DNA of 63,196 bases, filler included, from Asterionella formosa (taxonomy: Eukaryota), in the NCBI GenBank assembly GCA_002256025.1. It is 18 parts of 18 records of this genome, joined end to end, with 100 filler letters (N's around TTAATTAATTAA, not from the genome) between each part and the next. Parts side by side here need not be neighbours in the genome. Positions count along the whole stretch, not along the records: positions 5,913 to 35,648 come from NKIB01000971.1; 17 more parts are not named here. The stretch is one strand, 5' to 3'. This document shows positions 1 to 63,196 of the stretch, piece by piece. Each line of letters opens with the position of its first letter. The stretch's first letter is position 1. The translations under genes and the position numbers were made by a program. The notes under the pieces were generated by a model. The model saw only the letters and a program-made list of their open reading frames with translations. It was not told where the DNA came from and ran no database searches.

Positions 1-721
1 GCAGTGGCTGCTCAGGTCCAAGCTGCTGAGCAGGAGTTGAAGCAAGGGACTCTTCTCGTTTACCATGCTTAGACACAGCATGATGGTGGGTAGTGGCGTA
101 TGAAAGACTGGAAATCACCATGTTTCAGTTCTTGTTGAAAATTTGTGATTAAAAACCCTCCACGTTGTGATCTCTCTCTTGTTGATTTCTACATGCAAGG
201 TCAAAACATACCGGTATTCAATATACCTGCAGTGATGAAAGGGCTTTTTTATACCGGAATACATGACGAGCAATCTTGTCAGTTATAAAGGATCTTGTAT
301 GAAAACGTTTCATGACTGATGGTGACATTTCGAGAAATAAACAGCTATTATTTTATACTTTTTATCCAGTGTACACCGGTATCAGTACAACATGTACATT
401 TTTATGTTCAGATCAACAAATATGTGTCATTTATACGACCCGGCGTCTCGGAAAATATTTGAAAGTGCATTGTATGTAAGAGAGATTTACTGTTACTCGT
501 ACACTACCGGTACCTATTACCAATAATAATCAGGTACGGTACCTGGGAGTTCCGGGAAAGTCCGAATATTGCGAATATTTGTCCGAAGATGCAGACCGGG
601 TACGGAATATACAGGTAATCAAAAAATATAAAATAAATACAGTATACCGGTATAGGAGTATACCCGAAGTTAATTTTGTTTTATGTTATTGTGTACCAGT
701 ACATGTATAATGCCTTGTATC

Positions 722-741
722 GGTACCTGGTACCAGGTACC
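722..741. repeat. (GGTACCW)n palindromic heptamer array, one of many dispersed copies
   Basis: GGTACCTGGTACCAGGTACC. Similar arrays at about 22817, 23132, 26833, 34995, 40868, 53263, 54611, 61614, 61823 and 61899. TACCGGTA is also very frequent. Confidence 0.9.
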
Positions 742-1054
742 TTTAACTAAGTGGATACATACGTAGTGCGGAGGGTTTCAACATGAATATGGAAACAGGT
801 TCCTGGTACCAGTAGGTCTATGGTGGTGCAATGTGGTGCAGCGGCGACATGACGTCACGAAGTCATTTTGAAATATTATTGTTGCGCATGTGCACCTTTT
901 CAATATTCATCTCCAACGTTGCAATTTGCACATCACCACACAGAAATGCAAATAAACAGCAAACTCACCAAATGCGATGATTGAAAGCGGTCACTGGTTC
1001 TTGCTATCGCTAACATGCAATTTCTTTTGTTTTACTAACCAATTTACTCTACAA

Positions 1055-1871
1055 TCAACCTTTGCTACATCCGCAACCTTTGGAGAATTTTGAGTGGAGG
1101 AACTGGGGATGGAGACTGTGGAAAGTGTCTTTGTTGCTGTCGCAATGATTCAGGAAGCATGCGATGATCGGCTTGATGAATTTTACATCAAAGAGTCGCA
1201 TCCTTTCAGTGACATCTGAGTGGAGGAGACGCTCCATTTTTCTTGCAAGATTCAAGATCAACTCAAGCTTCTCATGAGAATTTTTCGTTTTTGCAACCTC
1301 AAAAATCTCGTCAAATTCTATGGACCCACTTTTCCGGTTTTTCTTTGGTGCTGTGGGGATGGTAGCAGCATCCGTTATTCCAATTGCATAAACTGTGTTA
1401 GTAGAACCATTTTCCTTTGTTGAATCTTGATAACTTGTAGTAGCAGCAATAGCATTAGAATACATCCGATTTTCTTCATTCTTCATAACTCGTGCATGTA
1501 CCACAATGTTGATCAGGCTGCGTAATTTTTCTGCACGAGGGGTAGCTAGCTCGTTCAAAAATAACTCGAGCTGTTCATTGGCATTCTGCGGCCGTACGTA
1601 GCTCAAAGCAAGGGTACAGATGCGCGCAGGACTGAAGGAGCTTGGGTGTGACCTTGGGACATTCAATCGATCATGTACATACCTTGTAGAAAGCTCCGAA
1701 ATTTCGCACTGAAAAACCACCGATGGTAGGTTTAATACTAGTGTAGCTGTAGTCACCTTGACAAATATAGACTTGAATGTACGCACTTTGTTTAAATGAT
1801 TGTTGTGTATGTGGGCAATTGCTAGCTGGGCATCTGCATCCTCAACATATAACATTGCAGTCTTGAGTGAC
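1055..1871 (-). CDS. Hypothetical protein, 5'-truncated, possibly TE-derived
   Basis: 266-aa ORF reaching near the contig edge, with a Cys-rich C-terminus. No family recognised. Confidence 0.4.
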
Positions 1872-1971
1872 NNNNNNNNNNNNNNNNNNNNNNNNNNNNN
1901 NNNNNNNNNNNNNNNTTAATTAATTAANNNNNNNNNNNNNNNNNNNNNNNNNNNNNNNNNNNNNNNNNNNN
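1872..1971. other. Artificial contig spacer (N44-TTAATTAATTAA-N44), first of 17
   Basis: The same 100-bp spacer with all-frame stops also starts at 3843, 5813, 35649, 37619, 39588, 41557, 43526, 45494, 47462, 49430, 51398, 53366, 55336, 57302, 59267 and 61232. The short contigs are all 1865-1871 bp. Confidence 0.98.
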
Positions 1972-2049
1972 ATCTGAATACATCACGTTAAATATTTGAT
2001 CAAAGTATCATGCATGCATTCCTGATCATCACTATATTATGTGATCACG

Positions 2050-2190
2050 TTCACATAATTATTTGAAATACTTCACATAATTATTTGAAATACTTCACAT
2101 AATTATTTGAAATACTTCACATAATTATTTGAAATACTTCACATAATTATTTGAAAATACTTCACATAATTATTTGAAATACTTCACGTA
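2050..2190. repeat. 22-bp tandem repeat TTCACATAATTATTTGAAATAC, about 6 copies
   Basis: Directly visible, with degenerate copies continuing to about 2260. Confidence 0.95.
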
Positions 2191-2330
2191 ATTCTGTAAT
2201 TTCGTTCACATAATTCTAGAATAAAGTTCACTTAATATGTAACATTTGTTTACGTAATTTTCTGGAGTTCATTCAACTAAATTTAAGAGTTTCATTAATG
2301 AAATAAAGCCTGCTCATTCGGAACGGCATG

Positions 2331-2788
2331 CGAATGCTCCTGCACTGAAAGGGTTTGCTGCAATGTCAATTGAATGTAGAGGAAGATCAGTGTGAGATAT
2401 CAGTAGCGTTGCTCATATAGCCGTCAAAATAGCGCAGTAATCTTACCAGAACAACTTCCATTCCGGACCTCATTGTCCCTGCCTGTTGTCAACAACAATG
2501 CGTGAGCTGACAAGCCATACTAGCATTTAGGTACACAACAAGAACACACTCACCATTCAACTGTATTGCAGAGTTCTTTTGGATTTCATCCGAATGCTCC
2601 TGAATTGAAAGGGTTTGCTGCAATGTCAATTGAATGTAGAGGAAGATCAGTGTGAGTTATCAGTAGCGTTGCTCATATAGCCGTCAAAATAGCGCAGTAA
2701 TCTTACCAGAAAAACTTCCATTCCGGACCTCATTGTCCCTGCCTGTTGTCAACAACAATGCGTGAGCTGACAAGCCATACTAGCATTT
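2331..2788. repeat. Direct duplication of about 200 bp, period 260
   Basis: 2331-2528 is nearly identical to 2591-2788 (CGAATGCTCCTG...GCCATACTAGCATTT). Confidence 0.95.
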
Positions 2789-2829
2789 TTCGCCGACTAT
2801 TCCGTTGTTTGATTGGTTTTATGGTCCTA

Positions 2830-3745
2830 TGCAGTTACAGAAACAATGAGAAGGAATGATTTGTTAGCTAGTAGTCATGATAGCTTTGTTCCAACAGAAG
2901 TGAATAGGTCCAACGAGCGACAAGAGCACTTACGCAATTTGGTTTGGTTTTGTTTGAGCTGTTGAATCAACTGAGAAAAAAGGAAATGTGCGTTTAGTTA
3001 ACAATTTGTTGTTGTGCTGCCTGCCTGCCTCCCAACGATTGTCATCCAAGTACCACGCACATTGATGGCTTCATTACCTTAAACATTCTCCATCCTTCGA
3101 ATGCGCAATGTGTCGAAGTCACAATGTTTTTCGTTATGTATTGCGTAAACTTTCTTTGCTGTCATGTGCTTTACTACGACGTATCTTTTCATGAAGCAGC
3201 AGGCATTGATTGTTAACGTGACAGAACGATTTGAAAAATATATTGGCCATGAATATAGTAATAAAATTTGTAAATATATATATATATATAGCGTAATACA
3301 TTTTATAAAATTCAAAGGCGCTCTCGATATGGAACATCTGATATGGTTGAGATGATCATACTCGCATATACATAATTCGAAAATACTCAATGCACTATAT
3401 GTCCATTGTTTTCCACGACTACGTGAACCGTGTAAGTCATAACCGCCAGGGTTATGGTGGCAAATTGTTTAAGCCCCCTTTTTGGGCGGGAGCTCTTCAT
3501 GTGTACCGGTACATCATATGACAATAACAATATATCATATATATATACAGAGTACCAGTAGCAGGTAGTAAGTGATATGCTGGTGGGGGTAGTCGGAGTA
3601 GTAAACTAGCAACAGAACACCATATGTTCAGGACTGTTGCTACTGCAGTGGGACAATAAATCATCATAGTTCTAGGATTGTATGATCGTAAAACTAAAAC
3701 CAATAGTCGGAGTAATAAGCGAGCAACAGAACACCATATGTTCTG
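2830..3745 (+). repeat. Dispersed repeat, paralog of about 9720-10870
   Basis: Long near-identical blocks, e.g. GTTCCAACAGAAGTGAATAGGTCC and AAAGGCGCTCTCGATATGGAAC, in both places. Confidence 0.9.
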
Positions 3746-3942
3746 GCATACCTACCCGGTAGTTATCATGATATTGCTTTTATGAATTTAACTGGCGCGA
3801 TAATTAGCCAGGCTGACGAGTTACTACCGGTACCAGGTAGTANNNNNNNNNNNNNNNNNNNNNNNNNNNNNNNNNNNNNNNNNNNNTTAATTAATTAANN
3901 NNNNNNNNNNNNNNNNNNNNNNNNNNNNNNNNNNNNNNNNNN

Positions 3943-4379
3943 GCGCCCGCTTGATCGGCGCGGCTGGCCCGCTGGATGTTACCTTTCATCGCGCCTTCGA
4001 CATGACCCGCGACCTCGGCGAAGCGCTGGAGGCGATCTACTCGTTGGGCGTGAAGCGGATTCTTACTTCGGGCGGGAAGCCGGATGTCCCGTCGGGTTGG
4101 CAGACCATTTCAGAACTCGTGAAACAATCCGCGGGTCGGGTTTCCCTGATGCCGGGAGGCGGCGTGACCCCGGAGAACCTCGCGGAAATCGTCACCTCGC
4201 CCGGAGTCCATGAAATCCACCTCAGCGCCCGACACCGGGTGAACGGCGGCATGACCTTTCGTAACGAAGGCTGCTTCATGGGAACGTTTTCCAAGGACGA
4301 CGAATACTCGTGGCGCGAGGCGAGCGAGTACCTCATCCGCCAGGCCAAGGCCGCACTTCTTTCCTCCATGACCCCATGA
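3943..4379 (+). CDS. cutC: Copper homeostasis protein CutC, 5'-truncated, bacterial
   Basis: VTFHRAFD, RILTSGG, LMPGGGVT and EIHLSA motifs; high GC; no introns. Confidence 0.93.
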
Positions 4380-5812
4380 GCAAGCCCATCCGTCTGGCCA
4401 TCGCTGGCATCCACATCGAGAGCAGCACCTTTTCCCCGCTGCGCACGTCGAAGGAGGATTTTCTGGCGACCCGCGGTGCGGAAATGCTCGGCCGCTATCC
4501 GTTTCTGGAGCTGCCGGAATTCGCGGCGATCGAACCGCTGCCGCTGGCCCATTTCCGCGCGATCCCCGGTGGTCAGGTGCGGCGCGGCGGCTACGAGTCG
4601 ATGAAGCAGGAGATCCTCGACCGTCTGACCGACGCGGGTCGGATCGATGCATTCTACTTCGACGTTCACGGCGCGATGGCGGTCGAGGAACTGGCCGATG
4701 CCGAAGCGGATCTGCTGGCCGCGCTGCGCAAAAAGCTCGGACCGGACCTGCCGATCACGTGCAGCAGCGATCTGCATGGCAACATCACCGACGCACTGGT
4801 GGCAGGAGTCGATCTCATCACCACCTATCGCACCGCGCCGCATGTCGACTGGATGGAAACCCGCGAGCGTGCGGTGAGATTGCTGCTGCGATGGTTCGGT
4901 GAAGGCGGCACGATTTTCCGCGCCCGGGTGGGGATTCCCGTGCTGGTGTCCGGAGAAATGTCGAGCACCGAGGCCGAACCAGGACGCGGGCTATATGAGC
5001 CACTGGAGAAGGAATCGGAACGGTCGGGCGTGTGGGATGCCTCGTTGTGGGTCGGTTATGCCTGGGCGGATCAGGCCCGCTCGATGGCCAGCGTTGTGGT
5101 GATCGGCGACGACAGGGACGCGGTCTCGACCCTGGCGAATGAAATTGCCCTCCGCTATTGGCAGGCCCGCGAAGAGTTCTGTTTCGGCTCCCCATCCGGT
5201 ACAGCCCGGGATTGCATCGATGAAGCGCTCCAGCTCGGCCACGACGCCGTGTTTCTCAGCGACGCTGGTGACAATCCCACCGCGGGGGCCGCAGGCGATG
5301 TGCCGCATACCTTGCAGGCTCTAATCGAACATCACGCCTTCGACGGCCATGGCCCGGCCACCGCGATCTTCGCCTCGATCCCTGATCCAGCTGCGATCCA
5401 GATCTGTCTAACAGCCGGTGTCGGCGCGAGCGCTTCCCTCCGCCTCGGCGGCAAGCTGGATCCCATCCATGGCAGTGAACTCCCGCTCACGGGTCGCGTT
5501 CTCACGCTTTCGAATCACGATCCCGTGGCTGGCTGGCAGGCGGTCGTGAAAGTCGGCGGCGCCCATGTGATCATCACCGAGCAACGCAAGCCCTTCCACA
5601 AGCGGCAGGACTTCCTCTCGCTTGATCTTGATCCGCTCCTGCACACCGTCACCGTGGTAAAGATCGGCTATCTGGAGCCCGAGCTGAAAGCCATGGCGTG
5701 CCATCATTTCCTCGTCCTTTCGCCCGGCGCGGTGCCGCCTTTGATCTCGTCGGTTCCTTATCAAAACGTCATCCGCCCGCTGTATCCGCTCGATGATGGA
5801 TTCGAGTGGCTG
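4376..5812 (+). CDS. MlrC-family (M81) metallopeptidase, bacterial, 3'-truncated
   Basis: IAGIHIESSTFS, DVHGAM, DLHGN, YRTAPHVD, DAGDNPTAG and VVKIGYL motifs. The ATG at 4376 overlaps the cutC stop (ATGA coupling). Confidence 0.9.
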
Positions 5813-6341
5813 NNNNNNNNNNNNNNNNNNNNNNNNNNNNNNNNNNNNNNNNNNNNTTAATTAATTAANNNNNNNNNNNNNNNNNNNNNNNNNNNNNNNN
5901 NNNNNNNNNNNNTTTGTATCAATGATACAAAATTGATACCATCAAGTTACCGTTGCTGATACCGTGTTTTGATACCAACCGTCACTTTTTGCCCGCAACC
6001 CGGAAATGATACAGCAAATTCGGAATGATAAGAACGACCCTTAGGGGCCGTTCTCATCATTTTTTTCGTGTATTACGGAATTTGAAATTTTTTGAAAATG
6101 TATCAGCAACAGTAACTCGATTTGAACTGAATTTCATTCATTCCAAAAGTGTCCCTTTATCACTAATTTGTGATCACATTGTATCATGGAGTAACATGGA
6201 TCTTCAACGGCAACAGGCTGGCAAAGATCATGTGTATATCCCTCCAGAAGATAATGATGGTCTTGATATCAAGCAGCAACATAAAATATAATTACCGGTA
6301 AACTATATATATAATATTAAAAACACACCATTCCATGAATC

Positions 6342-7663
6342 ATGCCATCGCCATTTGATTTACTCGATAATAACGATGATGAAAGTAGTGATCTTGATTT
6401 CTTCTTCCTCTGTCATCTGGCTAAGGAAGCAGAGGAAAAAGAACACTCATTCAAACGACGAAGGCGACGCTGTAAACGGCAGCTAAATTCATCCGAATGA
6501 CGACGACACGAAGGCACAAGTGGCACCACGAAAGAATCTCCTGGCAATCACATGTCAAGAAACTCAATCACGAAATTGCATTCGAGAAGACCTACAGAAT
6601 GTCACACAGAGCATTCAAAAAACTCACCTCCATGCTGGAAATTCAGATTGCAGGGAATTATTCCAAATATGGCACTTCTGAGCCCATGATTCCCGAAATT
6701 GTGGTAGCCATTGGTTTGCGATGGTTGGCTGGTGGCAGTTACATTGACATTCGTCATGCCTATGGTTGTAGCATTGCTTCACTTTATCGATGTCATGATT
6801 TGTTCATTGATGCTGTACTAAACTGTGAAGAACTCGAAATTATTTTTCCAGAAGAAAAAGAAGAATTTGTCAAATTGGCTTCCAGCTTTGAATGTAAAAG
6901 CTCCTAGGTCATGATGAGAGGATGTGTTGGTGCGCTATTGACAGCTTCCTAGCCACCATCAATCGCCCGACATTAGTTGAAAGTGGCAACAACCCTGGTT
7001 CTTTTTTTCGGTCACTACATGACTTATGGAATCAATTTCCAGGCTGTTTGTGATGCTGACTCAAGATTTATTTATTTTGGTGTGATTACACCGGGAAAAT
7101 GCATTGACCAAGTAGCTTTTGAACGAACTTCAATTTTCGATCAAGTTTCAGCATTCAATACTGGTTTTTATCTGGTCGGCGATGCAGCATACACATTGTC
7201 TGATGTAATTCTTTTTCCCTTTGTTGGCTCACAACGTGATGATCCAACACACGATACATTTGACTTTTTCCTCTCACAGCTGAGGATAAGAATAGAAATG
7301 GCATTTGGTCTTCTTCAGACAAAATGGTGTGTTCTGAAAAAAAACCTATTGACAAGTTTGGAAACATCTGCACGCATTCTTGATTCATGTGCTCGACTTC
7401 ATAGCTATGTGATTAATGAGAAGATAATTGATAATGAGATTATGGAGGATGACAATCAATTAATTACAGAGATAATTCCAGTCAGTAGTTTGTCACCCCT
7501 TGGTTGGGGCTACTTACCACCTGTGGAACCATTGTGTATATTGCCTGGAAGCTCTGTGATGAGAGATGTGATTCTTACTAGATTGCAAACCTTGGGCTTG
7601 CAACGACCTCCTGTGAATATAGAGAGGAGAAGGAAAGAATTACATGACATAAATTTAATGTAG
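6342..7663 (+). pseudogene. Harbinger DDE (DDE_Tnp_4) transposase, disrupted
   Basis: FEKTYRMS..F, LRWLAGGSY, GCVGA.D, QAVCDA..RF, YLVGDAAY and RIRIEMAFGLL motifs; stop at 6905 and frameshifts. Confidence 0.9.
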
Positions 7664-7706
7664 ACAAATGTATAATTTATTCATTAGTTGGATTTAATCT
7701 GATGTT

Positions 7707-9090
7707 TCACCTTCTGAAAGTAGATGAAAATAGTGATCCCGCTTTCTCTACATTAGAATGTTCGGAGTCATACCCATGATTTTCCAACTCTTCCAAATCC
7801 TTCTGAGCATTCTTGAGACGACTTTTATAGAGATCCAGAACATCTAGGATCTTTTTGTCGCATCTTGGTGCTGCTGAAGATTGAAGCACTTGAAGTTTCA
7901 CTGAATTTACTTGTACAAAACACTCTAATGCATTTGCTATTTGTACCATAGAAGAGGAATGATGGGAATGATTGGATGAAGTAGATGAACATTTTCCTTT
8001 CTTCGAGCCAAGAGTCTTCGATGATAAGGATGAAGATTTGGCACTATCAGTTCTTTCACGGAATGATGATTTTGGAAGCAATGCATGGAACAGCAAAATT
8101 GAGAAGGTGAGGAACTTGGCACAACCATGAATGTTAGTAATATATATAAGGTCAGCTTCCAACAAATTTAACAAAGTCATCATGACTTCCTGACTTTTTG
8201 TTGTTCCTGTATGAAATTCGGTAATGATAGTTAATGTACCCCATTGCCATAGAAATTTCGACAGAGGACAGAGCATCATACGTCTTTGGGTAACAACTGT
8301 CTATCCTCATTTGTTCCCAATAAGGATCTTGAGAAAAGGCAAGATTATTGCTGTCATCATCTTCATCATCAAGGAATGTAGTTATGAGTCTATCGAAAAT
8401 GTATTTGTGCCTAAATTTCCTTGTATCCAGTTCAGCCATAGTTGGAGGCTGACCAAGCATCAACACATCAGTTCTGTGTTGCTCACACATGTACACATTG
8501 ATGACACGAAAATATGTGTTAGCACATGTAACACTGCTTGGAGGAGTTGATTTTGCTACTGTAGCCTTTTTCTTTTTTGTTGCCTTCTTTGCAAGAGTAG
8601 GAGGAAGAGGCAATGACTTGTCATCGTCATCGCTGCTATTTTGCGAATTAAGAACATAGTCAGGGTCTTTGTCTGCTTCACCTGGCTTCCCTTTCTGTGA
8701 ACAATCAGAGTCCATATCAACATTGCCATGACTCTTTTCTTCATCTTCAATAATAGATTCATCATTATTGCTGTTGTTGTTGTGGATGCCAATCACTTCA
8801 TTATAAGTGATCATAGTAGAAGGGGGGTATAGTTGACCAACCAGCCAGTCTCTTTTCAGTAAACAGATAATGAAGGGAATAGTGAAGTCCTTCTTGCCAT
8901 TCCTGTACCCTGACACTTTAAATCTCACGCAAATTTTTCGAAGTACCTTGACAGATATATGTTTTATGTCAATTCCTTTTATATGAATCTATCCCAGCCC
9001 ACTTTCATCCAGAACAAAGTCGTCTGGTACTATGAGCGAGTTGACAAACTCGTCAACATTGGCTAGCTAGACAACTGGGAAAGCGTCTGT
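7707..9090 (-). pseudogene. Harbinger accessory ORF2, disrupted
   Basis: Overlapping ORFs 8152-8928 and 7707-8279 (FRVINV...AELD), convergent with the transposase as is typical for Harbinger. Confidence 0.6.
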
Positions 9091-9719
9091 AAATAAAAAG
9101 TATCATGCATATAGGATCAAGGGTATCGTATGCTAAGTGGCACAGGATTTTCGTATATATGATAATTTTTGGATCAAAAATATGATCAAGGTATCTTGTA
9201 ACTATGATGATTTATTAATATTTTACCGACCTTGAAGTATAATGATAATAAGAACATTATCATCACACAATGTATATAAACTGATCAACAACATTTCCCA
9301 TCAATATCATAAACCTTCTCATTTTGTGTTCACTTCGTCTCGTGATCGCCCGATGTAAATTATAACTACAACGTATCCTAAAACCAGCTCAACTCTATGC
9401 TATCATGTGAATTGTTTCATCGTAAATCTATCGTAAACATGATCATAATTCTAATCACAAGCATTGTTCAAAATAGATTGAAATGAATTGTAATTTAACT
9501 ATCAAATTAAGCAATCCTATCTATTAATCTACATGCCAGCAACCCAACGTTTCTCTCTCTACTCGGCTCAATGTATATTGTTCCTGTCTCACCCTTTTCT
9601 TCATCTTTTCTGAATCTTGTGCCAAGCAATGCCTTACTAATGTTGTGTCTCTCTCCCTGCTGTTAGTGTCATTGTGAACTCGCCGGCTATTCCGTTTGAT
9701 CGGATCTATTTTCCTATGC

Positions 9720-12022
9720 ATGCAGTTACAGTAACAATGAGAAGGAATGATTTGTTAGCTAGTCATGCTGTTACATTGACACAAGAACACGCAATTCCAT
9801 CGTATCCTCTTGCTTCACTTGCCATAAATCAATGCAACTGATGTATAAGTCTGTAATAGTAACTTGTCAGTAAATTCTTGAATAATTAAGTTTCGGGTAG
9901 TATCCGATGTTGTCGAATAAAACTTACCGGTTCATTTTTGTCGTCTTAACTTTGAGAGAAGGTAAACGTTTTGTTAGTTTTGTTCCAACAGAAGTGAATA
10001 GGTCCAACGAGCGACAAGAGCACTTACGCAATTTGGTTTTGTTTTACATTGGTGCTCCCCAACAAGCGAAACGAGCTGTTGAATCAACTGAGAAAAAAGG
10101 AAATGTGGCTGCGTTTAGTTAACATTTTGTTGTTGTCCTGCCTCCCAACGATTGTCATCCAAGTACCACATTGATGGCTTCATTACCTTAAACATTCTCC
10201 ATCCTTCGAAGGCGCAATGTGTCGAAGTCACAATGTTTTTGGTTATGTATTGCGTAAACTTTCTTTTCTTGTCATGTGCTTTACTACAACGTATCTTTTC
10301 ATGAAGCAGCAGGCATTGTTTGTTAACATGGCTGACAGAACAATTTCAAAAATATATATGCCATGAATATAGTAATAAAATTTGTAAATATATATATATA
10401 TATATATATATTTATGAAGTGTAATACATTTATAAAATTCAAAGGCGCTCTCGATATGGAACATCTGACATGGTTGAGATGATCATACTCGCATATACAT
10501 AATTCGAAAATACTCAATGCACTATATGTCCATTGTTTTCCACGACTACGTGTACCGGTAGTATTTCAGAAATTTGTTTGCATCGATATTTTCTACGTCC
10601 GTTGAAACTAATTATTTAGACCATTCAATTGGTGTAAGTCATAACGGTACATCATATGACAATAACAATATATCATATATATATACAGAGTACCAGTAAC
10701 AGGTAGTAAGTGATATACTGGGGGTAGTCGGAGTAGTAAACTAGCAACAGAACACCATATGTTCAGGACAGTTGCTACTGCAGTGGGACAGTAAATCATC
10801 ATAGTTTTAGGATCGTATGATCGTAAAATTAAAAACCAATAGAACACCATATGTTCAGGACTGTTGCTACTGCAGTGGGACAGTAAATCATCATATTTTT
10901 AGGATTGTATGATCGTGAAACTGAAAAGCGGTACCGGTAGTCGGAGTAATAAGCAAGCAATAGAACACCATAGTAAGTCATCATAGTTTTAGGATTGTAT
11001 AAATAGAATACCATATGTCTATGACTGCTGCTACTACAGCGGGACAGTACCGGTAAATGAATTTATGATCATCGAACTTTAAGGAAGACAATGACAACAG
11101 TTATCAAGTAGTACAATGTCTTCAAGAAACCATAAAGAGTTTCATGGAAACAAGCGACATGTGGCAAATACTGCCGGTACGGAACAAAGAAGCAAGTTCC
11201 AAAATGAGTTTACAAAGAAAAGGTGAATAGGCGATTATCCAAAGCAACCCAATCGGCGATTGGGAGACATTGGGGGTAATACCCCATCGTCGATGGGGAC
11301 ACCATCAGCTACTAGTACAAAGGATCCCGTAATTGATACTGACAGCGATGATGACGTTTCTACTTCAGTTATTGATACAAGAAAATTGGCTCCTGTTGAT
11401 GATACCATTAATAACTCCCGGATGGAGATGGACAACATGGTACCATATCATAAATTTTCTAATCACACGGACCAACAAGTACATGAAAAACTGAGGGAAA
11501 AACATATTGCACTTGCCGAAGGATTTTATCAATTGGTCAATGAACTCAATCACTACAAAGGTCGTAATTCGGTTCGAAACTCGTCCATACGAGGTTATCA
11601 AGTCTCTTCAATTTCAGCAGCCTTATCAGAACGTCGTTCTCGCTTAGCTAAAATTGAACTGATCCATCAATTATCACAAAGGTTGTGAGTTGCTTTTATT
11701 TTCAAGACCAAGAAGTTTTGCTGTGAACATGTAAGTTTGATGTTATAGTCTGTGAATTGCAGGTACTGTAAAACAGAATATCAATCAAATGTGCTTTTTT
11801 CTGGTCCCAAAAGAGAATCAAACATCCCGCCCTATCTGGTCCAAGTAGTATGAAAGGCATTTCCAATCACAAACAGGATTGGTTTGCCGAATGTTGCCTA
11901 ACTCGGCTATACACAGTGAAACCGGAGTTAGGCAAACAAGTGGAGAGTGATCCAGAGCTTGCCGATTTCATATGGAATGGTTCTGATGCACTACTTTCAA
12001 TGAATCAGACCATTGAACGTAC
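9720..12022 (+). mobile_element. Multi-copy repeat segment with about 90-bp internal repeats (10700-11060) and a degraded intron-containing ORF (about 11260-12020)
   Basis: Paralogous to 2830-3745 and 47562-48052. Candidate intron GTGAGT...TTGCAG at about 11685-11762. Confidence 0.65.
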
Positions 12023-12260
12023 TTTATTTGTTCTTTTTCACTCCCAAAGAACCTAAGATGGTCCTTCTCGTTTCGTCCGAAACTTTCCTTCTCCACTTTT
12101 CAACTGCAGTTCGATATGAGTCTGCAAACTTCTTCAAGTTGATTCCAGAAGGCTATCATCAGATACAAAATTTTCTTTCAACATTTTGTCAATTTTGATG
12201 CATCCAGAAATTTGGCCAAGAGGTGCATGATTATACCATTTGAAGGGAGCGAGTTTGTCA

Positions 12261-14200
12261 TTACTTTGTTGAATCATGGATTTTACGTAGACAAGCATCT
12301 ACATCCTTCTTGAAAGAAGAGTTGCAAGGAACTCGTCCAAATACTTCGTTCAACATTTTTAAATCTAAATAGGATGTCAAAATTTTGTCAATACAAAATT
12401 GAAGAACAGTTATTTCCAACTGAAACATATCCTCACGAGAATTTGTCGTTGTCACTTGAGGCCAAACTTTTCCAAGATGAAAGTATGTTGACTTGGTTGG
12501 TGGTTCAGATGTCATGGATAAGAAATCGTCTGTTCGATCTGTTGCTGCCACCTGACGTTTTAAAACTTTCCAGGACTCAGTCTCCAAACGGAAATGTGCC
12601 CGTTTGCCAAGAAATTTGGTTTTGCCATTCCTTTCTAATTGCAATAGAGTTTCCAATACTTTCACAATTGTAAAAGGTCCACATGACCATCCACTGTCAT
12701 CTTCTGGTTGAAATAACATGGAATCATGTTCAGTGGCCATACTGATCTGCAATGGTGCTTTGGTGCCAGTATAGAAAGATTCCGATAAACCAATTTCTTC
12801 AGATGTATGGTATTCTTGTGGAAGATATCCTGTATTGGTGCATAACAATAACAATTCTTTTCTGCATCCGGGGATGATGCAGTACTTACGGGCAAGGTGA
12901 AATACTTGATCATAATGTTCATCCAAACTTGCATCTTTTCCTGGATCACGGACATGACATAATCCATCATTTATAGCAAAAAGATAATGCACAAAATGAT
13001 TGTTTTACTCCTCATCTGATCTTTTGCAATACACATTTAGCACATAGTTACTTTCGTGATGAAGTGGATGACAATCACCTTGGTATATATATGGATTGTT
13101 ATTACCCTTTTCTGGGTTCTCATCCAGATCAAATTTAACCTTTACACCACTTGGATGAGGTTCATGAATTATATAATGGATCATAGAGGTAATTGTTTCA
13201 AGGTCCCAATATGCAAGATCTTTAAAATCTGAAGATGATTTTTTGATACCTTTGAATCCATATAATACAGAGGCGTAATTGCATATATCTTGCGGGGTAC
13301 GAGTGTACAAATCTTTCCACAATTTTAGTTGTCCATGCGATTTCGGCAAACTCAAGGAAAATGCCGTTTGCTTTGACATAATAACTCTACACATTTCACA
13401 TGCCGACTTTCCACAAAAGTAGCTGCCTTCTGGATTGTTTTCAATGATTTTACAAAGAAATTCTTTTTCTTCCATGCATGATTTGGAAAAAGATTCAATT
13501 TTGTGTTTCTGACTTTGTTCCCTATTCAGAGCATCAAATGCCTTAGCCAGCATCACATCTCTGTCTGCATTGATCTTCTTGAATTCGAGGTCTTGATCTA
13601 GCTCGGACTTTTCTTGAATATCTTGCTTTTCTTTTAGAAATGCAATAGTTTCTCCGCTTTCATGATTTTCATATTGATGTTCTGGACGGATAGTGAGATA
13701 TGTTTCTTGATTTTGCAACTTTTCAACCATTTCTACTTCTGAAGTGTTGTCTGCCACATTTCCGCCGATATTTTCATTCATCGCATGATTTTGTTCATCA
13801 AATGAATGAGAATCACTGAGTTCTTCGTCATTATCAGCGATTTCGGGAGAATGAGGAGCAAAATACGACACTGGATGGTGGAACTGTGACTCTGTAGGAA
13901 TAGAGTCTTCATCCGTGAAGAACAACTGTTTGGGTTTCCTCTGCTCTTCGAAAGCAATCTTTCCTTCTTTTCAATCTCAGCCACTATTGTATCGGCATAC
14001 TTCATTATTTTTTCTGGAGTATTATGAATCTATTCAAATTCATTTGATCTTTGAGTGTATTCAAAGGAATCTTCGATTGATTTCATAACTTTCTTCATCT
14101 TCTTTTCCGAAAACATAAAGTCGTGTAGTGTAAACAATGGAAGTAAGTCACGTTTCTTGTAATATGCATGTTCCGCCAGCGTAGTGTTTACACAATACAC
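12261..14200 (-). pseudogene. Ulp1/C48-like SUMO cysteine protease, TE-associated, disrupted
   Basis: ORFs 13005-13925 and 12261-12992 share a frame across one TAA. NNHFVHYLF (His), RDP (Asp) and QPEDDSGWSCGPF (Gln/Cys) match the Ulp1 catalytic layout. Confidence 0.65.
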
Positions 14201-14440
14201 ATGCCGGCATATATATAGCTAAAACAACGAAAGACGACACGATAATGAACGTGATGGCTGGTTGCTGAGGATACCGGTATGTGATATGCATCAATCCATG
14301 TCAAAAATCATATTATAGTGATGTACATGTCAACGCATCCGTATACTTAGATCCTATCCACTGTATAATACTATCATATTAAGTGTTGACTTTAACTGTA
14401 TACATTAAATAGCGAATTTCTATATTAAGTAACATAATTA

Positions 14441-14471
<31 letters not shown>

Positions 14472-14814
14472 CCGTGATGTATCGATAACACTTGCGTACA
14501 TATTTTATCGTATTTTATTGTCAATGTACTATTTTAACATAATCATATTTTGATCAAAATTATATCATATACATTTTAAGAAATCATCACAGTTCTATGA
14601 TCAATGCATCATAGCTATGTGATATACTTTATTCATTATTACGTATCATACTTTGGTGATGTATGCATCGATGTAACCCTATCATGATATCACATTATCA
14701 TCTTATCGATCATGATGAGATGATTGGGAAGCAACTGTATTATGCATCGTGCTACGGGGTATACTATTACATCACGCAATTTAGTAGCTAACAAGTCACT
14801 CCGCCTGTAATGTA

Positions 14815-15260
14815 CAAAAGTCGACAGTGCACATACTCACACGCTAATCAGGTTTGAGGAAACGGACAGTGGTTCCAACGAGCGAATGATGATACGGTAC
14901 CAATTTTTCCAATGAAAGAACTTGTCTCTCTATTCATGTGGATGACACGGACACCGACTTTTCCAGGAGCAAACAACAATGAAGAAACCCACTTGTCGCT
15001 CTATTCATGTTAACAAATATGCGGACAAGTTCAACAGTGAATACAAGAACAACATACCAATGAAAACCAGTCGACAGTGTTTGTACGCACACGCCAAGCA
15101 GGTTTGAGGCAACGGAAAATTCCAACAAGCAAATGAAGATACAGATATCAAATTCTTCCTACGAGCAAACAACAATGAAAAGAGCCACTTGCTTTCGCTC
15201 TCTTGATGGTATCAAAGATGCGGACAAGTTCAATACAGTATGCCAAATGCAGAAACGAGC
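14815..15260. repeat. Degenerate tandem duplication, about 250 bp
   Basis: GTCGACAGTG...CAGGTTTGAGG..ACGGA...TTCCAAC at about 14820 and about 15070. Confidence 0.75.
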
Positions 15261-15789
15261 GAGCGATATGAAAATGAAATGCGTTCTAAACAGAATCATT
15301 CTATAACTATAGCTATGTGGACAGTAGTCTGTTACGCACATTTTCGTATCTCCTTCTATGCTGAATCTCAATAGTAGATGTAGTATCATGTGAGAATTGA
15401 AAATGTCAACGAGAACAAGTAGAATGTGTTTGTTTACAGGTTGATTGGCGAGATTGTCATGCTGAAGTGGACGAAACGGATATACTTTGTGCGCTGTGTG
15501 CGGAAACATTACGAGTTCGAATGGTTTCTTCTCTCCTGTAAACTCTTAATTGAATGATTATGAACAAAGGTTCACTGCACATGACGATTACTCGAAGATA
15601 TAATGATCACTTGACCAACAAATTGAAGACGTTATCGCAAACATTCATTCCGCTTGTCATTGCTAGTATTTCGTTGTTGTTGCAATAATCGGAGTGATGA
15701 CGGATGGAAATGACAAGCCAAATTACATTACTTGAACTGGTACATTATCCTACCAAGAAATTCGAATACAGGAATCAAAGAGAAACAAT

Positions 15790-16305
15790 TCATATAATAA
15801 TTAAATTTATGTAAAGGAAACCCTGAGGGTTTCCTCTTTTCAGGGGACCCTTCTCGTCAATGTCAAGAAGTATACCAGCAGTCGTTGCAGGTATTTTATT
15901 TTCAGATGGATCCATCTTGTCAATGTCAAGAAGTGTACCAGCAGTCGTTGCAGGTATTTTGTTTTCAGATGGATCCATCTCGTCAATGTCAAGAAGTGTA
16001 CCAGCAGTCATTGCAGGTATTCTATTTTCAGATGGATCCATCTCGTCAATGTCAAGAAGTGTATCAGCAGTCGTTGCAGGTTTTTTGATTTCAGATGGAT
16101 CCATCTCGTCAACGTCAAGTGTACCAGTAGTTGCAGGTATTTTCTTTTCAGGTGGACCCATATCGTCAATGTCGGTTGGAGCAGCAGTAGACGACTCAAC
16201 AATATCTTCGATGTCCTCATCAGCAACAACACATTGATTCTTTTGCGAAATGGGAATATCGGCAGTATCAGAAGTTTCAGCTGTATCCACTACTTTGCTG
16301 CTCAT
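15790..16305 (-). CDS. Acidic protein with a tandem repeat (LLDIDEMDPSENKIPATTAGT, 63-bp unit, about 5 copies)
   Basis: ATG-initiated ORF; minisatellite at about 15850-16170. Confidence 0.55.
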   Translation of the reverse strand: MSSKVVDTAETSDTADIPISQKNQCVVADEDIEDIVESSTAAPTDIDDMGPPEKKIPATTGTLDVDEMDPSEIKKPATTADTLLDIDEMDPSENRIPAMTAGTLLDIDEMDPSENKIPATTAGTLLDIDKMDPSENKIPATTAGILLDIDEKGPLKRGNPQGFLYINLIII

Positions 16306-16599
16306 TGCGCCAATAAATCGAGATATAGTCGATGTTGGAAGACAGGTATAGAAATGAGCGGACTACTGATTGTTGTTTGACTGACCAAGCTGAAAGGTAG
16401 TGTATACAGAGTACCGTATATATATAACAAAAAATAGTTGGCGCAATATTTAATAGTGTTGTGCTTGCGTATTTTCAGTTATTTTATCAGTAACAACGAT
16501 ATGATTTCGTAATTTCCTTGAAGTTCCAAATGATGTTTTGTCAAACAAGCCAGACTCTAGGACCACATAGAATTTGTTGAGAATAAATCCAGGACACTG

Positions 16600-17362
16600 T
16601 CATCTAGTCTCTCCTTGCCTTTGTCATCATGATCAAAGTATCTAAGTAAGAGTCGTTCCTTAGCTACTCTTCCTTTGTCTCTTGAATAGACATGAAATGT
16701 GCCATAGAAACACGTTTTTCCTGATTGAACAATCTGGGATCGGTATCCCCTTCATAACCAAGATCTTTCCATTCCTTGTAGCACTCGGAACATTTGCCAT
16801 TCCAGATAAAAAGTGATATATTGGACAATCGATAGCGTGCAAACGTCAAGAGAAACATGACTGCAACAGAAGAAAGCAGAAAGGGATAATGGTCTATCAA
16901 CTATAGGATTAGACAGTGGGCAAGCGCTGGATCGGTAAGCAATGTCATACCGACATACTCAGTAATGGACATTAGATTGGTAGCGCAAAGCTACAGTTTC
17001 ATAGTACCAGCGTAGTAGTAGGTACAGTTTCTCAGTAGCCACATCATGTTCCAACCGAGTATTGGAACAAGGGGAAGATGGGAATGCTTGTAAGGCAAAC
17101 CTACCACAGTTTCACAGTACTAGGGTAGTAATAGGTATAGTTTCTTAGTACCTGTGTCATGTTCCGACCGGGTATTGAAACAAGGGGAAGATGGGAATGC
17201 GAAAATTTTATTCACAGATGTGTGTTGGTGCCCAGTAATCTAAATTAGTGTATGCTTTTTCTACTTTTCTTGCAGTTTCTAAATAGATAATTTAATGGTT
17301 TAGGGATGATCATTTATATTACTACGACGTGATGGCCAAACAATCTTGTTTTGTTTCCATAC
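16600..17362 (-). repeat. Paralog of about 42130-42873, including the last codons of a Harbinger transposase and a ~115-bp duplication
   Basis: Shared TTAGGGATGATCATTT...CGACGTGATGGCCAAACAATCTTG and GTAGCACTCGGAACATTTGCC blocks. Confidence 0.85.
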
Positions 17363-17999
17363 TATTGAATGCATATATTTTTGTTCCATGCATTCAAGCA
17401 TTTAAAGAATTTAAATATGAACTTCATTTTTCTGGAGCATTGTAAACCATATCGAAATCATCTGATTTTGGAAGTGAACACAAATGAGCTCTCAACCGAT
17501 TCAATGATTCATTTCAAATTCTTCTTAGGTTTTAACGTCTAAGAGGAAACCCAAATAGATTCTCATCTTTTTCAGAATGATTGTTGTTATGAGGTTCCAT
17601 TTGTTCCTCCTTTCTTACAGTATTGATATGATCAGGGGAAATAGAATGAGTGGAACAAAATGCAATTCCACTTTTGTAGATGGTAATGTTGCATCAGCAG
17701 ATATATGATAATCATTTGTATAGCGCATGCTTACTAGTCTATTTCTAGGTTTGTTGTCGTTGCGCTCCATGGCCCATGTAAGGTGGGGCAGTGGAATTTT
17801 GGATAGGTAGTCACTTCCTTCGTGGGGTTAAAATATTGTGGTAGCAATGTTATTGGATTGATTCTCGTAGACTGCATTATTCATGTCAGCCGGAGAATTG
17901 ATTGGGAGTGGTGACTAGACTGAGTAAAGTATTTTCTTTGTGTCCTTGGCGCTGTTTCTCTGTTGGTTGCTTTGTTTACTAGATTGGTCTTTCACCATG

Positions 18000-18560
18000 A
18001 CTTTTTTGTCAATTCTTATGGGTCTTTCATCTGTTTGTTGTTCAGTATGTACTGTGGAGCTTCAATGGTAGAGAATCGGTCTGTTTGGATCCTTTTTGGA
18101 TGCGTTGGCACCGTCAAAAGCCTTACTCAATTTAATGAGGATGCTGTTGGGTGGATGTCGGTCATTCTTGTCTATCTCCATGAGTTTCTTGTCAATTCTT
18201 GTAGTTCTATGATCTGCTTATAGTGTGATGTATAATGTGTACTTACGGTGCAACGGAAACGGTCTGTTGTGATCTGATTTGGATGCGTGGACATCGTCAA
18301 AAGCCTTACTCAATTTAATGATGCTTTTGGTAGATTTCGGTCATTCTTGTCGATTCTTGTGGTTCTTTCATCTGCTTGTCTTGCTTGTGTTTTATACTGT
18401 AGGTAAGGTGCGACGGAAACAGTCTGTTTGAATCTGATTTGGATGTTTGGCCATTGTCAAAAGACTTACTCAATTTAATGATGCTGTTGGGTGGATGGCG
18501 GTCATTTTGGTCTTTCTCCATGAGTTTCTTGTCAATTCCTGTCGTTTCTTTCATCTGCTT
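18000..18560. repeat. Three degenerate repeats of about 160-180 bp
   Basis: GTCAAAAG.CTTACTCAATTTAATGA recurs at about 18113, 18296 and 18456. Confidence 0.8.
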
Positions 18561-19139
18561 GTAGCATGCTGTCTACGTCGTAGCGGCAGTGGCGCTGAAA
18601 TGGACTCAGTTGATGGTGCAGCTGTAAATATGCTTTGTCTTCCATGGTGAGAGAGGTTGCTCACCAGTGCCAGTGGGATCGCTGTGATTATATTAGCTTA
18701 GTTTCTTCTAATTACATTTGGGTACTTTGACAAATTGTGCAGGAGCAGCAGATATGCAGTATTTAAACATATTCTCATATTTTGATAAAAGTGTGATTTT
18801 ATTTTGATCATATGAATCATCCATGAATGAATGACAATATCTAAAAGCATGATATATTTGAAAATGAGAAAACAATCAAGCCATGAAGAGTTGAGGAACA
18901 ATGATTTTTTTATGGTGATACAATCATTCAAATTCGTCGTCGCATTTGAGTGCTGAAAACAGAGCAAAATACGGAGTAAGCTAAGATGATAGACTATAAA
19001 GCCCATTACTTTTGCTGGTACATCTTCATCCGAGGAAACTTTGCTTGAATACACAAACAAAATGGAATCAATACATAGGTAACATGAATATGCATGATAT
19101 GTAATTTCCTGTATTTAATTTATGAAAATAATCATCACA

Positions 19140-19990
19140 CATCTTTCATAATAAATGGAAATATTATGATCATTTGATCATCATTGTAAGATGCATCATA
19201 ATCCCCAGGGAGCATTAAGAAATAATAGGCAATTACAGCCATATCCAGGGTGGAAATGGGGGCTGGGAGCCCAGTAGCATGAGCCAGGCCATATGCATGG
19301 AGTAGGAAAGGGAGGGGAAGTGGTTTGACTCGGGAGAGAGGGGAGTCTAAGTTTTCCATAGAATTTCTTCTGTCAGAGGAGCCTGAAATCGAGGTTGCCA
19401 AAACAATTCACATGAGGGTCATTGGTCCCCATGCTGGTGCTGAATGTCGCTATGCGCAACCTGACGCACGCACGTCATCTTCCACCGTGCGAGCCCGGAC
19501 CGGTCATTTGGAGGGGGAGATGAGTCAATGGCGGTAGTGGCGGGCAAAACTTTGTAGGACTGGAATTTTATCAGGGAGGTCTGGTAGGAGGGGGTCGAGG
19601 TGGAGAGCATGGCAGAAGGTGACCCATGTGTTCCATGTGGCTGTGGCGGCGTGGGAGCGATGTGGAGTGACGACGGAAGCCACCGCATCCTGTAGAGCGC
19701 GGAGGTCACAGCATATCGGAAGTGGGGTGGAACAGTTGCCAGGGGTTGGGCTGAAAAAAAGCATTGAAGTGCGAGACTAGGGCGGCATTGGATAGATAAA
19801 AAGCTTGGCTGGCGGTGTCAGCCATCATAGTGTGGTGGGTGCCTGGAATATAATGGATCTGTTGGCAGTATCGATGCCGGCGCTGGGGGTGGTGTAGGGC
19901 AGCAAGAAGCAACAAGTAGGCACAGGCTGCAGTGGTAGTGGAAGACCCTTGTATCGCCATGCAACCATGGCAAGGTTTTCACTACCACTG
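19140..19990 (-). mobile_element. DIRS/Ngaro-like tyrosine-recombinase retrotransposon remnant (RNase H end plus YR N-terminus)
   Basis: HYIPG...MAD.AS...LS...LVSHFN.FFQP.PWQL (RNase H end), then W..W..FC..L.LDP.L, RVKPLP and IAYYFLM.PG.Y (degenerate FFLLRPGEY). Confidence 0.7.
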
Positions 19991-21569
19991 GTGGTTGTTA
20001 ACTCAGCTATGGAGTGGGCCCTGGCAATGATATAGATATGATGGTTTCTATGCACTATAAGCAGACATATAGGCAGAGCAGGTGATCCATCTTCTATTTT
20101 AGTCTGCACCAAAGTATCAAAAGCAGGAAGTCATTTTTAGGTTTTTCCACACCTAGAAATCCAGGAACTACAAGGTGAGTTTGATTTTTTGTAGCCTTGT
20201 ACCAATATTCATCTGTAGGATGAGAAAATATCCTGAATTTTAGGTGCGGAATGATATCACACTAAAATTAGGACCCTTAGGGGCAGTTAATTTAACCTGA
20301 AATTCTCCACCATGAGATTTTGCATTTTAATATTATTGGCAATGCAGGCATTTCCTTATCAAGCACATTTTTGATTGTTTTCATGGTTAAATCACATTAT
20401 TGGGGAGCATTATGACTTCTCCTTATTTGAACTCCAAGAAGGTCGTTTGATATTGTAAACTGCTCTGATGTTCAAATGTGCCAAATAAGGGCAATTTTGG
20501 ACCTCTGTGTACCGGTACGATAGCGAATACTGGGACAGCCAGACGGCCCCGCCGAAGATTGTCATCATATCAGTTCTACCGGACAATGTACCAGGATTCT
20601 GTGTACCTCCACTGGACAATTGTCCGGTATTTGAGAAAATGATCAAACTGTTGTTCATCAAGAAGAACACGTTGAAGGTAGTGATTTTCGGTTGAAGTTA
20701 TAGTGAAGATCACCTTCACGGCGTTCTACGGGACGATTGTCCGGTAAATATCTAGTACTAGCTTGCAGTAGCTCTCTTCTGAAGGCTAATTTTTTAAATG
20801 GAATCCTGATTGAGCGAAAATGTGCCTTTTTGGTCAGTACAAGTGTTATATACATACGTGGCTGCAACTATTATTTAGATTTGCACCACCCAGCATCACT
20901 CTAACGTAAAACGTTTACCATTTCTGTGAGTACAAGTATGGGTACATGATAGATATCGTAATTACTACTATAATTTTTGCGTGCACATTCATTGCTCATT
21001 TGCACATTCTTGGTTGCATCATATTCCCTTCGTGCTCACCATCGGGATGCCAGATGTACCTCTTCATCCTCATGGCATTCCTTCATAGGAATTCAATGAG
21101 CAACTGATGATGGACAAGGGTACATGCTAGGAATACATTTCTGACAGTTTGGCCTCTTTTTGCTGGTGTCTTGAACACAAACCAGGATGGCTTACAGCAT
21201 ATGCCCAGAAAAAAGGGTGATTCCTCCCGAGATGGAGGCAGCAGGCATAGGTACAAGGGAAGAAAAAACCCATTTGAGTTAGAAACAGGTTTAGTTGAAT
21301 TGATTCAGCATGCTGCAGAGGAAGCCATCGTGATGCTCTCTACAATCAGTCCAGCAGGGTATATGGTATATCTCCAGAGCCTTTGCCATTCTTGGACACA
21401 AGATTGGCTGTCCAAGAGCTTCTATGGGAATAAGTGATCAGATCTATTCAACTTTTTCAGGCTACATAATGACACAGTCTTCACAGTTGATTTTGAGCAG
21501 GAACTTAGCAACCTTTTGCATGGTTTTTATCAGATTATTGCAGTAGAGAATCAGTATGGGTTATGAGAG

Positions 21570-22470
21570 ATTTGTGAGGGTAAGGACCCCATGAACAATC
21601 AACATATCACCTCCTTTGTACTTTGTACTTGGTTCATTGAGTTAAAAGTAAATTAAATTTTTATTGTATGTTAAAGCTATCCAATAATTGCACTTGTCCC
21701 CCGCTTAAATGGAAACAATTAGTACCAGTTTTATTCATCCGTATGGTACAACAGTACCTGTCTCTTCGTCAGCCTCATCCCCAGAACCCTAGGGACTACA
21801 TACAAGAAAAACAGGCGGAGAATGCAGGAATCAAACCCGCTACCTCATGAGGTGTGCTAACCAATTAAGCCATTCCCCTACTTGGTTCATTGAGTTAGGA
21901 ACTGGTGATGGCATTTGGGGTAACCTATTCCTGGCCTTAACTTGGAATTTGATCTGCAGGGTCAATAACAACACAAGCCAAATCTGCTTGTCACATATGG
22001 AGTGGACTGATGATGCTCTGCACAAAGACTTTGCAAACACTAAACAGATCAGAAAGGGACTCAATCAAAATATTCCAGACATACTTATGCAAATCCAATT
22101 GAGTGGGTAATGTATCCTATATTTTATCTTGGTGTATACTAGGGAAGATTTAATAATGTTGCTAAAGGAAATAGTCGCTTATTCCCTGGTCACAATCAAT
22201 TTTAAGAGATTTTCATCTATTTTAAAGCAGAAGCCAAGAAAGGACAGCTATTTGAATAAAGTATTGAATCAAACAACATCAGCATGCACAGTATAAGGAA
22301 GGGGGCTGCTACTTATATTAGTGCCTGCCGAGGGGGAACTTCATCAGGTTCTATCAGTGTAAATGGTGGGTGGTCAATGGCTGGGCAGAGTCAAGGACAT
22401 TGATGTCCAGTGGTATGAGCATTTGTGGGGAGTCCTTATGCGGCCTACCCATGTTACTTCCATGATTCTC
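21570..22470 (+). mobile_element. CryptonS-like tyrosine recombinase remnant
   Basis: EGKDPM, LFLALTWNLICR..N, HMEW.DDAL...F...K, HSIRKGAATY and GGWSM motifs; interrupted and frameshifted. Confidence 0.75.
21645..21878 (-). mobile_element. tRNA(Ala)-like-headed SINE-like insertion, 234 bp, with 19-bp TSD
   Basis: TACTTGGTTCATTGAGTTA at 21626-21644 and 21879-21897. The minus-strand 5' end reads GGGGAATGGCTTAATTGG...GCGGGTTTGATTCCTGCATTCTCC (A box, B box, acceptor stem and T stem), with an AT-rich tail. Confidence 0.75.
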
Positions 22471-23588
22471 TTCCTCTCCCCCTATGTTTTTAAAATCTGA
22501 AACTTATGGTAAAAACCAAAGCTGCAGTGTTTCCAACAATGATGCTCCTATGTATGTATCAGTTGATGCACTACCCAGTATATCAGCGTGTGGATGCAGG
22601 AGGTACCTGGTACCTCCTGGTAAAGTATTTGCACAGGGCGGTATTTGTTGAAGTCACGTGATCATTTTCGTATTCTATCGCCTATTGCATGCTATAGTGA
22701 TACTGGTAGTAAAAGCCAAAGCGAAAGCATCATTTGCACAGCTATATGTCGTTGTCACGTGATCATTTTCGTATTCTATCGCGTAGTACTTCGTGGTGAG
22801 TTGCCCCTGGTAAACACCTGGTACCAGGTACCAGGTACCAAATATCATTCATCATGTCGTTCTGTTGATTTCGACATCAAGTATGGCACACGAACGGATT
22901 CTGGATTCCGTCCTGTGGTACACTCCTGTGTGGAATATATTGTATGTAGCCTATTCATATCTGACCTACGTAGATGTCGAAGTGTCCGGAAAAACTGAAA
23001 TGCAACTCATCACCAGCCAGCAATCGACTTTTTACCCGTAGAAGCCGCTATAATTCGATGATTACTGAACATCTACATATGATATGATTCGATGATGACT
23101 AAATAATTCCGGTAGATACGAGGGGGTCCATGGTACCCTGGTACCTGGTACCAGGTGCTGGTAATTGTGCGCATATTTTTGTGCATTGGCTCTTGGCGAC
23201 TGGCTACCATGCATACCGGTAGGCGAGAGTTGGCAAATCCATGGCCTGACCAGCGCAGCTACCCCGGGAAAGAGGTTAAACGATTCTTTATCCTTGCTTG
23301 AGTTTCACAAGGCAAGACGATGGAAGTTTTTGAAATTGGCCGTTGCGTGATTGCATAGATAAAATGTTATCAACATATACATGCTTGATTATACGTACCA
23401 ATCTTACTCTGGTAATTTGTATTGCTCTACCACTTTTTGTCCAGCGGCAAGAAGGCAAAGTCTGGTCAACCGACTATCACGCAAGAAACAGAGCAAGCAA
23501 GGCAGTGGCGACCGCTAAAACTGCGAAAAAACATGCTCGTTTGCACAAGGCAGGAAACAAGGAACAACCTCTTCTGGATAAGTCGACG

Positions 23589-26324
23589 ATGATGCAAAAC
23601 GGAGGAACAGCGCCTAGCATGGGTGGTCCTACTTCTCCTAATACATCAGCGAGCCCCATTCCTCCACAATGGTATGAGCAGCAGAAAAGCAACGGAGGAG
23701 AAATTCGATCTGTAACGCCAGCCATGAACAATACAAGGGGCGTTGTCAGAAACCCTCAAGCTCCTTATCCTTCCCGCATTCCATCGCCAGCACCAAACTC
23801 CTCTGTCACTGGAAATCAGAACACTACCGGAGCGGGGCCAAATACCAATAGGGCTACAACACCGAATCGATACTATGGTGCTTACAATGTTCAAGACAAG
23901 GCTCCCAATCAAGTGTCGTCCACGGGATTGATTCGACTGACATTGCGCAAGCCTATGGGCATTGTGTTTGAACCCATGTACGATCCGAACCAGGCTTCTG
24001 TCCAGCGCGGAGTTAGAATCTGTGATTTGCCGCGGACTGGAGCGGCAGCTTTGTCACGGAAACTTGAGGTTGGCGATGAGCTTTTGTCGATCAATGACAA
24101 AACCATGTCAAGATTAACCTTTGATGAAATCATGGACTTTATCATTGAGGCAGATCCCGAGCAAGTCAATCTGTTGTTTCGACGTCCGCGCAAAGAGGCT
24201 TTTGCAGCACGAACTAAGCCACCAATTGTCAACAGCACAGCTGCTGCTGGTGTAAAGTGGGTGGACGATGCCGAACGAAAGAAAGGCAACGATGACAAGG
24301 ATGGAAAAAAAAACACCAAGAGCCGACCAAAACGAGCGAGCAGACGAGACGACGAAACTGTAGATAGTGAATTCGATCCAGATAGGAAGTCCCATGCAAA
24401 GGGACGTGGGAAAGCCGGCCTATATGAGAACGAGTCGTTTCTGGATTTGTTGATTGACACAATTTGCGCGAACCCTGATTCGGTTTGCAGGTCAAAGCGA
24501 GGCGATGACGACTATTATAGCGATGAAGACGATGATCGGACACAGAATTCACAAGATGATTCGACATATGTGACGTATGAAAGTGAAAAGACGGAGGAAA
24601 TTCCACCCGTGAAAGGCAAGAAGCGTCGTGACGAATACTCAGAGGCAGAAACTGAAGACGAGACGTTTACATCAGAAGACGAAAAAAAGAGAAAAAAGCT
24701 GAACAAGAAAAACACACGGTCGTCCCCAATCAAAGAGAATAAACCCAAATCAGAAAAGAAGGTTGAGAAAGTTGGGTCGCCCAAGAAGTACTACGAAGAA
24801 GACGCAACACTTGAAACTATTGAGACTAAGGATCGACCAATGCCATTGCCTATTCCTCCCGCTCCGGCCTTACTGGGGCTTGCTGCAAAGCCTGATCTTC
24901 GAGAGGAACCCGAATCCGCGGCACCTTTTACTGAAGACGAAAGCAAACCCGCACCAATTTCTACACTTGAGTACGACGACTTCGATCACGGCGCAGATGT
25001 TTCTGTCATGGAATCATTGGGGGGGCCGTCGCTCCTGATTGAGAAGCAACGCCAAGCTGCTAAGAGCAAGGCGGCAGAACATGTTGTTCCTTCTGACATC
25101 GTCAACACTTTTGCTCAGGACTACCCCGCAGAATTCGGATTGTCTCGTGAACAAACCATCCAAAAGGACCCTCTTCGATTCTACACATATGTGGTGAAGC
25201 TGTTGTTGGAAGCGCACGAACCCGAGAAAGTCCGATTATTGGACAAGCTTCTTGCAAAATACAAAGGCCGTGAAGATCACCTGGTTCAAAAATTGAGTGT
25301 CCGTTACAACCGATCCGATGAAGCAGAAATTGCGCCGACAATTCCCGACGAACAGGTAGAAAAAGGTTTCACCACATTTGCTGGAGCTGTCAATACAAAC
25401 AAGGAAAGTGCCGCTGCAGCTGCAACTGTGGCGCTAGCTAAGGAGCGATCACCAGATTTTGGAGCTTGGGGTGATTGCGGAACCAAAGAGGATCAAGGGG
25501 AAGAAGAAGAAGACGACGACTCTGCTTCTGGTAGTGGTTCCGATTTTTCTGGAGAATCAATTGATGGAACATCTCCGGCAGTGATTGCTCAAGTTTCCGA
25601 GTTATTGAATTACGTTTACGGCAAAACTTCTGTTCCGGGACAAATCGACCGCGTATCTACCATTATGCGAGCATATGAAGGGCGGGAAGCTGTCCTGCTG
25701 GAGCTGTTGGAGACCAAGGCCTTGATAAAAGCTAACAGTGAGAAGGAAAATGCCATTAACCTCCCATCGTTTCTGCGGAATTCGCCAGCGCTGCAACATG
25801 ATATCGACGGTGACGAGAACCCCGTGCATGAGGAGGCCATTGAGCAATCAGTGTCGCCGCTATCTTCGCCTCGTATGCAAAACCAACAGCAAACAGCTGG
25901 AGGGAATATCATGAATGATGACATTTCGTCGATGAGTGGTGTTTCGTCCCCAGCGCCGGAAAAGAAAATTGCAAAGGTAAGCATTTGAAAAATGTCAATT
26001 CCGTTATGAAGATTACCTTGACCAATCTTACAATTCTCACCAACCCTCATTACTGCCCAGGAGGAAGTACAGAACTCATCAGAGAAACCTACAATTTCGG
26101 AGAATACGGCGGCGAACTCCAAGGTAGAGAGCAGAACTGGGTCAGAGAAGCCCAAATCATCTAAACAGGTGGCAAGTGCAACAAATGAATCGGCGCTCAA
26201 GTCACCGGTTCCAGATTTGAAGACCAAGAAAAAGGGCTTATTCGGTGGCTTGTTTGGAAAGAAGAACAAAAAGGGAGGCAGGAAAGGTGCAAGGGAGGAC
26301 ATATCGGCAGCTGGCTCTATCTAG
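23589..26324 (+). CDS. PDZ-domain protein; exons 23589-25976 and 26061-26324
   Basis: PDZ motif (LRKPMGIVF...GAAA...LEVGDELLSIND) and two K/R..D.LL..Y.GRE..L repeats. A phase-0 intron GTAAGC...CCCAG (25977-26060) restores the frame to TAG at 26322. Confidence 0.85.
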
Positions 26325-26847
26325 AGCATTACGGTATTGGTGGTGGTATCGAGTACTTTCATATATCTGTTCTCTAGTTAATTTTATATTATTTTAAAGT
26401 GGATGCCATCATTTTTCTGCAGAGCTTTTAATATTTTTAAAGGGCATTCACATACCGTTGCTATGTACATAAAAGGAATTCGCAATAACTATGCTCACTT
26501 CTGTTAGTCATGGTGCCGTCAACTGGAGTACCGGCAGACAAGAGGTAGTTGATAGGCAGCAGTAGAGATACGTTGGAAAAGGCTGGCGAAGGCCCCACTT
26601 CTACTCCTAGAAGAGTTTCATGTAGACTACGTGCTACTGCTGCAACTAGTGAGCCCTAGGAGCTATTAGAGCTTGCTCCTAGAAATTTCTTATGTACCGG
26701 TAGAGAGAAAGGTCGAGTGTTGTATTCGAGCATGTGAGCTACTCAGCAGGTATTATCAGGTATTTGCACGAGACATACTGGTAGTACATTACAAGCTAGA
26801 CCTACCACATGTACTGCATAGCGATTAGAATATACCAGGTACCAGGG

Positions 26848-29800
26848 TGTCAAGATTTAGTACTGCGTGCATGTTAGTTCAGTCGAACTAATCAATCTTG
26901 AATAATATTCCAGCCAAAATCCCGTATTGAAATGCTGTGAGAATTTGAACAGCATCGATTGCCAAGAACTATATCAGCAAACCAAGGTAAATATTCGATT
27001 GGATAATGTTCTAAGTAATCAATATTTCAATGAAGGAAAGGTATATATGCAATGCAGATAGCATTGAATATTCACGATTGTTGTACTAAGTGAGTGGAGT
27101 TGAGTTGTCAGTTGAGAATTGTATGTCTAACAACACAATGAATATCTATATATATATATTTGGGAAGAGAACCTTAATAGTTGGTCATGTGAACAATTAC
27201 AAGATAGATCATATAAGATCAAAATATGGTGGGATTAGAACAGAAGGTTTTAATACACTGAGCTTGTCTAGAAAGAGCTAGCATTGCAGTCAGACTGCAG
27301 AAGAATTTAACGTGCTTGCAAGCGGATCAACTTCGTTTTGCAACATGACTGAAGACAAAGGTGAGACCATTCGCCTTGTGAAGCTCAATGGCGAGGACGC
27401 CAATTGGCATTAGTGGAGTGTGAAGACACTGGCACTAGCCAAGACAAGAGGATTCAAGAATGCCTACATGAAGGATACCAATCCATGCAGCGATGCTGTC
27501 TACAAAACTACAGGCAAAGACGATGTCAAGAAGATCTACGAGATGAACGATTGCGCATAACAGCTCCTGGTTATGAGTTGCACTGGGATTGCGTTCGGTT
27601 TGGTCAACCAAGGTCGCTATGTTCCTAACGCTACAAGTGACCTAATCCAACTGTCAGGACAGTTCAACAAGTGCATCTGTGAGGGGAAGATGCAAGACCC
27701 AAACAAACGGTTCATCCAACTCGAGTTGTTAAGGAATCAAATGGCGACAATTGATTCTGCCTACAAAAAGAAGGATCTCGAGATGATTGCCCACACACTT
27801 GACAAACTACCTAAGGAGCACTCAGAAGTGGTAACAATGATTGAGGCTATGCCATCCCTGTCACTAGAAGACCTTAAGGCCAAAATACGCGCGTTCTTCA
27901 AACTCAAGTTTAAGAACGAGAAGTCGGATGGCAAACTTGCTCTTGCTGCCTTTGGAACTAAGTTCAAAGGACTCTGCCGCAATTGTGGCAAGCAAGGACA
28001 CAAGGCAACCGATTGTCGAGTCAAGAACAAGGCGCACGGCGACGGAAACAGGCCTCCTCCGAAAGGCGTCAAATGTTTCAATTGCAACAAGCATGCAGGA
28101 CATATCGCTAAAGATTGCCCCAAACCCAAACGAGAACGTACAGCAACGAAAGAGACCGGCTTGTTTGTTGGCATGTGTGCGATTGACTATGAAGACATCG
28201 AAGCAAACGGTAAGGAACAAGATGTGAATGACAAGTACAACGAGAATGAGGATAAAGAGTGGACTTTCGTCAGTTTTTGCGAGGAAATTATTGATGATTG
28301 TGATGTAAAAATTAATAATAAAGAGTTTTGTGCCTCTGCTGTTGCTCCTCGATCTACTGCCCTACAGGAGAATTGGCTCGCTGATACTGGGGCAACTGCC
28401 CATATCACAATGAGTGACGTTGGTATGACAAATGTGTGCCCAGTCAGTGTCACAGTCGTTGTTGGTGATGGCTCGGAAATTGAATGCACGAAACGCGGTG
28501 ACATCAAGCTCACCGACAGAGAAAAGACTGTGACATTGTAGGATGTCCTGTACATGCCTAAGTTTCACAAGAACATCGTCATTTTGGGCGTCCTAATCCT
28601 TGACGGGGTCTACAATGACAGTTAAGAAAGGTCGTGTGGGACGTATTTCATTTAACAGAGAGACCAATGAAGTTCTCTATTATTTTAAAGGAAGTCGCGC
28701 GAGTTGTGCCGATGTCGTATCCATGGTTATTGCCCCATTGTCCCAGGGTGCCGATAGTACCAAAAACTTGTCTACAAACACCCATACAGTTATGAGAGGG
28801 GAGGAAAAAATGAAGTCACAGGACATCAACGAGGCACACAATATCTACGGGCATATTGGGGAAGCCGCACTACGTGCCACGTTCAAAGCACTGAAGATAG
28901 AACTTACTGGTACCCTCCTGTCCTGTGACGGATGCTCTAAGGCAAAGGCGAAAGTAAAGGCAGGTTCAAAAGTGTTGACTGTACAGGCTGTACTACCCGG
29001 TGAACTGATTTTCGTGGACACTTCCATTGTGAGAAGCAATTACTGGATGCTTGTGGTTGATCAATTCTCTGGAAAGTCATGGAGCTTTTTTGTTAAGAAG
29101 AAGAGTTTACTATCCAAAAAATTGTGGACGAGCTACTTATCAAGCTATTTGCAGCAAAGTATGTTATCAAGTATCTACGATGTGATAATGCAGGTGAAAA
29201 TCTCGAAATTTTTTCATTTATATGCACCAAGCATGGTATTTATATTGAATACATGGCACCAAATACACCTCAGCAGAACGGTGTTGTTGAGCGCAAGTTT
29301 GTCACCATACATGATAGAAGCTGTGCTGCTATGATCAATGCAAAGCAAAATGATGAGTTTCAAGGACTTCTTTGGGCAGAATGTGCCAACACAATGACTC
29401 AAGTGACAAATGTGGTTTCGAATTCAAGAAATATCAAGTATCCTGATTGGCTATGGTATGGGAAACAACCTACAATCTATTAGCACTTGAACCAATTTGG
29501 AAGAAATGGATATGTCACCATAAGAACTCCTGTGAATAAGCTTGACGATAAAGCAATTAAATGTGTCATGATTGGATACTCTGGAAACCACTCAGGAGAT
29601 ACCTACCGACTCTTTAACCATTTAACCAAGAAGGTGATTCAGAGCCATGATGTAAAATGGATAGCGTGGCATGGAGAAACAAAACCTACCGATGATCTGA
29701 CCATGTTCAAGACTGGGATTGATGAAATTGAGTTTGAGGAGGAACTTGACCAACCTGTTGCACCAACTCCGACTGTCATCCCAGATGATGAGACTGGATC

Positions 29801-32111
29801 ACTTTCGACTCTTAATGACTTGCAGGTCTCTGAAGCAGGGAGGAATGAAGCTCCTACTTCAAATCTGCTATTACAAGAGCTGAACAAGAGCTCAAGAAAC
29901 TTGGTCATGAAACTGCTCCAACAATGTCTACACTACGTTCTGGAAGATTGCATACTATTGTAGATGATGATCATGATCTGGATTCTAAGCCTACTTTATC
30001 CATATAGGTTCATTACATCTACAGCTCCGCACTTGCATCAGATCCAGGTGAACCCAAGACCTACAGTGCGGCACTGAAAGCAGATTACAGAGAAAAATGG
30101 ATTCCAGCAATCAAAAGTGAAATAAATGATTTTACAAAACGAAATGTCTGGTCGAAATTCCCATGATCAGAATTGCATGGACGCAAGCCACTTGGGAGTC
30201 GATGGGTCTTCAAGAAAAAGAAGGAACAAGACTTGATTACACGCTACAAGGCACATGTGGTTGTCAAGGGATATGTCCAAATCCCCGGTGTTGATTTTAC
30301 CGACTCGTTAGCACCTGTGGCTACAGATACAAGTATCAGAGTTGTCTTTGCAATCATCATGCACAAGAAGACATGGACTCTGGAGGTCATTGATGTCAAA
30401 TCATCCTTTCTTGAATGAGATTTAGAGGAAGACATCTACCTTGAATGGCCTGAAGGCGTTGTTGACTTTGGTTTTGAAGACAACAAGGTTCTCTCAGAAA
30501 ATTGAATTCTTCTAAGTAAAGCCATGTATGGAACGGTGCAGGCTGCACAACAGTGGTACAAGAAACTTGTGGAGCATCTGATTCTCATTGGAATGAAACA
30601 GAGCAAAGTGGATCCACGCATTTTCTTCTCGAAACATGATTTGAAATTGGTTCTAATTGTTTGTATCTATGTTGATGACTGCATTGTTGCAGGAGAACAA
30701 GCCGATGTTGACTGGCTTAAGGCTGAAGCCAATAAGCATTTCACCATAAAGGAACTCGGACCAATCAAGAAACATTTAGGAGTTTGGTATGACTGGGGAG
30801 AGGATGCTGATGGAAGATTTCTTGAATCTGCTATGGAGAATTTCGTTGAAGGAATGTTTGAAGATTGTAAGAATCTCTTTGGACGTTATCCCGCAATTGC
30901 ACCAACTCCCGGATTTCCAGGCACAAGTTTGTCCAAGAATGATGCCCACACTGTTCTACATAGTGAATACAGATCCATGGTTGAAAAAATCTTATACTTT
31001 GTAAAGAAGATATCTCCAATTTGTGCCAATGTATGTCGAGAATTGTCTCAGCATCTGGAGAATCCAGGAGAAGCTCATTGGAAGGCGGTTGAACATCTGT
31101 GTGCAGACAAGAAACATCGGCATATGAAGATGCGAACCCCAAAAGAAATGCGCCCAATGAATGTTGTTGACAGTGCATTTGCAATTAACCCTGATACTCG
31201 CAAAAGTACAAGTGCATGTCTCGGAACTATTGGAGCACGCTCCTTGGTGACTTGGTCATCCAAAGGACAGAACATTGTAACAACATTAAGCATGGAAGCA
31301 AGCCGAGTATGAAAGCCTAAGCGACGGTGTCATGGATACTACATTTGTTACAAATCTATTGGTTGAGGTCTACTATGTGGAACTGCCAGAAATAATTGCT
31401 GAGGATAACACTGGAGCGATTTTCCTAAGCAAAAACCAACAAGTTGGATCAAGGACAAAGCATATTGATGTCAGATATCATTTTATACATGAGAAGACTG
31501 AAGATGGATATGTTGTTGTATTCTATGTACAAACATGTGAAAACCTTGGTGACCTGCTGTCAAAGAATGTAACTCAGAAGGTGCATGAATCGCATGCATA
31601 TGATAATTGAAATGGGACAATGGATTGTTGGAACTGGAACAGGGAGGATGTCAAGATTTAGTACTACGTGCATGTTAGTTCAGTCGAACTAATCAATCTT
31701 GAATAATATTCCAGCCAAAATCCCGTATTGAAATGCTGTGAGAATTTGAACAGCATCGATTGCCAAGAACTATATCAGCAAACCAAGGTAAATATTCGAT
31801 TGGATAATTTTCTAAGTAATCAATATTTCAATGAAGGAAAGGTATATATGCAATGCAGATAGCATTGAATATTCACGATTGTTGTACTAAGTGAGTGGAG
31901 TTGAGTTGTCAGTTGAGAATTGTATGTCTAACAACACAAATAATATCTATATATATATTTGGGAAGAGAACCTTAATAGTTGGTCATGGGAGCGATTACA
32001 AGATAGATCAAATAAGCTCACAACAAGGTGGGATTAGAACAGAAGGTTTTAATACACTGAGCTTGTCTAGAAAGAGCTAGCATTGCAGTTAGACTGCAGA
32101 AGAATTTAACA
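26848..32111 (+). mobile_element. Full-length but defective Ty1/Copia retrotransposon (family A); LTRs 26848-27312 and 31649-32111; TSD CCAGGG
   Basis: Gag start at 27345, two CCHC knuckles, protease WLADTGAT, integrase LRCDNAGE and PQQNGVVER, RT YVDD, RNase H RTKHIDVRYHF, PPT AGGGAGGA. Many stops and frameshifts. Confidence 0.95.
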
Positions 32112-32171
32112 CCAGGGTACCGGTAGTTTATACTCTGTGCTCTGAGCAGTAAGCTGCCAGGTAATCCCCCA

Positions 32172-34358
32172 TGTCAAGAATATTAGCCCGAGTCACAAGG
32201 TTTGTGGACACGATTGTAATCAAATGAGTCGAATATTGCATTGCCACGTCAATCAGCTGTCTAACAAAATCAAAGATTGACGATTTCTATGGAAATGTTA
32301 AGTGGAAACTCGAGGAGAGTCTTAGAAAGACTTTGCGGGAAACAAAGATGAATGGAGATTATCAATTGAGGAAATATTGTTTGACAGGAAGGTCAATAAG
32401 TCTATCTAGCAGGAATACTAGAAGCAGAGAAGAGAGAGAAAGTAAGTGGTACTAGGTATTACTACGAGCACTTAGGAGTCTACGTGAAGAGAGACCCAGT
32501 CCATGGGAGGGAGTACGGACCTTTTCAACACGCTTTAAAGCAGAAAGGATTTGAAAGTGTACTCAAAAAGATGGGAATTGACGACGAATTGTCAGGAGTG
32601 CGGTTGCTAATGTTTGATGGTACCGATGCCAAGTGGCATGTTTGGAAAGTGAAGTTTGTAACCTTCACGATGACATTCCAGACATATTCACAAGACAGGT
32701 ATGCTATTCATTTATTTTGTATCTTTAGAATTCACACGAAATATAATTTATGTAAAAGAATAAGAGAATTCATATTGGATGCTGACAATATTGATGGTAG
32801 GGATGATTGTTGATATGCTTCATGCACCCAGTTGCCGACAACCACATCGCTTCGATTTTCTCCATCGATTCATGCCCGATAGCACTCCGAAAATTTGCAT
32901 TCGATAACACATACTAATTCGAACGGATATTGAGTTTAGCATTTCAAATTCAATATAAAATGATTCGTTCTGTACCTGTTTTGTGCTCATTAGTGTTGGT
33001 TGTTACTTGGATCACAAATCATGTTGCGATATTTCTCGAGATCCATTTCGCTCCGTTTTTCTCAATCAATTGAGGGCAGATTGCAATCAAACAGTTTGTA
33101 GTGAAGTTGTCTTTCGCAATGATTTATCCTCTAAAACATCTATCTTGAACTTGTAAAATATTTTGTTGTAACATCAACTAGTCCTGCCTTGGAAATAGCC
33201 GTATGATTGTGAACCATCACATGAAGCCACAACAAGTAATCTTGTTTAGTATAATAGTAAATATTATTTATGTGAAGTGCACAACCATAAACTGTTGCAT
33301 GAATAAAGACACCACAAATATCCTTACTATTTCACAAAGGAACAAGATGCATGTCGTAAATGAATTAGCCTCAAGGGCAGGACTAAGAACTTTGAAAATG
33401 AATTATTTGAACATCAACTAATTCAGTCTCAAGTTCAAAGTTTTTTTGAAATCTTCACATGAAACCGTTAAAAGTAAGCTTTTCTACGGGAAGAGTAGCA
33501 TTAATTCATGTGAAGTACCACATAATTAAAACTCATACATAGAACAAATTTCGAAAAGTGGCATATTTTGCTGCTTAGATGGGAATGTGGAAAGTTTTCA
33601 AGCATGACACTGTCAAGAAGCAAACACTTAAAACGAGATAATTTTTCTAATTAAAGAATATGTATTAGCCGGGAAGACTATTTACAAGGCAAGATTGTTC
33701 GTGAAGGGATATAAGCAAATCCCAGGTGTCGATTTTATTGAGGCATTTGCTTCAGTTGCAAGCAATGCGACAATTGAAACGGTACTAGCAGTGACGATGT
33801 ACAACGGCTGGCGAGCGGAGGCTATTGATGTGGAAGCAGCATTCCTAAATGCGGACGTTGACGAGGACAGTAATATTGAGCCCCCTCAAGGTTTGATTGG
33901 ATTCAATTCTGATGCACATTTTTGCAAGCTTGTAAAGGCTATGTACGAGATAGTACAAGCTCCATGATGCTGGTCCAAGACGTTTGCGAAATGTGTCACC
34001 AGTAAACCAGGTATGACAACGAGCAAGATCGACCTTATGCTATTAATGCACCGGAACAATAATGGACAAATTGAAAGTCTACTTTTTATTTATGTGGATA
34101 AAGGTATCATATGTGGGACTCCAAGTGCAGTGGAGTATATGAAAAAGGTTATCAAGGAAGATAACATTGTGGACAATATGACTAAGAATGTGAAGGAACA
34201 GATTCACACAAGATTGTCTGAACCAGTTCAGAGTGGAATGATGTTACAGCCTCTTGAGTGTGGCAATGGGGAGGATGTCAAGAATATTAGCCTGAGTCAC
34301 AAGGATTGTGGACTCAATTGTAATCGAACGAGTCGAATATTGCATTGCCACGTCAATT
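32172..34358 (+). mobile_element. Degenerate Copia (family B): 5' LTR 32172-32530, gag start, foreign insert about 32660-33670, deleted RT/RH, truncated 3' LTR from 34276
   Basis: LTR TGTCAAGAATATTAG...TTCAACA matches 40462-40867. FDGTDAKWHVWKVKF (gag); YKAR...KGYKQIPGVDF and IDVEAAFLNA (RT). Confidence 0.88.
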
Positions 34359-34951
34359 GACGACGAAAACTGAAATCGCCAATGGCACATTTTTTCTACA
34401 TTATCTATAGCTGCACAATCCAAAACAACGCTGTTGCAAGCAGATTTGACACTGTCACAATAGCTGAGCAATGAGTAAGACAACGACTATAACAATAACA
34501 TGATTAGTTGAAGCAAAATGTGTTCAAAATGTTATTTATCAACTGAGAATTGATTGATTCTACTGTGCCAATAATTTGTGTAGTCTTGGATGCAGGTATT
34601 GGCGCAAATAGATGTGTTGCTCTTTGGGAGTTCATATCAAAGTCAAATGTGTTAGTGGAAGAAAAATTTATTGAATGGAAATTGGGGACTCTTTACTTTG
34701 TTATGTGGTGAGACCAGCAGAATATTCCCATGAAGTGATGCAAGTTGGCCATAATACTGTTGTGATGGCTAGTTGGTAAGAAAATTTTATTGCTAACTCA
34801 CAGAATTATTTGTTTGATCACATAATTGTTAGATAAGTGAAGAAAATTTTGTTTTAGAACACATAAATTTTGGTTTGACCCGAATAAATTCCCAAAAAAG
34901 TAGCATAATATTTCAGAAAAGTAGCAAACTTCGGACACATTATGATGGCCC
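34359..34951 (+). mobile_element. Right end of another Harbinger-like element; paralog at about 62230-62560
   Basis: Ends ...ATTATGATGGCCC followed by TTA. The internal part is shared with the last contig. Confidence 0.5.
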
Positions 34952-35274
34952 TTACCGGACCAGCAGGTAGACCCTACCAACCAGTAACTGTGCACCAGGT
35001 ACCTGGTACCTGGTACCTGGTATCAGCGCTAGTATAGCTGGTGTGCATATATTATAGATACATTGGAGCACAACTCTATAGTTAGTAAAGAAGTTCGCGT
35101 AATGTATCAATTCATTCATTACTATGGTACTCAATCAAAGGAATCGTGCCTTCATTCACATGAAATAAATGTGGCCATCATATGCATATACCATGTTTTA
35201 GTGCGTGGTTTGGCTGGTTTTGAGAAATTACCGGTACCGGTAGGAAGTGATCTACATACCGGCATGCGAGGGTG

Positions 35275-35648
35275 TGTCAAGAATATTAGCCCGAGTCACA
35301 AGGATTGTGGACTCGATTGTAATCGAACAAGTCGAATATTGCATTGCCACATCAATCAGCTGTCTAACGAGATCAGAGATTGAAGATTTCTATGGAAATG
35401 TTAAGTGGAAACTCGAAGAGAGTCTTAGAATGACTTTGCAGGAAGGAAAGATGCATGGAAAGGAAACATTTAGATTAGCTTATAATTTAATTTGAGTTTT
35501 AGATTATCAACCGAGGAAACAGTGTGTTAATTGACAGCAAGGTCAATTAGTCTATCTAGCAGGAAGGCTAGAAGCAGAGACAAGAGAGAAAGTAAGTGGT
35601 ACTAGGTAGTACTACGATCACGTAAGAGTCTACGTGAAGAGAGACCCA
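35275..35648 (+). repeat. Copia family B LTR, cut by contig end
   Basis: Near-identical to 40462-40835. Confidence 0.92.
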
Positions 35649-35748
35649 NNNNNNNNNNNNNNNNNNNNNNNNNNNNNNNNNNNNNNNNNNNNTTAATTAA
35701 TTAANNNNNNNNNNNNNNNNNNNNNNNNNNNNNNNNNNNNNNNNNNNN

Positions 35749-37063
35749 TAGTAGTCATACTTAATATACCCAAGTCATTCACAGGTGAGAAAGGGCTTGA
35801 GCTGGGAATATCATCTGACAATGGACTTGATGATGACATGAATCTACTCTTCTTTGAGTAATACTCATCCACAATGTTTTCACGTTTTCTGGTTCTCTGA
35901 GAAGACAGACTGTCAATCTGATTTGTAATAGATTCCAGTTTTCCATCTAAAATATCAAGCTTGGTTTGGATGTTTGCAAACATTATATGTTCCAATGGGT
36001 ATCTAGCTTGTTGTTGCAGAAGACCTTTCATCCGATCACGAGTGCATGCAGCAGATTGACTCAGACCAAACAATGCATTTCCCACAATTGAATTGTTAAT
36101 CAAATCTTCTGATAAAGCCAGTTTTGCTGCTTCTACTGATGCGTCCTCGACTTTCAGCTGGCCTCTGCTTCGAATGGAGCAATCAATTGACATATCAGAA
36201 GCACGACTGAAACTTCGTTCTTCTGCAACCAATTTTCTAGCTGATGCACGGCCTGCTGATTCTTTCTTGCCATTCTCAAAGACACAATCCTTTGTTAGCA
36301 AGAGAATAGACTTGAACTCATCTCTAGCAAATGGTCCAAACAATTTGAATCCAATCCAGCCATGAAAATAATAATCCACAGGCATCCCAACATCATCATT
36401 CAATGCCACAGCAGCACCCAAGATTTCCTCATCATCATCATCCTCATCCTCATCATTAGCTGGGTCGCTATAGCTGGTTCGACCCTTCAGATATCGAAAC
36501 ATATGGTTTAATACATGGTTGTCATAGTCCTCAACATTGTTCCCGGAAGGCAAAGTCCCATCAGGGAGTAAAAATTGCGACCCAAATGCTAAGGCCTTCT
36601 TCCAATTCAGAAGGGCATGCTGAGCCATCTTCAATAGAGTTCGACCAGTAATTAAAGTGGACATATTTTTCATTCCAGTGCCTGCAAGAGATCTTGTAGT
36701 GAATTGAGAGCCAACAACATATCTGTTTTGATGGTCACGGGAATAGCAATCTTTTAAGACCAAATCAAAGGCAGAAACACGATCTGCATTTCTTTCTGGG
36801 AGGTTGGTATTCAGCTCCTCTCTACTCCAAAGGTCTTCGAACTGACCCCTTCCCCTCAGCAGAGACTCCAAATATCCAATGCTTCCTTTCACGGATGGAT
36901 CGCCATGATAAAGTAGATATATTTTATTCTGAAGATTTTTGATTGTCATTGTTGGCCCTCCTGATACCTTGTCCAGAACAGCAACAGCAACAGTTCGTTG
37001 CAACTCCTTTTGCCATGCAGAGGGAGAAAGAGAGCTCTTGGCTGGAAGGGGTGCTGGCACCAT
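35749..37063 (-). CDS. Probable Harbinger accessory ORF2, 3'-truncated
   Basis: Long ORF reading inward from the Harbinger TIR at 37460-37472. Confidence 0.55.
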
Positions 37064-37199
37064 GATCGAGGATGCTGATTGTTGGCAATCGACAGATGTT
37101 GTTATGTTCTTGTTGTTGTTGTGTACCTGGTAATATCTACTTGGATTATATATTTACGACTCTTTAATATATATATACATACTGGTGTGTAGTTGGATG

Positions 37200-37472
37200 A
37201 CAACAAGACAGCAGCATCGCTCAAATTGCGGGAAAAACTAACTAATTCCCAAATAGGAATCATAATATTTCATTTATAAAAGTAGTCTAATAGAAATATT
37301 TTACTTTTTTTATAATGGTTTTGTCATCCTACGTCACAGTAGATGGGTGGTTGACAGCATTTAGGATTTCCCAAAAACCGATAGCATCGTTTTTTCGTCA
37401 GTTGACCAAAACCAAAACCAATCCAAAAAAAAGTTTTTGGGTTTTGGTTTGGGTCAACGGTTAGCAACGGCC
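37200..37472. mobile_element. Harbinger terminus (TIR GTTAGCAACGGCC followed by TAA)
   Basis: Near-identical to about 40890-41159 (followed by TTA); inverse of TAA-GGCCGTTGCTAAC at 54285-54300. Confidence 0.88.
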
Positions 37473-38092
37473 TAATACCCATATCCCCGAGGACGACAAA
37501 TACCTGATACAGACGGGGAAAGTTCTCAATCGTTTCTCTCCTGAATTTCTTTAAGTGCGGAATAATCAAAGTGACCCTTTACATAGGGGATTTCAGGCAT
37601 ACGCACTTACCTACTGTCNNNNNNNNNNNNNNNNNNNNNNNNNNNNNNNNNNNNNNNNNNNNTTAATTAATTAANNNNNNNNNNNNNNNNNNNNNNNNNN
37701 NNNNNNNNNNNNNNNNNNTTCATTGAATACTTTGCTACCGCCCAAAGTAATGCCGGTCTCAAGTCTTGCACATTTTACCGAGGTGAATATGTCGATACTT
37801 GCTGCAATGGTGGACCTGACCCCTACCCTCCAAGACTCCTTCATGTGTAATACTAATACCATGGTTCCATCATCTGAGTTCCATGTATACTTCACCCATT
37901 TTACCATTGATTACTCCGCATTACAAGCCTCACTTCACTCACTCGTCGTCCATCAGTAGCACCCTTGCAAGGATTTTTTCGATCGGTTGAAACGTTCCTT
38001 TGTACTCCGAATAATCAATATATATATATTTTAGTATACTAAATGTTTGTTACTACATGATGGTTATATACCGGTATGTTTCCTTCATACTA

Positions 38093-39537
38093 TCATCCCT
38101 CGAAAGTGCCTTGCTTTTGTTTAGCATCCTTCATCCATTGGTTGTCATGTCCCTCAAAAGCTTCGTTTGGATCATACATTGCTAGTCTCAATCGATCTGT
38201 CCACATTGGTCCATCAAGTTCCAAAATGGTTCGATAGGCATCTTCAAATGTTCGACATGCCAACGACAAGTTATTAAAGTCATTCACATCATTCCCAAAT
38301 GGGTCGTCCAATTCTATGGACACATGCTCCAATCCCATAAATCCAAATGTTAAAAAGAAGACAATAATACAATGAGCCACTAGTTTTGAATTGTCCTTGA
38401 TTAATGCAAAGGGAATAGTGAAAAGATAAAAGAATAGAAATGTGCGTGCCATTTGGACCAGAGGAAATGGAAATGGGGTGGTTAAGAATTTTTGCATGCT
38501 GTAAAACAATGGGAGAGTAAGTGATGAGTTTATGTATAGGTCGCAGTAGCAGTAGTATTTTTCATCATTGGAAATGTGAATTTTCCAACATTTTATAAAA
38601 TGCTTGACGGAAGAAGTCGAAAAATGAAGAAAGCGTCCTGCGTTGATATATATCAAAGTATCTTTACGTACCCATAATATCCCACCATGAAATTATCTAC
38701 AATGGTCATCAATTGCAATTCTTGTTGTGTATGGATGGTTCCCTTTGGCAATCGATGTCTTGCACTCCGAATGACTTGTTTCGTCATTAGACTGAGACGT
38801 ATTGGCACTCTCATGGTTGCTTCTTCTTCACTGACTCTGTGACGAGCAGCAGCCCATTGTATATTCGTGTTATTTGGATCTAAAACCATGAGTTGTTTTT
38901 GCAGTAACTTTTGCATGTTTGCGTCCATTTGCGGCAATGCCCATCCAGGTATGGCATCAGATGGATAATCAATAACTGCCATGGAAGTTCGAAGCAGTAA
39001 TAAAGAGTGGTACACCACATCATGCCTCCACTGTGATATTTCCGTTGCTGTTGTGTTGTGCTCTACGCTGTTACTATCTTCGTCGTCATTATCTGTTGTC
39101 GTTGCTGCTACAACAATGGCTGCCGTTTGCACCAACTGATCCGTATGAAAGACCATCTTGGTCAAGTATCCCATGGCTTCATTGTACCGGCCCATACTTA
39201 CATTGGCTCGAGTGACAGTCAAAAAGGTAACAAGCAAGGTCAAGAAGGAATGGCCCTTGTCCGTGACATTGATGTTCCATCCCAACGAGTGGCACCCGTA
39301 TTGCAACACTATGCAAACGCCCACATTCCATAGGCAATACAACAGGACCTTGTGCCACACAGAGCCCCAGCATTGGAACAACACGTTCCAGTGAGCACTG
39401 GATTCGTATGTGACTGTGAAGGAATGACTAGTAGGAGGAATAGTTGTTGTTGTAGTAGTAGTAGGAGTTGATGATGGCGATGTTGTCCGCCTTTTAGCAC
39501 AATACCGGTACCAACAAGAGGATGGAATGATTGTCAT
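38093..39537 (-). CDS. Bestrophin-family (UPF0187-type) channel; exons 39537-38672 and 38498-38093
   Basis: FL.V.R.N....RY.EA, TPFPFPLVQM and GLE.VSIELDDPFGND.NDF motifs. Intron GTACGT...TTACAG (38671-38499) joins GYYG to MQKF in frame. Confidence 0.9.
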
Positions 39538-39687
39538 GATGATTTTTCATTTAATGTCTTGTTTTTGTTTGTAATAATATAATCATTNNNNNNNNNNNNN
39601 NNNNNNNNNNNNNNNNNNNNNNNNNNNNNNNTTAATTAATTAANNNNNNNNNNNNNNNNNNNNNNNNNNNNNNNNNNNNNNNNNNNN

Positions 39688-40867
39688 AATTAAGTCGTAC
39701 GCAACGCCGGGTGTACCAGGAAAGACATTGAACAAGAATGACGGTGAAGTCATTATGGAAGGAGAATATCGAAAAATTGTGGGCAAGTTACTATGGTCTA
39801 CAAAGAAGGATTCGCCGGACTGTGCGAATGCGGTTCGGGAACTATCGGCTCATTTAAGTTGCCCAGGTGAAGAACAATGGCATGCAGTGGCAAGAGTCAT
39901 TGGTTACCTATCCAATATGGAGGATAGAGTTCTCAAGTTGCGTAAGCCAAAAGAGTTAAGAGTCATTGCCTACGTGGACAGTGACTGGGCTGCTAATAAG
40001 GTTAACAGGAAGAGCACGACTGGCTATCTTGTTACTATTGGCGGGGCACTTATCAGTTGGCAGTCGAAGGGACAACAAACGGTTACGCTGTCCAGTACGG
40101 AAGCCGAGTATGTGGCGATGTCCCAGTGTGGACAAGAGATCAAGTTTATAGCAATGCTACTGAATGAGGTTACTGGTGGTAAGGTCATGTTACCAAGTAT
40201 CCTACGAGAAGACAATACAGGAGCTATTTTTATCGCGAAGAATCAGCAAATCGGAACCAGGACAAAACATATTGATATTAAGTATCATCATGTAAAGGAC
40301 ATGATTGAGGATGAAGAATTGGAAGTCATTTTTATAAGGTCGGAAGATAATTTTGCGGACATTATGACCAAGAACGTGAAGGAACAGATTCATACGAGAT
40401 TGTCCGAACCAGTTCAGAGTGGAACGATGTTACAGCCTCTTGAGCGTGGCAATGGGGAGGATGTCAAGAATATTAGCCCGAGTCACAAGGATTGTGGACT
40501 CGATTGTAATCGAACGAGTCGAATATTGCATTGCCACGTCAATCAGCTGTCTAACGAGATCAGAGATTGAAGATTTCTATGGAAATGTTAAGTGGAAACT
40601 CGAAGAGAGTCTTAGAATGACTTTGCAGGAAGCAAAGATGCGTGGAAAGGAAACATTTAGTTTAGCTTATAATTTAATTTGAGATTTAGATTATCAACCG
40701 AGGAAACAGTGTGTTAATTGACAGGAAGGTCAATTAGTCTATCTAGCAGGAAGGCTAGAAGCAGAGACAAGAGAGAAAGTGAGTGGTACTAGGTAGTACT
40801 ACGATCACGTAAGAGTCTACGTGAAGAGAGACCCAACCCGCGGGAAGGAGTACGGACCATTTCAACA
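39688..40867 (+). mobile_element. Copia family B 3' part: intact RT end and RNase H, PPT, 3' LTR 40462-40867
   Basis: YVDSDWA, RKSTTG, LSSTEAEY, EDNTGA and RTKHIDIKYH motifs; TG...CA LTR. Confidence 0.93.
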
Positions 40868-40889
40868 CCAGGTACCAGGTCGTTCAATG

Positions 40890-41159
40890 ACAAGACAGCA
40901 ACATCGCTCAAATTGCGGGAAAAACTAACTAATTCCCAAATGGGAATCATAATATTTCATTTATATAACTAGTCTAATAGAAATATTTTACTTTTTTTAT
41001 AATGGTTTTGTCATCCTACGTCACAGTAGATGGGTGGTTGACAGCATTTAGGATTTCCCAAAAACCGATAGCATCGTTTTTTCGTCAGTTGACCAAAACC
41101 AAAACCAATCCAAAAAAAAGTTTTTGGGTTTTGGTTTGGGTCAACGGTTAGCAACGGCC
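40890..41159. mobile_element. Harbinger terminus, same family as 37200-37472
   Basis: Near-identical sequence; TIR followed by TTA. Confidence 0.85.
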
Positions 41160-41381
41160 TTATATCGTCTCAGCTATACTTAGCTACCGGTACAAACTCC
41201 GGTGCATCATTGGATCTATAATCCAAGCGGAAATATATTCCTTCAAGTTACTCGCATGACGAAACGATTTGACCTGCTTGTTCCTGCTTTTAAATGCCAG
41301 GAAGCTTTTATACATTTACTATCTCATGGTAACCAAGCTCTGTTCTACTAAGAACAAAAAGGCACCGACAATTCCACAAAC

Positions 41382-41556
41382 ATGACACCCTGTAACATCA
41401 TCAAGGATCGTCCCACATCATCATCATCGTCATCTTGTATCATCATGAACAATGGCATTGCCATTCCAAAATTGGCATTTGGACTATACAAAATCCCAGT
41501 TGACGGGGAGCAGATTATTTTAGATGCCATTGAGGCTGGATATCGTCACTTCGATA
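41382..41556 (+). CDS. Aldo-keto reductase, N-terminal fragment
   Basis: [16 protein letters not shown]...[10 protein letters not shown]. Confidence 0.85.
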
Positions 41557-42815
41557 NNNNNNNNNNNNNNNNNNNNNNNNNNNNNNNNNNNNNNNNNNNN
41601 TTAATTAATTAANNNNNNNNNNNNNNNNNNNNNNNNNNNNNNNNNNNNNNNNNNNNTCGCCTGTTGCAAGGCGAGATCCAATTGGCAATTTGGATGACTT
41701 CGTCTATGAATGAAAAATGCGTTAGGCCTTCTAACACTTTTGCTTAATTGTCGACTACCCCACTAAATAAATACATATGGAATCCAACATTATAAAAAAT
41801 TCAATTACATAAATTGTGAAATTAGATTATAAATTAGACCACCCTGTTCCGTCATGTTGCAATAAGAATGACGAAAATTTCTGGTTACAACCGCATATTG
41901 ATCCATCAGTGTGTATGTTGTTATCTTGTCGTTTCAGTTCGGCAACAGTGTGTCCATTTCTTTGTTTTATAGCTGGCGATAAATAGAAATGAATCCGTAG
42001 AGCACCATTTTTTTAACTATTATCCAAAGCTCCTCCATGGACTATATCTCCACGCATGAGAAAGATGAATTTGAATGGTATGGACAAATGTATTGCATGT
42101 TTCTCATCTGCACAGTTATCCCATACATTCATCTAGCCTCGTCTCCTTGCCTTTGTCATCATGATCAAAGTATCTAACCAGTAAGAGTCGTTCCTTACTT
42201 TTCCGTTGTCTCTTGAACAGACATGAAATGCGCCATAGAAACACGTTTTTCCTGATTGAACAATCTGCAATTGGTACCCCCTTCACAACCATTATCGTTC
42301 CATTCCTTGTAGCACTCGGAACATTTGCCATTCCGCCCAGATAACAAGAAATGATATATTGCACTATCGATAGCGTGCGAATGTCAAGAGAAACAAGGAA
42401 GCAGAAAGGGATAATGGTCTGTCAACAAAGGATTAAACAGTGGGCGAGTGCTGTATCAGAAGCGTTTCAGCACCGACATACTCAGTAATATACATTAGAT
42501 TGGTAGTGCAAAGCTACAGTTTCATAGTACCAGCGTAGTAATAGGTACAGTTTCACAGTAGCCACATCATGTTCCGACCGGGTATTGAAACAAGAGGAAG
42601 AAGGGAATGCTGGTAGGGCAAACCTACAGTCTCACAGTATTAACGTAGCAATAGGTACAGTTTCACAGTAGCCACATCATGTTCCGACCGGGTATTGAAA
42701 CAAGGGGATGATAGGAATGCGGAAATTTTATTCACAGATGTTGGTGCCCAGTAATCTAATTTAGTTCATGCTCATACTAATTTTCTTTTAGTTTCTAAAT
42801 AGATAATTGTATGGT

Positions 42816-43525
42816 TTAGGGATGATCATTTACATTACGACGTGATGGCCAAACAATCTTGTTTTGTTTCCATAAAATATCAAAATGTTCAATGAGTTTA
42901 CTCTTGAAGAACTGTAAACTTAAATGCCGAACCACTCGAACTGTATCAACATTCTTTGTTAGCACTTCAATATTGAAGTTATCATTTGGATCTGGCACTA
43001 AATTGCGAATTGCATCAGGAATTTGTCCATCACCATCATTACCAGGACCCATTCCAGAGGTATCAATTGTTCGCAAACTGGCTAATCCAAGTACTGCCGG
43101 TCTTGCAACTGTATTTAGCCTTTGAATAGCAAAAGGTGCTTCAGCACCATTTAATTGGCCTAATGGTCCTTCCCAGTCACTTAAAACACCATTTTGCCAT
43201 TGCAGGTCTAAGCCATCAATATCAAGTAACATGTTATGAAATGCACAACATGTTAGCCAGACTTTGTCAGGTTCTGTTACTCCATGTATTCGGATGCCTG
43301 ATTTTAAAATCCGCCAGCGTCCCTTTAGTATTCCAAAGGTACATTCCACATCTTTTCTAAGTGACTCCAGCCATTCAGACCATCTAAGTTCTTGTTCCGT
43401 TTCTGGGTTTTTGGTTGGAGGCACTGTTGTAGACCATTTTAGATATCCATTGTCAACTATCAAAAAGCATCCACTATACTTTATGGATACAACTGCTCCA
43501 TTCCGATCTTTTTCTTTAAGCTCAA
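42816..43525 (-). CDS. PIF/Harbinger transposase, C-terminal half
   Basis: IVDNGY, WSEWLESLRKDVECTFGILKGRWRIL and CCAFHNML motifs. Confidence 0.9.
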
Positions 43526-43653
43526 NNNNNNNNNNNNNNNNNNNNNNNNNNNNNNNNNNNNNNNNNNNNTTAATTAATTAANNNNNNNNNNNNNNNNNNN
43601 NNNNNNNNNNNNNNNNNNNNNNNNNCCTCTGCTGACTCTTCAGACAACATGTC

Positions 43654-45493
43654 AAAAACCCATGTTGAGCCTCCCAAACCACCACCTCCTGCTCCACCAT
43701 CAGGAGCCTTTCACTCCATCTGGCTCTTCTTCCGACTCCCACTATCCCACATCATACCAGTCCCAACGAATTACTCTTCCTTTGACATAGTGGTGGACAC
43801 AGTCTGATCTCTCTTCACAGCGCTATTTTTTCATGACCATTATGCCACTCTCTACTCCATCTTGGGTAAACCCAACAAAGTTCTTGCCTCCGATTCTTCA
43901 TTCCCCACCTCTGTCACTTCGTCCCTACAACATTTCGAATGGCTCAGCAATTTTACCTCTCTTCTCTGTGGTGGATAACTCTTGATGAACGATCTGTCAA
44001 AGGAAGAATCCATCTCAACACATGCCAACCCATTCTAACTCTAATTCCTTCCCTTTTATTGGTGCACTCTCAATTGCTCATAAGGATTGATCAATTCCAT
44101 GGTGACCTTCCGGTTGAGTGTGGTTGGCTCTTACTTTCTTCTCGTAAAATGAACTGCATCTCCCTCCAGAGACAACTTTCTACCCTTGCCCACTCACAAT
44201 TAAGTATTCTTATCCCTCTTCTCTGTCTGTGGCGCCAAGTAGACGGCCCCAGCAGCTACCCCACTGTAAAAACCCATGCGACTGTTATCTGCACATCTCC
44301 TCCCTACCAATCTTGTGCCCACCGCATGCTTCAAGACGTTCTCTCCCCCAGAGGAGCAAACTAAACTCCCCTCTTGGTATCCCTTCCAACATACCATGAT
44401 CTTTCTTTCTCCAAATATTTTTGGACTCTCTGACCAAACCTACGCCTCCAACAAGCTTCAAGAACAACACGTCTTTCAAAACAATGAAGAGGTAATTAAA
44501 GTCACCGGTCTCCTGCCACTTACCCATCTTTTTCCCAACTCCCACGAAACTCTTGGAAGCGCTGCCCTACTCAGTTTCTCAGAACCATCTCCAGGGACAC
44601 AACATTTGATTTGCAGCATTGAAACTGATGCCTCTGATCCCTCAGCTCTTTACTTCTGCACTCATTTTGCCAATGTGAATTACCTTGATTCCTTCATCGA
44701 AACTCTGTACCCCACCTTAAAGACACGATTCCCTACAATTTCATCAGATGATGTCTGGCATGCCGCAGATCATCATCAATCACATAAACTCTAGATGATC
44801 TTCTCTTCCACTCCACAACTACTCTCTCCACTCTGCTACAGTACAGCCCATATGGAGACTCCGACTCTCCAGCACTCCCTCCCCCCACCATTCCCTCCCG
44901 CACCCACTCCAAGTCCAATCGCAACTCTGGTGCCTGCCGCAGCAACCAACGCACCCTCCCTGACCCCAAACGCCGCAATGTCTCCTCCACTCCTCTTCGT
45001 CGCTCCGATTCCACTACCACCACTACCTCCTGGCAATCCAGTTACCCTTCACTATCGAATACTACTCTCTCAACCACCCCCACTGACTCCTCACTCCAAC
45101 AACATCACAACGCTCACCTCCAATATTTCCATCCTTCAGGCCCAGGTTGACCAACTCTCATTGCGGCTTGACACTCAAATTTCCATTAATTTCCCATCCA
45201 CCACAACCATCATGGATGCCTCATCAATCATTGAACTAATTGACTTCAGATTCAATCACTTTACCTCTACCCTTTCTCTTCCATCCAAATGTGAGGCAGT
45301 CTCTCTTTCCATCACCCAATCCATTCAAACGGAAGTGCTTCCACACCTTCAAAACATTATCGCAAACCAAGCTGCTGCTACCATATCATCCAGTGAGTTT
45401 GGATTGGCGATTTCCACCAATATAAGAGATCAACTATCTCTCTGCATCGATTTTATTTTTGGAACTACACTCTTTCTATCCGCAGTTTGCAAA
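43654..45493 (+). pseudogene. Degraded Pro/Ser/Thr-rich coding region, possibly a non-LTR retrotransposon ORF1
   Basis: Successive + strand ORFs (43939, 44276, 44795) and a strongly C/T-rich plus strand. No catalytic motif seen. Confidence 0.3.
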
Positions 45494-45593
45494 NNNNNNN
45501 NNNNNNNNNNNNNNNNNNNNNNNNNNNNNNNNNNNNNTTAATTAATTAANNNNNNNNNNNNNNNNNNNNNNNNNNNNNNNNNNNNNNNNNNNN

Positions 45594-46870
45594 ACCACGA
45601 CAGAAAAGACCGAATTTTCTTTGAGAGGTGCGGCAATGTTGAGATTGTGAGAAACGAGGAAATACAGATTCAAGTCACACCCTGTCCCAGGAAACCTCTG
45701 GTTCTATTGTGTATGGATCCCTTTCGCAAGCTCTACGAAATATTGCAGATATGGATTGATCCTGAGCATGACAGCGTTAGAGACGTATTAGGATCAGTCA
45801 AACACAGAATATCCGAGGATAATAAATGGAGACAAGATTACGATGGAATAATTCACCTGAAAGAATCGAAAGTGTGTCAACTCATTCACTGCCTTGGTAT
45901 TCACAACTACGATGTACAACCTTTTGAAGTTTGGATTGCCAAACCGTGGAGTTTGTCGGTCACAGTCACAGCGCACTATGGAGTGTCCCTGCTGGAACAT
46001 TTGATTGATATTGGAGTAGTGACACGCACTGGTACATCCTTTCGATTAAGCATGCTAGCTCAAGGCCGAATCTATGCCCCCGACGGCACTTTGAACCACC
46101 ATCATGCACAACAATATCTAACGTTTTTCCCACCGTTTGAAAACTGCACATTCGTACCATCTCAGGAAAGTGCAAGTGAGTCAATGGATGACCAGTCATC
46201 GTTGCAAAGCGGAGAAGTATCTGCGCTTGGTCTACTGCAGGAGCAGATCGGCGATGTAACCCTTCAACCATCGGATCACGAAATGAATGCGCAATCATCT
46301 AGGGGCGACAAAAATTGTACCTTCAAATCCGTTTCAAAAGTAGGCAAGTACGATCCATACGTGGTTGATGAGGACAAGCGAAGCGACTCAAGCAAAATAA
46401 ATCTCCTGCGTCATGACACGATATTTCAGCAGGACACGAATGAAAAATGGCGACAATATGCCGCCAGTAAAAGTCGACAGCAAATACAAACTGATTTTAA
46501 TTCTGCCGAGGAACAGCAAAGCATGAGAAATATGGTAGGATGTATGTCCAAGCTTTTGTGCAGCGGACGTGGCCCTAATCATCTGCATTACTCCAAGTTC
46601 CCTTCAAAGAAAGCCACTTCAGATAGGATGGAAGAAAAGTCGGCATCAAGCGGCAACCATTCTTCGATGTCGAGTGGAAAGCCTTCACTTGACTTCGGAA
46701 CTTTGAACATTGATGACGAGGAAGACTCTGTAGCTTCTCGAGATTCATCGAACGCAGATCGAAGTGATACCCCACTGTTGCTTCATCACAGCTTTCCCGT
46801 AGACAAGGTGTTTCCAATACGAAAGAATAAAGTGACTAATCCGGATTCTTCACCGTCGAAGTGCAGGTAG
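45594..46870 (+). CDS. Hypothetical host protein, 5'-truncated
   Basis: 407+ aa uninterrupted ORF with a globular N-part (LVLLCMDP...YEILQI) and a disordered tail. Confidence 0.7.
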
Positions 46871-47561
46871 GCGAGGTCACGCGACAAGAATGTAATTTAG
46901 GTTATGTTTGATAAGACTTTGTTGCAGGATTAATCAAACTAAAATGTTGGCAGCACCTTACTTTTTCCTTGGGACATCACACTTTTTATGATGGTATGAT
47001 ACCGCCTGTATAAACCGCTTTGCGTCATGCCTGCTGATGATAAATAAATATTACACCCGATATATATTATCACTACTGGTATATATGTATCACCTTGCAT
47101 CATGATGTGTGAGCAAATGTCGTGGTGCAATATTATTTACACGCGACTTGATATACTGGACATTGGCTCATCGTCTCATGCATGATCTTTTACTACCGGT
47201 ATGGGTCGCCTCCAGAAACCTGTTGGCGTGGTTCCAAATCACTTTTTTGTAAATTCCTGCGTTCCTGCCCTTGGTGCTCTTGATTACTCCTTTCCATTCT
47301 AAAGCATCAAGACATGGAATCTCACCACGGTATCGGATCGACTGATTCGATGTTGCTATCCTGGGGATCATCTGTGAACGTTTGCGAGGATTCGCGCCGA
47401 GCCATTCGCCAAGAAATCGATCAAATTGACAACAGCATTGCCAATCTTCACGGCAAAGTCANNNNNNNNNNNNNNNNNNNNNNNNNNNNNNNNNNNNNNN
47501 NNNNNTTAATTAATTAANNNNNNNNNNNNNNNNNNNNNNNNNNNNNNNNNNNNNNNNNNNN

Positions 47562-48052
47562 GGTCAATGAACTCAATCACTACAAAGGTCGTAATTCGGT
47601 TCAAAACTCGTCCATACGAGGTTATCAAGACTCTTCAATTTCAGCAGCCTTATCAGAACGTCGTTCTCGCTTAGCTAAAATTGAACCAATCCATCAATTG
47701 TCACAAAGGTTGTGAGTTTTATATTCAAGACCAAGAAGTTTTGCTGTGAACATGTAAGTTTGATGTTATAGTTTGTGAATTGCAGGTAGTATAGTAAAAC
47801 AGAATATCAATCAAATGTGCTTTTTTCTGTTCCCAAAAGAGAATCAAACATCCCGCCCTATCTGGTCCAAGTAGTATGAAAAAGGCATTTCCAATCACAA
47901 ACAGGATTGGTTTGCCGAATGTTGCTTGCCTAACTCGGCTATACACAGTGAAACCGGAGTCAGGCAAAGAAGTGGAGAGTGACCCAGAGCTTGCCGATTT
48001 CATATGGAATGGTTCTGATGCACTACTTCCAATGAATCAGACCATTGAACGT
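47562..48052 (+). repeat. Paralog of about 11535-12022
   Basis: Near-identical sequence that diverges after CATTGAACGTAC. Confidence 0.92.
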
Positions 48053-48088
48053 ACCAACAAGGCACGTTTAGATTACATCAGAGGAAGT

Positions 48089-49429
48089 TGTCAAACTTAA
48101 ACTTTCACTTTACTAACTGGATTGTTTCGAGATAATGGTCTCGAAACACTCTCATTACTCACATTGCATTTTAACATTTTTTCCTGACCTCTGATTGCTT
48201 TTCCTTGCGTTGTGCCTTTTACCACGTCAGCCCAGGTAACTCTTGGTAGCGGCTGTACGGTTTTAACTGTAGTACTGTACTCTCTCGTGTCTACTATACC
48301 CTTCACTCCTGTCCTGTGGCAGTCAGCTCGAATTTTTTCAACACGCTCCTCGGCTGTTGCCAGGGAACTGGCAGTCAGGGTATCGACGTGCGCAGCTCCT
48401 AGAAGCACATTTCGGAATGTTCTGAACAGGTTTCCTTGCAGTGGTTTCGTAAAGAAATCCCCCAACATTTCCAACGTTGGACAATGGCGAATGGTGATTC
48501 CTTCATCTACCGATCGATCCTTAATCCAGAAATAGCGGATGTTGATATGCCGAGACTTTGGCCCTGCCGAAATTCGTCCGTTCTTCTCGAGTTTAATTGC
48601 GCTCTCGTTGTCTTGTTAGAAGAAACTTTCTTGAATCTTGTATCCCTGTGCTTCAAGAAACATTTTTACCCACAGCGTGTTTGGGAGATAATCGCTGGCA
48701 CCCACAAATTCAGCCTCCGTCGAACTCTTTGTGTTCAATTTCTGCTTGGTCGACTTGCATATGATGCCTCCAGTTCCAAAAGACATCACGCCACCGGTGT
48801 GGCTCTTCATGTCAGGGTGCACGGCAAAAGCCGCATCCACCCACGACCTCATCTTGCCCATGTCGTCGGCTCCAATGGTGTATTCCACATCCATACTTCC
48901 ATTTATGTATTCCAACACCCGTCGTAGCTTTTTCTGATCTTGTTTGGTGCTTTTTGATACCCTGGTGCATAGGAAACTGACCGCCAGTAGCAAATCCGCT
49001 CTTGCCCTGATCGAAACGTAAAGCAGTTTCGCCACTACACTATGGAAAATCTCGGTTTCATTCTGGCTCAAAAAGGAGACTCCTCATCCACTTCAAATAA
49101 ACACTTCTGGGCTGGCGTGGCCACTTCCCGTGTGATTTCCATCCCTGACTCGCTCAATGCTTCCTTAAGATATTCCTTCATAGTAATGACAGCTGTGCCC
49201 TTGCCTGTGTATTGTATGTGCATACCCAGGAAAATGTGCTCTGTTCCTCTGGTGACAGTCATTTTATCAAAGCGCTCCTCGATTTTTTCGATAATTGATG
49301 TCACGACGTCCGGGTCCACATGCGAAATCTTGTTGTCGTCTACATACCACGCAATCGTGCACTGCTTCCCGTTGATTGTGCAGTTAGCAATGCAAGAGTC
49401 GTAAGGGTTTAACACAAAACCCATCTCTT
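48089..49429 (-). mobile_element. Copia (family C) RT/RNase H and 3' LTR 48343-48089
   Basis: WYVDD, WVDAAFAVHPDMKSHTGG, KSSTEAE and GDFFTKPLQG motifs; PPT GAGGAGCG followed by TGTTG...TGACA. Confidence 0.88.
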
Positions 49430-49529
49430 NNNNNNNNNNNNNNNNNNNNNNNNNNNNNNNNNNNNNNNNNNNNTTAATTAATTAANNNNNNNNNNNNNNN
49501 NNNNNNNNNNNNNNNNNNNNNNNNNNNNN

Positions 49530-50511
49530 CACCAAGGCTAATCGACAAGGCAAAGACGAAGAAGATATTTCCATCGCCTCAGAGGATGCCTCAGATGCTG
49601 GTCCTTCTTTGGAATTTCTCAAGTCTGTTGAAAAATCGAATATGAAGTTGCTTGGGGTCAACTGCAAGGATCATAAGCAGGTCGAGAAGGGTCCACATCT
49701 TACCCTCCAGCGAGATAGGAACCCAGATGAAAGTTTAGGTGAAACCTGGTCTATCATCAAGGTACCACATTCTATCTCCCTCCAGCAGGATCATGTCCAA
49801 CCTGGTCTGAAACCTGTGCCTCCAACCAAGTATATCACCAGAGTGATTCAGCATACCACCAGAGTGATTCCGCAAGGCAAAGACGACGAAGATAGTTCCA
49901 TTCTCTCAGAGGATGTTCCTTCTTTGGAATTTCTCATGTCTGTTCAGAAATCAAGTGTGAAGGAGGTACCTGCGGTCGACAAGAAGGATGATGAGGTCAC
50001 GAAGGGTAGACTTCTTATTCTCCAGAAGGATCATGTCAAACCGGTACCCAAACCTGTGCCTCCAACAAAGCACACCAACAAGCTGAATTCACAAAGCCAA
50101 GACGAAGATAGTTCCAATGTCTCCGAGGATGGTCCTTCTTTGGAATTTCTCAAATCTGTTGAAAAATCTGTCAAAAAAATCCAACCTACTGTCCCACCTT
50201 TCTTTGCAAAGAATGAAGTTAATGTTGCTCAAAAGGAAAAAGGTAATACGATCCCCAAAAAAGGCCTTCAAAAATATTCTATTCTCTCTGAGAATGTTTC
50301 CATCCCAGGAAAAGTTCTCATCCATGTCCCTGCCGATGGCGAGAATCTTTTACGTTCTCCATCTACAATCCCATCCTCCTCTGAAACCTCGACTTCTGCT
50401 GTGTCCTCAACTAGTTGTGAAACCTCTACTGGTGGTGAAAAATCGGATTCCAAGTTAGATGAGGAGGACAAATCCAAAGTGATTGATTCTGACCATGAAT
50501 CTGCATTGTGA
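49530..50511 (+). CDS. Low-complexity protein with internal repeats (DEDSS..SEDGPSLEFLKSVEKS x3), partial
   Basis: Open from the contig edge, ending at a likely GTGAGT donor at about 50508. Convergent with the Plavaka-like ORF. Confidence 0.45.
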
Positions 50512-50721
50512 GTAAATGAGTGAATGTTTAGCATCTCCTACTACCTTACTAATGAATCAAGGAGATTAATGATTTCTATAAAAATTGATAATTACATGTT
50601 ACCTTACTTCCCTTGTTTGTTGGTTTTGTAGTAATATTAATCGTTTCCACATCATCAACTACAAATTTTTTCTTAACATTTCTTTCATTGATTGCTTTAT
50701 GCAATCGCATCAACCAGCAAA

Positions 50722-51397
50722 TCAAAAATGGAAAAGGGATGCCCAGGCAGACTGCGGCTTGATTTGAATCACCTTACCTGGAGAGGCTCCTAAATTAGGA
50801 ACAACAACAGCAGGAGAATGAATGCAATCCATGGGAACAAACAAAAGTCCTTTGTTTCCATGTCGATCCAATGTGAGATCAGCCCCTAACAGCAACCTCG
50901 AGTAGTTGTGCAAAGGTTCTGAGGCATATTTACAAGAGTGAATAATTGCAAAGACACCGGGGCTTTGATTTCTCAAGGATGATGGTAATCTTGGATCAGT
51001 GAAATTGATCGAAGACGGACCCAATCCCAATTCAATAAAACCGTAGATCTGGCCAAGCACAATTGACTCAACTCCTGTTTCTCCATCTAACCAAGCAAAC
51101 TCTGCCTAATCATACCAGGAATGAACACCACGGTAGCTTGGATGGGCATGAAATATTACGTTGTCACTACGAGTGTGGTCGCACATCACTTCAATTTCCA
51201 TTGATAAAATGAAAGGAAGGAGTTGGTCGCCTAGAACTCGCACCAGATCTCGGTCAACCCCAGTTTTGCAGTTGCTACTTGATGATGATGAAACCCTTGC
51301 AATCTCAAATTCACCATTTCCATCTTCTTCAATCAGAAGAGAATATCGAGTACCTCCTGTTTTGGATTTCACAATTCCAACGTCAACTGGGACAGCT
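50722..51397 (-). pseudogene. Plavaka/CMC-like transposase C-terminus with a premature stop
   Basis: IFHAHPSYRG..SWYD*AEFAW (TGG>TAG at about 51106), then GQIYGF and PGVFAIIHS. Confidence 0.5.
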
Positions 51398-51497
51398 NNN
51401 NNNNNNNNNNNNNNNNNNNNNNNNNNNNNNNNNNNNNNNNNTTAATTAATTAANNNNNNNNNNNNNNNNNNNNNNNNNNNNNNNNNNNNNNNNNNNN

Positions 51498-53008
51498 GAT
51501 ATTGATATTGGACCGAAATCTCCAACATCAACTTCCACTTCTACTTTTTCAATTGAATTAGATGATGAACCTCTGCTTACATGTTTCCTTAATCATCCCA
51601 TCTTGACAGACAATATTCAATATCCTCTGGATTATCATTTAATACATGATAGACAATTGCTGGATATACAATTGATTCTCAATCAACAAACACATCCATT
51701 AAAATTTCCTTCTATCAATTTTCATGATATATTCTTAATATGTTTTGTGAAGAACCCAGGAGATACTTGGCGTATTGCTATTCCTACATCATTATTGGAT
51801 CCTATTATTAATTGGTATCATCAGATGTTAGCTCATGTGGGTATGACAAGATTAAATGCTACAATTGCTACACATTTTTATCACCCTATATTAAAAACAA
51901 GAGTGGAACATATTGTAAGAGTATGTGAAGCATGTCAACGGACAAAATTACCTGGTACTGGTTTTGGTGAACTTCCACCCAGGAATGCATTATTATTACC
52001 ATGGTCAGAAGTCGCAGTAGATCTAATTGGTCCATGGAAGATAACAGTGGCTGCTCAAACGATTGAATTTCGTGCTCTAACTTGTATTGACACAGTCACC
52101 AATTTAGCAGAAATTTCACGTATCATCAATAAAACATCAGAATATATTGCAATGAAATTTGAAAATGATTGGTTAGCCAGATATCCCCGTCCAGAACGTT
52201 GTATACATGACAATGGAGGTGAATTTACTGGTGCTCCTTTCTTACACATGTTAGTATTGAATGGAATCAAAGATGTGACTACCACAGTAAAGAATCCACA
52301 AGCAAATGCTATCTGTGAACGTTTCCATCAATCTATCAGCAATAGTCTACGAGTTATGTTAAAGGCTCATCCTCCAATCAATGAATTTCAAGCCCAAAAT
52401 ATTGTGGATACATGTTTTGCAGCTGCGTCATATGCAGCTCGAGCTACTATTCATAGTATATTACGTATTTCACCAGGAGCATGGGTTTTCCAACGTGATA
52501 TGATATTAAATATTCCTTTGATTACAGATTTACAATTAATACATCAACGTCGACAGGTGATAATTGACGAACGTTTACGTCGTGCAAATTTCCGTCGTCG
52601 ATCTTATGATTACAAAGTGGGTGACGAGATTTTAATATTATTGGATAATCCTACTACTTTGGATGATCGTGGACGAGGTCCTTATACTATTATTCAAGTA
52701 CATGCCAATGGTACAGTTACTTTTCAACGCACTATGCATATTACCGAACGAATTAATATTCGTCGTATCAAACCTTTTCATAGGTAAAAGGTTTTCCCTC
52801 AAGTGTGGGAGAGTGAGCAATCCTGCACATCGATACAGATATATATAGAGTTGGGGTTATGTCAAATATATCGGAATTCAATAATGAGAGAACTCGACTA
52901 ACACCCATTCTATACTTTGATGTCAGTTCAGGAAATGAGTTATACATAAGGATTAATTAATAAGCTCATATATTCAACAAATACTACTACTTCTAGTTAG
53001 ATACTTCA
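51498..53008 (+). mobile_element. Ty3/Gypsy 3' part: integrase ORF to 52787, PPT, putative LTR 52814-53008
   Basis: HHCC zinc finger, AVDLIGPW, HDNGGEF, NPQANAICER and GPY motifs; GTGGGAGAG followed by TG...CA. Confidence 0.88.
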
Positions 53009-53868
53009 CCTGGTACCTGAATGATGATAGCCATGATCCGCCCATGATAGTGTTTACTGGTATGGTACCTGGTAGGCCAGGCAAGTTCCGGTAATCGTGC
53101 TGAAACTAAACCTTTAGCTATCTTTATTCCATATTGAGTTTTTTATTTAAGCAAAATGACCGCAACTTGCAGGTACTTAACATACCAGTATTTATATTCG
53201 TGTGCGTGGTATCGGTACGCACATAAACAGCACAACCTACTACTGTGCGTGTGTATTTCGTTGGTACCTGGTACAAGGTACCAGGTACCGGTATGACACC
53301 GTATACCTGATGGTGCTGGTTGCACATACAAAGCAGTTCGGTTCAAAGTACCTGATACCTGCTACNNNNNNNNNNNNNNNNNNNNNNNNNNNNNNNNNNN
53401 NNNNNNNNNTTAATTAATTAANNNNNNNNNNNNNNNNNNNNNNNNNNNNNNNNNNNNNNNNNNNNTATTCCTACTCCGTACGGATACCGGTATACGGGTA
53501 GGATCGGCCAACACCCAAGAAAATTGCTTCATGTGTATCCAGTGTGGCCGGCGTTGGATTGCAAGACCTCGCAAACCGTGCCAATCGAACGGATATAAGG
53601 ATAACCAATCAGAATATGATTAATACAGCGGCCAATTACATTGGAACTTTTTGTACACGAGATTTTACGACTACAAATTTTAGCACAAGACTACCATTCC
53701 GATGATGACGTTTCGGCGATTTGTGATTCTGATTCCAACGTTTTGGTGACCATTGAAAAGGCCGATATCGTTGAATTTTTGGCCGACGATAGCTCAACGT
53801 TGGCAGGGTTTGAAGAAGAGTTAGTAAGTACATAGGTGATCTTCATATAGCCCCAGAAGTTAACTTTC

Positions 53869-53991
53869 GGCGAGAAACTGCAGAAAGGAACTTCGGTTTT
53901 TTTACTAGGCCAAATAAACGAGTTAGCCCGGTAAAATCCACTATTTTCAGCATAGTTAAAAAACCGAAGTTCCTTTCTGCAGTTTCTCGCC
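53869..53991. repeat. Perfect 34-bp inverted repeat with a 55-bp spacer
   Basis: GGCGAGAAACTGCAGAAAGGAACTTCGGTTTTTT (53869-53902) and its reverse complement (53958-53991). Confidence 0.95.
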
Positions 53992-54176
53992 AGATCCTAT
54001 ATCCTGACGATATATAGCGTTGACCTATACCCCTACTTTGATAAATGACTGTATTTTAGCATGTGGAAAGGGTGTGTATTGGTGAAAGCTCCGTTTAGCG
54101 ATATACATTTACATTTTACAAGAAGTTAATGTTTGACTACTCTGACTTAATATTATTTTTTAAACCCTACCTCGAG

Positions 54177-54203
54177 CTAGGGGTTCAAATGCAGGAACCT
54201 TAA
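54177..54203. mobile_element. Kolobok-like right terminus (23-bp TIR followed by TTAA)
   Basis: CTAGGGGTTCAAATGCAGGAACC-TTAA is the exact reverse complement of TTAA-GGTTCCTGCATTTGAACCCCTAG at 62559-62585. Confidence 0.75.
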
Positions 54204-54287
54204 GAAATGACAAGTTCTCCACGAGTACCGAAGGCTATGTACAAAAAACTACTACTGGTATATCCGTAGCACATAGAATTTGAGTAA

Positions 54288-55335
54288 GGCCGTTGCTAAC
54301 GGTGGACCAAAACCCAAACCAAACAGTGTTTTGGTTTCGGTAACCCTAAAAAACGATGCTAACGGGAGTGAAAAACCCAACGCAAACGCATTACGTTTAG
54401 GGGATTCCGTGCCCATATCCCAATAAGTTACCCAAACGCATTACGTTTAGGTTTTTTTTTCCCAAAGTTACCTAAACGTAGGATTCCATATGGACTACTT
54501 TGAATGTAGTCACTAGAAACCCAATTATTATCATCGTAGAATCAGTACATATAGGACGCATCATTTACCAGTATATCATACATAGATACAACAATAGCTA
54601 TACGGTACTCTGGTACCTGGTACCAGGTACCAGGTACCAGGGGACCACACTGTCGAGAACAACAACAACAAATAATCTCGGATTTCACCACAATCAACAT
54701 GTCATCATCAAACCCACATTTCACCAACATGGCACACATGGATTCATGTGACCATCGCCCACGTGACATTGTACAATGTCTAGATGCTAATGGTGAGGTA
54801 GAACCAGAGAAATACTTCCAGTATCTTCAGTTTTTGTCTGATTTCGGAAGAACTCTACTCATGCCCACTCCAGAAATACAAAGTCTTAACAATGTGCCTC
54901 TACCCCCAAGAGTTAGAGTGAGAGGAAAGAACAAGGTCTGTGAATACATCAATGACAAAGGGCTAATTCAAATGATAACTCCTGTGATGTCAAACTGGTA
55001 TATACTATACATTTCCAGACCAGCAGTTGAATCATTGTCATTTCAAAAGAAATTCCGCCGCAGATTTCGACTACCACACAACCAGTTCCTCCAATTTGTT
55101 GTTGATGCTAGAGATTCAAATTGGTTTCCTCGCTGGACTCGACCTGATGCAACAGGAAGGGCATCATCACCCCTTGAACTTATGGTTTTAGGAGCATTCA
55201 GGTACCTAGGGAGAGGATGGACTTTTGATGACATTGAGGAGAATACTGGTATCAGTCAAGAGACCCACAGGCAATTCTTCCACGCCTTTATTGAAGTTGG
55301 AAGTACCATCCTTTACAAAAAATATGTTAGAACTC
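54288..55335 (+). mobile_element. Harbinger left end and transposase N-terminus (CDS from 54699)
   Basis: TAA-GGCCGTTGCTAAC; FRRRFRLP...F and ELMVLGAFRYLGRGWTFDDIEE motifs. Confidence 0.88.
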
Positions 55336-55435
55336 NNNNNNNNNNNNNNNNNNNNNNNNNNNNNNNNNNNNNNNNNNNNTTAATTAATTAANNNNNNNNN
55401 NNNNNNNNNNNNNNNNNNNNNNNNNNNNNNNNNNN

Positions 55436-57301
55436 CTTGATATTTTTTCCAATAGCCTGGCCAAGTTTTCTCTTGTTGAACTCAAAAAATATAGGAATAC
55501 TCTCCTGACTAGACAAATCCAAAATCTCCTGGAGCTTATCATCCAGAGCACCGTACTCATCTAAGTTGTTGGCCATAACTACAATCTTTACTTTGTGAGA
55601 ACGAATACCTCGGGCCACTTCTCGAAGCCCCATGACCAAACGCCGTTTTGCTTTTGCATTGTTTTCATCTACTGCTCTCCTTTGAAGGCGCATCAGTTCA
55701 CCAAGCATGTCAATCAATAAAGGCTTGACTTCGTCATCATCAACGAGACTCGCATATTTTCGCGGAATCCCCGCATTGGCAACCTTGGGAGCCCGTTTCA
55801 TTTCCGCAAATCGCTCCGGAATTAATTTGTCACCTGAATATAGTTCCTTCGGTTCATTAGGCATCTCGGTCCTCATGACACTATTTGATGGTATCATCGT
55901 TAAGGACCCGCTTGGAACTGCTGCATCACCAGAGGGAAGTGCGCTTGCTGTAACTATCTGGCCTCCAATGACCATTCCATTGAACTCGCGAGCAGCAGTT
56001 TCAGCAACAGTTGGTCCACCTGAATATTCCAAAGTCACAGTACGCTCTTGTAAATTTACATTCAGTCTCAGTAAGGTTCCAAATCGACCAGACAGATTCG
56101 CAATGTCAAGTTTGCTCTCATTCAAACAATCATCATCATCAAGATCATCTTCAGTAAGGATGTTTTGAAGGAGCACAAAGCCACTTACAGGTTTGGTGTC
56201 GTCATGATTCCCTCCTTTCAAGGAAACTGATGCTCTTTGACCTCCAATCATGATTCCATCAAGTTGCCGAGCGATTGATATTCCCTCCATTGGACCGACA
56301 TCCAATTCAATGTAAGCTCCGCAGCTATCAGCCTTATCAGCTGTGATTGAAATAACAGCTGCATGCTTCGAAACAAGAGACCTGATATCACCTAGGCTTT
56401 CTTCGAGGCAGTCCTCATCTTCAAAATCTTCCGTTGTCAACACGTTCCTAATGACCAATATAATTGGCTTCGCAAGATCTTTCTGCGCTTCAAGCTTTGC
56501 CGAGATTACAGAACCACCGAGCAATGTGCCCTGCAAATAATGGACGGCTTTTTCAGCAATATCGCGACTCTCCTGGTACGTCACAACGACCGCTTCACCT
56601 ATTGTTTCAATATCACCAACATGTCCATACTTCTCCACAACAGCTCGAATATCTACAAGACTTTCTTCTAAACAGTCCGGATCATCAAGATCTTCTTGAG
56701 TCAAGATATTCTCCAATACAATTCTACACAAAGTCGCTTCCGTTCCGGTTACTTTACCATCAGTATGTGCGAGTAGAGCACGTTGCCAATCCTCCACTGA
56801 AGATTCATCAACAAGAATTACATGGGCCTGCAGCTTTTCTCCACCCAGTACCAGACCATCCCAAACTGCTTGAGCTGCTGCTGCATCGTCGCAACTAGTG
56901 AACCACACATACGCAAGCACTTTTTCACCAGCCTCACGTGGGATGTACACTGTCTTGTACTCTCCTATCTTGGCTGCCATTTCTTGTAAATTAGCTACAA
57001 ATTCCTCGTATTCATCGTCATCTTCCAATTCTTTGGCACTACAGAAGCAACGTATTGCAACTGTACAATGACCATCCCTCAAATGGGTACCCGGTGAATT
57101 CAAGGTTCGCCATTGAGTCAACCGCTCCTGCAAAATCTTCTTCTTCAAGGATGAAAACTTCTTCTTTCGTGGTTGAAGTCTTTGCCGTCCTTTCTTGATG
57201 TTACTAATTTCACCATTTACTATGCCTAACTTCTTTTGTATAGTCAATATTGCGGTGGCAGCTGCGTCGTCGACGTCGCGCTGTTTGGGGGTAAATGCAT
57301 C
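55436..57301 (-). CDS. SBP2: SECIS-binding protein 2-like protein with four inserted RRM/UHM-like domains, partial
   Basis: SID-like KKGRQR..PRKKKFSSLKKKILQER; L7Ae KAKRRLVMGLREV...KVKIVVMANN...GALDD...IPIFF..NKRKLG; four NIL..EDL.D.DCL.E...DI repeats between them. Confidence 0.8.
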
Positions 57302-57401
57302 NNNNNNNNNNNNNNNNNNNNNNNNNNNNNNNNNNNNNNNNNNNNTTAATTAATTAANNNNNNNNNNNNNNNNNNNNNNNNNNNNNNNNNNNNNNNNNNN
57401 N

Positions 57402-59266
57402 ATACTGCAAGCACTCCTGACGAAATTGGTGGTAGGCTGCATCAGCCTGATAGAGCAAGCTTGAAATATTTGCTGTGTTAGTGACACCCTTGAAACTGCC
57501 TTGAGAGCTGAGCCTTTGAGTGGTGATTGCTCGGCGTGAAGCAAGAATTCCTGCTAGGTCAAATTGTTTCGACCTTATCCCATGGTGGGACAGGATGAGT
57601 TCCAGCTTGATCACATTCTGGTTACTTTTGTCGAAATTGACAACAGAAGGTCGTTCAGGATTGACACAATGGAGGAGGTCATTCTTTGAGGCAGTTGCCT
57701 TTGACTCACTACTATCATCATCTGTTAGACTAATCACATCATTGTCCTTGGAAGAAATTCGTAATTTCTTGGAAATGGAACTAGAAGGGGGCCAGGTAGC
57801 CTTCGATCGTTTCTTGATTATTGGCACAGCAACTTGTTGGGACTCCGGTTTGGAGACCAATTTGCTGGAGGTGGCAGGTGATTTGGAATCCGGTTTGGAT
57901 ACTTTTTCCTGTTTATGGCAGCTGGTTTAGAGTCTGGTTTCGATACTTTTTTGCTGGGAATCGCGGCTGGTTTGCAGTCCGATTCAGATTCTTCGTAAGG
58001 ATTAGTTACAGGCATTGATGCAACATCTCGGCTCCTGGCTGTTGACTTCGCAGCGTTGTAAGCACTTGCCTTGGATGTGATGGCTTTGGTAGCATCATGC
58101 TTGGGAGTAGCCTTGGCAGAAGGCTTAAGTGCAACAGCTTTTGCAGCAATAGCTCTTGGAGGAGCCTTCATCCTCGTCTTTGCAGCTTTCTTTGGAACAC
58201 TCTTCTGCAACACTCGGGATTGGGCCTGTGTTGATCCTGCTGTAACTATAGAAGCAGCCTTCTGCAAAGTGCCTCTCTTTGCACGCTTTCCGAGCGCATA
58301 AGAAGGCGCTTCCAAGCGGGCATACTCTGATCTGATAGCTTCCTTCGCATTCATCACCTCTGTCAGGCGATGAATGCAAAAAAAGAAATGTGTGAATGAA
58401 TAAATGAATATGAATACAGCATATATAGTAAACGAACATACCTTTTGGTTGCTTGTAGATGAAACCCCCAATGGGAAGAAACATCGAGTACACATAGGAT
58501 TGCTCTTCCAATTGATGATCAAGAAGATCATAATGAGTGGCTGAAAGAAGACTCCCAGCTATATTTGTTCGCAAACGAACGATAGGAAAGGTCTCGAAAT
58601 TTGCTGGTTCTGGCATATCAGGTCCATAATTGTATGAATCAACATCGCCATTGTTCTTGTTCCTCTCATCATTAAGAAGGTTTTCAAGAGGATGATTGAT
58701 CCTTTCCATCCAAGGAATAGGATTGCAGTGTACAAATCCCAAGGATTTATACCACTCATCCGTATTGCCCAGTACCTGCGCAAAAACTGGTTGATGTTGG
58801 GAAGGACATCCTGGGTATGAACAGTTCCAGGCCTCCTCATCGATACGAAGACAAGTAGCAGCTTGGATCAGTAGTTGACCCATTCCACGTTCTTTGTACT
58901 TGTGCAAATCATGGGTTGAGTCATGATTACTTGTCACCAGATAGTGAATACAAGCAATAGGAGTCGGAAACTCTTTTTGCTCCACAACAACCATAGCTAC
59001 GGGCTTGAACTTCTTCTCCAAGTTCTCCCTCTCTTCAATGGTAATGACGAAGTTGCCATGAAGCTTCTTCTGGAGCTGATTTGTGTATAGAGCTTGGTTG
59101 GTAACAACGGAATTCCAATCGTTACCATAAGATTTGGACAAGAAAGTCATAATCTCATTGATCTCCAAAGGGATTTTAGAGGTGACGAAGGTGTCAAGGG
59201 GAATTTGGGTGATCCTAACTTTCCACTTGTACTGCCTATCATCAGCATTAGGGTCACGTACATTGA
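57402..59266 (-). CDS. GNAT-like acetyltransferase followed by a Lys/Ala-rich linker; intron 58441-58360; -1 frameshift near 57905; partial
   Basis: IHYLVT...KYKERGMGQLLIQ...WYKSLGF (GNAT motifs A and B). The GTATGT...GACAG intron joins the ORFs in frame. Confidence 0.55.
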
Positions 59267-59366
59267 NNNNNNNNNNNNNNNNNNNNNNNNNNNNNNNNNN
59301 NNNNNNNNNNTTAATTAATTAANNNNNNNNNNNNNNNNNNNNNNNNNNNNNNNNNNNNNNNNNNNN

Positions 59367-61231
59367 TACCCAGACCGTGATTTCGCCGTCATCGAATCAC
59401 TAACACTCGTTTCTTTATTCCAATTGCCACAGAAATCGGCGTCTGCCCAAACAACAAATGAATGATCATCCGGAAGCAGGATTATTCCCTGATCGGCAGT
59501 GCCAATCAAATATTGGACAATGTTCCACACAGCCACAGCGTGGGAGGCCTTGGGATTAGCGGAGAATCGAGCGCATTGATGAACCGCATACGCAATATCC
59601 GGTCGAGTGGACTTTTCCAAGAAATTGAGCTTCCCAATAATGGATCGGTATGACCAGTGCTCGGCAAAATCCTCACCATCAATGTCTCGCTGCAGAATGA
59701 CCGTAGAGGATGCGGGAACTCCCTTGGATTTCGTGGTATTCGTAAAGCCAATATCACTGGCAATGGCCGCTATGAGGTGGGGTTGTGTAAGGGAAATTGA
59801 GTTCGAATCAGCAGACAGCGTCACCTTGATCCCTAAGTAGTCGGAGATATTCCCTTCATCTGTCAGGTTAAAACTAGCCCGCATGAGCTCGATGCATTTG
59901 TCAATCAGTCGAGCTTCTGGACTGATAAAAATCCCATCATCCACATACACCATGAATATAGTAACTCCTTTATAGAACACACACTCATCTGCGTCACTCT
60001 GTATAAATCCAATAGCCAGCAAACCTCTTTTCAAATGCTGTGACCAAGTTCTCCCAGCTTGCTTTTGTCCGTAAATGTTCTTCAGGATCTTGAGACAGTG
60101 GTCCATTTGACCTCCCTCCGGCATCTCAAACCCATGTGGAATCTCCATGTACAAATCACACTCCACATCCGCTTGTGGATAGGCCAGAGTAAAATCAACC
60201 TGCCTAGTACTCCAACCATGCATCAGTGACAGCAGAAGCAGCAACCGGTTAGGTGGCCAGGAAAGGGTTGCAGCATAGGTTTCCCAGTAATTAACTCCGT
60301 ATTCTTGTTTACCACCATGTAAGTTCAACCTGGCTTTCCACTTATAGACCTCCCTTGAGGCAATACGGCGTTTCCTTTTCATTGCCCACACGCACGGGAG
60401 GATCTTGGTCCCTAAAGAGACCGCTGACTTGGACACCACCTTCCAGTGATGATTGTTATGATGGGCCATAACTTCAGCCTCCATAGCGGCTATAAACTGT
60501 TTCCTGTCTGGCTCCCTCAGAGCCTGGTCGGCGCGCAACGTGTCAGGGTCGGAGGTTTTGGCCACGAAAGCTATTGGATCATCCATCATGACTTGTAGTC
60601 GATATTCCTCATCACCATCTATGTCCTCAAGCACCGTAGAAGAGCGCAGAAAACCCTGTTCCACGCTTTCTTGGAGTCGACAGGAAGGCTTGTGTCGCTG
60701 TGACCAACGCACTCCTGCCGCAGGAGGTGGGGAGTGGTCCGTCGGAAGAATTTGAGGACCATCCGTCTGAGATTGGTGGGGAAAGGGCCCACCCTGGGGT
60801 ACTACCTCCGGAGCGATAGCGGAGTGGGGATGGGGTATCGCATTCTCTTCCGGACCACCAACTGGGGGCCATAGGTCCGGGATCCTTGTCACCCCCTCCA
60901 TCACTCTATCCACAATAGTAGGGGGTAGGGTTGACTTGCGCCTGACTTGGCTACTGGAAAAATGAGTGGCCGAGAGCCATCCAGTCTCATAGGAGTCATC
61001 CCCTTTTCCAACGGTTTCGAACATGTCATCAAACGCAACATGAAATTGGGGGGAAACCAGACCAGTCTTAATGTTTAATACTAGGGCCACAGACCTTGCA
61101 TGCCGGGGGGATTGTCCCAGGTACACTCCCACCCTTGCTCTCTTGTACCACTTAGGTATGCTCTGACCTGCCGCCAGCTGATTAGATAGGGCGTACACGG
61201 GGCACCCAAAGGGGCGAAAGGACCCAATCTT
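59367..61231 (-). mobile_element. Copia (family D) pol fragment, intact frame
   Basis: GVYLG.SP.HA, SPQFHV.FDD, KWKARLN, QVDFTLAYPQA, VYVDD and ADADFCG motifs. Confidence 0.93.
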
Positions 61232-62558
61232 NNNNNNNNNNNNNNNNNNNNNNNNNNNNNNNNNNNNNNNNNNNNTTAATTAATTAANNNNNNNNNNNNN
61301 NNNNNNNNNNNNNNNNNNNNNNNNNNNNNNNACAAAAGGCAAGGAATAAATGAAATAACAATCAACATCATACCAAGATAAGCGCCAGCAAAACAACCTT
61401 GACAACGACCTCAATTCGTCGTTGAATCTTGAATTTTCTTTCATGAGAAGCTGTAATTAAGAAAGGAGTAAGAGGTGTGAGAAGTAGAAGATCAGAAAGA
61501 GTCACAATCACATCAAACTGACCATGCAGAAGCAACCTTCATCGTGGCGGTTTCCTTGATTTTGGCATGATTTTATAATTTATGTGGCGCAAGTATGATC
61601 ATGATGATTCTAGGGTACTGGTACCTGGTACCATGTACCAGGTACCAGGTACAAACAAGTCTATAATTAATTAATTTAATATGGGCGCGGTCAATTGTGC
61701 TCATTTCCTAATAAAATGTACCAGACTCCTCTAATAAAATGAACACACAAACGAAACTGGCGCAGTCTGCAGTCTTGTACGAGTGTACCATGAGGACCTC
61801 CGATTTTACCACCATTCAACAACCAGGTACCTGGTACCTGGTACCAGGCACATGATACCAGGATTAAAAAGGTACATGAGGAAGAAAGTAAGGCTGCTGG
61901 TACCTGGTACCTGGTACCTTGCCAGGTATAAGGTAGGAGTACCTGTTACCTGGTACCAGGTAATGGAGGGTAGCCCTCGCAATCGCTACAGTACAAGGTA
62001 AATTATTGTTTAGCTGAGATACTGCGATTCTTTTGACTATACAAAATCCTACAGTGTAGTTGTTGGTGATCATCTGGAGCATCCTGCATCATGTCGTCTC
62101 AACCTTGACCATGACGAAAATAGCGGAAATCTCTACGAAAATTGAGAACGACGCTCTCCTGTTAGGAACGTATATCAATCACAACAAAGGCAATACAACC
62201 GTAAGAGAATAGTTGCAATGGCATTGATAGTGACAGCGAAAACTGCAATCGCCGATGGCACAATTTTTCTACATAATCTATAGCTGCTCAAATCAAAACG
62301 ACGCTGTTGCGAACAGATTTGACATTTTTGCAGTTGCTGAGCAATGAACGACTATAACAATAACATGATTAGTTGAAGCAAAAAATTGTTAAAATAGTTA
62401 TTCATCAAATAAGAATGATTGATTGTACCAACGGCATTTGTGGATGCGGATATCGGCGCCAACAACTGCTTGTGCTGTTTGTTCTTTGGCAGTCGATATC
62501 AAGGGAAAATGTGATAGAGGAAAAAATAATAATTGAATCGAAATTAGGTACTCTTTAC

Positions 62559-63196
62559 TTAAGGTTCCTGCATTTGAACCCCTAGGCAAAAATTAAAATA
62601 TTGCTTAGGGTTGCCGAAATTCCCTGGAACTAAGAATTTTTATGAGTTAATTTTGAATGACGTGATTCCAATTGAAATATTTGAATCACTGGAAATTTGC
62701 GCGTACATACATAGATTCCTTTTCGAATTCAATAAATATATACATAAACGTTCTCCATCGCTCAATGTTTATATACCCTATCATACAATCAACATATATG
62801 TGTCAGACGAGCTGGCAGCATGGCAAATATTGTTGATGACTACCGGTAAGAAACAAAAAAAACAACAATCAACCATGAGCGAAATTACACATCAAAATGA
62901 TGACAATGGTAATGACGAATTTAACTACAGTCATGATAGTTGTCCTACCTGCCAAGACCGGTTGATTGTAGAGTCGTATGTGGAGGGATGTGAGGATCGC
63001 ATCTTCTGCGAATGCTGCGATTTTTGCTGCCCTGAATGTCAGTGCCGATGGGATGAAGTCGAAGAATTGGTGGAGAAGTTTCTGGAAGGTGAATCCATTC
63101 TTACCAGACTGAAGGATGAAGACATTACGGCATCAAGAGCCCGCAATCTTCTGTACAAGTTTCTAATCAGAGTTTTCAGTGGTCCATTGGGAAAAG
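62559..63196 (+). mobile_element. Kolobok-like left end (TTAA plus 23-bp TIR) with a Cys-rich ORF starting at 62875
   Basis: TIR matches 54177-54199. The ORF reads MSEITHQ...CPTC...CECCDFCCPECQCRW...RNLLYKFLIRVFSGPLGK and runs off the window. Confidence 0.65.

Follow-up and report, generated by a model that had tools for sequence, protein, structure and literature searches.

A self-complementary 12-mer at the tRNA-primer slot of a diatom-related Copia lineage suggests a start of copying without host tRNA

Background

How does a retrotransposon start copying itself if the usual place of its tRNA primer is taken by a sequence that pairs with itself? This question is raised by two elements in a stretch of Asterionella formosa DNA of 63,196 nucleotides, filler included (assembly GCA_002256025.1). 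The whole of this stretch is called the window here, and positions count along it.

LTR elements and retroviruses are defined in part by how they prime reverse transcription. To our knowledge, LTR elements prime with the 3' end of a tRNA, with half a tRNA, or through self-priming as in Tf1. The copia and Ty5 elements use half of tRNA-iMet as their primer, and Tf1 self-priming involves an 11-nt pairing and an RNase H cut. The primer binding site (PBS) of Tf1 pairs with the first bases of the element's own transcript, according to the available text of PMC5445492 and PMC6934838. The former text also has an internal tRNA-Lys site in a Copia, FunCo1.

Methods

The LTR ends in the window were set by LTR pairs, and by the 3' LTR ends ..TTTAACA (followed by CCAGGG) and ..TTTCAACA (followed by CCAGGT). 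More generally, independent evidence for the LTR boundary came from PPT-TGT starts and from terminal inverted repeats, such as TGTTAAAG..CTTTAACA in L119. The phylogeny was made with FastTree only.

Results

The window elements are Ty1/Copia LTR retrotransposons, by their domain order, an LTR pair with TG..CA ends, a polypurine tract (PPT) and a short duplication. The Pfam matches in the family A copy come in the order zf-CCHC, Pol_BBD, SH3_retrovirus, RVT_2. An intact relative, P0001, is 1410 aa long, and the order gag-PR-IN-RT-RNase H also holds in the protein alignment A1. The TGG... PBS for a tRNA 3' end, by which Ty1/Copia elements are also recognised, is lacking in six families. The features are listed in Table 1. 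The start of the family A 5' LTR, given as 26844 before, has been corrected to 26848. The final base of this LTR is G, where the 3' LTR and another copy, L114, have A.

Table 1. Features of the family A and family B elements in the window.
Feature	Position	Strand	Remarks
Candidate target-site duplication CAGGG, 5' side of family A	26843..26847	+	Partner at 32113-32117; sequence read directly
Alternative 6-bp duplication CCAGGG	26842-26847 / 32112-32117		Fits equally well; duplication length ambiguous
Family A 5' LTR, TGTCAAGA...AATTTAAC[G]	26848..27312	+	96.6% identity to 3' LTR
Family A junction palindrome, decayed TGCTTGCAAGCG (intact CGCTTGCAAGCG)	27313..27324	+	Direct reading, X6 contig, L114
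Family A gag-PR-IN-RT-RH, with stops and frameshifts	27345..31465	+	82-88% identity to intact polyprotein P0001
Family A polypurine tract AGGGAGGA	31641..31648	+	
Family A 3' LTR, end ..AATTTAACA, then CCAGGG	31649..32111	+	
Family B 5' LTR, TGTCAAGA...TTTTCAACA	32172..32530	+	
Family B junction palindrome, decayed CGCTTTAAAGCA	32531..32542	+	G at 32542 in most other copies
Family B internal remnant, heavily deleted: gag start MGIDDELSGVRLLMFDG.., RT piece, RNase H end	32572..34275	+	
Family B PPT GGGGAGGA	34268-34275		
Family B 3' LTR stub, 82 bp	34276..34357	+	
Further B-like LTR copy	35275..35648	+	3' end and following junction masked by N
Truncated B-like element, RNase H end	39704..40461	+	PPT GGGGAGGA at 40454-40461
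3' LTR of truncated B-like element, end ..CATTTCAACA, then CCAGGT	40462..40868	+	

Directly after each of the two 5' LTRs there is a palindrome. In family A (27313-27324), the site TGCTTGCAAGCG holds the perfect 10-bp palindrome GCTTGCAAGC between T and G. In family B (32531-32542), CGCTTTAAAGCA holds GCTTTAAAGC, also perfect and of 10 bp, between C and A. Both sites open at base 1 past the LTR end (..AATTTAAC[G] in A, ..TTTCAACA in B), which is called offset 0 here. Neither starts with TGG. The palindromes, their equal offset and the lack of TGG at the PBS slot had all been claimed in the initial annotation; each is confirmed, and the last holds for all six families with a readable junction.

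Perfect 10-bp palindromes begin at 157 of the 61385 start positions in the window, or 1 in 391, a count that is itself raised by TA repeats and linker islands. Given this background, two palindromes at an equal offset from two LTR ends have a probability of about 1e-5, outside evidence not counted. The observation is real.

It had also been claimed that each window site is one CpG-type change short of a 12-bp palindrome, and other copies bear this out. The intact family A 12-mer CGCTTGCAAGCG is found in L114, where the LTR end ..AATTTAACA is directly followed by CGCTTGCAAGCG. It is also found in an X6 contig, which passes from 32112 directly to 27314 and there reads ..AACA followed by the same 12-mer. 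For family B, other copies give the intact form CGCTTTAAAGCG. Place 32542 is G, and not the window's A, at a depth of 54607/56370 in X1 (27 contigs), 67.8/73.3 in X6 and 101.7/101.7 in X7; in run X2 the window's A is not replaced (G in 0/315.9). Every departure from pairing is a CpG-type decay, in old copies. Both window sites are CpG-decayed forms of 12-bp palindromes. Some 41,000 contigs of a single run match families A and B.

Metagenome and MAG contigs gave four more families (D, E, F and G) in which a perfect palindrome of 12 bp opens at offset 0. Their 12-mers are CGTTTTAAAACG, CGTTTATAAACG (shared by two families) and CGATTATAATCG, and their proteins are only 29-62% identical to that of family A. 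The boundaries in these four families come from one LTR per contig, the PPT and the TG..CA ends, without LTR pairs. In all six families the LTR ends just before the palindrome, with ..ACA or ..TCA.

The two halves of the palindrome change together. Of 48 cells, 95.8% pair; if the partner is shifted by 1-3 columns, 31-46% do. In 500 shuffles, neither the pairing nor the covariation score of the real sites was ever reached. The types at pair 3/10 are CG:4 UA:3 AU:1 and those at pair 6/7 are AU:3 GC:3 UA:2, which means three pair types each. Eight of the 12 positions are constant in intact copies (C1, G2, T4, T5, A8, A9, C11, G12). Position 3 is A in family G (CGAUU), where alone the palindrome also widens to 14 bp by taking in the LTR's last A. 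As a control, TTTAACACGYTTNNAARCG was matched by chance 29 times in viral contigs; 2 of the matches are perfect palindromes, and none of the 29 is in a Copia element. Conserved self-complementarity across intact members had been named beforehand as the check on this idea; the check was run and passed, in six families and with compensatory changes at two of the six pairs.

The palindrome is the only conserved part of the leaders, whose flanks are unalignable between families. No other conserved block was found in these leaders of 17-220 nt, and the 12-mer does not recur in the rest of the available element parts. Since the primer sits where U5 ends, it must pair with the first bases of the palindrome.

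What could this primer be? A complement of the 12-mer of the Tf1 type, with up to 3 mismatches, is present in 0/6 LTRs; the longest exact words complementary to it are 6-8 nt, in 2/6 LTRs. Because no LTR contains a complement, the Tf1 scheme fails. If the primer is the element's own RNA, this leaves the palindrome itself as the only partner, which means pairing in trans or a snap-back.

The window holds no tRNA genes according to ARAGORN, and no Rfam matches at gathering score. Among 15 tRNAs from 221 unrelated loci, which are not the host's, matches to the 12-mers reach at most 6 nt. More distant Copia elements from the same scan do have tRNA-type sites in the same slot. Some carry a classical tRNA site of the TGGTATCAAGAGC type, and four (L130, L136, L155, L157) one of the GGTTATGGGCC type. 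The latter we take to be the half-tRNA-iMet site of copia/Ty5-like elements. It resembles the palindrome in being a primer site at offset 0 of a Copia without TGG, but it is not self-complementary, and it is the same across unrelated families. No GGTTATGGGCC-like site is present at the junctions of the palindrome lineage. The data support the conclusion that self-complementarity is what stays conserved, and that a site for a tRNA 3' end (TGG..) is lacking.

On the FastTree phylogeny, the palindrome families fall on either side of a 31-row clade that holds a Fistulifera protein, and in this way span the deepest split of that Copia clade. Copia elements with tRNA-type sites are placed outside it, among them the half-tRNA-type L130, L136 and L155, which have long branches. 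The named relatives of the clade are diatom proteins only, from Fistulifera solaris and Fragilaria crotonensis; the near clusters in a protein atlas carry no taxa. Two elements were left unclassified. L228 is inside the clade on FastTree, yet has neither a clear LTR end nor a clear palindrome in its AT-rich leader, and in L226 (29% identity) an LTR pair was looked for and none was found.

Alignment A1 shows the motifs KARVVV/KARLVV, YVDD and SPICA/SPVCA, and two CX2CX4HX4C knuckles. Tandem CCHC knuckles are reported for the diatom Copia elements CoDi6.2-6.5 in the available text of Maumus et al. 2009; with the named relatives, they are the leads to a possible link with the CoDi groups. Searches elsewhere gave no relatives. 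Neither the RT ORF nor the full alignment A1 matched viral contigs, the PPT plus LTR-start pattern had 113 chance matches there with 0 related to these elements, and the gag alignment A2 matched no genome contigs.

Predicted energies of the 12-bp self-duplex are -21.1, -16.6, -11.8, -12.4 and -13.2 kcal/mol, while those of the 4-bp mini-hairpin are -2.5, -2.5, -0.1, -0.1 and -0.5 kcal/mol. The two central bases, which would be in the loop of a folded hairpin, are complementary in every family. On these calculations the duplex is favoured over the hairpin, and with it RNA-RNA pairing in trans.

The 30 nt before the palindrome pair with the 30 nt after it more strongly than in 500 shuffles in 5/6 families (A 0/500, B 17/500, D 0/500, F 2/500, G 0/500); the U5-leader stem of family E is not significant (293/500). 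In the minimum-energy folds predicted for A, B, D and E, the palindrome comes to lie at the apex, and a 4-bp mini-hairpin is drawn as well. Fold z-scores for the whole leader are weak: -2.1, -0.3, -2.2, -0.1 and -0.4.

Discussion

The position of the 12-mer, the palindromy of its intact copies, its covariation, and the lack of a TGG or half-tRNA site and of a Tf1-type LTR complement are all directly seen. They suggest that copying starts without a host tRNA, from a self-complementary 12-mer at the tRNA-primer slot. In this reading CG-N-TT-NN'-AA-N'-CG, directly 3' of the 5' LTR, is the putative site of minus-strand initiation (the PBS) in a large Copia clade; it would be kept self-complementary instead of matching a tRNA, and be primed by the element's own RNA. 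The probability of this is put at roughly 45%. It is also possible, and put forward tentatively, that host tRNA primers were lost throughout this old clade of diatom Copia, and that co-packaged RNAs pair, with one cut to prime the other.

The most likely mechanism of such dimer priming is this. The end of U5 and the leader would form a stem, with the palindrome at its tip. This palindrome would pair with the same palindrome of a second element RNA into a 12-bp RNA duplex. A cut in one strand would fall where the duplex ends on its 3' side, much as the RT/RNase H of Tf1 cuts the 5' end that its RNA folds back. Extension would start from the 3'-OH released in this way (G12, paired with C1) and run into U5-R of the partner RNA. 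Dimer formation and priming would then coincide, without need for a host tRNA. We infer dimer priming here, and with it the pairing of two RNAs, the existence of the cut, its position and the enzyme that makes it. Of the initial interpretation, which is partly supported, the co-packaged dimer is a reasonable model that agrees with the 12-bp duplex energies and the exact offset. A long RNA primer of R, U5 and palindrome would pose a problem for plus-strand transfer, as the plus strand could read on into the primer.

If this model is right, it is like Tf1/Tf2 in doing without tRNA, in using a primer from its own RNA, in a duplex of about 11-12 bp that abuts U5, and in a cut at the duplex edge. 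It is unlike Tf1/Tf2 in that a complement of the 12-mer, at up to 3 mismatches, is missing from all six LTRs.

Other explanations have to be weighed. The palindrome may be a dimer-initiation or packaging site only, while a separate RNA, for example a host RNA ending in ..AARCG, primes at the first bases after U5. In 5/6 families the palindrome does lie at the tip of a predicted stem of U5 and leader, and given the constant positions (C1, G2, T4, T5, A8, A9, C11 and G12 in intact copies), a primer ending in ..AAGCG could pair with CGCUU, or through wobble with CGUUU. But 5 bp is far below any known PBS duplex length, CGAUU of family G pairs with neither ..AAGCG nor ..AAACG, and leaders of 17-220 nt hold no other conserved block, which leaves this explanation unlikely. 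A retroviral dimer initiation site (DIS) is a palindrome at the tip of a leader hairpin, distant from U5 and additional to a tRNA PBS. The palindrome here is similar in its predicted exposure at a hairpin tip of the leader, in that it could pair two genomes, and in covarying so that it stays self-complementary. It differs in sitting in the PBS slot itself, with no other conserved site. The DIS, for example HIV-1 SL1, is also mentioned in the available discussion of PMC5445492.

That same source offers a precedent for a structure in cis, the Conserved Hairpin Site (CHS) proposed for fungal GalEa elements, where a junction palindrome and hairpin go with the absence of a PBS. Here the RT would recognise an apical hairpin, and the cut RNA end would snap back and prime. 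There are indeed U5-leader stems around the palindrome, and the minimum-energy folds do contain the 4-bp mini-hairpin. These mini-hairpins are however barely stable (-0.1 to -2.5 kcal/mol), loop positions 5-8 stay complementary while pair 6/7 covaries, and a second box like CHSeq2 is seen in only 1/5 families, and there as a 6-mer. A cis structure is rated quite unlikely. Canonical tRNA arms have 7-nt loops. A perfect 12-nt palindrome cannot fit them, which argues against each family binding half of a host tRNA, an internal stretch of one, or some other host RNA, with incidental palindromy. Internal tRNA sites are known in Copia (tRNA-Lys in FunCo1, half of tRNA-iMet in copia/Ty5), but five distinct 12-mers that are all perfect palindromes with compensatory changes, together with the lack of Rfam matches in the window, make this improbable. 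Finally, palindromes are typical of dimeric DNA-binding proteins, and a transcription factor, silencing factor or integrase might recognise the LTR/leader border as DNA. Eight constant positions out of 12, and flanking CpGs that decay in old copies, would fit. Yet the tolerance for C, T and A at position 3 predicts asymmetric combinations, of which there are 0 among intact copies, and the exact offset 0 from the end of U5 in all families points to priming. Such a DNA-level site seems very improbable indeed.

GalEa is the only precedent in print that was found for a junction palindrome, in the available text of PMC5445492 (Donnart et al. 2017, BMC Genomics 18:410); the supplementary tables of Maumus 2009 and Donnart 2017 may contain junction sequences relevant to novelty. 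A search for four of the 12-mers as words in the literature matched 10 papers, with no retroelement work among the 9 listed, judged by titles and the starts of abstracts. As far as that text goes, these fungal Copia elements have no tRNA-type PBS, and have a palindrome CTGATCAGT or CTAATTAGT together with the LTR's last A. Its central bases vary symmetrically, and the LTRs are TGT..CA. The CHS consists of a 9-bp CHSeq1 and its reverse complement CHSeq2, 12-41 bp downstream. The authors found no Tf1-type LTR complement, and left the mechanism without explanation. The protein has KSRLVI, QTDD and CQPEA motifs and a C2C4C4H zinc finger.

Measured against this text, the elements described here are alike in being Copia without a tRNA-type PBS, with a junction palindrome of symmetric central variation and no Tf1-type complement. 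The differences are several. The palindrome here is of 12 bp (CG.TT..AA.CG), and begins after the LTR's last A without including it. No box of the CHSeq2 type was found 12-41 nt downstream; an exact complementary word of at least 6 nt within 70 nt downstream is present in 1/5 families (TTGCAA in A). KSRLVI, QTDD and CQPEA are absent, and alignment A1 has KARVVV, YVDD and SPICA instead. The GalEa hosts named in the source are Pezizomycotina, while the named relatives here are diatom proteins.

To the GalEa precedent this analysis adds a large diatom-related Copia clade, covariation of three types at two pairs, the duplex argument and the span of the deepest split. These make dimer priming directly testable. 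If true, a single self-contained step would both dimerise the genome and begin DNA synthesis, and the hairpin site of fungal GalEa may be another instance of this principle. There is also a rule for annotators in this: these elements are abundant, and LTR finders that insist on a PBS of the tRNA type will overlook or misjudge them.

Copia copies in the window

Ty1/Copia-type LTR retrotransposon copies are found at 26.8-41 kb. In family A the ORF pieces (zf-CCHC, Pol_BBD, integrase SH3 domain, RVT_2) follow the Copia order, and the LTR pair is 96.6% identical. Stops interrupt its coding region, which is 82-88% identical to P0001, an intact polyprotein of 1410 aa from a public metagenome. Family B is a remnant with an internal deletion. 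Given that a Bestrophin_2 gene lies between the two further B-like LTR copies, these do not bound one element.

The 12-base island in the filler is a six-frame stop linker that is itself palindromic, and it raises the palindrome counts of the window.

Features of the window and LTR junctions of family A and its relatives
Feature	Position or locus	LTR end	Sequence	Remark
Family A 5' LTR	26848-27312
Family A junction	27313-27324		TGCTTGCAAGCG
Family A PPT			AGGGAGGA
Family A 3' LTR	31649-32111
Family B 5' LTR	32172-32530
Family B junction	32531-32542		CGCTTTAAAGCA
Family B 3' LTR stub	34276-34357
Further B-like LTR copies	35275 and 40462			N covers the junction 3' of the 35275 copy
Family A	L114	..AATTTAACA	CGCTTGCAAGCG	100% to P0001
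Family A, old copy	L115	..TTGAACA	TACTTGCAAGCG	98% identity to family A
Family D	L116, L117, L118	..AATTTAACA	CGTTTTAAAACG	62% gag identity to family A
Family E	L119	..CTTTAACA	CGTTTATAAACG	60% gag identity to family A
Family F	L123, L124	..CATTTCAACA	CGTTTATAAACG	30-35% gag, 32% RT-RH identity to family A
Family G	L229	..TTCTATCA	CGATTATAATCG	29% gag-IN identity to family A
M81 / MlrC-type metallopeptidase ORF	4265-5812 (+)			DUF1485 E 3e-86, MlrC_C; G+C 51% vs ~38-43% elsewhere
Bestrophin_2 gene	38093-39537 (-)			Two ORF pieces
110-bp tandem duplication	42501-42720			89% identity; related copy 16978-17200
PIF/Harbinger-type DDE_Tnp_4 transposase	42816-43463 (-)
Copia RNase H remnant	48511-49047 (-)
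Integrase with H2C2 zinc domain	51498-52787 (+)			Ty3/Gypsy-like
Copia element	59369-61231 (-)			RVT_2 E 4e-35; RT 26% identical to P0001; 5' end would fall past window end
Filler blocks	1872-1971, 3843-3942, 5813-5912, 35649-35748, then at intervals of about 1969 bases as far as 61331		44 N + TTAATTAATTAA + 44 N
Sole uninterrupted part	5913-35648

The junction palindrome

In both families the palindrome begins at the first base after the 5' LTR. Across the window, one position in 391 is the start of a perfect 10-bp palindrome, so chance alone would not be expected to put two of them at an equal offset from both LTR ends. Direct reading confirms both, as reported in the initial annotation, and the observation now extends to further families.

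Contigs from four public runs were aligned to the stretch; the runs containing it are labelled algae or freshwater metagenomes. At 32542, G is read instead of A in X1 (54607/56370, 27 contigs), X6 (67.8/73.3) and X7 (101.7/101.7), but X2 differs, with G in 0/315.9. A 3918-nt contig from X6 joins 32112 directly to 27314, where ..AACA is followed by CGCTTGCAAGCG. In the window copies, therefore, the perfect 12-mers CGCTTGCAAGCG and CGCTTTAAAGCG have decayed, with the changes at terminal CpGs, as had been supposed from the window alone.

Relatives

The gag-PR ORF, used as a query, returned 16 longer proteins, all unnamed and 24-85% identical to it. Metagenome contigs were scanned with A2, a gag-only alignment of seven of these proteins; relatives are encoded in 91 of 601 candidate stretches, and 79 loci were retained. 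Scanning genome contigs with the full alignment gave 10 loci, every one on contigs filed under bacterial MAGs. The short contigs L222-L230, which carry clade relatives, sit in Gammaproteobacteria, Sphingobacteriaceae, Cytophagales, Rhodobacteraceae and other bacterial MAGs, most likely as eukaryotic contamination of the bins.

Many relative contigs of about 5 kb have a permuted order (pol end, PPT, LTR, junction, gag), so that the LTR start (PPT, then TGT..) and the LTR end can be read on a single contig. In L114 (contig UPTN01001460.1), bases 1-1966 equal 4905-6870 at 100%, so that family A repeats every 4904 bp, the length of its internal part and a single LTR; contigs from families D, E, F and G are likewise permuted. 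The L114 contig is either a head-to-tail array of family A or an assembly loop.

A perfect 12-mer at offset 0 is present in 7/7 lineage loci that have a 5' leader and no decay.

Conservation of self-complementarity

That self-complementarity is kept while the bases change, as first seen in two copies, holds in A4, an 8-row junction alignment. Pairing is 95.8% of 48 cells, versus 31-46% when the partner is shifted by 1-3 columns. The observed pairing or covariation score is attained in 0 of 500 shuffles, although the rows are related and this count is therefore not a probability. Pair 3/10 is C:G in 4 rows, U:A in 3 and A:U in 1; pair 6/7 is A:U in 3, G:C in 3 and U:A in 2. Both sides have been altered several times, with three pair types at each of these pairs. 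Non-pairs and wobbles are confined to the three decayed copies, and positions 1, 2, 4, 5, 8, 9, 11 and 12 are invariant among intact copies. The downstream leader is not alignable across families.

In viral contigs a degenerate control pattern, TTTAACACGYTTNNAARCG, matches 29 times; just 2 of these matches are perfect palindromes and none is near any P0001 relative.

Other types of priming site

A tRNA-3'-end site is rejected because TGG is absent after the LTR throughout the palindrome lineage; the same scan does find TGGTATCAAGAGC-like sites before gag in more distant Copia (L131, L172, L186). The half-tRNA-iMet type is rejected as well, its motif not occurring in the lineage. The motif is present in L130, L136, L155 and L157. 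The window holds no tRNA gene, and 15 tRNAs from unrelated loci, not the host's, match the 12-mers over at most 6 nt. The arms of canonical tRNAs carry loops of 7 nt, so a 12-nt perfect palindrome cannot fit. Tf1-type self-priming fails too, since the 12-mer complement with at most 3 mismatches is found in 0/6 LTRs; no second 12-mer copy was found elsewhere in the available element parts.

The Conserved Hairpin Site of fungal GalEa, in the definition of Donnart et al. 2017 (PMC5445492), comes closer, but is rejected in that form. It has a second complementary box downstream, here present in only 1/5 families. Its palindrome takes in the last LTR A, whereas here it starts after that A, and the GalEa protein motifs are absent from this lineage.

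From comparison of the element sequences, the initial proposal of a palindrome in place of a tRNA site is well supported for this lineage by the perfect 12-mers at offset 0, the lack of TGG and the A4 pairing.

A possible priming mechanism

The position of the minus-strand primer is given by the end of U5, and the primer therefore pairs with the palindrome start. What is conserved is the ability of the 12-mer to pair with itself, so the simplest primer would be this 12-mer, carried by a second element RNA or by the same molecule. With computed energies of -11.8 to -21.1 kcal/mol the 12-bp self-duplexes are stable, in contrast to the 4-bp mini-hairpins at -0.1 to -2.5 kcal/mol. The palindrome centre would be a loop in a hairpin, yet it is kept complementary; this speaks for two RNAs paired as a duplex.

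In 5/6 families the two 30-nt flanks of the palindrome pair with each other more strongly than shuffled sequence does (shuffles matching, of 500: A 0, B 17, D 0, F 2, G 0; E 293). In predicted folds the palindrome sits at the tip of a U5-leader stem, which resembles both the retroviral DIS hairpin and the U5-leader stems flanking a PBS.

Dimer-linked self-priming is plausible, and is our preferred reading. The 12-mers of two element RNAs would pair in trans into a 12-bp duplex, a cut would fall at its 3' edge, and G12, paired with C1, would be extended into U5; we infer the trans pairing, the cut and its enzyme. One difficulty is how the plus strand would avoid copying on into a long RNA primer.

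At both readable 3' LTR ends (32112-32117; 40869-40880) C comes next, then CAGG(G/T)ACC, and both insertions (26842-26847/32112-32117 and 40869-40880) lie within GGTACC-like repeats. The family A duplication (26842-26847 / 32112-32117) is either 6-bp CCAGGG, or 5-bp CAGGG with one extra C after ..ACA. Such a C, if present, would copy the retained last primer base, G12, which pairs with C1.

Position of the lineage and earlier work

The only named relatives of P0001 are diatom proteins: P0031 from Fistulifera solaris (37% over 99% of the query) and P0067 from Fragilaria crotonensis. A FastTree analysis of the first 950 residues (42 rows, 757 columns, local support only) gives a 31-row clade with support 99 and the Fistulifera protein inside. 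Its halves hold two palindrome families each, F and G versus A and D. Outside it are two half-tRNA-type elements, on long branches and joined to each other, and further out the TGG-type, with plant Copia. Within the clade, L228 has no clear palindrome. Taken cautiously, with the site type read in 4/31 rows, the tree makes the palindrome likely ancestral to this large clade, in which only diatom proteins are named.

Family G has LTR ends TGTTA..TATCA (L229 924-931, 1161-1168), identical to the termini quoted for the crustacean GalEa elements CoRex1/2 in PMC3587641. These common termini hint that the palindrome clade and GalEa may be related.

No discussion of the PBS is found in the main text of Maumus et al. 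2009, a study of diatom CoDi elements. Piednoel et al. 2013, in the part available, give TGGTAGCAGAGC for metazoan GalEa and list CoDi accessions, without a CoDi site. A search of open-access main texts turned up no account of such a site in algal Copia. The one precedent found is fungal GalEa, in Donnart et al. 2017 (PMC5445492), a paper cited by a bivalve TRIM study (PMC6934838). A junction palindrome as replacement of the PBS has one earlier report there, in fungi, and this Copia lineage adds a new variant.
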